Under the pieces are notes generated by a model, which saw only the letters and a list, made by a program, of their open reading frames with translations, made no database searches and was not told the origin of the DNA. From Moniliella sp. 'wahieum' (taxonomy: Eukaryota), in NCBI GenBank assembly GCA_003971905.1, contig RSEE01000093.1, forward strand, positions 1-64,000: a stretch of 64,000 nucleotides of DNA, read 5' to 3'. Both the position numbers and the translations under genes were made by a program. Below, piece by piece: positions 1-64,000 of the stretch. Each line of letters starts with the position of its first letter. Position 1 is the stretch's first letter.

Positions 1-516
1 TTACCGCATTCGTTGCAGATGTCTTTGTGCGTGTATGGGTATTACGCATGAGGCTCATTGACTCATCAACGCCCGCCTTGGCCAAGCTGCACCTGCCCCC
101 TGGTCGTGGGCGTGTAGTTTTGCCGGCCAGCGTAGGACGCCTTTTTGTGCTGTGCACAACTGCCACCCCACGTCCCAAAACCTCCCCGATGTACTTTGGT
201 TGGCTCTGATAAGGTTCCACCACTAATCGTACCTCGTTATGACTAGTCTGGAGGTCATCGTAGTTCGCTTTTGTTCCCCATATTTCCCAACAGGTGGCAG
301 AGGCAAACGGTCGGTAGCCTCAGATCCTTGACAGGATACGGTCCATGGGAGTATGCAGAGATGAATTGCATGGGTCGAGCCCCTGCCTCGCCCATACAGA
401 GCGGGCAGGGACGGTATCAGACAAAATGGAGCAGACAAAAGGGAGCTTGTACGAAGAGCAATGGTGACGGCCGCCCAGGAGGCGAGGCGCAACAGAACAG
501 AATGTTGCGCACCTAG
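1..516 (+). CDS. Possible 3' end of an unidentified convergent gene (partial, frameshifted)
   Basis: Open frames 1-209 (..ADVFVRVWVLRMRL..PMYFGW) and 271-516, with a possible GTACCT..CAACAG intron near 229-292. The TAG at 514-516 abuts the probable HMG1 stop. No family recognised. Confidence 0.25.
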
Positions 517-517
517 A

Positions 518-3500
518 TTACCGGCCCGATCCTTCGCCTTGGTCATACGAATACTGGGCGCGACCAAGGGTGTCATCGTCGCCGCAATTCGACCTGGGTT
601 GGGACTTACATGGCCCGGCGTGGGCGCAGCGGAAGCAGGGGTGGAGCGATTGTGAGCCATGTGGGCCTTGATCAGATGTCCGCCGCGAGGGCTGACATGA
701 GCGATAGTTCCCCTGCCATCACCGCGGAGGCAATGATGGCGGCGAGCCGTTGAGCGTTGGCGCCTGGCGTGGAAGGGTGCGGCCCAGCAATGCCCAGCAG
801 CTCGAGCATCGACCTCTGTGGGTCCAGCACCGTCCCCCCGCCCACCGTTCCCACTTCGATGGAGGGCATGGAAACCGAGATGCGCAAGTCCCCCTCGGGC
901 GTGGCCTCCATCAAGGTCATGCAGTTGCTCGACTCGACGTTCTGCGCAGGATCTTGCCCCGTGGCAAGGTAGATGGCAGTAAGAATGTTGGCGGCATGGG
1001 CATTGAAGCCGCCAATGGAGCCGGCCATGGCCGAGCCAATCAAGTTCTTCTTCAGGTTCAAATCCACCAAAGCGGCAACCGAGGTCTTGAGCACCGAGCT
1101 CACCACTTTGTTGGGTACCACCGCTTCGGCCACCACCGATTTGCCCCGACCTTCAATCCAATTGATCGCAGCGGGCTTCTTGTCCGTACAGTAGTTACCC
1201 GATAGGCCAGAACCTTCATGGAGGGGAAGTGCTCGGTGGCCATCAATGTCAGCGCACGCTCAACCCCTTGGAAATCATGTTCATGCCCATCGCATCCCCG
1301 TCGAGGTGGCAAAGCGAATAAACAGGGTTCGACCCGCTAGCGCGGTGCGCAAACTGGCCAGTCGGGCAAAGCGGGAAGTCGAGTCAAAGGCAGCCTTGAT
1401 CGTCGCCGCACCAGTGGTGGAATCGATCCATCTCTTAGCCTGCGCCGCTTCGGCCGCAGTGGGGAAATCGACGCGGGGCCGCGCGTCATGGCGTCTTGCG
1501 TCAACACGGTTGTCACGCCCCTCCCGCATTCAGCGCCTTGCACCCACGCGAAGTGGATGCAACCAGAGTACCTTCCGTCGTGGCCATCGGGATTGGCGTA
1601 AGTTGGCCGTCAATGGTAAGAGGACCCGCAATGCCGAGCGGCAAAGGAAGGTAGCCCACAACATTTTCACAGCATGCGCCCATCACTTGCGCATAGTTAT
1701 AGTTCTTAAATGGCAACTTGCCCGTCTCCAGCGTTTTGGTCAAGCTGGCACGCGAAACAAGCGCACGGCGGACACGAACAGCACGCTCGGGGTCTTGAAG
1801 TACCTTCTCCAACGCGTAAGCAGGAATCTTTCCCCGCTGGGCAAGTAACACTACTTCCTCGTCCGCAAGGTAGAGCACACCGGCGCCATTGTCGTACACC
1901 TCCAATACTTCCTCGAACGAACGGATCTGCGAAGCGTCCACGCCCGCCGTGGGAGGTGTAGGATCTTCTCCCTCCGGCACAATCAGCGCAGGGGGAGGCG
2001 GCATAAATGTCACCGTGGGAGCGGAGGGCGGGGAAGGTTGGCATTGGATGAGTTGGAACGGGACGATTTGGCGATGCGGGACTCGGCTTCATCCAAATGA
2101 GCGCCCAGCATACGAGCAGCGGCAAAAGCAGCGGCACCCATAGCGTTACCTCGGGCAATAGCTGCGTTGCCTTGAGCAATGCCTCGGAGCAGGTACGCGT
2201 TGAGAAAGATGCTCACTGCCATCGCGATCGAAAGCCACTTGGAAATAAGAGGGTCACCAACAATTGAGGTCCATTCAGTCATCAGGCTACCCAAGACCTC
2301 TAGCGACTGGTGGCGCGAAAGCAAGCCTGTCGATCCGCGCGAGCTGTTAGTCGAGAAGGAAGGATGAACTGAATGAGTTGCCGAGGACGATGAGGCGATC
2401 GACACTGACGTCAGGGAGGGGAATTGCTGCTCATATGCCTCGGCCAATGTCTTGGCAAGTTCAGCTTTCTCGTCCGACACCTGGTTGGTCAGGGAGTAAT
2501 CGATCACCGAAAGGAAAACCGGGTCATGGATCTGCAAGCGGGCGCCAGTGGGATGGGAACGAGCAAACCGCTCGAGCGCTGGCGCAAGTGCCGGCGAGGA
2601 AGGGGTTAAGGACAAGTTGAACTGTGTCGCTGACGAAGTAGCTGGTACGGATCGTTCACGGTAGCGCTCGGGGACGCGAAGGTAGAGGCAACTTCGGACG
2701 TGGCAGCACGCAAGTAGCGAGTGCGAGAAGCCTGCGTTGTCATGGTACCAAGTAGGTTGAGGCTGTGTAGCGTGATGAAGGAAGCAATCAACAAGATTTT
2801 GAGCCGGCCCACTGGGTTATTTTTAGAGTTGGAGCCAACCAGGCGGTGCCAGAGCCCACGGACCCGACGGGACCGAGAATGCTGCCGGTGACGCAGCTGG
2901 GCTGACAGCCCAGCCAAAGGAGGGGCAGGCATAGTTGAAGGAGTGATCGAGATGGAAGATACACGACTGCTTACTGCGCTATCGGCACCCTTGATTGTAG
3001 GGGTAACCGAGCCGGACGTCGTAGCGCTTGCTACGCCGCCGCTGGGGCGCGGCTTCCTTGTTAACGGCCGATGCGGCTGGGAGGGAAGCGTGGCGGCGCT
3101 TACGCAAGATCCGGATCCGCAGTACCTCAACAATAACGGTCAGGATGCCAGTGTAAAACGTGTGGAGAAGAATGGCATCGAAGAACAGGATCAGTGCCGC
3201 GAGCTGGCAAAATTCATGCAGGCCACTAGGAGCAATGCACGAGCCCGCAAGCAGCAAGGCCAACTCGATCGCATAGTCACGAACGATTTCTTGGCCAACA
3301 CTGTCATATGCACCCACCAACACGTCACGGGCAGCCAGCGGACGGGGAAGCTCCCACTCGAGATCGGGATTTTCGCGCAAGCGGGCAGTGAGGGCCCGAA
3401 CAAAGGCATCCTCATTCGACTTGGGTGTATCGGCGGAGTTCCCATTGAGGGCCGGCTTTCCCTCGCTAGCTCCTACCGAACGCGAAGGTGGCTTCAACAT

Positions 3501-4568
3501 CTAGAAGAACGTTGGGACCCTCGTGCAGGTGGGACGATGGAGCAAAAGCGGGGTGAGTGAAGACAGCCTTGGTCAATTTATAGTGTTTGTCAAACCCGAC
3601 AGTCACGACCAAAAATGGGAGAGCTTCGCTCAGTGGGACTGGGTCGATGTGCACACCAAGGTAGTGGGCCGAGACGAGAGCAAAAATAAATGCACAAGTG
3701 CACGAAATCAAAACCGATGCACCTGAACAATACCGAACGTTAGTCAGCTCGCCGACGAGGCGGAGACAGAGAAGAGGGCAACGTACCAAGCCAGAAGTGG
3801 AAGCCAAAGCGGCGCATCGATAAGAAAAGATTGACAAAGGTGGCATGCATAAAGATGTAGACACAAAGCATGAGAAAGATATCGGCAGAATCGGCGGCTC
3901 GGATCAGGTGGCCAAAGCGAGCGAAGAGAGCGCGAGAGGCGTAAGCGACCAAGCGAATCGAGTCAGCCTGGACTGTTACGGCCGATGAGCGAAGCTGCTG
4001 CAGGGTGCGCCCTGCGCGTGTCCATGTAGTAGGGGACATTGCAGGGACAATGCGCCAGGTGTCGAAGGGAGTGATACGTTGGACGGGGTAGCGAGCTGCT
4101 GCAGAAGCTCCGTTTCTTGAGCAGAGTCGGCCGAGGCAAACGAGGGGTCCAAGCCACCACAGGGGGCTACCCGGCAGGACATAGGGCGTAGACAGGGAAG
4201 GCGGAAGGATGTTGGGCAGCGAACGACTGGGCGAGTTGAAGAAGGCTGGGTGCTGGAGCCTGCTGGGGCAGGGTGCCGATCGTGTCGACCCAGAAGACAG
4301 GACGCACCGCAGCGTCCGCAGAGGCGCTGGCGCCAGCACGTGACCAGCCAGAGGCCGAGTGTGTCCACACAGTGGGTGGCGCGAAGGAGGGGGCGGGCAG
4401 GCCGGCGGAGGCAGCCACGGCGTCGATCCAATGGGAGCGCGACAAGGCGAAGAGGAGGGAGAAGTAGGCGAGTGTTGCGACGATGGCAACGACGACGATG
4501 CTCTCGATGGGCGTGCGGGTGGCCTGCCGGAGCAGGGCACGCGTCACACGCACCACGGGCGACAGCAT
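518..4568 (-). CDS. HMG1: 3-hydroxy-3-methylglutaryl-CoA reductase (class I, membrane-bound, sterol-sensing domain)
   Basis: N-terminal HPIH-like segment ([19 protein letters not shown]) and SSD segments ([31 protein letters not shown]). Catalytic motifs [46 protein letters not shown] and the HMAHNRS tail. Intron 3723-3786 (GTACGT..CTGACTAAC..CAG). Many frameshifts; the stop is either TAA at 518-520 or the ORF end at 223. Confidence 0.97.
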
Positions 4569-4783
4569 GAGAGACGAAGCGCTCGAGGGCGACGGTGGAT
4601 GCGGAGGCGAAGACCGCGACGAAAACGACGATGAAGACGCAAACGAAGACGAAGGAGATGGGCGATGGAGGGACTGTGGGCTGCGTTGGATGCAGATGGG
4701 CAGCGGTAGCTAGCTAGTGCACCCTGCCTGCCGATCACCAGGCCGCTCGGGGGCAGTGTAAGGGCGGAGCGGCTGCAGTGCTG

Positions 4784-4812
4784 CGTCACGCGTCACATGT
4801 CACATGTCACAG
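4784..4812. repeat. 7-bp phased TCA array in the HMG1/RPL4 divergent intergenic region
   Basis: CG-TCA-CGCG-TCA-CATG-TCA-CATG-TCA, with TCA at 4786, 4793, 4800 and 4807. Confidence 0.85.
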
Positions 4813-5861
4813 CAGACTGCAGCCGGCGCTTCCGCTCCGGGTGGCGCCGTGGCCGGTGGCAACCGGGCGCAGCCAGGGCCGCCAGCCCATGCCACGTCTG
4901 CGCTCCCGCCGCAGCAGAGCGGCGCCACGCAGCGTGTCTGCGCGGCTCCCCCACACTCGCCTCATGCTACCCCGCCCGGTGCCTGCCGGACGCTCCACAT
5001 GCTGCACCAGAGCAGCGCCACCCTTCAGCTAAACCACGCTATATATGCCTGCCATCCATGTCCAGGCCATGCCCTCCTACACCGGCGACAATCCACCCGC
5101 ACACCGTCTCTTTCTCGCAGGTGCGTCCACGCAGTGCTGCCGACGGCGAAATGATGCATCACGGGCTTTGAACCAACATCGCCTTTGCTAGCCACAGCTC
5201 CTCTGCGTCCGGTCCACAGATCCGTCGTTGACGCAGCAGTGCTCACCAAAAAGATAAGAATGAGGTCCTGACAGGCGAAATAGATGAGTCAGTGCATGCG
5301 ACGCTTGTTGGGTAGTTGAGCTTTTCGGAACCTCCAGGCTACATCAGGCACAACACTCTGCCCGATCCGTCCGTTACAGCCACGGTAAAAGAGCCAGAAG
5401 GAGACGTTGGGAGCTGGGACGGCTGGCTGCATCATCCAACTGGAGGATTCACCGGGAATGGGAGCAGCGAGCTGGTTTCCCTCCACCTCGTCCACAGGTG
5501 CCAGGCTACAAATCATACGCCACATATGGAACGAAAGTTGAGCGAAGCAGGCTGAGGTGCCCATGCGGGGAAGCCAGCCATGTGGAGGTTGTGATTGATA
5601 TTGAGCGCCAATGGCAAATCACCGTGTGCGTAATCATTAATCACCGAGCCAGCATGGGAGGGCATCAATATTCACTAGGGTTGTTCCCTGGGCGCAATGC
5701 GATTTCCGCAGCGCCAGCACTGCCGCAGTTACTTTCGCAGTGTAGGCACGGCGCCGGTGTCCGACGCGGCTGCCCCGCCGAACGGCCGCTGGTGGCCGGG
5801 GGGGTGGCAGCTGGCAGCGTCGGTGACGGCCTCGCCACCAAGCAGCACCTTCTCCAACATC

Positions 5862-6985
5862 ATGGCCTCGCGTGCGACTGTCAGTGTCCGCGCTGCTGAC
5901 GGCAGTGCCAGCGGCGCAAGCCTGCCGCTGCCCGCCGTTCTCACCGCTCCGATCCGCTCCGACGTGGTGCAGATTACTTACACCCAGGTGGCCAAGAACA
6001 AGCGCCAACCCTACGCCGTTTCCACCAAGGCTGGCCACCAGACCTCGGCCGAGTCGTGGGGCACCGGCCGTGCTCTGGCCCGTATCCCTCGTGTGGGCGG
6101 CTCGGGCACCCACCGTGCTGGCCAGGCTGCGTTCGGTAACATGGCCCGTGGCGGTCACATGTTCGCTCCCACCAAGGTGTGGCGCCGCTGGTGGGTGAAG
6201 ACGAACCAGAACCAGAAGCGTGTTGCGACTGCTTCGGCTCTGGCTGCGACCGCCGTGCCGTCCCTCGTTCTCGCCCGCGGCCACCGCGTTGAGCAGGTTG
6301 CCGAGGTCCCCTCGTTGTCCCCACCGAGGTCGAGTCCTACTCGAAGACCAAGGAGGCGGTTGCCCTCCTCAAGGCGCTCAACGCCTACGACGATGTGCTC
6401 AAGGTGTCCAACTCGCGCAAGATCCGCGCTGGCCAGGGCAAGCTGCGCAACCGTCGTCACGTGCAGCGCCGCGGCCCCCTCGTTGTGTACAACGAGGACA
6501 AGGGCATCTACCGCGCTTTCCGCAACCTGCCCGGTGTGGAGCTCGTGTCGGTTCACCGCCTTAACCTCCTCCAGCTCGCGCCCGGTGGTCACCTTGGCCG
6601 CTTTGTGATCTGGACCGAGGCCGCCTTCAAGCAGCTCGACTCGATCTTTGGCACCTACGATGCTGCCTCGGCGCAGAAGAAGGGCTTCGTCCTTCCCCGC
6701 GCCAAGATTACCAACACGGACGTGTCGCGTCTGCTAGCTTCGGAGGAGATCCAGGCTGTGCTTCGTCCGGCTGGCCCCAAGGCGACCAAGCGCCCCTTCA
6801 CCCAGAAGAAGAACCCGCTACGCAACAAGTTCGTCATGGACCGTCTTAACCCGTACGCCAAGGTGCAGCGCAAGATCGAGGCTGACGTCCGCGCCGCCAA
6901 GGCTGCTGGCACCTACAAGCCCGCTGCCAAGCCGGCCAAGCTGGCGCTCAACCCCAAGTTCCTTGAGTTCCTCCACGCTCCTTAA
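5862..6985 (+). CDS. RPL4: 60S ribosomal protein L4 (uL4)
   Basis: MASRATVSV.., [72 protein letters not shown]. One frameshift near 6315; strong codon bias. Confidence 0.98.
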
Positions 6986-7397
6986 ATAGTCCCTGTGGTC
7001 TATTGATGCTCGTGGTGGGGTGTCTCATGGAATGATGGGACAACCTGTGCCTCCCTTGTCTGTTGGATGATCGGCTGGCGCACATGCCCATGGCCCTGGT
7101 GAGGCGATAATCAAGGCCTGAGCACATGCACATGCATATGTTGCACTCCCCCCAAAATTGTCCCGACTTGGCTGTTCAGGGGCGTTGGCCACCCTTCTCT
7201 CGTGCCCATCCATAGACCCATACGTAACTTGCTGAGTGCGAGTGTTAGTGCAGCTTGAAGGAAGCTCGTAGTGGCACACAGCCCTGGCCCATCCGGCACC
7301 ATTACATAATAGCCCGTACTGTCTTACCGGTTACCGATGGATATTGGATTGTCTTGTTCTTCTGACCGGCAGCCCCACCTTCACTTCCATCACGGTC

Positions 7398-8354
7398 ATG
7401 GCTTCGGCGTCCAACTTTGACACGTGGCGGGACGCCTGTATCGGTATATTACAGCGCCCATGCCGCTCCAAGCCCATCTCAGTACCCATCACCTCCCTCC
7501 CCACCATCCTCTCCCGCACCGATGTGGTCGAAACCAACACCAGTGATGCGCCGCCATGGCCACCCCGGAAGAGGTCGAGGACTGGAGCAAGCATGTCGAA
7601 ACCGAAGAGGAGTTTCAGCGAAGAATCCAGGTAGAGAAGTGGGGCGCGTCCCTTTTGGCCAATAGTTCGTTTGTATCCGATTGTGTTTGTGTTTTTCGTC
7701 TCATCCGTTCTGACTTGACGGCATGGGTGCTCCCGACTCGTCCCGCCCCCGCACTGCGCTGAAACCAAGCCCGATGATCGTTTCATGACCAAGCATCTTG
7801 CCGTGATTGGTTGCAACCCATTGGATGAAGCCGATGTGTCCCCATCCGCCATGCCCAAGATTGCCGTCGGTCCGTGCCCACCCACAATTGCCGGTGGCTT
7901 TTCTCCCGCCCCGAGGGGCATCCCCCCAGTGAGAGCGGTATCTTGATCTGCAGCAACCGGATTCAGACGAAGAAACACCTCGAAGACACGCTGGCGCACG
8001 AAATGGTGCACTGGTGGGACAACTGTCGCTTCAAGGTGGACTGGTCCGATCTACGTCAGCATGCCTGCTCAGAAGTACGGGCGGCGTCCTTGTCGGGCGA
8101 CTGTCGTTGGGGCCGAGAAATGCGTCGGTTACACTTTGGTGTGATGAAACAGCACCAAGAATGTGCACGTCGCCGCGCTGTGCTGTCGATCATGGGAAAT
8201 CCGGCGTGCAAGGGCGAGGACCACGCCAAGGAAATTGTGAATGATGTCTTTCAAAGTTGCTTTAACGACACGCGGCCCTTTGAGGAGGTTCGTTCCACCC
8301 TGACATTGGCTCTTCCTCTCTGTACTGACCACCGCGTTTGCCTAGATCTACTGA
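7398..8354 (+). CDS. ATP23: Mitochondrial inner membrane protease Atp23 (peptidase M76)
   Basis: HLEDTLAHEMVHWWD (HExxH), DLRQHACSEVRAASLSGDC, QHQECARRRAVLS, CFNDTRPFEE|IY*. Introns at about 7665-7769 and 8288-8345, both with GTTCGT donors. Confidence 0.95.
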
Positions 8355-8494
8355 ACGCGTGTCTGCTATACCATCCCATCTACACTGTTCGAGAGTCAAG
8401 ACTAATACAAAAGGTATCGACCCTACACGATACAACAACCGAAACCAACAGACCCTAGTCCAGTGATCCCCGAGTGGGTGGCAACGAAATGTGA

Positions 8495-11400
8495 TCATGC
8501 CGTAGGCTCTTCCGGCTCTGGTGGTCGGGGAGGCGGTATACCACCACCTTCGACAGCCAACAAATCGTCCAACATTTTGGAGTGCTTCTTGGTTCGCTCC
8601 ATCTCCTCGCGTGTTCGACGAATCTGGTGCTTAAGCTCCTTCTTGTAGTCAGAGGCCATTTTTCCGTCCCTTTGTGCGCTGCTCCAGAGGAAGGACGGGA
8701 AGAGCTTTGCTCAACTTGCGACTCAAGTTCCTTTACCCCTCTTTCCACTTGGCTTCTTCGTGCTCGTGACGGACCTGAGCTTCCTTCATCCGGTCTTCAG
8801 TCTCAGCCAGCTGGTGCTTTGCAACGGTCAACATGCTTTCCAAACTAGCTGGAGTGGTGGGCGATGAGTCGTATTCGGGCTTAACACTCGTCCCATCGTC
8901 GCCATTCTCTGGGCCGACTTCATTGACCCGATTTGGATCTGCAGCTCGTTGTTAGCCGAGCGGAGAGCGTCCAGCTCAGCCTGTTTGGCTGCGATACGGT
9001 TGTGCCACAGACTCGTTTGTCCTTAATCATCTCGATGGATGTCTAGCTGGTTGATCCGTGCAGTATTTGCGTCTTTTGCCGATGTACCGTACTGGAGAAC
9101 CGAAAAAGAGAAAACGAGTGAGAATCGAATGTAAGCAGGTGAGACCGAGTATATACCTTGGGGGGAGGGAGCCCTACCTAAAACGATCTGTGATATTATC
9201 CTCGATACCCTTGATGCGTTGTTCGAACTGTACACGTATCTCGCTCACACTCTTCAGAAGAGTCATGATGCGCTCATTTAAGACGGGAAGTTGGTAAATG
9301 CGTCGTCCTCGTGTGCATGCTGGCTCCATTCCGCGGGCCCCATGACACGACCCAGTTGCTGGTAGATGTGCATCAGCAACACATCGCGTTCCTTGAGCTG
9401 CTGGGCAACTTGTTCACTGATTCGGCGTTGGTTACGCGTCTCATCTGCCCGAACTGTTTCCACACTTTCCAGTTTGGCCTGAGCCCGTCCGAATTCTTCT
9501 TGTGCCTTCAACAAGGCCCGGCTTTGCACGTCGAACCGTTCCGAGAAGCCTTTGCTCACTTGCTCTTCCGCCGACAATTTACCTGCAAGTTCACAAAGCT
9601 TGGCCTTCTGCACGCACAAAGAGAGTTAAAGAGAATAGATCAGTGAGATGCCACTCCCCGATCCAGTAAAGAAAAGAGAGAGAAGAAAGAAGCGTACCGC
9701 TTGGGTCCAACCTAGGTCTTTCTCCTTCACCAAGTCAGACTTCCGTTCCACTTCCTTGGTGCATTTCTCCAGCTCGCGCTCAAGCTCTGCAATTTTACTC
9801 TGGAGGCGATCGATCTCAAGATCCAACATGTGCTTCTCGGCGGCAAACGATTCTACATTGTGTGCTTGCAGCACTGCGAGTTCGGCTTGAAGCTGGTCCT
9901 GAACCTGTTGCTGCATCCGTGACTTGAGCTCCTCTAGCGCTTTGTCCAGCAATCTGCACTCATGCTCTTTTTCGACTGCTTTGACTCGATATTCGTCCTC
10001 ACGTGCCTACGACTCGGCCTTGTATTCTTGCTTCTGGGCAGCGGCACGCTGCTCACTGCCGAGACGCTCAATCGCAGTGGCCAAATCAGCTTTGACTGTA
10101 CTCAACTCGGCACGCGTCTTCTGGCCGTTTCAGCTTGGGCTTCCTCTTCGGCTTGATGTATCTCAATCTTGTTGTTGCTCTCGACCAAGCGATTGTCGAG
10201 GGTCGCATTGTTCTCTTGGGCAGTAGCGAGTCTAGCTCGGAGCGATTCGTTGAATAGCTCCGCTGATTGAACTTGGCCTGGGCCCCCCTCAACTCATGTT
10301 GCAGTCGCTCGATCTCTTCCCCTTGAGCATGGAGGCGAGCATCACGATCTTCAATCCAGATTTCCAGTTTTTGCACTTGCCCCGACCTCTCGGCCATTTG
10401 ACGGCTCGCCGTATCAAGGTCGATATCACGGTTGACCAGCTGGTCTTGCAGATGCTTGGCTTGGTTTTCCCAGTGAGCCGCCTCTGTCTCTGATTTTCTC
10501 AACTTTGTTTCCAGCATCTTCACCTCTTCTTCTTGCGCAAGTTGAAAGGCACGCGCCAGTTCAATGTCATTGTTGGCCTTGCGTTGATTATCCTCGATAG
10601 AAAACAAAAGTTGATCCCTGTACTGGTCCTTCTGCTCGCATTGGCGACGTAACCTTATGACTTCGTCATGCTCCCACTTGACTTGTTCCTCCGCCTTGAT
10701 CCGGAGTGTGTGAGCAACGTTCAGCTCGGTTCGCAATTGATCATAGGCTTCGTCGAATTGGGAAAGACGGGCTTGAATTAACATCAGCAGATGATCGCTG
10801 TTCTGTTGCTCTGAGCTCCAAGGCAGCAAGTCGTTCCTTCAACTCTTTATTTTGTTGGTTCAACAGGTCCTCTTGTTCCTCCCACCGACTCTGCAACGCC
10901 AACGCGAGTTCACGTTCCAGTTCCCCAACTTGAGCACGGGGGGCCTCTTCAATCTCCTGGTTGTGTTGCCGTGTCAAGTCTGATGAGGATTGTCTCTTAT
11001 CCAAGCGGCAATTCGTGTCAGCCAGTTTGAGAGAGAGTTGATCCCGCTCCGCCTTGATCTGGGAAAGCTCCTTGGCATGCTCTTTCTTGAGTTGGTCCAA
11101 CAATTCCTGCGAATAAGAATCAACGAGAGAGAATTATTAAAAACGAGAACCAACAGGTTGATTAAAGAGATATAATAACTGAGAAAAGTATATGATAGTA
11201 ATCAGGGAAAGAAGTGAGAAACACGTACCTCCTGTTGTTCTGGGGACTGGTGGGCCTTCGGCTTATCGCGTTCGGTCTTAAGGCACTTGATCTGACGATC
11301 ACATAATGATATACTCTTTTCATTTTCTCGTTCTGATTGCGCAGCTTGGCAATATTGTTCTGTGCCTCAATGAGCTGGATGACCACTTTCGGCTGTTCTT

Positions 11401-12086
11401 TATTGTTGCTCAGTTGGCTGCGCAAGTGGAAAACCTCGCGCTTCAGATCACTATTTTGATTCCTCAGGGCTTCGATGTATCCCTCAGTTCTCTTGAGACT
11501 CAAACCGTTGGTTGATTTGTGAGGCCGAAGAGCGTCCAGACATTGGGACTCATCCAGCGAACTGTCATTCGGGGGATCTCGGCCGTTAGTGACGAGTAAA
11601 ACGTGTTGAGAGATGAAGAGGATTCAGAGTCTTGGGCCACAAGCTGGCGTTGGACGTTAGACAATCCCGTCTCGACCACTAATGTATGCGTGCCACTATC
11701 CCCTTCGATCACGCCTGGAAGGGTGAATGGTAACTTGGAAGCCATATTGCCTTCGTCGGTGGTGAGGCTGTGCTGATGGTGTGGATTTTCGCGTGAACCG
11801 TCCACGCTAATGGTAGGCGACAGAAGTGGTAATTGATTAGGAATTGGGGCGGGGCGTGAAGACGAGGGGTGCGTTCATTGGTCTCGACGAGGAGACAGCG
11901 AGTGGGGGTACCATCACCAATCTGGGTGTCGGTAACGTCAGAAGGAAGGGGGGATTCTGCCTCCTGGCATGGGACGGTCGTGGTGATGGCAATACGACTG
12001 CCAGGGGGGGTGCCCAAGTTGCTTGATGCACAGTGGCTGTGCTCCGCGTCGGCGTGGTCCGCCGAAACCAGGACAGGGGAGGGCAT
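8495..12086 (-). CDS. Long coiled-coil MTOC/spindle pole body protein, Mto1/ApsB/Pcp1-like (centrosomin CM1 motif)
   Basis: CM1-like SLKRTEGYIEALRNQNSDLKREVFHLRSQL at about 11410-11500, followed by about 2.5 kb of heptad coiled coil across frameshifted ORFs and a C-terminal VKELESQVE. Several AT-rich GTACG/GTATA introns. Probable stop after ..EPEEPTA at 8495; start uncertain. Confidence 0.75.
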
Positions 12087-12543
12087 CGGACCTGATCCAG
12101 CACACAGGGGCTCGGAGAGTGTGGTGGTGTGGGAGGACGAAGGCAGACGCACAAGCGACCGAGGAGGAAGTGGGAACTGATGTGGCCAAGAACAGCCGAG
12201 AGCGAACGCGAGCAGCGGCTATACTAATTTAACCCAAAAACACACCCAACCCTCCCACTGCAAGACAGAGCGCTGGCGTTAATGCAGCCCCGTTGCACGT
12301 GACCACAGAGATGGGTCACATATACACCTGCTGTAACCTGCTATAAAAACAGGTATGGCTACTATAGTTGTTCACTTTGAGTTCGTTTTGTTTCGCACAC
12401 ACTGCATTAAGATCAAGTCGTGATGAACATCGCAACCAACGTAAACGCTAGAGAGAAAGGAGGGGGTAATAGCGACCGGTCCAGGTGGGTAAAAAAAGAT
12501 GGGGTTGCAGCATCTCCACACATCAGCAAAAAAGAGCCGCCTC

Positions 12544-14145
12544 TCATGACCTGTGGTTCCACTGGCACGAGAAGGGCGTACTGGCCTCGTTGTGACGGTA
12601 TGTGTCCCGCAGCTGAACCACCGAGCCATACATCCCTCCGACAAAGAAGAAGAATCCAAGAAGAATAAGGAAAGTGTTGAGGATGCTCAGTGCGATGTTC
12701 TTGGCCGAGCTGTTCCAGGCGCCTTCGCGCAAGAGGTAGAACCAAATGAAGCCTGGCAAATAGAACGAGAAGCCGGACACACAAATGGCAGAGATGATGC
12801 TAAGAATGAGGCTGAATGCCGGGATGGCCTCAGCAACCACCCAGCCAATCACGGTCAAGCCAAATACAATCGCCACCCACGCCCCAATTCCAAGAGGGGT
12901 CGAGATGTACTTGTGAGGCGTGTTTTTGAAGATGCGGTGATGCACATAACGGGCAGCTGCAACCGTGTTGATCGAGCCCGACACAAAGATGACGACCAAA
13001 GCAATACCAAATCCGACCCGACGAACAGTGTGGCTAGATGCCAGAAGCGCAGGGGAAGGCACCCCCTTGCCCACGAAGGCGTAAATCAAGGCGCCAGTCA
13101 GAATGTAGATGATCCACTCCGCTGCCATCAGCAACGAAACCGACTAGCAGAGGCACCCGGGTCAGTATCCTGTGGCTAATGGAGGTAATGCCAAATCAGG
13201 GGAAGGGGGATGTTCATGTACCTTCATGTAGTCTTTACGGTTCTTGAGTTCGGTTTGGAACGAGGGTTGGTTGACTACAAAACTGAAGGCAAAGGCGATG
13301 TTGACAACCGCCACAATACTTCAGAAAATGGAGGGCTTGGGTTGGTCGGGGCGCCGACCCAGATATCAATTCCCTTACCACCGTGGGAAGACACACCTGG
13401 TGTGGAGCAAAAACGAGAATCAGTAAAGAGATATACACTAGGACGCTGAATGAGTTTGGGAGAGGAAGAAAAGACGTACCAGTAGCAATGATGGTAATCA
13501 AGATGCTGGTGATGATGCTGATAAAGTCGGCCACGCCAAGCCAGGATTGCTCAGAAAAGGATCGGGGCAGGGCGAGGATAAACAAGACGATGGCAGAGAC
13601 ACCAGACCAGAGAAGGTTGCACCCCCGCTGATCGGAAATTGTCTCCAATGCAATGGCGCCCGTGAGAGCGTGGCTACCGTTGGCGAGCGTTAGGAAGACG
13701 ACGAAGGCAATTCCGCACAGCTCACCGCCCCAGGCCCCCACATAAGGGCAACCAGATCATTGTAAGAGACCACACGGTCAGCATATTTGTTGCTGGCCGC
13801 GCCCACAACATAGGCGGTGTAGAGGGTGAGGAGCCCAACGACAAAGGTGATAATCACACCGGCTACCATGCCGACCGTGTCGTAGGATGCTGGGAGGGAC
13901 AAACTGCCAAGCGCAACCGCCTCGACGAGCAAGAGCAAGCCCAGTTGAAACCAGGACAACTTTTTGTATTTGGCAGAATCAGCATTCTTCGGGTCAAAAA
14001 AGGCCTCCTCAATGGTCTGGTCCGGGTGGCCTTCTCCCTTGGCGTGGCTGTAGCCGTTCTTGCTTGAGATGGATGTTTGATCGTAGCCTGCGCTTGGGCT
14101 GTGATCGCCGGAGAACTTATCCGAATGAGGACTGTAGACCGACAT
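12544..14145 (-). CDS. Amino acid/auxin permease family transporter (Mtr-like neutral amino acid permease)
   Basis: KYKKLSWFQLGLLLLVEAVALGSLSLP..VGMVAGVI, IYAFVG..PSPALL and about 11 hydrophobic segments. Intron 13397-13479; frameshifts present. Confidence 0.92.
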
Positions 14146-15550
14146 GGGAAAAGTGTGGGCGGAAATGTGCACGAGATGGAGTGATATGGACGGTAAATGG
14201 GCGAAGGTTCTTGTTGAAGCTTGGTGCGAAGGGGGCTAGGGAGAAGCTTCAAGGTTCGAGAGTGGGCGTCGGGCCACGGAAGGAAAGCACACGGCACACC
14301 AAGTGAAGATCTTGTGCGAATTGGCTGCTTGCTGGGTCGGGCAAAGCGGTAGAGGGACGAGAGTAGGGTGCGGGTGTTTGAAGCGGGAAAGAACAAAAAG
14401 AGGTGTGGAGTCGGGGGGATGTTGCCTCTTATAAATAAACCCGCGTCAGAGAGAATTTTGGGAGGCCCGCCACGCACACTCCTGCTCAGAGACAGAGGGA
14501 GGCAAGAGGCAGAAGGCACTATAGTTTTGGCGTGTGGCTGTGGGATTAGGGAGGCGACTGGACAGTGCACGGATGAAAAGGCGGTCTCACGCAGCGCGCA
14601 CGCAATCTTACCCAAACCACAGCAGGCAGATGCCGGCTGTAAGCGCTACGATCTAACAGGGCCTCAGGCCTCACGAGTGCCTCACGGCATGTGCTGACAC
14701 CTGGCAGGCCTGGGCGCTGCTGGTTAGTGGTTCCTGGTCCCGCCGCTTCGGCAAAATAGCTCGCACCACGGGACAAACGGATACGAGGCTGGATGCGGGG
14801 GCACAGGCGCCGTGCCTTGGACCGGAGGTTCAGCGCCTTGTGGGAGAGGAGGAGTGTGGCCAGTGTGGTGAGACGGTGACCGGTGACACGCAATCATTAA
14901 TCATCGATGATCAATTTTTGTTTTTCTTTTTCGCTCGACACAGTAGAGTCACCAAGCCTTTTCCCCCCTTCGGCCTTAGAGCGTGTCTGCGCCGATGGAT
15001 CTACTGTCCATGTCCCCGCGCATCAATCAAAGGCACCGAGACGGCGCTGCTGGCAGACGCTTGAACTTCCAGCTTCAAGCCCCCTCCACCACGCGCCATC
15101 CTATACTTACTGCACCCAACGCCATAGCCCCCCTGCGGTATATGACCACACCCACACCCACTACTGCCATGATGCCAGCCATGCCATTCTGGACGAATCT
15201 TGCGCGGCGAATTCATCCCAAGTAGTGTGGAGCGCGGTGCCTCAGACTTCAAGGGGCCATATATTTCTTACCGAGTCGCATCCTACTACTTTTACGAAGC
15301 TTTTGTGGAGACAGGGTTAAAACTCGTGTAAAGCCACAGCAATAATCAACTGTGGATGCAGGTTTGCCCATAGGTACGAAATGCCCACCGAGGGATGTGA
15401 TCGGTACACCAACCGAATGTACAGTCTTGTGTGCAGCACAGGACTGGGGGGCGGGGTCAACGTGTCACATGTCAGTCAACTTTGGGGGAGAAACGAGCAC
15501 GTCATTTGTTGGAGCAAGACACGAAACGTCCTCCAACATACCTACGGTCC

Positions 15551-15790
15551 TGAGATCTGAGATCTGAGAGGCCCTGAGGCCTCCTGGGGCTGAAGCCGCC
15601 ATACTGCGGCCAGAAGCCCGAGACCCTGAGACCTAAGAGGCTGATGAGGCGTTGAGGCACTGAGGGGTCCTCAGTTTTGGCGCATTAGGGGCGGCCTCCG
15701 CCTGAGCAGGCCTCCTGGTCGGTCACACGCGGGTCACGTCGACCTGAAGGCCTGAACGTCAGCTTGAACTCTCTAGAGCTTGAACCTGGA
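15551..15790. repeat. Intergenic TGA-rich low-complexity tract (TGAGATC x2, many TGAGGC/TGAAC units)
   Basis: TGA-GATC-TGA-GATC-TGA at 15551-15567, followed by repeated CTGAG/GGCCT/TGAAC words. Confidence 0.6.
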
Positions 15791-16228
15791 CAAGCCACAG
15801 CAGCAGGCCAAAGCCACGTGGTGCGCTGCATTATTTGGGCAGATCACGGAATGACAAGTGCTCGGCTTATTGCGCAGCGTCTGACGTTTGTTAACGTTTT
15901 GAACGGTCGTATACTGTTTTGGACCTGTCCATGCATAGTGCAAAACGTATCGGCGCTACCTGCGCCAGGGGCGCACAGTCCAGGCGGTAGCCACGGCCCA
16001 TCGTCAATTGCCCGGCACGCGTAGGACACTCTCTAGCCCCAGGGGCAAACCGTAGGTAGCTAACGCTGGGGAGAACGTGAGATGAAACATTCACCGCCAC
16101 GAAAAAAACTTGGATCACCCATTCTGGGTCGCGAGGCGGAAGGGCGGCGAGGGCAGATTCCGCTGCCACGTTGCGTCATGGGTGGCGCGGCGATACGCAT
16201 TCAGGCCGCCCAGCCGCCGCCATCCGCC

Positions 16229-16598
16229 ATGTCCTCGACGGCTGCACGCACGTACGAGCAGCAGAACGACGCTGCCCTGGGCGCCCTCCACTCCCAGGTG
16301 CGCAATCTGGTGCGTATCCTCCACTCCTCTGCGCTGCTCCGCGCGGCGCTGCTCCCTGACCACGCCGCCCCCACCCTCGCTCCAGCACGCGGTCACCGTC
16401 GACATCCACGCCGATGCCGAGGCCCAGCGCACCTCGCTCCTTCCTGGGGCCGAGCGCGCGCTCGATGGCCTCGGACGCAGCCTGCAGCGCTCCTCGACCA
16501 GTCTTACCCAAAAGGTGGTCAATCTGCAGGGCTGGCGCCTCACGTTGACCGTCATGGCCAGCGTCATCTTGCTCTGGTTGGTTTGGCGCCTGGTGTGA
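16229..16598 (+). CDS. Small Qc-SNARE, Bet1/Sft1-like, tail-anchored
   Basis: MSSTAARTYEQQNDAALGALHSQVRNL|HAVTVDIHADAEAQ.. SNARE motif plus a C-terminal TM helix. Intron 16310-16385 (GTGCGT..CTGAC..CAG) joins two ORFs in frame. Confidence 0.85.
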
Positions 16599-16769
16599 GC
16601 CCAGCGACGACGATCCCTCGCATGCTGCGTCTTGTTGTGCAACGATGATATACGATACCCTTGACTATCTGCTAGGTCTGTCCTGTCCTGGTCCAATGTA
16701 CTGGGGAAAGGAGGATGGATGAAGGAAGGGAAAAACTAAACCAGTAGCCACAGCGGTGGGACCACGACG

Positions 16770-18945
16770 TCAAACCGAGAGCTTAGCCAGCTGCTCCTTC
16801 AGCTGCAGCAACTCTTGGACGCTGGCCTCGACAGCCGCCTGCTTGGAGTCATCCGCTTTGGCTGCCGCCTTAGCCTCGCGCACGGCCACGCCCTGTGCTT
16901 CAATCTTGGCCTGCAACGCCTTGGCTTCGGGAGTGTTGGGGATCTTGGCCGCCGCCGCCGCCTCTGCTTCCTTTTTGGCCTTTTTCGCAAGCTTGGCTGC
17001 TTGTGATTTACTCAGAGCCGGTTTGGCCGTCTCCTCCTTGGCTTGAGCTCCGCCAAACTGGGTCCGCCACACCTCTTCCATTTTGGGATCGATGGGCTTG
17101 AAAAGGTGCTTAGGCTTGCCGATCGTGTGATCGGCCAGTAGCTCTGGCGGGGCCCAATGGCCGATACCACCCTTCTGTCCGGCCTCTGGGGGAAGGGGTA
17201 GAGCCCGCGTGGTGCGTTGAGCTGAACCAAAATGTCATTGGCGGTCGACGGCATAAAGGGCGCAACGACGGCACTGAGAAGGTAGATGAGGCTGACTGTC
17301 GCATGAACCACGGCGTTGCACGTGGTGGGATGCTCGACAAACAGCGCCTTGGTCAGCTTGGACTCGGTTAAAAACAGGTTGCCCCGGGCCGAGATGGCCA
17401 TTGCGGTTTGAAGCCCAGCGCGCAACCGGGCCGCCTCCATATGGTCCGCATACTGGCCCAGCAGCACATTGACGTCCTTGACCAGCGCCGCGTAGAGCGC
17501 GCGTGTCCTTCGGTCTTGGCATCGGTAAGCTCGGCTGGAACGGGAGGCAAGATCCCTTGGTAGTTCTTGGCAACAAATGTCAGAACGCGGTTGACAAAGT
17601 TGCCCAGATTGGCCAAGAGTTCATTGTTGTTGCGCGCAATAAACTCGGCCCAGGAGAACTGGGAATCCGCCGTTTCAGGCCGGTTGGCCAAGAGATAGTA
17701 CCGCCATACGCTGGCCGGTACCCCTGTCTCGGCCGCCTTATCACCAAATACTCCAACGTTGCGGCTCTTGCTGAACTTGCCTCCTTCGTACTGGAGGTAC
17801 TCGGTTGTGCTTGATGTGCTGATCGTTGCAGTTGGTCCACTTGTCCTTGGTGCCAATCAACGTCGAGGGGAAGATGACAGTATGGAAGCGAACATTGTCC
17901 TTTCCCATAAACTGGTACAGCGACACTTGCTCCGGGCTCTTCCACCACGCCTCCCATACCCTCGGCGCATAGTTGGCCGTGATGGATGGATAGCCAATCG
18001 GTGCATCGTACCACACGTAAAATACCTTGTCCTCGTACCCGGGCAATGGCACCTTCACCCCCCACTTGAGATCACGCGTCAGACTAAACGGTCGCAGGCC
18101 TTCCTTAAACCAGCTCTCGGTAATGTGGACAGAGTTGCTGCTCCAGCCTCCTTCGACGGCCGCTTGGCGCGCCCACGTCTCGGTCGCTGGTTGGAGCAAG
18201 TCGATGCGGAGAAAGATATGTTTGGTCTCTTTGGGAGCTGGGGTCGAGTTGCACGTCTTGCACGCGGATGCTTCAGCTCCATCGCATCGTACAAGGAGCC
18301 ACACTTGTCGCACTGATCGCCACGTGCATCTTCGTAACCACACTTGGGACAAATTCCCTCCACGTAACGGTCCGCCAGGAAGCGCTGGTCCTTGTCGCAG
18401 TACAGTTGGGTGATGGTGCGCTCCTCGACAAAGCCATTGGCATGGAGCTTGAGAAAGATGTCTTGGGCAATTTCGTTTGCCACTCGGTCGTGGTGCGGCC
18501 AAAATAGTCAAACCCAATATCAAACCAGTCGTAGGCAATCTATGAAGGGCGTGGTACTTATCCACCAGCTCCTGTGGCGTCACACCATCTTCCAATGCTT
18601 TGGTTTCGGGTCGCCGTGCCGTACTCGTCCGTGCCACAAGTACAACGTGTTGCGGTTGCGCGAGCGGCTTGTAACGAGCAACACATCCGCACTCAACGTC
18701 GATCCAATGATGTTGCCGAGATGGGGCACATTGTTGCATAGGAAGGGCGGAGAGGTGATGAGACATTGCGCTCGGCATCGCGGCGCTCCGCAAGGGCACC
18801 GAGGAGGAGGGTGGGAGAGATCTGAGATCTGGTCGGCGAGACTGGGCCGTATACTTGGCTGGTGCGACGGAAGGCGCACGTACTGGGGACAGAAGGTGGG
18901 GGTCGTGGGAAACGGGGGTGAACGGGCTGGCGGAGAGAGAGCCAT
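16770..18945 (-). CDS. MES1: Cytosolic methionyl-tRNA synthetase with C-terminal WHEP domain
   Basis: [17 protein letters not shown] (HIGH), [28 protein letters not shown] zinc knuckle, [30 protein letters not shown] (KMSKS), [13 protein letters not shown]. Probable short 5' intron at about 18829-18883; many frameshifts. Confidence 0.97.
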
Positions 18946-19920
18946 CGCGGCTGAGAGTAGAGAGAGGGGACGGGGTGGTGGTGTGGGAGTCGCTGCCTTG
19001 GCGCGCAACCCGGCTTGGGCTTGGATATTTGTGCACTTGTGACTCACAACTCAAATACTGCCCCGGAAATCATAATCAATTGACGCAGGCAACGAACGTG
19101 CACAGTTTTCAAATTGACCCCGTTATAGATCCGGGCGGGTTGCGAAACGTTGCACGCCATTGGATTTTGGAATGGTCGCGGAGGCTCCACACAGCAGACA
19201 CGGGGGTGGAATAACGAGAAGGGGCAGCTGGCTGACTATGCAGATCGTTCTCCCCTCGTTGCATATGGTGCAGCTTTACTGCTTCCCATCGAATTTCGCT
19301 GTCCGGTGTGCACACATGGTGACGCTACGCAAAGGCCACCCTTGGAAGAAATATATATGGGGTGTGTCTGTGGAGAGTGCATTTCCCCAATACTACATAG
19401 GCTCGTTCCAGGACTTGAGGCTTGGTCTCTTGACTGAAGTCGAATGTGAGGGTCATCAATTGATCCAAGCGCAACCATGGACTCTCATTCAAGCAGTATC
19501 TTGTTTGTGACGTCGGAGGGTGGATAAGGAGAATAGGCAAACTCATCGTTTTCATTCCTGTCCAATCTCGGTTAGCAGTTCACAGTTCAGACGTTTAGAC
19601 AATCCATTTGGTTCTGTGAAATATACTCTCCTTGCCCTACAAACAAAAAAGGAGCGGCAAAGAGAGCGTGTGTGGGGGCGCCACACTACACGCTGACACT
19701 GTTAACGACAAAAGCCCCGCGTGGTTCTCCTGTCCAATCTGAGGAAAGCATACGAAACGTATAGACAATGTATTGGTACAGCTTCCATGTCCCCAGATGG
19801 ACAAGGAACGAGAGAACGAATAAAAGGGGGGGAACATTCGGCTTATATACAATTCCCAAGGCTCACCCTCACTTCTCCTTCTTGTCCGCAACAGGAGAGG
19901 TCTTCAACCAGGCCGCTTCT

Positions 19921-21735
19921 CTATTCATGCTTAGGGCTCGACAATCTGTCTTCACTGAGCCGGCCCGCCGTACTCTTCGTCGCCTCGTCTTGGTGCTTCC
20001 GCACCATCTCTTCCAGCATCACCATTGCGTCGTGCGCCGTATCCCGTTCTACGGGCACGGTCGTGTCTTGCACTGTAGACGGCATAATCCCATGTTGGTC
20101 CTCATCCCACCACACCCAACAAAGTGGAGTCGGGACAATCGAGACCCGCCGCGACGTCCGTGTCGACGGTTGGGCACAAGCCCATTGCTTACAGACTTCT
20201 TCAGGGAGTTAGTTTTCAGTACCAAAAGGGGTCGATTGCGCCGTGCCACTGGCAAGCGACGCAGCCTGCTTCACGATAGGCGTCTGCGGGGGGATCGCCA
20301 TGGTTGGTCGGGGAGTGGCAAGGGTCGATCTCTCCCCTCAAGTCCTCGTGCAGCTTGCACCACAATTGGAGTTTGTGGGGGCAGGCAATGGTCGGACGTG
20401 GTACGGAATCAGCTTTAACCACGGTGGACTGAAGGTGGGTGCAACTTGATGTGCCGCCACACGCAGTAGATGCATTTGTTTTGGACCTGCGTAGGCGATA
20501 CCACAACTGGGGTCTGGGCGGTAACGCCATGGGACGGGATGCGGCTTGTTGACTGAATGTCTCTGGCTCGGCTTTGGGGTCTCGCGCGCGTTGCACCACG
20601 ACAGGTGTTTGCGGTGGGATAGCCGTGGTGGGACGCGGTGTAGTAGGGGCTTGATACATGGTGACAGGAGGTTGATTGGCATTAGTCCCTGTCTTCTTCA
20701 CAGCCGGACTAGGACTGGGTGCAAAAGGGAGTGTTGTACCGCTGGCTTTGTTGGCATCGGTCGCTGCAACTGTCACGGGGCGAGGGAGAACGCGGGGACG
20801 AAGGGTCGCGGCACGACATCAGGTTCAGATCCAGAGCCTTTCTCGGACTCTTTCTCTGTGGGCTTTGTCCCTCATCTCGTTGCTCCGACTGAGCACGATG
20901 GGAGCAGATGGGGGCAACGCAATGGTAGGTCCGACAGGTTTGGTGACTCTCTCCTCCGTCACCCGTTTATCTGGAACAGAAACAGGGTGAGTGCTTAGGT
21001 CTGTGGAAGAGCTAGAAGGGCCGTAATGAACGTACACACGGGGAAAAGGGTGACCTATCTTTATTGCCATGGCGATCGACCACCGCGACCGATGCCGATA
21101 CGCAGGGCGATCCATCAGGCGAAACCAGGCAGAAACGGCTCCGAGTTGAATCTTTGGGTTTGCCATACAAGCCTGAGGCGGAGGTGTGGGCACAGTGGAA
21201 AGTACAAAAAAGTCAGTTCTGAGCAATGCTTAGGGTGCAGGCAGTGGATAAGTACAAGGAGAAGAGAGTTGGATATCACCAGCAATGGGTAAATTGGAAG
21301 GCGAGGTAACGTATTGTTGCGAAGGCGCTGTCGGCGTGGGGTCGGCAGCTGCGGTTGACCCTACAGCAGGAAAGGAGGTACGGACTGGTTGTGGTTGGGC
21401 TTGGAGGAGGGAGGGGGGGTGTAGTGGCGAGCGGCGAGTTAGCTTCGTGCTGGACGCGTTTAACTTGGTTTTCGGCTTGAGCACGGAACATTCGTTCGGC
21501 ATTGAGTTTGCTGTGCAGGAGATCCGTGGCACGGGTGCGAGCGGCCAGCACACGACGTAGACGGCGTGGCGCAGAGGCACGGCCGATAAGAAGGGTGGCA
21601 AGGCCGGTAGCCGGCAGTGGTGGCGAGGAGGAGGGTGAGGGTGGGCGCCGAGGGCGGGGTGGGCGACGGGCGCAGCTGGTGGGCGACGGACTGGGCCCAG
21701 GAGCGAGGTGCAAGCGACGGAGCCAGCGGGGGCAT
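19921..21735 (-). CDS. Hypothetical Pro/Ser/Thr-rich protein with a short hydrophobic stretch and coiled coil
   Basis: Chain of overlapping minus-strand ORFs (21460-21735, 21276-21791, 20825-21226, 20216-20776, 19921-20115) with protein-like composition (DLLHSKLNAERMFRAQAENQVKRVQHE). No family recognised. Confidence 0.5.
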
Positions 21736-23416
21736 ATGTGAAGGAGGACAATGAGGGGTGGCGGCGGGGGGAAGTGGGGTGGGGGTTGCATTTGGGGGAG
21801 AGGGTTTTATACGAATATGAGGATCGGCTTAAACGATAAACGGGGCGGGGTTAGGAGGCAGGTGGGAGCAGGGGGGATAAACATATGAACCGTATTCTGC
21901 TCCGATCGTGCGGAGGTGAGGGCATATAGGGAGGGCACACAAAACCACAATAATACCCTCAGAAAGCGTCCTCCGTCATATTCGGCAGCGTAATATATGC
22001 GGTAGTAGCCGACGCTACCACCCGCACAGAGCTGATGCGTATCGCTCGACAACTATTTCCCTGCCATCCCATCCCGCCCGCCACAGGCACGTCCCCTCCC
22101 GGACCCATCAGTAAATCTATTCCGTCCTCAATTTTGTCAGGCCCAGGCCTCGTCAGGTACTTCGGTCAGAGTGTGGGGCACTCATTTACCCCAGCATATG
22201 CTAAGCCATAACCCATCATCCATCCCCATCATATTATCGCTGATGTGCCGCGTAATCCCCGCTCCAGCACGGACCACTGCGCCGTTCTTAGTGGCCCCCC
22301 TCTGTCCAGACCAAACAAGCCCTCCTTTCCCCTGAGGCCTGATGGTCTGATGCCAGACCATGCCAGACCCCGCGTTTCGTCCCTGGCGTTGCGCAGCAGG
22401 TGCTGAGTTGGGGCTATATTTGCAGAGTGCACAGCTGGCAGATTAGCGGCAACAACTATAAAACCCACACACACACTGCACCTCCCCCAGTGGCCTGACC
22501 GCCGCATAACGCACGGTAGTAGTACTTGGTTAAGCTATTTGGTTAGCACCCGCCCCGCGTGTGCCCAGTACCGCCTTCCGTCTCCCTCGTCGTCATTAAC
22601 AGCTCATTTTTGCTGCACAGGGCAAAGCAAGAGTCCGCGGCGTTACGCGTATAGTACGTCTGAATCTGAGCATAGAAGCTGCAGTGGCCACAGTACCCCG
22701 CACTGCATGTCCTCGCCCTCCGCATCACGCGTGTTTAAGAAATAAGGCGTTTTTATCCAACACATCCCGGACAACTATCTACCACTTCATACAAAAACGC
22801 TTTGCCAGCCCATTCACCCACGATACTCTGGAGTTGGTTGTATCCGTACAGTATGCCTGGTTGGAGGAGTACATCGAGCGCGACTCGATGATTTATCCCG
22901 ATGCCGAGAGAGTGGCCCTGGCTTTCTAGAACTGCCAGCAAAGGAAATGTGAGGCAATAAGCCCGGTAGCGTGGGAAAGGGCAAGGTTCTCCATCGCTAT
23001 ACTATACAGCCAAATGCACCACAGCGGGGGAGGAGAGCGTGTCTCTGCAAGGGAAGGCACGCTGAGGGTGCCGTCCAGGAGTAAAAGGGCTAGCTTCTCA
23101 CCCCCTATAACCGCTACTCAATCTCCACTATATATGGACAAAAATCAACAGTGGGACGAGGGATCAGATCCATATAGGAGCCTTTTCCGTCGTACATTTC
23201 CACATTCGATGAGTTATACGTACCACGTTAGGTCCTGCTTCAGATCCTGGTTGAACCGTCGAGCGGGTGTAGAGGCAAGGGAGAGACCCTCTAGTTTGGG
23301 TGGCTGCCTGCGTCCAAAGACCGCGGCTCAAACCCTCCGAGGTAGGAGCCGCGTACGTAGGTCTTAAGACCAATTGAAGGGGTCCGGGACCTCCGAAGTT
23401 ACTTTGTTCCTCGCGG

Positions 23417-23793
23417 CGTTACCACACCCGGTACGCTGTAGTAGGCGGGAACAGACAGAGTCCTAAAGAAGAGCAAGCGCTACAGATAGTAACCGCAGCT
23501 TGCGAGAATGGTCGACGCAAGTCGTAAATTTGTAAGAGTAAGGGTGAAGAGTGGAGAGAGAAGTCGGGGGGAAGACTACATGGGTTGGGCGGTGAGGATC
23601 ACTGCCAGCAAGCCTCAGACAGGGCTGCTTATATACCGTAACATCAAAACAGGCATTAACAGAAGGAAGGGAATCTTAGTAAGAGGTAAAGGGCGGCCTG
23701 TTATGACCGTACTGCGATCTTCTGGGTGCAGTAGATGTGGGGTTCTACCAAGACTGTACGCCGCGGATATAAGTCCGGTCATTTCCTGTGACG
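23417..23793. mobile_element. Putative small insertion relic (solo-LTR or MITE-like)
   Basis: Ends CGTTAC...GTGACG (imperfect inverted repeat), flanked by CCTCGCGG (23409-23416) and CTTCGCGG (23794-23801). Internal TATA-like GTATATAAG on the minus strand. Confidence 0.3.
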
Positions 23794-23838
23794 CTTCGCG
23801 GAAAATAGCCGCGACAAGTTGTTCGTGCTGACTGTTAC

Positions 23839-24018
23839 TGTCATAGTTTGGCTGATCTCGCTCCCATTCCAATTTCTTCGTCTCGATCGTCTCGCTCCTT
23901 CCCTGTTCCTTCCACTTCGCACCATGTCCTCTGTTCTTGCTTCTTCCCCACGAACGATTGCTACACCCCTTGACCTAGTCCGATCCTGGTCTCCCTCGCC
24001 TTAGCCCCGACTGTGACA
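23839..24018. mobile_element. Solo LTR (copy A), 180 bp, with perfect 5-bp target-site duplication
   Basis: Starts TGTCA and ends TGACA, with GTTAC on both sides (23834-23838 and 24019-24023). Its reverse complement aligns with copies at 24154 and 25765. Confidence 0.85.
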
Positions 24019-24153
24019 GTTACTCACAAGTGTCGCGGGGCTGGCGTGTGCTTCCATGAAAGGTCTACGAAATGGGGGGTTCGGTGTCCGGAGATGCACG
24101 GAGCGCCCCAACATCACAAAATCGTTGAAATTACGAAGAACCCACACCACAGT

Positions 24154-24428
24154 TGTCACAGTCGGGGCTAATAAATGCGAAGGAAGAGACCTGAGTCGAG
24201 ACTAGATCAAGGAATGTAGCAATCGTTTGTGGGGACAACTAATAAACAACAACAAGGGCAGAGGATATAACGGTCGATTTAGGCGTAATAGCGTTTCTCT
24301 GTTCTGGCAGCCTTATGCTTTGTCAATGATATGGATGCACAGCGGAAGAACAGAGATAAAGAGAGCGATACGTTCGAGACGAAGAAGTTGGAAATGGGCG
24401 TGAAAGATCAGCCAAAAACCATATTACA
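24154..24428. mobile_element. Solo-LTR-like repeat (copy B), diverged, inverted relative to copy A
   Basis: TGTCACAGTCGGGGCTAA...GTAGCAATC...CGAGACGAAGAAGTTGGAAATGGG...GATCAGCCAA...TTACA. About 90 bp longer internally; no clean TSD. Confidence 0.7.
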
Positions 24429-24479
24429 CCACCCTTTTGTACCCGAACGAGGGTAGCTATATAGGTGTTGACGGCCGTC

Positions 24480-24960
24480 GGTTGCCAAGAAGCTTGAAGC
24501 TGGAGCTCTGGAACCGCGGAAGCTTTTGAAGCTTGAAGCCTGCGTTGCACGATAGGGGCAAGATGCATGTGACACGTGTGCCCATGTGGCGCTGTGGCCT
24601 GAGTGTGACAACCAGAGTCCAGACAGGGAAAGGACCGAAGGTCACATGTCACATGTGACGGTGACATGAACATGAATTCCACATTAAGCGAGGTTATATA
24701 ACCGGTAACCGGTAGGCGCGCGTAAGCGCGTAAGCGCTAGGTGCTAAGTGGTACCGGTAACCCGTACCTGTCACATGATCACAGCTGTCACATGTCACAT
24801 GTACATGTCACACGCGTTTGGCTTCTGTGTGTCACAACACTGTCACGCGTCACCCGTCACGCGTCAAGCCCCATCGTGTCATCGATCATCGATCATCATG
24901 CATCATGCATCATACATCACCGACCAACGCTATAAGGCCCTTTATCGATTATCGATGATC
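24480..24960. repeat. Dense cluster of 7-bp TNA/palindrome mini-arrays
   Basis: TGA-AGCT-TGA (24527), TCA-CATG-TCA-CATG-TGA (24642), TAA-CCGG-TAA-CCGG (24699), TCA-CGCG-TCA (24843), (TCA-TCGA)2 and (TCA-TGCA)2 (24879-24912), TTA-TCGA-TTA-TCGA-TGA (24942). Confidence 0.85.
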
Positions 24961-25764
24961 TGAGAGTTCTTTTCATGCACAGACGCTGGCTCTTTCAGTC
25001 AGAAAAGGCGACCAGTGTAAACGCTGTAATCTAGACGTCCTGGGTCTCCCTCCATATCAGTCAATGTCGTATATAGCTCCAGCTGAGCTCGGCCCTGAAG
25101 GGCTCTCTGAAATCAAAGGTCTTTTTGGCGCCGGGCAAGTGCGTGTGGTCGTCGAGGCGGATGATCGAAGAGAGATGACGGAGATATATGACATGGTCGA
25201 GAGGCTAACCGTGGTAATCTAGAACCACGGGGGGTACCGATTATAGTAACGCTATAGATAGTGAAACCACAGCAGCAGTAATAGCACGCAAAATTGCGTG
25301 TACCGCTTCTGGGCTTAACTTTAAGGCTTAACGTGTGTTTTTAACGTTTAACATCGAGATATGGCGCACATGGTGACGATGAAGACGACGACATTCGTCG
25401 ACATCATGCACATTTTACCCCCATATCCACCCATTTTGGAGAGTCTCCACCGGCCACCTAACATCGTCCATGGGAGACGGATGAACGCAATGAAGGTGAT
25501 GAACAAAACAAATCTTGACCGTTTTGAGGGACGGTTGCCGGTGACCGGTGTGACACATATGTGACCCTGCGTTTTGGAGTGCGTTACTTTTGTGGATGTG
25601 GCTGGCACACACGTCGAAGGTGTGCCATACCTAGTATGTGCTGCAAGCTCCAACACAGAAGTGAGTGCATTAGTGCGAGAGCTGTAGCAGAGAGGGCCAC
25701 GAACCATATCCTACGAGAATTTTGGTTGTTGCGGCGAGGGTACCTTATGCTGTGCTCCCAACAT

Positions 25765-25950
25765 TGTCACAGTCGGGTGGCTAACGCGGGGGACGAGAAT
25801 TGGGACTAGGCCAGGGGGTGTAGCAATCATTCGTGGGGAAGAAGAAAGAGCAGAGGACACGGTGCGAAGTGGAGGAAACAGGGAAAGAGCGAGACGCCCG
25901 AGACGAAGAAATTGGAAATGGGAGCGAAGAGATCAGCCAACCTTATAACA
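25765..25950. mobile_element. Solo-LTR-like repeat (copy C), inverted relative to copy A
   Basis: TGTCACAGTCGGG...GGGGTGTAGCAATCATTCGTGGGGAAGAAG...GGTGCGAAGTGGA...GAGATCAGCCAA...TAACA. Colinear with the reverse complement of 23839-24018. Confidence 0.8.
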
Positions 25951-25995
25951 CCCACACACATAAACTACCGGCGCCCAGGCGATGGGTTTCTGACA

Positions 25996-26369
25996 TGTTA
26001 CGCCCATCACTAGGACCGCAATATATAGGCCGCATGGTGCGGTTCCTATCAGATTTGAGAGATCCAATACCGACTTCTCACACCTCATACCTCACAGCTG
26101 TGCTCCCTTCCTTTCTGGCAGCTGGCAGTGAGAGGCAAATACACTTCAAATCGTCCCTCTCGGTAGATTGTGTAACCAGTCCACCTGCCTCTCCTTCCTC
26201 CATCTCACATTTCTTGGGGCACATACCTGCATTCGCTTGTTTTACATGGATGGGCTTGGGCGTAGTGGTGTGGTGTGTCTGCATCAAGATATTTATGTCG
26301 GCGTCGACGTTTGCAGCTGTATCTGCCTCGACGTGCATACATATGTGACTGACTCCTGTGGGCGTAATA
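25996..26369. mobile_element. Putative second-family solo LTR
   Basis: Begins TGTTACGCCC and ends GGGCGTAATA (9/10 inverted repeat of a TG..CA terminus). No TSD seen. Confidence 0.4.
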
Positions 26370-26454
26370 TGTAAGACAATATCCCCGAACAAATCAACTG
26401 GGTGAGACCCCCTCTTGTATGCACTGGACCACTGTTGCATGTTACCACAGATCC

Positions 26455-26865
26455 AGTGACTAGTGACGCGTGACGGGCAAACATGACCTCAAATGTCACA
26501 CTGCCCCCATGCCTCCCGCTTTCACTATTTCCCCCCAAGGCGCCCAGGCCCTCACAGGCGAGGTGCGAGGGCTGTGTGTTTTAAACCGGACATACGAGCA
26601 GAGTGGACCGTGGATCAGTGGGTCGGACCGGGTTGTTAGTGACTATAGTGACTTTAGTGACTAGCTAGTGACTAGTGATAGAGTGATCGTGATCTGACTT
26701 ATCTGACTAGGCCGACGACTAGGACTATGGCTATATCGAGGTGGAATCTAGTTATAGATACTGGTACTGAGTACACTGGAGTAATACTCAGACTGTGTAC
26801 TGAGGGTACTGAAGACGTACTGAGTACTGTTGAACGTTGATGCATGATGCAAGATATATGATACT
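26455..26865. repeat. TGA/palindrome mini-arrays (AGTGACT, GTACTGA, TGATGCA units)
   Basis: AG-TGA-CTAG-TGA-CGCG-TGA (26455-26473), repeated TAGTGACT (26637-26678), GT-TGA-ACGT-TGA-TGCA-TGA-TGCA-AGA-TATA-TGA (26829-26861). Confidence 0.8.
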
Positions 26866-27579
26866 CGAAGCCTTTCAGGCCTCGTACACCTAATATGAGA
26901 GCACCGGCAATATGCACCAAAAGAGGCTCGTATGTACTCAAAAAAAAGCACTTCGCTCAACCTCTCTTGTTCTGGTGCGCGTACCTGACAGCATTAGTTT
27001 TCGTGCTTATCTTCTCAGTCAAAACAGATCTAAACCTGTGTGTGCAACCCTCCTCCGTTTGATCCGCCCGTTTCAGAGACACGCCCACTATCGAGTATCC
27101 GGCACGCCCTGACGCATGACCCTCTGTCCTCGACCGTTAAGGTATCTTCCCCCGTTGGTTACTGTCCCGACCTAGCAGTCAGCCAAAAACCTTGATCAGC
27201 ACAAGGTTCAGGGACTCGTTTGCGGGGCTTTTCACGTATACTACCACCCTTCCACTATACACTGACGTCATCTGTACTGTTACCCGAAGGGTCAAAAGGG
27301 TCAAAAGAGGGTACCCGCTTTTTGGGAACTGGTTCCGTTCCTGCTCCACAGATACGGGGCCTGTCTCGCCCCAATCTCAAGAGAGCGGGGTTGTGACCCG
27401 TGGATTGTTCACCTCCTGGAGTGGCTTGGGAGAGGAAAACGAGGTGCTGGTCAGTTCCTTGCGTTCATCCTTGTCGGACCGGGGACCTATAACAAAAATG
27501 CCAGACCCTTTTCCCCCTCCACCATCCGATCCCACCGCGTCTTCCCCTCTCTCCTCGCACCTCCTCTTCTTTCCCCTCC

Positions 27580-28780
27580 ATGGGCCACATCTCCGATGTA
27601 TCCGAGGAGATTGAACATGCTGCCGCTGTCGCCGAAGCAGCGGCTCGCCAAGCCAAAGTCTCTTCCTCCCGGTCGCCCCGGCGTTTTCATCTGTCCACTC
27701 TGACATCCTCGATCTTACGCCACCCCCAACCGCCTGACCACCAGGCTCCGGTGCCAGGATGGACAAGCATCTCGGCCTACGATGTTCTCTCTCGCACCGC
27801 CCCTGAATTGCGTCGAAGTCAGGGTACTTCAAGTCCAAGTCCAAGCCCAAGTCCGAGTCCAAAAAGCATTTTTCTTGGCAAGAGACGCCATGCGCCGTTG
27901 CCTCTGACCCCGATTGACCCTTGGGAGTGCGCTGAACCGATCCAGCTCCCCAGCCGGTCGATCAGCCCAATGACCTGTTCTTTTGACACTCGCCGCTCGG
28001 CAGCTCCAGTCCTGCTTCCAGTGTGACTGGGGAGGGCAACCCATCGCCACCATCAATCTCCTTTAGCTCCTCCTCGGCCGACTGTCTGTCCAGTCCGCCG
28101 TTGAAGTGGCCGCCATGCTCGGGCTTACCTTTAACCCGACCGCATGGGAGGTGGCCGCCACCTCACCCGACGGCTCGCCGGCTTGCACCTCATGCGACAT
28201 GGATTGCACAGTGCGGCGGGGAAAGCCAACACGGTCGCTGCGCAGAGTCGATCGTGGGTTGCCCCATCCTATCCCGCCGGGGGACCCTGAACAGAACTCG
28301 ACGGCCCTGCTATCTCGTCCACCTCAGCACGCCTCGGGCCTCCCCATCAACCTGCCCTGGAGCGATACCCTGCTCCGGTTCCCTCTGCCCCCTCCGACCT
28401 CAACCGCAACCTCACGAGCCCACCCGCCCTCATTTCCCCCATCGTGCCTAGCACCCACCCATCAGGACCATCTATTAAACGAAGTAGCAAGCTACGCACT
28501 TTCCCCTCCCGCCCCGGTCCCCCTCCTTCCAGCCCCCTCCCGCCCATCCCGCATCTGTCGCAGCACCGTTCCGGTAGGACTCATAACCCACCCTCAGCTG
28601 ACCCGCTCCGGCCTTAGCCCAACGTGGCATGACGAACGTGTATACACTCCTTTTGGGGCGGGTTCTTTTTGTCGTGTGGCGCATGCGGTTGCGGGCAGGT
28701 TATCAGTCTGTGGTGTGTATGTGGGCGGAGGGGAGAGGGGACAGGAATCAAGAACGAGTGACAGGCGGACTGATGATTGA
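27580..28780 (+). CDS. Hypothetical Ser/Pro-rich disordered protein
   Basis: ATG after a CT-rich leader and a TATAAC at about 27488. Consecutive ORFs 27580-28026, 28023-28451 and 28106-28780; 3' end uncertain. Confidence 0.45.
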
Positions 28781-30521
28781 GGGTATCGAGTTGTTCGTGA
28801 TTCTTCCGATGCTTCTCCGCGGCGCGCTTGGCGCGCCCAACATGACTCAACAAAACGAGAGGGATCAGCAATGTAAAAGGTATTTTATTGTGATGTTGAA
28901 GAGGATCTGAGCGTCTGTGGAGATTTTGTGGTGGGAGAGAGTTCCTTTGACAGTCCGGCTGCCACGCTGGCATTATATTCCCACTGTGCCTTGCCCTGGT
29001 GCCTGCACCTGTCTTCCTTGGTGCATCAACAGCTGTTTCTGCCTCTTCTCTGTGGCTCCACGACCGACACTGCTTCAGCCGGTCCGTAGCTGGAGTGCCT
29101 CCATGGTCAGTAAGGGGATCACGTAATCAACGGCGGCCTGTGTAAGGTTTACGTTCCTTTTGTTCCCCCGCTCGATTCATTATGCCTTCATCGATCATCG
29201 ATCATCATGATACCCGGCCCAGCAGACCTAGAAGTCAGGCCGGTCAGGGCAACGCAAGGACAGCCACAATTGACCACCACCGGCTATGCGGCAGCGCTGG
29301 TAGTGAGGATCAGAGCGAAGACCCGAACGACGTTGGAGCGCGAGCGAGAGATGCGATCAAGAGGAATAGGAGAGTGCATTGGTAAATTAACGACCCCTCT
29401 GCGAAACGCCAAGCCCACCAACTGTCATGCATGACATGCATCATGCATGCATCAATCTCGATTTTGGTTGGTATTATTCTGGGCACCGGGCATCGAGCAT
29501 CAGAGCAAGGCTTGGCAGCTTGGCACCACCCTGGCCCGACCAGATCGCAAAGCTTACTGCTACGAGGACGCCCACAACCGGCAACCGGAAAGGTATACCG
29601 ATCGGAATTACAAAAAAGCCTAGAGGCCACCCGGGGCCCTGCCAGGCCCTGCCCGAGTGCTCCTTGCTGACTTGCCAAGGCCTGTGCCTTGGTGCGGACG
29701 CGTCTGACAGGCACGGCGTTCGCGCTGGCTATAGCGTAGGGCAGAGGGCGCAGGGAGCTTGTCGGGAAGAAGGCGAGTAGGCCCGGTGTGCTGTGGATAC
29801 CGAGAGAGGCAGGATGGGATGGTAATACGCGTGGGTGGCGGGTGTATCTGCCGTGGGGGGGAGGTAATGGAGGTAATCGCGGCATGGCACATGGGGCCGC
29901 AAGAGACCTGGGTGGGCGTGTGGCCCAATGGACCCGCGATCGTTCGGCGCGTACGCTGGTGGCGCCCGTTCGCGTTCGGGCCAGGGCGGAGGCTCATAGT
30001 GAACGAGAGTACGTTGAACGAACGCTGGCGGAGCAGCGCAGCACTCCAGCACTCCCGCACTGGCCAGCGTCCGGGGGCATCACGTGAGCCATGGCCTCGC
30101 CCGGGCCAAGAACCGATTAAGAACCCCAGCACTCATTAATCACAGATCACCGATCAGTAGCATCCATCATCGATCTCATCTCATCGATCATCGATCCCAT
30201 CGATGCGGCCGGTGCGTCGCATGGCATGGGTCAGGGCGGCCGCGCAGGGCCAGTGTCGGGCGCGGGGGCTGCGCGGACGCGGGGGCGCGGGGGGGGCAGT
30301 CTGGGGCTGCTGGGGTACGCACCGCGGGGGAGTGCTGCGGGCACAGGGCCGCACAGGGCAGAGCCGCCCCGCCATCCTCTGTCCTCCATCCCCCATCCAC
30401 CATCGACATCGCCCCGCCCCCCACCACGCCAGCCTGCTGCCTGGCCAGTCGATGGCCCGCCCACCCCGCCCTTCCCACCGCCAGTGCCAGTACCTGTGCC
30501 AGTGCCCCCGCCCCCGCGTCC

Positions 30522-33500
30522 ATGCCGGCCTCCCCCAGCACCGTCTCCTCGTCTCAGCCCCCTCTGACTCGCCCCGCCCAGCCACGCAGACACCACCGCC
30601 TCCCCCGCCTCCGCCGCCGCCGTCCCCCCCCCGCTGCCTCCAGCGCCCCCAGCGAGCGCTCGGCTGGCCATGGCATCCTCCGCAACAACCCGCTCCACGT
30701 CCCCCGCGCTCAGCCCGTCTCCTTCTGTCGAGATAAGAACGGTGTGGTGCGCACCCAGATCCGCGCCGTTACTGCCGAGCCAGAGCAGGAGGCTGCCCTG
30801 CGCAAAGAACAGGCTGAGCGACGTGAACGCCGCGCGCGAGAGCGCGCGCGAAAGAGGAGGCACGCCAACGGGAGCGCGAGGCTGAGCGGCTATGGGGGAT
30901 GAGCAAGGTGGCCATGCTGCTTGGCATGGCCGACATCAACTTCAATGCCAGATGGCCATCCTCGGCGGATGGGGCACCGGATCGGGCTCCCAAACCTACA
31001 TCCCTTCCCTCCAACAAAAGAGGGAAGCCGAGCGGCAGGTACGCAATCGCCAACTGGCCGATCGGCGCCAGATTGCGCTCGAGCGTGCTCGCGCCAAAGC
31101 CCATCCGCCGACTGGGGAGGACAAGAAGAAGCCGAAGTCCTGGTTTCACAGCCGACCTAAGAGCATAAGCGAGGGCGAAAGAAAGAAAACAATGAGGAGA
31201 ACGAAAATGAAAATGAAAATGACAACGAAGACGGTTGGCTTGATGCGGAGGAACTGGCGGCGATCAATGCGATCATCAATACCCGTCGCTCCATGGCGTC
31301 CGCCCAGGCCTTGGCCGAGGGGTTGCTCAAACCGCGTGCCAAGTCGCTTGACAATGTCTCGCGGCTTGGGAGGGAGGGGAAACCGGTGGCGTCGTCCGAA
31401 ATCTCGGATTCGGTCAACGGGTAGACGCCCAGCCCCCGCTCCAGCCACCCTTCCGCGAGATACCAACGAGAAGGCACGCAGTGATGGGCTCTGTCATCTC
31501 CTGCTGGCCGGATCCGTTTCGCGCTCTGCCAGTGCCATGGGAGGAAGTAGATGACGAAGAGAGGGGGGTACCTTGGCACTGGCATCATTGCCTACCTCCG
31601 TGAACGCCTCGAGGAAGAACTCAACGACCGCTCCGAGCGATCAGAGCGGGCGAACGCAAACCAATCCTCCACCTCCCTCCCTGCTGACGGCTTCAGCCTC
31701 GGCTTCCCAAATTCTCTCCTGACGACGAGGTCCAGCAGCATGCCGGCACCTCGACCGAGATGTTGCCCACTGCCGAGGGAGACTCACCATTGACGAAGGG
31801 GCCTCGGTCTCGGGCCGAGCGAGTGGGACGGTGGGGGAAGCACACGAAGTGGAAAGCGAACCGGAAAGCGAGGCGTGGTGGTGTTGCCCAGAGAGAGGAA
31901 AAACGGCTGGCTGGTACGTGGGTCGGACAGTGATCGAAAGTGACATGTGGCGGCCGGCTGACAATTGTGTGTGTGTGTGTGTCGTTGTGGATTTGTTTGT
32001 GGTTGCTCTGGTTGGCGCTGGCTACTGGGCGTGAATGATACGTTGGGTCGGTTTGCGTTGGGCTGTGCTGTGTGTGCTCACCTACGCTTCGGACCGTGAT
32101 CAGGTTGGGATCGCGCTCCAAGCGTTTCCGTCGCCACCATTCCGACTCGGTAACTGCCGTGCCAGCTCCTCGTTCCGCCGCCTTCGCCGCTTGGCAGCGG
32201 AGGCTCCAGCGCGTCGTCGAAACGGTTCGCGCAATAAACCGAAGCCCAGTCGCGACGCTTGTCCCGCACTTCCTCCCGTCGTTCTGTCCGGTCGGAAGAT
32301 GGGCCCGCGGCGACGGGAATTGGACCCCCAAGAACGGCAACGGCGGCGTTCCATGGTTCTTGCTGCCCGTCCAGGCGGCACCGGCATGGTGACCTGCTAG
32401 ATGGAAACACGCATTCCCGCTCGCAGAGTCAACGACCCCATGCCCAAGACCATGATCCGTCTGAACAGGAGTGGGGGTACGCCTTGTTAGCCAAAGAGGG
32501 TGCCCGTCGAACTTCCATGAGCCAACAGCGTACCGAGCCAGCTGAACCGGTCGAACCCCATTCCCCCGCCTCCCCGATGCGCCTGCCGTCGAGGCGATCT
32601 CCACTACGGAAGAGCCTGCGCCCGAGGCGCAGGTCTGGACTGGGCTCGTAACCCGCGAGAAGGCGCAGCAGATCCAAGCACGCCACCAAGCTGAGATGGA
32701 AACGCTGGGGAGAGAGGTGCTAGCTCACGTGCATCAGCAACGTGCCAAACGCAAAGAAACGCTCGATGGGTCCCCCTACCCGAACGGAAAGAGAACAAGG
32801 ACCATTCCTTCCTCCACCATGTCCACCCGGATCGCGAGTCTGCTTCGGCCCTTGAAAGCAACAGTGCACCTGGCGATGCCACGCCGCCACCGTCAGCTAA
32901 GGGCAAGGGCAAGAACAAACGCGGCCGCGCTCGCCACCAGAGTCGGAGGAGCTACATGAAACGTCGGAGGACAGTGTGGCGCACAAACCAGGGGGCGACG
33001 TCTGTTGCGCGAAGAAAGGTTGTTGGCCAAGAAGCGCCATGCGGCCGCCGCACGTCGACGCATGGAGGCGGTGTATGCGTCCATGTTGCCCGTGTCGAAG
33101 CCGGGGCAGACAGCGGTGCCGTTACCCCCAGGCAGCGCGTTGCCGCGCAAACCCGACGCGCGCGGGGTGATGGTAGTCCCCTACCCATTCCACAACTTGG
33201 TCGTCGGCCCGTCCGGCCGCGCGAGGGACGGTCGTGGGCGGAGGTGGAGCACATGCTCCATCAAGACGAGGATCTGGCAGACTCAGACGCGCAGAATGCC
33301 GCGGAAGAGGGGGAAGAGGGGGAGGGTACAGATCAGGAAGAGGAAGAAGAGGTGCACCGGGAAGGCGATGGAGAAGACGAAGAAGAAGGAGAAGGAGAAG
33401 AGGGAGACGACGACGACGAAGAGGCAAGTTCCAGTTCCTGGGGCCAATGGACTCCTGGCTCTCGCCTCACCACTCGTGCGGCGGGGAGGGAGTTACTCGC

Positions 33501-34150
33501 TTACCCTCATCTTCGCTCGCGACGAGCCGCTACGCTCGATCCGCGTCGGTCCAGTAAAGCGGCCGATGCACCCATGGTGCCTAGCCCGGTCCCGCCTACC
33601 TTGCACAGATCGAATACACTTCCTCTGCCTGCGGCTGAGCGGACGCTCCCGCGCAGGGGGCATCCCCACCCTCTCCTCCAGCCCGCTCCCCGTGTCCTCC
33701 TCCCTGTCAGAGAGGCCACGGTCCGAGAAAGGAGCTGACTTGGAAACGGCCGCATGTCGCTCCCCTCTCTCGTCCCGGCCGCTCCCGTGTCCGAGGCGCC
33801 TCCCATTCCCGCTCTCCCGCTCGATCCCACACATCTCGACCCCGCTCCCGCAACCCACGCCCACCTCGCTCCGAGCTCGAGCCTGAGGCCGAACACGAAG
33901 ATCTAGACCCGGACTGGAGCACCCACTACCCCCGCGCCGCGCCGTGTCCGACGCCTCGTCGCACTTGTCGCCCTATGCACGCATCCACCAACACCACCTC
34001 GCCGTCCTGGCCGAAGTACGGGCGCGAGCGGAACGCAAGGCCCACCGCGACGAGCCAGCCGACATTGATTTTGGTTGGACCCGGCCCATTCGGACCGCAT
34101 ATCTGCACCCTCCCTCCTCGCTCCCGCTGCGTAAGAACAACCTGTCGTAA
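30522..34150 (+). CDS. Large hypothetical low-complexity protein (Arg/Glu-rich helices, acidic tract)
   Basis: Chain of frameshifted plus-strand ORFs (EQEAALRKEQAERRERRARE; YLGTGIIAYLRERLEEEL; acidic EEEGEDDD tract at about 33300-33425; ..PLRKNNLS*). Probable intron at about 31913-32103 containing (TG)n. Confidence 0.55.
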
Positions 34151-34583
34151 CACGGGCCTGGCCAGGCCACCGTGTCGCCTTCCTCGACCCGCAGCGGCGG
34201 GGATCGTGCTATCTATAATGGAAATTGCCCTATTCTTTCCTTTTCTCGTCTTGTCTCCTGGCCCTGCCTGTTTGCCACGAGGCCCACCGGGACGCTCAGC
34301 GGTACCACCGTCGTTGATCATAACTAAGGCACTCCCTTTTCCGAGATGGGCGGCGCAGGTGGGGTGGCGATAGCATCCACGTAGTCTCGCAGCCGCGGCC
34401 AGCTGCTCTGCCCGGCCGTGCCACCGATTGTAGAGTGATCACGTGACGCGGTGTGCGCTTACGTGGGCGGTGCGCTAGAGTTGGCCAGGATGGTTGGTTG
34501 GTGGAGCGTGGATGCCTGGTGTATACGCGACGCCGCGCCGACGAGCGTCCCGCCATCCAGCCTCTCCCCCGCTCGCCGCCAGC

Positions 34584-35957
34584 ATGTCCGCGCGCATGAT
34601 CCGCGAGCTGAGCCGCCGGCAGCCCGACATGGGTGATGCTGGTCTCGCTGCGCGTTTGGTCGGCCGCGCCCAGACGTACTACCAAGCGGTCGAACACGCC
34701 AGCCAGGCCGGCAGTTTCCGGCGCGAGGCCGAACGCATGGGTGCTGGCACGGTGCACATTTGTGTGTACCATGCCTTTGTTAGGTCCGCCTTCTACCCGG
34801 GTGCTTGCTGCCGTGGCTAACTCTGCTTGGATCCAGTCTCCACCCCAACGACAAGGAGGCCCAGAACACCTTCTTCACTCAGCTCGTTGCCGCCGCTGCC
34901 TTGCCCAAAGCGACGTTTCAGCAGGGCATCCGCGACCTGCAGCGCCTCTTGGCGCCCCAGCACGACGCTACCCCGTCCCGCTCCCGCGTGCGCGCCCCAC
35001 CGAGTTCGGCACATTCCACCCCGCGGCGAACTGGGCCGGCATCCAGTACCAAGGCCACCCCCGAGTCGGCCCAGGCCAGCGCTAAGAAACTGTTGGATCC
35101 CAAGTACCTCGCCACCCTGCGCGCCGCTTCGTCCCCCTCCTCCCTTGAGCCCAGCACGCCTTCCAAGTCCTCCCGCACTACGCCTACCTCGGGGCGAAAA
35201 CGCAGTGCATTGGGTACACCCGGCACACCCAGTAGCCGACGAACGTTGCGCACGTCGGGCCTGCTACCCACGCGCACCGCGGTTCCCGCTGCCTCCGACG
35301 CTCCTGCTCCTGCTCCTGCTCTACCGGCCTCCCACTCCAGCCCTCACCACACCAACAAAGCGGAGATTGCCTGCATGGGGGAGGAGGATAGCGAAGCGGC
35401 GGATCAAACGGTCCGCTTGACCAGCCCGCACAAGCGGGCCAAGGTGCGAGCTGCCCTGCAAGCCGCCACGGAAGCCGTCTCGGATGAGGAGCCTGCGGAT
35501 GCGGAAATGGAAGATCAGACCGAGAGACTCGATAGAGAAGAGAGAGAGAAGAAGAGGGCGAAGAAGAGGGTCAAGACGAGGGTCAAGACGAGAACGTGGC
35601 GCCGAGGGTTAGCGGGGTACGGCACCCCGTGCTCTACCATCCGCTCCTGTTCCACCCAACTCTCAATGCCGATGGGGAAAGGATGAGGTGGAGCTAACGA
35701 GAAACTCGCTGGTATCTACGCTGCTTCCGCATGTGCTGCCTGCACGCGCACGTCGCCGCCCCATCCTGGCCATCAGCTCTGCCGATTGGCTCGCACCATG
35801 GGAAGACGCGCTCCTGGTCGCACGGGAACGCACCGAGTCCGGTGCGCCCGCTTGGTTAGCCTCAATGGACTACGCACATACCCGCACTGTACCTCGCGAC
35901 GCACGACAGGATCTCGAGCAGTGGCTCACCCCCGATCGTCCGGCGGAGGCAGCGTGA
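34584..35957 (+). CDS. Possible origin recognition complex subunit 6-like protein
   Basis: N-terminal helical domain (LVGRAQTYY..ERMGAGTVHICVYHAF|..LVAAAALPKATFQQGIRDLQRLL) resembling the fungal Orc6 N-domain, followed by an S/T-P-rich CDK-site region. Short intron at about 34780-34835 with a CTAAC branch; TCACGTGACGCG upstream at 34439. Confidence 0.45.
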
Positions 35958-37008
35958 ATGCCGAATGGGTCTGTACGGCGCGATTCGCTTTCCTGGGACG
36001 TGACTGTTGAACGATGGAAGTGGAGGGGCTGAGAGACTTTGGCTACTTGCAATACATCGATTTCATCTCTCTACTGGCAGAGCGGTCTTGGCCGGGGTCA
36101 TACGAAGGGGGGGGGAGGGTACTAAACGCTGCGCAGTAACCTGGCCAGGAAAAAATGGTAGTGAAAGGGCAAGTGGGAACCCAAGAGAGTGTTGTACACC
36201 ATTATTGGCCGTGTTAGCTTCGCGCTAGCACAGCAGTCATAGGCTGTCAGGATCGAACACGATGAAATGGACACCGTGGCTCTGATTGAATGGTACCGTG
36301 ATGTGTGGACGAGAGGATCTCAGCTGCGCTGGTAATCAGGTAGCCTGGACATGTCCCCTTTTGCTCTTGTCAGCGCTCAACAAAGGTGCAACCTGTCGTA
36401 GTACCCCTCCTGCATCGTCCACATCGATGTCATGGAGCATGGCATGCATGCAGTTGACTTCGCTTTCAGCGTCGGGCTTGTTTGGCCAGGCTTCAATGCT
36501 GCGTCTTCACCCCACCCTTGGTTCCTGAAGCTTGGTGCTCTCGCCATCGCATCTGGCTCCCTGTACGCCGATGCAACGAGAAGGAAGCGAGACGCAGGAC
36601 GAGGCTGCTTAAGCCGTGCCTGTCCGTCTGTCCTTCGAGATCCAACACCCACTAATGGCAGCGGCGACCCAAGGCGTACTTCTCGGACGCACCTTGCCCT
36701 GCTCTTGGCCTATACAAACGCACAAGACGGCATCCCCAATTGAACCAGTCTGATGAATCTGAAGCCGCAGCCCATAGACACCGAATGACGTCACTCGGCT
36801 GCACCCGACTGGGGCGGCTGCGGCCGCCTACGTCATACGCGCGTCACAGTGCCCGGCCGTGCGTGGGGCGTGAGGCGGCGGCAGCACCTGCACACTGGCG
36901 TGCTGCTGGGCTGCGTCCGCGCGCTGGGGCAGCCACGTTGGCCGCACCCGCTGGATGCCGCGCACGCCCTCATCCGCCCTCCATCCCCACCACCCACCGC
37001 CCGTCGCC

Positions 37009-38846
37009 ATGGAGGCCCTCAAGCTGGCGCGCAAGTACCCCCAGTTCTCCCGCGAGGAGATGCTGGGGCTCATCGACAAGTTCCACGCAATGGATGTCGA
37101 GGACCGCGGCAGTGTCGACCGGCAGACCGTCATCAAAACCCTCGACGAGTCCCGCGTCGCTACCTACGACCAGGTCCGCGAGACCCTCAAGCAGGTCGAC
37201 ATTGACGCCGCGGGCCGTGTCGAGCTGGACGACTACGTGGACCTGATGGCAAAGTTGCGGGCGGGCGCTAACAAGGACGCTGGCGACGTTGTCAAGGGCA
37301 AAGTCACCGTTCGTGGCGCCAACGCCAGCACCCAGCATACCATCAACGAAGATGAGCGTCAACAGTTTACCGAGCACATCAACCAGGACTTGGCAGGAGA
37401 CCCCATTGTGGGGTCCCGCCTCCCGATCCCCACCGACACGTTTCAGTTGTTTGACGAGTGCCGTGATGGTCTGATCCTCTGCAAGCTGATCAACTCGGCT
37501 GTGCCAGAGATTGATGAGCGTGTGCTCAATGTCCCGAAGCGAGGAAAGGCGGTCAACCAGTTCCAGATGACCGAGAACGGCAATGTGGTCATTTCGTCGG
37601 CCAAAGCCATTGGCTGCAGCGTTGTCAACATTGGCCCCCAAGACTTGATCGAGGGTCGTGAGCACCTCATCCTTGGTCTGATCTGGCAGATCATTCGTCG
37701 CGGACTTCTAAGCAAAATCGACCTCAAGAACCACCCCGAACTGTACCGCCTGCTCGAAGATGACGACGCTGGAGGAGTTTCTGCGTCTGCCACCGGACCA
37801 GATTCTGTTGCGTTGGTTTAACTACCACCTCAAGGCGGCCAACTGGGACCGGAGGGTGACCAACTTTAGCAAAGATGTCTCGGACGGGCAAAACTATATG
37901 CTGTTCTCTTGGCCCAAATCAAGCCAGAGGAATGCGACCGGTCGCCACTCAAGGAGCCAGAGGTACTGCGCCGCGCCGAGCTGGTCCTCCAGCAGCCGAT
38001 CGAATCGGTGCCGCAAGTTCTTGACTCCAGGCGCGATGGTGGCTGGGAACCCGAAGCTGAACTTGGCCTTTGTCGCTCACCTTTTCAACACGTGGCCTTC
38101 TCTCGATGCCGTCGAGGATGCTCCACCGCTGGAGGTGGAGGACTTTGATGCGGAGGGAGCGGGAGGCGCGTGTGTTTACCCTGTGGCTCAACTCGCTCGA
38201 AGTGGACCCGGGCGTGAACAACCTGTTTGAGGATCTGAAGGACGGAACTATCATCCTCCAGGCGTTCGACAAGGTTTCTCCTGGCAGTGTGGTGTGGCGC
38301 AGGGTGAGCAAACCAAGAGAAGGCCAGACGTTGATGCGTTTCAAGGCTGTGGAGAACTGCAACTATGCCGTCGAGCTGGGGCTCAAGAGTGGGATGCGGC
38401 TCGTTGGGATCCAAGGGGCGGACATTAACGATGGCACCAAGACCTTGGTGCTGGGATTGGTCTGGCACTGATGCGCCTCAACATTTCCAAGACACTTGCC
38501 AGTCTCGGCAAGGACGGCAAGTCGATCTCGGACGTGGAAATCATCACCTGGGCCAACAACAAGGTCCGCTCGGGTGGACGCACGACCCAAATCCGCACAC
38601 TCAAGGATCCCTCGATCGCTAGCAGCCGCTTCCTTCTTGACCTTCTTGAGGCCATCCGTCCTGGCATTGTCGACGAGAACTTGGTCACCCCAGCCCAGAC
38701 TGAGGGGCCGAGGCTCAATGCCAAGTTGGCCATTTCCATTGCCCGCAAGCTTGGCGCCCTCATCTTCCTTGTTCCCGAGGACATTGTGGCGACGCCAGCG
38801 TCTCACACTCACGTTCATTGCCAGCCTTATGGCGTTGCACACGTGA
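37009..38846 (+). CDS. SAC6: Fimbrin (EF-hands plus two actin-binding domains, four CH domains)
   Basis: HTINEDERQQFTEHIN, LFDECRDGLILCKLIN, IGCSVVNIG..LILGLIWQIIR, LRLPPDQILLRWFNYHL, EREARVFTLWLNSL, NAKLAISIARKLGA. Frameshifts, e.g. LVWH*MR for LVWQLMR at 38466-38473. Confidence 0.98.
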
Positions 38847-39309
38847 TTGCATACTCTCTCAGCATTGAATATTGATTACTGGTTTCTTTGAGGCGCCCCT
38901 CCCCCACACATCGATGGAGCCGGCTGGATTGCTCCTCCTCAGGTTGTCTCCTGCTGTTCGCCCCTGTCCCCACGAAGGACTTTGATGCCTTTTTCGTATT
39001 GCCTCGAGGCCACAAGGAGCAGTGTACAAGTGAACTGCATAGCAAAATGATTCTCTAACTAATGATTCACGGACCAGATAAATTTTATGAGTCCAGCACG
39101 CTTAATCAGCGCTCAGCAACCCATGCTCAGCAAGCCAAGTTGACGGGTCGTCCCTGTGTAAGATTTAGAATTGGTATGCACCTTGGAAGGGCCAAGGCGT
39201 TGAGGCCTGAAGCCTGAAGGCCTGAAGCCTGAACAAAAACAATAAAACAAAAGGATAATTGACGATTCGATAAACCCACGCTCCTCTTCTCACCTGCCCA
39301 CCACCGGTT

Positions 39310-40726
39310 TTACGTGACCTCTTCACATAGAGCGCCACATCTTCGGCTGAGGGACCGATAGGGTCTGCCGAGGAGGCTAGGTTGCACTGGTGGAAAACAC
39401 GGACCTCCTTGGGTAAACGCGCCAACGACCGAATGAAGCACCCGCTGTTGTGGAAGAGCACCATGTCCCTCTCTTTCTTCATCTTCGGTCGCACCCCAGT
39501 CGTGGCAGTACACGTATTCGCCCAATTCCTGGCCGCTGGAACGCATAGACAAACTCCCGCACTTGCTTTAGGTCGGTCCGGTGCGCACCCTCGGGGTAGA
39601 GACTGGCCTCGGTTCCAACCGTGCTCGGGCCCTGCAAGGGCTCGATGATCACCTCCTTAATTGCAGAAGGGTGGACTTGCAGGTGCAGTTCGCCTGTGCC
39701 CAAGTTTTTCCAAACCTGACAAAGCGAGCGTGTACAATGTGGTGGTTAGGAACGGCAACGAAGGGGACTTGGACATGGAGGGCAGCTGCAATTAAGACGT
39801 ACCATGGGCAAGATCTTGATTTTCTCGGCTCAATTGGCGGCAGCTGGTCCGTCGACAGCTCCTTGCCTTCCGACACGAGCCCGAGCCCGGTCGAGTTGGA
39901 CCGCGCGCCGCTCATCCAAATGTATGGGTGGGCAGCATACACGATTTTGGTGCGCACTGCCACTGACTTTTCAGCGGGCGACAGACGGTCGAACATGGTC
40001 TTACCCGACACAACTAGGCACGAGAGCACCAAACGGAGGGTCAGTATTGGTTCCTCTATCGGCAGCAACAAGGGGAGATATGGTACATACAGGCGGTCGT
40101 ACCCAGGGGGACGGTCAGTTCATCCCCTGTGCCGTCATCGTACCGCAGCGTCTGACGGCGGCCCTTGGGCACACGCAGGCCATAGAGGGTCGTGACCCGT
40201 GGGGTGGCCAGTCGTAGAGGGCACTGTCGATGTGCCAACGGTAAAACCGAGTAACCTGGGTATCCTCTTCATCGGGGACGTGGGTGTGATGGAACGTACG
40301 GTGGTGGGGGGTGTTTGAGCTGGATGTTGGTCAAGCCCTCGTGCGCCGGCACAAATCCATTGCCAATCACTTGGACTTGGGGTTGGCGTGGGACGGTTTT
40401 GAGGTCCGGGTGCAGGATGGAGTTCTTTTGGGGACCGCCATTGCCATGTCCGTAGGAATCGCTGCTAGGGTCAAACGCCTTGGTTAGCGCATACTGCGCC
40501 TCGGGACTGACCTTGGCATTGGGGAAGACAATGACAGAGTGCTTGTAGAGGGCATCGCGGATCGCTTGCACCAGTTCCGCATTGTCACTCAGCGCATCAA
40601 AGTCAATGTCACTTGTCACCAGACGACCAAGTCTGGGTCCAGCGCGCTTCCGGCTGGCCGAGCGTTGGGGGTGGAAAGCGTCTGGGGGATGGGCGCAGGA
40701 AGGGGGGCAAGGGTCAAGAGGGACAT
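39310..40726 (-). CDS. xanA: Alpha-ketoglutarate-dependent xanthine dioxygenase (TauD/TfdA family, XanA-like)
   Basis: QYALTKAFDP..YGHGN, SILHPDLKTVPRQPQVQVIGNG, TRFYRWHIDSALY (HxD), RYDDGTGDELTVPLGTTA, YAAHPYIWM, DMVLFHN..HSVVGAF..RVFHQCNLA. Two short introns; stop uncertain (39310 or 39165). Confidence 0.88.
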
Positions 40727-40889
40727 GGCGACCGGTACGAAGGGGTTGTTGGTGGAGGCGGTCAAGAAGTGCGATTGGGGAGAAAGAGGTGAGCTTCGGC
40801 GAGTGGATGCTGGAGTTGATTCCACGTGGGTGATACGAAACGCTCGGGTGTTTGTGGGGTGGACACAAGTGAGAAAATGTGTAGGCGTT

Positions 40890-40897
40890 TTTATATA
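40890..40897 (-). promoter_or_regulatory. TATA box upstream of xanA
   Basis: TATATAAA on the minus strand about 165 nt upstream of the ATG at 40726. Confidence 0.6.
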
Positions 40898-42496
40898 CCG
40901 GCACGCCCTGGGGTCAGTACCGTCGCTGATGGCAGTGCACGAGGGTGGCGTTTCACATGCGATGCGGCTGGCACAACGCCCTGCGAAGGAGGGGTTGCTC
41001 CCCGGGGACATGGATGTCAGCCGATGGCCCGGCTGGGACGGAAGGATGTCCGCATCCTTGCCTGAAAGGCATTGGCTTCGGGCGCTTCGGCGTGGCAGGC
41101 CGAACCCCAATGAAAGCGGAAAGCTGTACAATAAACGCCACGGCACATGTTGAGATGAGTGCCGAAGAGAGGCGCTGATCTGCCGCTCTTCCCGCTGCTT
41201 GCGCGGCTATGCAAGCAACCCAGCAGTGCGCGTTCCCTAAGATAAGCCTCCCCCATCTGCATCAACAACCACAGCCACTGCAGAGTGTGGATCGCCTTCG
41301 ATGTCCGACACGCGGTGGAGCAGCTAGCCGGCGAGTCCGGAACAGCAGCCGAACATAAACGATGCCATCGGAAAAGCCTCTGTGGATCAGATTTCAAAAC
41401 TTTCAATCTTTGAACGTTCGGAAGCGCGCTTGAAGCGCACTGTGGGACACTGGGGGCATGTGGTGGAATGTAACTGCAGGGGAGGAATTGAGGTGTGGGT
41501 GCTGCCCACACCATGTACGAGCTATTCAGAGGTGGAAGGACGCCGACGACCTATCCGGCATGGCTTCCGCACTCGACGACTTCTCGGGACAAGGCAGGAC
41601 TCGGTACGCAGTATTCGATACACTCAGGGCGAGGACTCGTTACTAGTACTTAGACTTTAGTAGCGAGCACTGCGTTGACAATGCCAATCGTGACGGGCTG
41701 TGGTCGGTGGTCTGTGGGTCTCGGAGCGATTCCCGTATGATTCGGACCCACATCGCTTTCATACCTCTCCTCGTCTGTCGATTGGGGCAAGATGCTTGGA
41801 CACTGGAATGATTTGACTACTGAATCTCAATGGAGATGGTTCACTGCTCAGATGTCTGCCATGTTCATCCGTATCCACGTCCGCTTCCTCTTGGGGTATG
41901 GGAACGGATGGCGGGCATCAGAGGGTCCTGATCCCCTGGCGATTCCACTGATTCCCTAGCGGGGTTGGAGGTATCAAGTAGTTCACGCAGTGTGAATGGG
42001 TCGATTAGGCGCAGCGTTTCTTTGTCCCAGCCTTAAGCTCTACTGTCAATTATATGGATGCAATATAATAGAAGAAAGTATGTGCTATTTCCGACTATAT
42101 ATGGCTTCTATGGCAGATGTCAAAGGTGGAGGAAAGGCTGCTATAGGGTGCCCGGCACCGCACATTTCTAGGGCTACCACCCAATCGGTTTCGGGTGGGT
42201 GGTGCAAGGCGAAAGGCGGCCCGACGTCTACTTCTCGTTCTATATACTGCAGACAAAAGTGATGAGCTGTGCAAGTAAAAAGTATCTCTAGTACTAAAGG
42301 TCGCCAGATGCCATTGGTCGAGAAGGAAGTGAGCCGAGCTACCTGTTTCTCCTGACGTGTGACAGCCAGTTCATCAGTCTCTTTACTATATCTACTCTGC
42401 TATATTTAGAATTGTATAGACCAATCGAACAAGGCAAACCGCGATACGATTCTCGAACGGGGCACGGAAGGGTGATGTACATCCGTGCGAGGAATA

Positions 42497-42769
42497 GGGG
42501 ATGGGGGGGTCTCAACCATAATTGGGGAGACGGATGGTACCAGGGAGAGATGAGAAGCATTGGAGTCATCCAGAGGCCACAATAGGGGAAAGAGGAGAAC
42601 AAGGTAATACTTGCACTAAACTGGCAGGTTTAGCATTGTACGATGAGTGAGAAAGCTGGGGGGATGGGGGGTCTCAACCACAATTGGGGAGACGGAGGGT
42701 AATTGACATTGGAGTCATCGAGAGGTCACCAAAAGGGGAAAAGTATAGAGCAAGGCATCACTTGCACTA
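42497..42769. repeat. Diverged tandem duplication of a 110-120 bp unit
   Basis: 42497-42618 and 42660-42769 share GGGATGGGGGG(G)TCTCAACCAYAATTGGGGAGACGGA, CATTGGAGTCATC and ACTTGCACTA. Confidence 0.85.
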
Positions 42770-44336
42770 CGCAGATTGAGTGCTCTTCCGCCGTTTTTGC
42801 TCAGGTGGGAAGAAAGTAGGCACGTCGATCAGGGCCACGACAAAGAGGTGGAGGCCAGGCTCCAGATTGGCCAAGTAGTGTGCATCCACCCCCATCACCT
42901 TGGTCAGCCAAGGGGGCCAGTGCTGGCCTGTGTTATCCATCGGGATCAGCTCGATGCCCAGCACTCCGGCTTGCGTGTTATGGGGCATTGGCCACGTAAC
43001 AGTGCAGCCAAACTCAGTGAGCATCTTGGCCTCGACAAGGTGTGCTGGCTCGCACGGCCTTTTCAGCGGCCTCGCCTCCACGCGCCACAGGACCACGCTC
43101 CGCGGGTCCTTCTCCAAGGCAGCTGCAATCTTCGGTTTCAATACTTGGTGGCGGTTCCATTCCCGGCCGTTGAAAAACTTGCTTTGCTGCTTCTTGGACA
43201 GATGGTGGAGTGATGGGCCTCCACTTGCTGCGCTGCAAACTCCTGCAATGTGTATTGGGAAGAAAGAAGGGTGCCGTACCAGAAGGGACGGAACCTGTCG
43301 CCGTTCGTCCGTGCACAGCCTGGGGCGAATGGGCGAAGGGGATCAGGATGAGGGAAGAGGCGCACATCACTTTCGTCTTCTTCATACGAATCAGTTTCTC
43401 CACTTCCCTCCCGGTCGTCGAAGCCATAGGCGGAAGTATAGGACTCGGAGGGTCGTCGTTGCTTGCAGATGCAGCTTCGTTCACCTCATCCTCTTCCGCC
43501 AATGGGGGAGGGTGAGAAAAACAAATGGGACTCAAGGTGGGGCTTGGTGGTCCACTGTTGGTTGTGTCCGCCTCGTCCTCTGCTCCGACTCTGTGGGACG
43601 GAATAAATCGTCGTTCAGTCCAAACGGGCGTGGCGCCCCCATGTTGATCAGGTCCTGCACCGAGGACTCATCGGGCTCAGAGTATTCCTCACTCACCTCC
43701 CGTCCCACTCCTCGTCTGAAGACGCGGGGAGGAGGGCGGTGTGTTGTCGTCCCACTCTTTGGCTCCAAACTTTTGGAGATTTTCTTCAAACCGATCGAGG
43801 ATCGCGTCAAGGTCGGCATTGAACATGGCGGTACGCTTCCGCTGATCCCGATCCCTCTGCTCATGCTCCTGTTGGGCATGTGGCTGAGACAGAAATCGTT
43901 CGCCGGGCACCTCCACCCGCTCGCGGCGCAACGTAGCCTTGAGCTTCGACTTCCACTTGGGCTCAGATTTGGGGATCGATTCTGAGCGCAGCTTCTTGAT
44001 ACAACGGGGGGTACGAGGCCCCGTGTCCTCAACCTCATCCTCATCCCCCAGGATCGAAAACGGGCGCTTGGCCCTGGGGCCGGATGAAGCAGGCGCGGCG
44101 GGGGGGCTGGTAACGGGGGGTGAATGGACCGCCGGAAGCTGTTCTTTCGTGTTAGGATGGCTGCATGGCCCAGTGTGAGCGAAAGGAAGAGGGATACATA
44201 CTCGCTTTGCCGGCCGGTCAAACACGTCGGATTCAAAGATATCATCGGCCTCCATATCGGCCCGGGCGCGCTTATTGGCGCTGGAATGGAACGGCGCACT
44301 GCCGCTGGCGTGGGCTGCGTTGCTGGATGCAGGCAT
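42767..44336 (-). CDS. Hypothetical protein: disordered basic/acidic N-terminus and about 150-aa globular C-terminal domain
   Basis: ORFs 43689-44468 (from MPASSNAA), 43532-44299, 43014-43535 and 42767-43141. A 37-nt GTACGG..TTGCAG intron (about 43243-43279) joins the last two in frame. NLS-like KRRK at the C-terminus. Confidence 0.55.
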
Positions 44337-45509
44337 GATCTCGTTATGAGGCGACTGGGTAGCGGGTAGGTCGTAAGGTGACAGGGCAGCGGGTGGGTGA
44401 GGGGATGGATGGATGGTGGTGTTGAGGAGGAGGGCGAGAAGGGGAGGGGCGGCCCTATTCAGCTGCATTGGATCGGGAGTCCGTCACAGGTAGAGAAAGC
44501 ATATCATGCATCATGCATCAATACCCCCAAAAATAAAAATACCCTGTTTCAGTCTGTGTCCCACATCGAGGGGGGGTGGGTTAGGGCGTGACGCGTGAGG
44601 GAAGTGTACTAGACACCCACACCCTCCTTGGGGTGTCGGCGCCAAGCCGGTCGCACGCACTACGTAGCAGGCCCGTGCACATGATATGCGCGTGCACATG
44701 CCACACGTCACCCGGCCACCTACTGCCGACGCTTGTGTGCAGGGTGCGCTACTGTGCGGGTGGGCCTGGCCAGTAGGGTGCCCTCGGCCAGACGCTTGTG
44801 TCCGGCGCTGCAAGCGACATGCTTCACAGCTCGCACCCCTGCACGGGCCAGGAGCACATCGAATTGCACGTGACGCGTGACACGAGAGTAAGTTGAGGCC
44901 GACGCCGAAAGAAGCCCAACACCAGACAGCCTCCCCTTCCTTGTCTGTCCTGTGCCCTCCCTTCAGCCACTTGGCCGCATGCTCGTGGCCCCACTCCATC
45001 GTCTGGTCGGACAACTGAACCTAGTACTACTCCAGTCCCGACACTGGACACGCACTCATCACGATCTAATAATGGAATTCTCTGATGGGACGGGACTGTG
45101 CCCCGGTTACTCTGTTTTGGAAGCGGTAACCACACAGACACTTTCCTTCGAGAGTGTCAGGGCGCTGTCCTCCCCCAGACGGAGACCCCACCAGGGCATC
45201 AGATGCTTGACGCACGATGCCCGACGGGTGACACCAGCCCGGATTGGATCTGGACGGGACAAAAACGAGACGACCTCAGGCAAAGCATCCGTCGAGACAA
45301 ACTGACGTGCATATATAATTGTGGGTATTAGCATGTTGAGGAGATCCAATAAGGGTTATGGAAGAAGGACCTCTGGGCGGATGAAGTATATAGGTGCACC
45401 ATGTACACCTTACTTTGGTGTGCCAGGCAAGTGTTTCGTCCAAGAGGTCGTTCCATGCTGGAGAGTAGAGTTGGTCATATAGATACGGAGTATGATAGAG
45501 TAGGGTTAG

Positions 45510-46750
45510 GTTTGGAGACGCAAACGGGTTGCACCTTGAAGCTTCGTTTGGCCACAGCCTTTGGCACCAGCACCAGCCGCACTCATTCTACCACACCCAT
45601 GCAGCGCGTGTCGCACCCTGGGCACCGCTGTGGCCGCGTCGCGCCGGACAGTTTCCGTTGAATTTGGACCTACGCGACTTGTCCGCTTTTTTGAACCGTA
45701 CATTCAGGCCCGACGTTGGGGCGGGCCTGCCCACCAAGTGCATCTGCCACGGCCCTGCTTCGGGTTGTGATCCGCCCCATCGGCCGTGGGGGGCTGAACT
45801 ACCGGCGGTGTGCCACCGGTATAGTTCGAGCGATGAGGATCACCAGGCTTTGCACTCAACTTTCGCATGTGCGCCAAATGGCAACTGGCCCAGATTCGGG
45901 AGGATGGACTTGTCATCCTGCGTACTTGCTTGTGTGGGAGAGGAGGATTAGGTGTCGGAAAAGAGCCGAAATGAATTGCTCAAGACGCTCAACGGTTCAG
46001 ATTGGTCTCCAGCTCCGCACCTTGAGCTGTGCCACGCAGCATGTGGAAGTGTGATGGCATGTCCTCTCTTGAGCACATCATGGCTTGCACCCGCATCCAG
46101 TCCAAGTGTGGTGCATTGCACGAGTCGATGTGGGAGCCCATCCTGCAGCTCATGCACTCCATTCCGGGCACCCACCTCCACAACGAGCCTAGAGGGCGGT
46201 GTCCCGAGAGACACCCAACGCCTTTTTTGGAACGCCAGGAGGGGAACTGCTTCGATTGCTGGAATTCAGCAAAATGCGACAAGAATGCCACGTACCACGG
46301 GCGCCCTCACAAGAACCTTTCTTCTCTCCGGTTATTACGACACTAGAATACTATGCCACCAAGACGGCGAGCAAGGTATTTCCATGTGCCACGTATGCGG
46401 CCAAGAAAGGAACGCCCCCTCGCACGACCCCATGGGGTAGGCCCCGCGGCCCATGCGCGATCAATAAGTGATGACGCCCCACCCGCACTCTGCGGAGCGG
46501 GGCGGTCAAGAGCAGTCTGCATCGAGACGTATGGTTGCTCGGGTGGGGCGATGGCGCACCCGGTGGAGTTGTAGAGAGTGTGTGTACCATTCGGCATCCT
46601 CAGCCCTCATCGGATAATGTGATGGTTGCGGCCCTTGTCCAAACGAGAACGTCAATCAGGTGTGTGGACGCCTTCCTGCAGCAACGTAGCCGACAAAAAG
46701 GGCGCACAAGGATAGCATCTGTACGCTTGCATACGCGAGCAACGCTGTAA
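45510..46750 (+). mobile_element. Decayed, 5'-truncated non-LTR retrotransposon, CRE/R2-group (restriction-like endonuclease type)
   Basis: Colinear motifs across frameshifts: PIGRGGL (RT-thumb LPxxxGGLG, 45776), VQIGLQLRTL (45995), C-x2-C-x7-H-x3-C knuckle (46042-46088, with one indel), LHE..HNEP, YYDTRIL (46333), AVCIETYG (46512), VAALVQTR (46625). Confidence 0.55.
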
Positions 46751-48476
46751 GTGTTGCTAGTAATTCAGACAAGAGCTGCGCCTAGCACCTGAGCGGAGGA
46801 GGCCCCAAATAAAGGCCAGAAAGACGGATCCGTGCAACAAATCACGACCAATAGAATAGGAGAAAAAACGCGACACACGCATCAATGGATGCCCCACGTT
46901 TTAGGCCTGCTTGGGGAACAACGAAGGGCGGTTGAGTTCCGGCGGAACTATTAGGAGCGACGTCAGTCGTCAGGAGGCTCTTGTCAATTTAGTGCGCCAA
47001 ACCAGCAGTACACCTCCCACCCCCCCTTTAACAAATTGAAGAGAAAATCAGAAAGCGTGACAGCTACAAGCAACCCTTATTAAGGCGATACACCCCTTCG
47101 ATGCCCCCCCCCCCGCCGCCAAAAAGGGGCGAAGGCCGTGTCGTTGAGCGGCATACCGTCGGGTATAGCACTGCAAGTGGGCAGCATGGTTATTTCCCAA
47201 ATGTGTGCAGGAGAATGATGCCGATACTCGGTGAAGTTCTGAAGTGATGTCTTTTGGCGCACAGCGAAGCATTCGCAAATCGCACACCCCCATCCAGGGC
47301 CGACGGAAGACCGTGAGTCTGGCCAGCACGAAAAAAGGCGAAAAAAGAGGAGACCTCTGGGGGCTGCCACCTAAAAAGTATCAAGCAGAAGTTGTGCACG
47401 CAAGCTTGACCTGGATGCGCTCCATGAAACCCCAAGGCGCTAGACCATATAGAATCGACTTGCTTGAGTTGCGAGCGGGGAATGAGGGGGGGGGGCTGCT
47501 TGTCATTACCATGGGAGCTAGAAAAAATCACTTTGAAAAGGTCTTGCTTCACAAGGGGAGGTGTGCTGCGAGATCTTCGGGGTCAGGGGGTGATCCACGG
47601 CGCTCGCGATTCGCGCTCATACTCCGCATCTCTTGGAAGAGAGAGGGCACTCCGTCCATGGGCATATCACGGGCAAGAGGCGGCGATCGTGGAGGCATGG
47701 CGAGTCTGGCGTGCGGAGCGCGACCAGGTGTTGGTGAGCCGTGGGGACTTTGCGTAGGAGGCAAAGTAGGCGCGCCTCAAGGAGGCACGCGCGTACAGCA
47801 GCGATATGGTAGTACCATTCTAGGCCAGGATGAGCGAGCAAAGCCGGTCGAGGCAGTTGGCCAAGGCTGCGGACCGCACTCGATGGGGCCATGCGTGGAT
47901 GACGTGATCACACGGACGACGCACATTCGCTGTTCAAGTTCAAAAAGGCCGCCTCGATCGCACTCAATGCTTCGTTTTGGCTGGCAACCACCACCAGCAT
48001 CCGTTGCTGGTCTCCTCCTTTTTGCTCGCCTGTGGACTGCCACCCCTGTGGCTCGCTCGTCGTTTCCGTCGCAATGCCTTTCATCAGCGTATCATGCCCC
48101 GTATTGCTTCCGCAGCTGATGCATGGACCAGTTGCAGTCGTCGGTGGAGGGTGGTCATTTTTTCAATTAATAACCCGCAACGGTTGTCTAGCAGCAGCAA
48201 AGGTTTTGTGCATATAGTTGGCAACGTTGCAACGCCGCTCAAGAAGTGCCAAGTACGTCAGGTTGACTGCTGTACCCGCGATGCAGATGCTGTAGATGCG
48301 CTCGGGGTGCTGGCGATGTGTGCGGAACCGATTGGCAGGTTGGAGGAGTCTTCTCGACCCAGAGGAACGGCCAATTTCATTCGCAGCACAGGAGGGCGCC
48401 ACATGAGGGCTGAGGCTCAACATTGAGCCTCCCTCCCCCAACTCCATCATTGCCGCCCCTGGCAATCTCAAGGGCC

Positions 48477-51262
48477 ATGAACGAGCCGGACCCAACGCCA
48501 GAAACGATGGAGGACACGCTGGCGTCATCGTCGTCTCTATCGTCCCTCAGTTCCTCCCCCCTTTCCGACGTACCCACCTTATGGCCCACCTCCGATCATC
48601 CTGGAGCTGCTTCCTTGGCTCGCGGCTTGCCGTCTCATGCGTCTGCAGTGCTTCCTCCGCATCCTGCCATGCCCACTTCACCATCGGATGAATTGGATAC
48701 CCGCCAGCGCCGGAAGCGCCGCAAGCGGTCCGCCGGAAAGGGCCGAGCGCTTGCTGCCCAAGCGGTTGCCTCCGGCCCAGCTCACTTGGCCTCCAGGCTG
48801 CCTTCGTCCAAACCAAAGCCAACAACTGCGCCAAAGGGGAAGAGGCCGGACCGTAGGACCCAGTCACCCTGTACCGCCGTGCCAGCTGCGACCCTACCTA
48901 GCTCGGCCGCTGCCCTTTCAGCCTCATCCAGCCGCCATCGCCCCGTAGCGGGGCCAGCTCGATCGGCCTCTCACTTCGACCAGGAATGCCGACGCCACCA
49001 CATGCTGACGTTAGCCCGCTGGCGCCTCGCCCGAGCCCAGGGCCGGCCGTGTCGTATCATGTTCCCTCCTTGCCTCTGCTCTCTCAGTTGCATGCGTCCA
49101 ACACCACCCGCACCCGAGGTTGCCGAAACATTGCTGCCACCGCACCTGCAGCCCGCCTTTCCCGCCCCCACCCGCCTCCCGCTCTCCCTCCCGTGGCCAT
49201 TTCGATGGGCGCGACCAAGGTGTACCCCGACCTGACTTCGGTCGCTGCGGCGGCCGGTTGGAGGCGCCCAATTCGATTCCATTGGTCGGACGAGCCCCTT
49301 GGCCCGCAGAAGTCCCAGGACAGAGACGCATGGCAACGATACCCCTTCCATCACCGTGTCCTCGGGCAACAAGAGCGGGGAGCGCCCCTTGCACTCCAAC
49401 TTCTTCCACTGGGGTTCCCCCGCAGGTGGACATCCAGCTCGATCGCGCGTCAACGCAAAAGGTACCTCGCTGGCTGAGCGCCTGTCGCTTGTATGGACCC
49501 CAACCTTCACAGCCCTTGCAACCGTTAGAACGGCCCCCATTCTCAGGCGTATCTGGGCGTCGTGCCAAGAGCGGAGGCAATCCTGTTTCATCCCACCCAT
49601 CTTTACACCCTTCCTTCCCACCATGGACCTGAGCCAAGCCGGACGAGGATACTGGCCCCTCCACACCCAGCGTCCGGGCTCGATCGGCAACGCAAGCACC
49701 GTCCTCTCCAGTCCCAAAGATGGGAGGAGGTAAAGGAAAGGAGCGATATGCCACGTGGTGACCATGGGTTCAGTACGGTAGCTGCCGCTTTGAATCACGT
49801 TCCTCCTCCGAAAGCAGGTACGGAGAGCGAGAATGAGGCAAGTGCGTCTCACCGGAGGAAGCGGCAGAAGCGACGATTGGATGCATGGCAAGCGCCTGCC
49901 GCTCCTTCTCATGGGACCAGTCCGTCTCACCATCGTCCCCAGTGTCGTCCCCTCTTCCCCTCAAAGAAGTCAAGGGGAAAAGGAGGCGCCGTTCACGCGT
50001 TGCATCAACTCTCAAAGAAACACCAAAGCTTGAGCAACTGCGACTGGTTCATCTGCCGGAAAAACCACTCTCTACTGCAGCTTGGACGCACGTTCTGGAT
50101 ACGGTTCCTATCAGTGAACCCTGGACAGAAAGTGGGGATGGGATCCAGAGCCCCGCATCCGCTCGACCGGCAGATTTTCGTATCCAGCAAGGAACACTTC
50201 AAGGGTTCTTCGAGTCGGCACGACCAACTGGGCGAAGCAGCTTTGGTTCTTGCTTCGGATTCAGGGCTGCTGAAAAGGTACTTTTCTTACATTGTGATTC
50301 TTACGAGCTGAGTTGAAGTTGACTTTTGTTTCTGCACAGTCTTGACAGTTTCTCTCTCGCCCCTCCAAGAGGCGACGCCTCCTCAGTTGGGGGAGCTCCC
50401 CCGCCCAGGGACCGAGAATTGGCTTTGCCTGGCGCGAACAAAGTGCGAAGCGCAATGAGCATATGGTCTCCACCTCTTGGCTCAAATGGGTAAACAGATG
50501 GAGCAAACAATTGCACCAGTTGGCGTGGGGGGTCGCGTCGCAGTCAACTGATCCTGGGTCACCATCTTCGATGGTGGAAGCGCCTGTCATTGACCTTGAC
50601 TGGGCCGTGGCTAAACCAACCTTTGGCCACATCAGATGTGCGCGATGAACCTCTTCTCCCCGCCCCCGTTACAGAGCCTGGCAAAACGCCCCATGCCACC
50701 ACCGCTTTGTCTTCCTCGCCACCCCGCGTTGCTGCTCCGTCCAAGTCAACATCAAATGGGCGGATGCGGTTCCGGATCCGTCGGACGGCTTTGGGCGGTA
50801 TTATCATTCGTTCCCACGTGCATTCCGAACCCATGCATCGTGGTTCTGCTTCTGTTGCGACACCGGGTGCTGCTCCAGAGTCCTTACCTTTCTCTCAGAA
50901 CTCGGTCCCCAACTCGGTTCCATCCGCCTCCGATCCCAGCTTACGTCCTGCTCCCCCGACATACGGCGATTCCAGCCTGTCTACTGTGCCGCGAGCGCCT
51001 CCGACTGGCGGAGTGACCTCCCTTCAGTCGAATGAAGCTTCTGCGTCGACTAGCACCACAACCACCCTCACCAATTCTTCTGTGGCCTTCCTCAATCCCA
51101 CCCAGCTCATGTTCCTTTTGCGCACACGGGGCACTATCCAAACAAGAGGTTGGGAAGCATCCCAACAGTGGCTTGAAGATCAACTCCATTGTGCAGAATG
51201 AGGCACAGCTGCTGCACAATCTGCCACACCAACTGCCCCACTGCATAGCCGGCCCAAGATGA
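48477..51262 (+). CDS. Hypothetical Ser/Pro-rich protein with basic NLS-like clusters
   Basis: Chain of plus-strand ORFs from MNEPDPTPET..SSSLSSLSSSPLSD through RQRRKRRKR and KGKRRRRSR to 51262. Intron at about 50278-50339 (GTACTT..CACAG). No family recognised. Confidence 0.5.
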
Positions 51263-51370
51263 TTGAATCGTGATATCCTGTTCTGTTATGGCGATGGGAA
51301 TCAAGGGGAACACGGGCGCCTCTGTAGACAAGACAAGGTAACTTTGACACCAAAAGCGGGTTGAATAAGG

Positions 51371-53152
51371 TTAGCGACGCCCGCCACGCTTACGGCCTTG
51401 GGAGCGCGTGCTGGCTTTGGGGGAAGGGGAAGCGGGGGTCGGTTTTGCGACCAGAGGGGCAGCCGAAATAGCTTCTCCTTTTCGTCCGCTGCCTTGGCCT
51501 GCTTGGCAGCTGCCTCCTCGGCAAGCTTGCGACGCTTCTTGGCCTCGTTGAACTCCTTGAGTTTCTTCGAGTCACCGCGATGCATCAACTGGGGAAGGAA
51601 AGCGGCCAGGGCAGTGGAAGCAATCATCAAAGCCCACGAGGGAATCAGTTCCAGTAGCCTATAATAGTATTTGCCCAAAAACGAGGCGAACTTGAGCATG
51701 CGTGGGAACTTTTCGCCACCCGGTGCCCATGGGCTCTCCCATACGGGCAGCATCTTCCACTCTCCCGAACCCAAAAAGTCAATCGCCTCGTTCACGGTCG
51801 GCAACTTCTGCGCCACCTTCCAGTAACGCAGGTCAAATGGCCTCTCCGATCCGGGCGGCGTGGGCGTAACAAAGACGACCATCGGTACCTTCCAGATGCC
51901 CCAAAGCCATTCCACCACGGGGTGGCGAACGTATTCGGCATACCCAAACCGGAGCCCATCAGCCTCGACCTGGGGCAGGTTGGCTTCGACCAGCGCTTGG
52001 CGCACACCCCATTGTGACGCGGTCAAAATTTCCTTGCCCGTCAACTCAGTCTCGGCTTGGGCGTTCATGTCGTCTTCCGACACGTCCGACGGCGCGCTAC
52101 CCCCGCCGCCCAGCAGCTCGCCCACCTTGGGCAGGACTGCGCCAAAAAAGCTTTTGCGTCCAGGCTTGCCAATCACAGGCGCGGCTGTTGGCTCGGCGAC
52201 GCGAATGGTAAAGCCACCGACCACCTCGAACCCCTCTGGAAGACTGGGTGTGGCAGCCGCGCTGGCCTTGGCCACCTCGGCCACCTTGGTGAAATCGGGT
52301 TGGTCGGCGCCCTTGATGGTTGGCTGTATCCAGTGGAAGGGTCCGGCCAAAAGGCGTGAAGGGTGCGGTTGAAAATGAGGTCAAACTTTTGGGATTCCTT
52401 GTCGGATGCCGAGGCGGAGCTGTAACAAGATGGGGGGAGGGTAAGCAGGGTAAGCACGCGGACGAAGCAGACCACAAGGGCAGTCGAACGTACAAGAGAA
52501 TAACCCAGGGCTCCGATACTGGCCGAGAGGGAGTACCAATCACCGAGTCAACCATGCCCGCCAGGACGGCGTCTTGGTCGAGAATGGCAGTGTGCGAGTA
52601 CCCCAAGAGGTCGAGAAAGCCAGCGTAACTGTGATTCGTGCCAGCAAATTTCTCCACGCGCGGGTGAAACGTGGGGTTGGTCTTGGCCCGCATCTGGTCC
52701 TGCGTTTCGTCCACGCGCTCATCCGACCACCGGAGCACCTTGGTCAGGCCAAACTGAAACCGAAACAGAATGCAGGTCAGCAATCAGCAATCAGCAATCC
52801 AGCACGTGCATCCGGCGGGAGAGAAGGAAAATGGGGGCGGAAAAGCACAACGTACGCGAATCAGGCTCTCGGTGATGGTTTGGTTGCGAGGTGCGCGCGG
52901 AGGCTTGGGCGTGGCAGGCAGGGGGCAGCCGTGCTGTCGGGGCAGGTGCGGATGGCTTGGAGGGCCGCTTGATGCCGTGGGGGACCCCAGCGTCGCGGCG
53001 ATAGTTGCTTCCGACTCGGGCTCGCCCTCGTGCTTGGAGGGGAGGCCGGGCTGCCAGCCGCGGTGGATGTACTGGGCAAAGACGTGGGGGACGAGGAGGA
53101 CGCCCACCAAGGCGAGCAGCACAAGGCGGAGGATGCGCTGGGTGAACGCCAT
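51371..53152 (-). CDS. Secretory-pathway membrane protein with a probable redox-inactive thioredoxin-like fold (TMX-like)
   Basis: Signal peptide MAFTQRILRLVLLALVGVLLVPHVFA; EPWVILLY; FGYAEY..WGIWKVPMVVFVTP..DLRYW; W..LPVWESPWAPGG; C-terminal TM (IPSWALMIASTALAAFL) and basic tail. Introns at about 52760-52855 and 52420-52493. Confidence 0.6.
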
Positions 53153-53451
53153 GGCGGGATGGAAGAAGGAAGAAGGAAGGGCGCGCGAAGGCGGGGAGGG
53201 GGGGGGGCAGGCGGCGTGGGCGGAGGAAGAGGAGATAAAAGTGGATGCAATCTCTGCGTCGCAGCGCATGAGACATGCCCACGTGGTCTGCACGCGCACT
53301 GGCGCACTGGGAGGCACGCCGTGTTTCGATTTCAATCCTGCGTGTTCTATCTCTGCCCTCTGGGAGTGTGGACGCACTGGAGGGGCGGAACGAACCACGC
53401 GTGGGCCTGGGCACCCGCGACTCAGTCCCACCAACCAGCGCCTGGCAAATA

Positions 53452-53506
53452 CACTGGCACTGGCACTAGCACTAGCACCAGCACTAGCACCAGCTAGCAC
53501 TAGCAC
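53452..53506. repeat. Hexamer microsatellite (CACTRG/CACCAG)n
   Basis: cactgg cactgg cactag cactag caccag cactag caccag ctag cactag cac. Confidence 0.9.
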
Positions 53507-54545
53507 ATTGTAACCGCTCCCCTTGGCCGCACACGCACAGCGGCCCCGTGCCGCGCCCGCCCTCCCAGACAGCGCGCGTGCCCGCCACTCGCCTCGTCCG
53601 AGTCACCCACTGATTCTCCTCCGCCTCACCGATGGATCGGTCCATCCAGCGTCCGGGAACTGCTTCCCCGTTCTGGCCTCAAAACCATGCGTTCCGCGTC
53701 CCCCCGTCAAACTCACCCCAACTCGTCTAGGAACGCCAGGCGCCCGTGTGGCCTTGGCAGGTCGCGTGGTCGCCGCCAGGTTCCTCGTCCGCGTGCCAGC
53801 ACGCCAGCACGTCAGCCCGTCAGATCAGTATCATATATCAGTCCCCAAATTCCAAACGTCCATCTGTCGACAGCGCTTCTGCTCTGCCCTGCGACCCCCC
53901 TTCCACAGAAAACAAAATTATCTGTACCTGCGCCGCTCCTCCCGTAGGCCTCCAACGTCCAACCCCACCCTCCCCAGGCGGTTCAAGACCATTGGTGGGT
54001 GACGATCATCGGCCGGTGCCTCGCACGAATGCGGGTGGCGGTGCTGGCCTGGCCAGTCTTCTGCGCCGTTCCACCGTATCCGACGCCGCCCACGTGGTCC
54101 ATCTGCGCATGGCCAGTGGATTGGGGGTGGACGAGGCGGGGGCAGATAAGGGCCTAAGGCCCAGGGGGAACTATGTGGGCATGCGGTGCAAGCTTGCTTG
54201 CAACGAGGGCCATTGAACCAATCCCAACCAGATGCGCTAGCAAAACCCAGGACAGAACAACACGACCCCCAAAGCAACCTGCGTTACGTCAGCACACTCG
54301 ACTCGGCGTGCTGAAAGAAACGGGAGGAAGCAGGACTGAAGTTTGAACGTTGAAATGCAGCTGGGGGGGAGTACATACAGGCCTTAGCAGCTCTATTTCG
54401 TCGATCGTAGAGCTTAGCTTCGATCGCAGAACTTATCTAGCGCAGTTGCAAATTAGTTTTCATCCCGAAGGGAAGGGAGCCGTGGTTGTTCATCGACTTG
54501 GTCTCGGCTTCGTTTTCTCAGACTTCCGCAAAAGCGACCCAAAAG

Positions 54546-54640
54546 TGACTTCGCCCGGGATCGAACCGAGGACCTTATCCGTTAACTTGGGCACTAGGCC
54601 AGTGTTAAGGATACGTGATAACCAACTACACCACGATGCC
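54546..54640 (-). tRNA. tRNA-Val(AAC) with 21-nt intron
   Basis: GGCATCG-TGGTGTAGTTGGTTATCAC-G-TATCC-TT-AAC-A[intron 54582-54602]C-GGATA-AGGTC-CTCGG-TTCGATC-CCGGG-CGAAGTC-A. A and B boxes intact; TTTT terminator at 54541-54544; anticodon at 54604-54606. Confidence 0.95.
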
Positions 54641-54937
54641 ATATGGTCACTATGTTCATGACCACTTTAAACGGTATATGGTCTGACGGAGCCCCGGAGT
54701 CAACATTCAACGTGCAACGTCGACAGGCATCAGGTTCTTCTCTGCTGCACGACCGGCATGCCTGGTTGTACTACGGCGTTCCTACACACACTACCTAGGT
54801 CCGGGCGCATGCGAATGGACATCATTGATGGATATGGAGTGGATAGTCAACGGTACAAGTGCACAAGCCGAGGTCAACGGTAAAGAGGTCGTAAACAAGC
54901 CAGCAGAAGACACCCAACCGGGAGCGGTCGCAACCCG

Positions 54938-57900
54938 CTACGCGCGGTGGGGAGGGGGGGGAGATGAGTAGGTAGACGGCACGCCAATTGCAGCAACACT
55001 GTTGCCGTACGAAAGATGAGATGGGCGCCTTCCGCATCGGCGCCCACGGTCCGCACCGACCCAAACGCCAGCCGCTCTTCGTCCCCGTACCCGCCGCCGC
55101 CGCCGAGCGCAATGGACTGGGCAGCGGCCGCGCGCTGCGGCGTGGGTCCCGAGCTGAGCGCGGCCGTGTCGGCCAGAGATCGACCGCAAACACTTGCCAC
55201 CGTGTGCCGAGGTGGGCGTTTTGCCGACGGGCCTGGGTGAGCAGCAGCGGCGTGGTGCATCGTTTGTCGCCGCACACCGACCACGTACCGACCCACGCCA
55301 TCCGCCGCACCGCGCACACAGCCGGTCGAACCGCCATGCGCACCGGTTCTTCCCGCACCACCACGTCACGCCGCGGTGTGCTGGGCGGGCTGTCGGGATC
55401 AGCGGCATCGGCAGTGCTAGCACCAGCAGCCGACCCTTCGCCCCCGGGCGCCGACGGACCGGCGCATCCTCTTTGCCTCCTCGCCACGGTGCCCGCTGGG
55501 ATCGGGGGCGCCCTCGAGGCTCAGGCCCAGGCCCATACCCACATTGGCCATGTGCGCCGCAGGCAAGTGAGACGCACCATTTCCCGTCCCGGCGGGCGGC
55601 ACGATGCTGGTCGAGTGGGCGCGCATGGCGCGGGTCGAGTTGGCTCGCTCCCGCGTCGAGTTGGCCCGACGCGACCGAGCGCCATGCATCGAGATGGGGT
55701 ACCCGCCCGAACTGCCGGCATCGGACGAGGCCGCACCGGAGCCAGCCGACGCTGCGCCCGGCCCTGCGCCTGGCCCGGACAGGCCATTGCCAGGTGCGCC
55801 CGAGGGAGAAGACGCATGGGTAATCGTAAGGTGATCGTCTGTCCGTGGTGTGGTGATCTGGTTGGGACCGTCGCCGGGCCATCGCCCATCGACGGCCCAG
55901 TTGGTTGGACCACTAAGATCCTCCGTGTCGCGTTCGCCGCGACGCACCAGACCAGCATGAGTTCCATATTTGGCGTTGGCCGGGCCAAAGAGCGAAGCGA
56001 GATGAGCAGCCTTGGACAGTGAGCCATTCGGCGTCGATCCCGATGCGCCATTCATCGCGCCCATCCGCTCTTCCGACATCAAATCGCCGGCCGAAGCGAC
56101 GAGGCTGGTACTGCTGCCACTGCCCATGCTGGCGCCGGGTAGATGTGAGGTTGACTGTGGGACGCAGTGCGCGCAGCCGAGTTGGGGACGAGTCGAGGAC
56201 CAAATCGGGGTACACTTTGGCAAACCAAACGTGCGACTTGGTCAACAGACCTGCCAGAACAAAGGGAGGAGGTGGCGCCGGGCTGGCGCCCCAGCTGAGT
56301 GTCGTGGGCGGCTGCAGCGCCATCGTAGGCGGCAGCATAATGCGCTGCACCGGTCCGTCACCAATCTCGAGCACTTGTACCATTTGCCGGCCCCGCAAAT
56401 CGTACACCAACACGCGACCCGTGTTGGTGCCAAGCAGGGCCAGCGACGAATCGGTCAACTGGCCTGAAATGCTGGGTGGCGGCGGTGGATCGGTGCCGGG
56501 AGTGGTGGCGAGCTTGGGTCCAGAGCCGTCCCGGGGGGGGCGAGAGCGCTCACAAAGTCGCTCCCCTCTGGGGCGCTGGGTGGCTCTTGGGTCCGCGCGC
56601 AATCAGAGCTGTGGCCCGGACAATGTGGCCAACACTGAGCTGGAGCTTGGCCAGCTCCGTCCAACGGTTCAAACGGGCTTCGTGCAGCCAAATGGAGACT
56701 CTGGCATGAGAAGAAGCCAAGCCAAGCAGTTGCACGTCCTCCTCCTCCCCCACCCAGCTGGATGAGGTACGGGTGCCAGAAGCAGGCGCAGGTAACGCGG
56801 CCAAAGCATGTTAAACGCAGTCCAACGGTCAAGAGGCTCCGGTTTTCGGATCAAACGCGGCTGTTTGTCCAGCGTGGTCTCGTAGATTGCCCCGTCAGCA
56901 AAGACAACAACGTTGGCCGAGGCATGGATGTGGGTGCGAGAAAGAGGCACCTTGCCAATCGCTTGGAAATAACGTTTGCGCACTGTGCCCAAATATACAA
57001 TCGAGGGAGACCCACCCGGTTGACCTGCACCCCAACCTGGGGGGCAGTGCTGCACAAGCAGCAATGGAAACCACATGCAGGACGCCATAGCGGGTGCCAA
57101 GAAGTACGAGTTGACGTTCGGCATCCACCGACAGGGCGGTCACGCTATCGCCATCCTCTTTGATGCGGGCACCGACCTGCGTCGATAATTTGCGCCAACT
57201 TGCAATGTCGGCAGCCGTGCCAATCGGGTCCGAGTCAGAGTCACTGTCCGTGTCGAGGGGGTAGGGTGGTAGTTCGAAGGGGCCATGGAAACGTTGCCTA
57301 AAATGTCCAGTGCCACCACAAACCCGGCTGCTTCGGCAAACATGACAATGTCGGCTGGCGTCGCATTGGGAAGAATACGAGCATCGAGGGATGAAGACGT
57401 CATCCATGCCCACTGAATCTGCCACCGCTTCGGTACCAGAGCCAACATGCGAGTCGCCGGCGCTGCCAGTCGTCGGTGTTATCCCCAGATTGGCTCAACG
57501 CATGGCGAACTCGAGCCCGGGTGATCGATTTGCGACCTGAAGCGAGCACCGGTGTGAAGGGCGATGCGTCTGGTCCCGACGGAGCAGGCGAAGAACGGTC
57601 GCTGGCACCAAGGACCAGCGCGCTACTGGCCTCCGTCCCGGGTAGGCGATCCCGTTGGGCCTCAAGCAATTCGGTGTCTTTCAGCAGGTACAAAAGCAGA
57701 AGCCAAAGAGCACTGATCGTTACCGCCATGGGCACCACAACATGGTTCATGAGCCATATTGCCTTCTTGATCCGAGACCGAGGATGAGAGTGAGCACCGC
57801 GGCGGGAATTGCGGCGCTTCGATGAGCTGGACGAAGATCGCCGAGAACGCAACGAGAGTACACTCCAAGGTTCAATCAAAATAGGAACTTGAGGGGCGCC

Positions 57901-60436
57901 CTGTGGGTTGAGTGCATGCCATAGAGACCCTGATGGAGTGTGGTCCGGGGTCGTAATGGGTGTGGGGGAATGAGGATCACGGGCGAAACAAAATCGACTC
58001 CGTCGCGGGAATCAGTATGGTGGGCCGAAAGGGGCCATGAGAGTGTGTGCTCCGGTGTGCTCGGAGAAAGGTCGGGGGAGGAACTGAGAAACAAAATGAT
58101 GAGAAGAAGAAGCACAAGCTCGCTGCACGGGATTTTCCGACAGCGTACAAATGCTGTCCCTTCAAGCCAAAGTGGAATCCTCGCTTGGAGGCAGCCGAAG
58201 TGGGGTTGGAAGGAAGAGTGGAAGAGGAGGCTAAGTTGGTCGCGCTAGGCTTACCAGCCAAGTCAGACTTTGCCCGTTTGCGCTGGCCCGATGGGGTGGG
58301 CCCTGTCGAAGCGCTTTGAGGCAGAGCAGGATCGTCGAGTTTGCCCCCTTGGGTAAGCATGTCGGCCAACTGGACGCAAGTCAGAATCTAGACAGAAAAC
58401 AAGAAAAGAGAGCCAACGTACGTCGAGCCGCTGCATGTCAATGCTGACCACAGTGGCGATGAAAACGACTTGCATGAAAAAGTCCGAAACAAAGACGGCC
58501 ATGCTCAAAATCGCCCACTGCTTCGCCGCAGGGAAGGGAGCAAAGAGGGCAATGCAAGTGGCCAGTGCCACATCTAACAGCACCGTCACCGCCAAAGGAG
58601 GACCGATTTGAGCGAGCCCATGAGCAACCCGGCGCTGGACAGGCCAATAGACTGGGGTGTTCACCAAGGCGTCTAGCAGGAGGAACAAGTTTTCCGATCC
58701 TACCAAAAGAACGCCTAGGGGGATCGCAGGCCAAGCAGGTGGGGGAAGAGGCACGCCCACCAACGCACACACCGAGGTGGTGGTCACCAACACTACAGCT
58801 GTCGAGATGCAAGCAGTAATGAAGAGACCCCATCGCGAGTGGACTCTGTCCAACTGGCTGAAGCGTCGCAAGATAAACCCGATAACGCCCACATACGCCA
58901 GTGAGAGAACGACCCGGACGCCGAGTGACGAAGAAGGACGCGCAGCTGCACCATCCAGCTCTTCCCCTTCGTCATCCTCTATGGAAGACCAGGAAAGAGA
59001 GGGTGCCCGTCCATCGTGACTACCGGGACCGGAGTAGGTCAAGACCCGCTCGATAACGTCCCCTTGACCGGCAGGGGGAGTGAGGAAACGAACCTGTCCG
59101 CCCGTAACATTGTGGAGCAAACGCTGGAAGGACTGGTGAGTGCCCGAAGGAGCACTGTGGTCTTGGAAGAAGAAAGTCAAAACCAGATAGTCGGCGGCGG
59201 CAGCAGAACCAGCACCAGAGTTTATGCTCGCGCCTGATTTGCCAAGCGGAGGCAGACCAAAACGGGCCCCCAAGGTGGTGAGGACCGATAAAGGCAAGCC
59301 TTGACCAGTAGCACCCGAGGCTACAATTACATTGTGGTCGGACCAGTGGCCAGCAGCATGAGCGAGAGTCATTCCGGGAGTTGTGTCGGCCGCAACAAGC
59401 GAAGGGTCCAGGCGCCAAAAGTCGAGGGGGGACAAGACGAGGCACCCCTGCGCACCACTTTCGGGCGTTTGGATGGCCGATGGGTCGGATGGAGGGGCGC
59501 GAAGGCACTGCAAGTCTGGGTCGGTCGAGGTGGTCAAGAGATGTTCGATCCTTCGTTGAAGGCGCAGGGCAGATTGTAAAATGGATGGCTGCAGCATGCC
59601 GCTGGCGGACGAGGCAGCATCGTCAGTGGTGAGGAACAGTTGTTGAACGCGGACCCCGGGGATGGCAAACTCGAGGGGGGCGGAGGACGCGGAATCGGGG
59701 GATATTGGCGGGGGGGAGAGGTGGAGCCCGCGGCTAGCCTCAAGGACAAGGCGTGTGTCGGCCAATGGTGCCAGTGTGGCTTGATCGCTGGGCGCAAATG
59801 CCGCTAGCTGCTCCACCGAGAGCGGCGGGAGGGGTACGGGGGGAGCGGGGGCCCCAAGCCGGCGCTGGAAGAAGGCGTGACCAACGCAACGGCGAGGTAC
59901 AGGAGGGAAAAGATGACGTGGGCACAGAGGATGATGGTGCGGATCTGGTGCTGTGCCACGTATCGTCCGACCTGGGAGAAGGCGTGTGGGAGCGCGGCGT
60001 ACGCCTGGGAGGCACGGGCGAGGATGCGGGACGGGAGAGGGGCGGTGGGCCTGAGCGGAGGCAGATTGGACAGGTGGAGGCCGCCGCGCCTGGGCGCGCT
60101 GGAGCCCGCGGCGGCGGCGGCGGCGGCAGGCCGGGGCCGGGGCCGGAGCGGAGGGAGGCAGAGCGGCCGATGGAGGAGGCGTATGCAGCGGTGGGCGTGG
60201 GGGAGGGTGCGGGGGCGGGGACGATGGCCATGCCGATGCCGGCGCCGACGCCGGGGGCAAAGGTGGGGAGGGCGTGGGGCGGCGCGGCGGCGGCGGAGAG
60301 GCGCGGCTGCGGGAGCGGAGGCGGGTGGTGGGGGCGGGCTGGAGGCGCCGAGGTCGGCATCCACGCGCTCGTACGGGCGGCTGTAGGGCGGGAGGGGGCG
60401 CACCTCGGGGGGCGCGACGCGCTGCGGGATAATCAT
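54938..60436 (-). CDS. SCP1: SREBP cleavage-activating protein (sterol-sensing domain plus C-terminal WD40 region)
   Basis: TM1 (AFSQVGRYVAQHQIRTIILC), loop CLVLSPLDFW, SSD (VHSRWGLFITAC..LLVGSENLFLL..PVQRRVAHGLAQIGP..DFFMQVVFIATVVSIDMQRL), WD-like strands (SLALLGTNTGRVLVYDL; SVTALSVD..LVLLGTRYG). Intron 58370-58421; many frameshifts. Confidence 0.9.
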
Positions 60437-60610
60437 GGCTGTGTTGCCGGATGCCCGATGTGCGCCCAGCCGAGCGGTGGTGGTCGCCAGAAGAGACGCC
60501 GGCCTCCGCCGCCCGCTGCTCCGTGCCCGCCAGTTCCGCCGTCCCACCCGCACCATTCTCACGCCCATTCCGCCAGAGGGGTGGTTTGAAGCTTGATAAG
60601 CGCTCGCCTA

Positions 60611-60753
60611 TCACATGTCGCACACCACACATCACACGTCACACATCACACATCACACATCACAGCCAGTCTGGTTCCCTGTCGGTGGTCACGTGTTGCT
60701 CCGGCGTCATATCGGCCGGTGGGGCTGCAACCGGCAACCGGCAACCGGCAACC
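60611..60753. repeat. 7-bp phased arrays in the SCAP/kinase divergent promoter
   Basis: TCA at 60611, 60632, 60639, 60646, 60653 and 60660 (all in one 7-bp phase); (CAACCGG)3 at 60728-60748. Confidence 0.85.
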
Positions 60754-60990
60754 CCCCCCAGCCGAAGCCTGTTGGATGTCGTCGCGGCCAGGGAGAGGCC
60801 GGGCGGGTGGGGAACCCCCCGCGTTGGGCTCCGTTGCGGAGCCTTTTGGGCGAGTGCTTGCGGGTCGCTTGTGTTACCGCCGCTGTGTCTCGAGTTGTTT
60901 GGCTTGCTGGGGTTGCTCCCTCTGCATCCGGTGGGGCAGCTCACCATCTTTGCCTCCTCTCCCTCCCCCTCTTCTCTCCCATCCCTCACC

Positions 60991-62221
60991 ATGGCAGACG
61001 AAACCGGCGTGGGGCCATCCGCCAACCCATCGACCAGGATGCACTCAACGCCTACCTGGCCCACACCCCTCTGGCGGCTTAGCCCCCGTCCACATTGATG
61101 GGCAGTTCGCCTTTGGCCAGTCCAACCCCAGCTACGCCCTGACCGGCAGCGACGGCGCCAAGTATGTCCTGCGCAAGAAGCCCCCCGGCGCCCTGGTCTC
61201 CCGCACGGCCCATGCCATCGAGCGCGAGTTCCGCGTCCTGCACGCCATCCACACGGCCAACATGCGTCTGGCCGATCCGGCGCGCACTGTGCCGGTCCCC
61301 GAGGTCAAGGTTCTCTGCACCGATGCGGCTGTGATCGGCACTCCATTTTACATTATGCGCTTTGTCCCTGGCCGCATCTTCACCGACAACCGTCTCCTGG
61401 GTTTGCCTGCACGCGAGCGTGCCGAATGCTGGACTTCAGCCATGCAAGTCCTCGCCAATCTCCACAACATTGACGTGACCAGTGCTGGTCTTGGCGATTA
61501 CGGCCGATCCCAAGGCTTTTACCCGCGCCAACTCAAGTCCTTGACGGCGGTAGCGAGTGCCCAAGCAGCTGTAGCCAACCGCAAGGGGGACAAGGTGGGT
61601 CCGATCCCGCACTTTGATCCATTGGTTCCTGGCTCGCCTCCCACTTGCCTCGGGACCAGACAACCCTCATCCACGGCGACTTTAAAATCGACAACCTTAT
61701 CTTTCACCCCACCGAGCCCAAGGTCGTCGCCGTCTTGGACTGGGAACTGTCCACCTCGGCCATCCAATGAGCGACTTGGCCAATCTGTTGCAGTGTTTCA
61801 CTCTGCCTCCTACTCCGGGCATGTCCTTGGACCAAGTTTTGCATGATCCCACCGCCTCAGCGGCTGCTCTAGAATCGCACTCCACTCTGTTGACGTTCGG
61901 GATGCTGCCGCCGGACCAGAACCGATCCCACCCTTGAACCAGCTTATGCAAACGTACCGTACTGCCCGTCACAACGGGGTGGCCAGCCAAACTACGCCCG
62001 AGCAAGACCAAGTCTGGAGCGCAGAATGGCACTTTGCTGCCGCCTGGGCCTGGTTCCGATTGGCCGTGATCACGCAAGGCATTGCGGCTCGAAATGCGGC
62101 AGGCCAGGCAAGCAGTGCCAAGGCCACCGCCTATGGACGTCTGTTTCCCACCTGCGGTAATAACGCCTGGCTGATTGCGCAAGGCAAGGAAACGACCCTG
62201 GGCAAACAAAGCAAACTATGA
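60991..62221 (+). CDS. APH-family phosphotransferase (ACAD10/11 N-terminal kinase-like), peroxisomal
   Basis: [78 protein letters not shown]-terminal -SKL*. Confidence 0.93.
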
Positions 62222-64000
62222 ATGATATCGATCGAGTTCAGCCTGCTGAACTCTGAAAATGCATTTTTCTCGATTGTGCTAGTCAGACGAGAGTCTCCCA
62301 CTAACTTGAACGGGTCTCTGTCGACGTCAGGGAGAACGTGATAATAGGGCCCGAGACCCGGGCGAGCGAGCCCAACAAGGAAGACCCAACATGATCGAGA
62401 TGCGAGTCTAAATTTGCCTGTTCGCCCCACCTTCAAGTGGAGGGAAGATGGCGGTTTATTCGTCTCGTTTTCGCTCACCTCAATTATGGGAGCAATACAC
62501 ATATGTTTGCCCAACCATAACGCTTACGAACCAAGGCGAAGCGACGCCCTGGATCGGAAAGGGTGTGAAGCTTGAAGACAGAGGATTGATTGTTACTGCG
62601 GCTTGGCCGGGCTGGGAAATTGGACGAAGAACCACCTCTTCCTCCTGCTGGCGTCCGTTCATCTCGTCCATGTCTTCCGCGTCAATTTCGCGCTCAAGCA
62701 CTTCGTATTCTACACACTCCCCCCCAATAACTCCTGAGCCAACCGAAGTGTACGCTGACCAATGCTCCTCGCTCGGCTCCGACCCAGTTGCAAGTCGCCA
62801 TTCCTGCTCATGCCATCGCCCTATATAGGGAGAGAGGCAAAACTACCCGAGTGGGCCTGCGAGCCCAGTGTAGGATTCTATGGGTGTGTTAGTCCCATAT
62901 TGTCACACTGGTGCGTCCACGCGTCCCCCACAGGGGCGAACGTCGGCGGGCAGACCACGGAGGGGGTCCCCCATTGTATAGCTCTTCACACCTATTGCCC
63001 GACGCCGCGGTGGGAGTGCAGACACAACATGCGCGATGTCTATATGAGGCCAGGTAATTAGTGAGCGAAGAAGTCTAATGACACAGGCAGCGGTCAATAT
63101 CGTCAACGTTTTTGTCAACAGACGCCGACAAGACGGAAGGGGGTCAAGCTTCAAGGTCGTACTTAGCAACAGTCACTATATCTAGGCTACTGCAGCCACT
63201 TTGACTACTCGACCGTTTTTAAAGAGCGGGGCAGGTGGGGTTGAGCCCAACCCTAACGCTAACGCTGAGAGTGCGTCAAACGTAACGCGTTAACGGACAA
63301 CCGGTAAACGTAACCCGAACCAATGCTAAGCGCTAACGAGAAAGCAATTGCACCGATCACGTGCTATTGCGTCACAATCAATGGCACCAACAGGCGGCCG
63401 ACGGGTATAATCACCTGGTCACTTCATCGTCACTGCATCCCTCTTCTCCCTACTGTTTTTGCTTCCAAAAACACAAGATCGACCACCCCGATCGCCATCC
63501 CCCCCATTGACTGGGCCCCCACCAGTTCCCACGCCAGCCGCCTCGTAGCATGTGTCTGGCACCCCATTGGCATGACATAATGTGACACACGACGGGCTAC
63601 CCTCCCGCAATAGAGTTGTAAGGCATCAGCATCACCTCGCCCCACACAGGCCCCATCCCGCATGCACCAAGTCGCCCATTTGACAGAGATGACCACCTTT
63701 GGGTACAAGAATTCATCCTGTGTCTGTGCTAGCCGAACCCGAACAACGCTGAGCGCTGAATCCGCTCTGTCTCTCGTTCACGTCATCGCGTCATTATCGA
63801 GTCGCTCTTCATAGTCAACGTTCGACGTACAACCTGTGTAACGCATGCAATAACGGAAGGCGATGACCGGGGGCGCGACCGGAGCGAGCCCTCAGCCGAT
63901 CCGAGAACAATCTGAGAGCGTTCTCCTGTGTTCCCCTCTCGGTGCAACATGCACCGCACACTGTCTGTGAAGCAAAAAGCCACTGTTTATGACGTTCATC

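Follow-up and report, generated by a model that had tools for sequence, protein, structure and literature searches.

The 64-kb window analysed here, by which we mean the whole stretch of eukaryotic DNA (about 58% G+C), carries pairs of identical TNA triplets joined by a four-base palindrome far above chance, and in most of these joints half of the palindrome is the reverse complement of the two bases lying just outside the pair, a relation that we call the flank rule. The interpretation that we favour, and to which we would give slightly better than an even chance, is that the joints are stacked excision footprints of a cut-and-paste element, which duplicated a 7-bp NN-TNA-NN target on insertion and on excision left flanks closed as flush hairpins, with one of the two resulting overhangs being kept; the agent of these scars is one that we infer rather than see. 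The genes of the window look fungal, although what they show with certainty is a eukaryote, and include those for HMG-CoA reductase with its sterol-sensing domain (226-4700), the 60S protein L4 (RPL4), an M76 peptidase, an amino-acid transporter and methionyl-tRNA synthetase, as well as a fimbrin-like CH/EF-hand protein, a sterol-sensing-domain protein and an APH-type kinase. The 791-aa open frame at 58266-60638 has Sterol-sensing and Patched matches, which, with HMG-CoA reductase, places two sterol-sensing-domain genes in one window; a metagenome scan with this frame returned no relative. A GC3-based coding mask did not tell the known exons of the window apart from its other ORFs.

Identical TNA triplets at a spacing of four bases (same-N TNA-N4-TNA) number 98 in the window, as against 22-56 for the other spacings within k=0-10, and their spacer is a 4-bp palindrome in 50 of the 98 cases (51%, where 1/16 would be expected), with the corresponding proportion in the 15 other classes of triplet, defined by their first and last bases, lying between 1 and 12%. 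Chance was represented by 200 dinucleotide-preserving shuffles in 1-kb blocks and by Markov simulations of order 3 and order 5, the latter giving values close to those of the shuffles. The shuffles yielded on average 36.6 pairs, 2.1 palindromic spacers and 0.27 spacers obeying the flank rule, with maxima of 59, 6 and 2, respectively, compared with the observed 98, 50 and 42. The three expectations of the initial annotation, namely that TNA pairs are enriched at a spacing of four, that their spacers are palindromic far more often than one time in sixteen, and that the flanking dinucleotide predicts the spacer, are all borne out in this window. The same signal emerges from exact period-7 runs of at least 14 nt, of which there are 31: the unit is an odd palindrome in 21 of them and is centred on TNA (NN-TNA-N'N') in 19 of those 21, and no excess of odd-palindromic units was found in the window at periods 4-6 or 8-12. 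A natural control was provided by 80 metagenome loci encoding RPL4 relatives (278,513 bases), which are too distant for intergenic alignment and therefore serve as a control for composition only; they contain 437 pairs, 41 of them palindromic and 10 obeying the flank rule, mostly in AT-rich DNA, and the three nearest loci (26.9 kb, RPL4 protein 73-74% identical) contain 16 pairs, none of which is palindromic.

The 50 palindromic links are organized into 41 arrays, 33 of which have two triplets, seven three and one four, and there are hence eight sites with at least three copies, where iteration at one site is seen, in agreement with the iterated process that had been proposed from the first reading of the sequence. 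All four central bases are represented, the array triplets being TCA (21), TGA (15), TTA (3) and TAA (2) against a background of 895, 846, 295 and 346, respectively, and 14 of the 16 possible 4-bp palindromes are used as cores, with AATT and GTAC missing from the exact arrays and GTAC being present in irregular copies at 26763-26829. The flank rule holds for 42 of the 50 links, from the left flank only in 19, from the right flank only in 17 and from both in six, with eight obeying neither, so that the earlier description of a 5-bp duplication accompanied by two nucleotides of reverse complement is accurate for these 42, and left-derived and right-derived scars are in balance (19 to 17). The central base, in turn, is copied directly: 45 palindromic links have the same N in both triplets (27 C,C and 18 G,G), and only four have complementary ones (three C,G and one G,C). 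Single-copy NN-TNA-N'N' words (197 of 2380, against 5.9-7.2% palindromic words for other centres) are not enriched, which indicates that the palindrome arose in the event itself, together with the duplication, instead of being chosen beforehand as a target. Taken together, the flank-templated spacers, the same-N links, the variety of cores and the lack of enrichment of solo words support the initial reading of the arrays as a mutational scar.

Two further properties bear on the geometry of that scar. Among the 40 cases of the form XYTNA-nn-XYTNA, the mirrored dinucleotide comes from the TNA-distal end of the copied 5-mer in 22 and ambiguously so in three more, and among the 34 of the form TNAZW-nn-TNAZW it does so in 23, whereas it comes from the TNA-proximal end alone in none of either set, which gives a distal total of 48 against zero. 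In the rarer period-8 variants, the extra base matches Z, the base that comes next in the left copy, in all four left-rule cases and is Y in one of the three right-rule cases.

Along the window, the arrays begin between the HMG-CoA reductase and RPL4 genes with the four-copy CG-TCA-CGCG-TCA-CATG-TCA-CATG-TCA-CA (4784..4811), followed by AA-TCA-TTAA-TCA (left rule) and CA-TCA-ATAT-TCA (no flank rule), each with two copies, at 5632..5676, by TC-TTA-CCGG-TTA-CC (7322..7335, right rule) and by five arrays upstream of the amino-acid transporter gene (14662..15569, with starts at 14662, 14875, 14892, 15463 and 15549). The arrays had been described as non-coding, which is not confirmed for all of them, the exception being GA-TCA-CGCG-TCA-GA at 18070..18083, situated inside a Pfam-matched methionyl-tRNA synthetase exon; this array does not follow the flank rule, is probably a chance palindrome and makes a useful internal control. 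Next come CC-TGA-GGCC-TGA-TG (22331..22344, left rule), the densest cluster, with 10 arrays in about 430 bp (24525..24953, with starts at 24525, 24640, 24697, 24786, 24841, 24855, 24877, 24894 and 24940, and with AGCT, CATG, CCGG, CGCG, TCGA and TGCA as cores), and TT-TTA-ACGT-TTA-AC (25339..25352, right rule). The two arrays on which the initial annotation was founded, AG-TGA-CTAG-TGA-CGCG-TGA-CG (26455..26475) and GT-TGA-ACGT-TGA-TGCA-TGA-TGCA-AGA-TATA-TGA (26829..26861), are both as written there, the second being exact for its first three TGA triplets only, since its fourth triplet is AGA, a decayed or variant form; all 17 of the further coordinates listed there were recovered among the 41 independently scanned arrays. 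The first of these two arrays reads as the product of two events at an ancestral AG-TGA-CG, with CTAG derived from the left AG and CGCG from the right CG.

To the right of this region lie arrays at 29186 (three copies, TCGA), 30131 (TTAA, no flank rule) and 30179 (TCGA), which together span 29186..30192; TG-TCA-GCGC-TCA-AC (36368..36381, no flank rule); and arrays starting at 38864, 39104 and 39199 (38864..39233), which are accompanied by period-7/8 copies of CCTGAAG(G) at 39205-39233. This last group follows closely on the 3' end of the fimbrin-like gene, in an interval between apparently convergent genes, so that promoters are not the only places in this window where scars are found. The remainder are found at 44502 (three copies, TGCA), 44587 and 44869 (both CGCG; 44502..44882 overall), at 53829 (TATA) and 54342 (ACGT, no flank rule; 53829..54355), at 60585..60598 (TT-TGA-AGCT-TGA-TA, no flank rule) and at 62564 and 63142 (both AGCT) and 63325 and 63748 (both GCGC; 62564..63761 overall). 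Repeats of other kinds are also present in this half of the window, namely adjacent direct repeats with a period of about 150 bp at 42497-42743 (42497-42594 versus 42659-42743, 81-88% identity) and a hexamer repeat, (CACTAG), with about 9.5 copies and 82% matches at 53452-53506.

The stretch of about 6 kb at 21900-28000 has a lower G+C content (0.50-0.54), holds no ORF with a match to any Pfam family, and contains a repeat of about 170 bp in three diverged copies along with both of what we call scribble zones, the densest cluster at 24525-24953 and the interval flagged initially at 26455-26861. The repeat, which starts with TGTCACAGTCGGGG and ends with GATCAGCCAA, lies at 23850-24018 (-), 24154-24410 (+) and 25767-25935 (+). 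Its first two copies point apart with 135 bp between them, its first and third copies form inverted arms (115 nt, 90% identity), and copy B contains insertions that are 7, 12 and 65 nt long; no clear target duplication could be seen around the repeat, for which a solo LTR and a MITE are the candidate kinds. Alignment of the three copies in search of copy-specific +7 insertions gave a single 7-nt gap, in copy B, which does not conform to the rule.

Within the second scribble zone, TGA-centred copies at 26638..26709 repeat AGTGACT with fillers AT, TT, AGCT or none (spacers CTATAG, CTTTAG, CTAGCTAG and CTAG), after which TGA recurs at irregular spacings of 5, 3, 2 and 6 nt, and copies of GTAC-TGA follow at 26763..26829 (GTACTGAGTAC, then AC-TGA-gg-GTAC-TGA-agac-GTAC-TGA-GTAC-TG), which amount to left-rule palindromes with two and four extra bases. 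For AGTGACT, the fillers AT and AGCT correspond to one and two mirrored bases per flank, and TT fits incompletely; with TGTCACA-TGTACA-TGTCACA at 24793 in the densest cluster, palindromic targets thus provide a series of one, two and three mirrored bases per side (AGTGACT-AT-, AGTGACT-AGCT-, TGTCACA-TGTACA-), fillers that fit variable nick positions. Other fillers between 7-mer repeats, in TCTGACT-TA-, CCTCACG-AGTG- and AGTGACT-TT-, do not fit mirrored bases. Heptamers of further types occur as well. CTGGCAG, an odd palindrome centred on G-G-C and not on T-N-A, is tandemly duplicated at 5805-5818 and 26115-26128 and may represent either a rarer target of the TNA process or an unrelated motif, and the non-palindromic (ATCACAC), with about eight copies at 60610-60664, and (GCAACCG), with about four copies at 60727-60753, occupy the interval between the genes for the sterol-sensing-domain protein and the APH-type kinase. 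The unit of the former is centred on TCA, and this repeat could be a 7-bp duplication that was left unmodified and then grew by slippage.

Staggered cutting with fill-in is required for a direct copy and a hairpin for an inverted one, and insertion followed by excision supplies both. Insertion of the putative element would proceed through a 7-bp staggered cut centred on TNA, leaving NN-TNA-NN duplicated on either side, and on its excision the transposase would close each flank as a flush hairpin, as the even palindromes suggest. Nicking at a distance of 2 nt from the apex, of the kind that fungal Pso2 performs, would then leave a 4-nt self-complementary 3' overhang on a duplex ending at TNA, the overhangs being ZW-W'Z' on the left flank and Y'X'-XY on the right flank; whichever overhang was ligated first would be retained, with the other becoming an unpaired 3' flap that would be trimmed back to TNA. 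The predicted product is XY-TNA-Y'X'XY-TNA-ZW or its mirror image, with a net gain of 7 bp, and it is this form that is seen in the sequence. The new left-hand TNA would lie in a perfect palindromic target, so that at a later visit the overhangs would be cohesive, which would favour repeat visits and could account for the eight multi-copy arrays, with slippage perhaps adding copies. The proposed target is 7 bp and not 5 bp long because of the distal-end test, the left/right balance and the period-8 bases, and the symmetry of a TNA-centred 7-bp target explains why mirrored bases come only from the distal end. Two features of excision footprints are present, since the target is directly duplicated at the joint (the same-N links and the excess at k=4) and the extra bases are inverted copies of the flank, that is, P nucleotides (42 of 50 links against 0.27 in shuffles).

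Several observations count against this excision-footprint reading. Among the 1097 pairs of identical TNA-centred heptamers lying 40-9000 bp apart in the window, none encloses an element with inverted termini (at least 9 of 12 matches), and a comparison of the window's stop-to-stop ORFs (259 with a length of 110 aa or more) with transposase, integrase and reverse transcriptase families gave no match at E<=1e-4. For a stretch that has no copy of the agent, a density of 41 arrays in 64 kb is high. Unaltered 7-bp TNA-centred tandem duplications, which the proposed duplication would lead one to expect, number only four. A joint consisting of an intact copy and two mirrored bases (spacer 6), which the model predicts, has no case in the window, and the double-overhang joint (spacer 8) is seen once, at 26658, in a palindromic target and hence ambiguously; the trimming away of exactly one overhang is put forward as a proposal. 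The eight links that fail the flank rule and the misfitting fillers TA, AGTG and TT likewise weigh against the model.

How such a system might relate to known ones can be judged from several comparisons. PIF/Harbinger elements, which duplicate 3 bp of TNA or TWA and usually excise precisely, had been named initially as a model, but a 3-bp TNA duplication on its own is not enriched (TNATNA occurs 35 times at k=0, and the pairs number 31 at k=1 and 30 at k=2), and the source of the 4-bp filler lies in bases beyond the triplet. A footprint of transposon-end bases in the style of Tc1/mariner was rejected because the core follows the flank. The TNA joints appear to work like P-nucleotide joints: hairpins are formed on the flanks by hAT, Transib, MULE and RAG enzymes, according to excerpts from PMC5499845, and excerpts from PMC3299998 describe Pso2, the fungal relative of Artemis, as nicking hairpins on the 3' side at 2 nt from the apex, just as Artemis does, and as being required for the repair of Ac excision hairpins in yeast. 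As in the P nucleotides of V(D)J joining (RAG and Artemis) or of Pso2-dependent repair, in so far as the same excerpts describe them, the palindrome here is even and has the flank end as its axis, its 2-nt arm is of the length that nicking 2 nt 3' of the apex would give, and one or both sides may carry it (PMC3299998). Unlike those joints, the joint in this window adds a direct duplication of 5-7 bp, its outcome is nearly invariant and without untemplated bases, and it is found in a microbial germ line at dozens of sites per 64 kb.

The footprints of hAT elements (Ac/Ds in plants, budding yeast and Candida albicans) share with the scars a retained target duplication, repair of flank hairpins and short flank-templated palindromes of a few predominant types, as the portion of PMC5873905 on footprints has it, where two stereotyped types make up 53 of the 128 Ac/Ds footprints in Candida. 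By the same account, hAT palindromes have an odd axis on the complement of the element-adjacent base and an 8-bp duplication (PMC5873905); here, by contrast, the axis falls between bases, N is copied and not complemented (45 versus 4) and the net gain is 7 bp. The scars do not have the form of a canonical hAT footprint, as defined by that portion of PMC5873905 and by the chemistry of Hermes, whose hairpin apex is offset by a nucleotide, given their even axis and a centre N that is identical in both copies. Transib and RAG-like elements (the CMCT clade) resemble the scars in that a flush flank hairpin gives an even P-nucleotide palindrome, but their duplications are given as 5 bp for Transib and 2-5 bp for the clade in excerpts from PMC12730594. 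A symmetric 5-bp model of this type, which amounts to the plain 5-bp duplication with a symmetric hairpin of the initial reading, predicts that NA would be mirrored as often as XY; the mirrored bases are TNA-distal only, which contradicts it (zero against 48).

Elements with a 7-bp duplication, the length proposed here, are recorded in Basidiomycota in excerpts from PMC12730594, namely hAT7 in Pucciniales (rusts) and Kyakuja in Laccaria and other Agaricomycotina. Kyakuja is described there as lacking inverted ends, and for both families the text and supplement, in those excerpts, give consensus sequences and no target sequences or footprints (PMC12730594); no such element lies in the window. 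T1 of Cryptococcus deneoformans offers a parallel of a different kind, being a low-copy cut-and-paste element that moves frequently in culture, with 41 of 46 new insertions intergenic, as stated in excerpts from PMC9942834. In contrast with the scars, T1 has no conserved insertion-site motif by its authors' report in these excerpts, which give no footprint data for it, but it shares with them the intergenic bias and illustrates how few copies could leave many scars over time, which makes a dense scar record without a local copy plausible (PMC9942834).

Four other explanations deserve to be weighed against the element. A host or domesticated hairpin-forming nuclease that recuts TNA in accessible intergenic DNA, with hairpin repair writing the additional 7 bp and no mobile DNA taking part, is unlikely in our estimation, if conceivable: the palindromes and the flank rule speak for it as much as for a transposon, the window contains neither element nor transposase, and the strong clustering (10 arrays packed into some 430 bp, 24.5-25.0 kb, and the eight arrays of three or more copies) would suit it. 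A break hairpinned on both sides, however, duplicates nothing, and the direct copy of 5-7 bp needs a filled-in stagger, which is exactly the cut that an insertion step provides; no nuclease is known to produce both a 7-nt stagger and hairpins in one reaction. We give little credence to a template switch during replication or repair at TNA, in which two bases would be copied backwards and five then copied again in the absence of any programmed cut. Such switches could in principle yield both inverted and direct copies and need no element, in keeping with the window's having none, yet neither switch is supported by microhomology, and the TNA specificity (1-12% palindromic spacers in other triplet classes), the fixed lengths of two and five, the strict choice of the distal end and the absence of the pattern from 278 kb of other eukaryotic loci (10 flank-rule cases among 437 pairs) are all left unexplained.

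Microsatellite slippage, with hairpin-prone palindromic heptamers expanding preferentially, merits even less credence. The eight arrays of three or four copies could have grown in this way, and non-palindromic heptamer repeats such as ATCACAC (eight copies) and GCAACCG (four copies) do exist, but 33 of the 41 arrays have only two copies, so that it is the first duplication that needs explaining, the units differ within an array while the rule is kept (26455, 4784), palindromic heptamers in single copy, the would-be seeds, show no enrichment, and palindromes are not in excess at periods 4-6 or 8-12. A slippage microsatellite would have an arbitrary unit unrelated to its flanks, whereas the unit is NN-TNA-N'N' in 19 of the 31 period-7 runs. 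Hardly credible, finally, is the phased protein-binding code suggested initially as an alternative, that is, arrays of palindromic binding sites maintained by selection. The arrays are located in intergenic DNA, as such a code would have it, and their TGAC/GTCA half-sites presumably resemble bZIP sites; against it stand the spacer that neighbouring bases predict in 42 of 50 links, the lack of any excess of single sites, the presence of arrays in the probably convergent gene interval at 38.9-39.2 kb, and the use of 14 of 16 different cores and of all four central bases, where an array of transcription-factor sites would be expected to have one conserved core.

In open-access papers and preprints, we found no published description of a genome-wide pattern of this kind, and the distal-end test, the hAT geometry test, the natural-sequence control and the explicit overhang model are new to this analysis. 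To return to the excision-footprint reading, we raise as a tentative possibility, one on which we would not yet rely, that the window records an undescribed and very active hairpin-forming cut-and-paste system with a 7-bp TNA-centred target, which has visited intergenic DNA so often that its scars are a main source of heptamer repeats in this genome. Such a system might be either a family of elements or an enzyme that has been domesticated, and transposon excision would in that case act as a regular generator of new short tandem repeats and of promoter sequence, with every visit left on record as a fossil. If the excision-footprint reading itself holds, the target and chemistry of an element family would have been defined ahead of the characterisation of the element itself. 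The near-invariant joint, with its one 4-nt palindrome, would be a natural read-out of fungal hairpin opening and of the joining of incompatible 3' overhangs, processes that to our knowledge have so far been followed in reporter constructs only. Excision repair, and not polymerase slippage, would seed many gene-adjacent short tandem repeats, and the scars would constitute a record of transposon visits, dense and datable, in DNA that now lacks any copy of the element.
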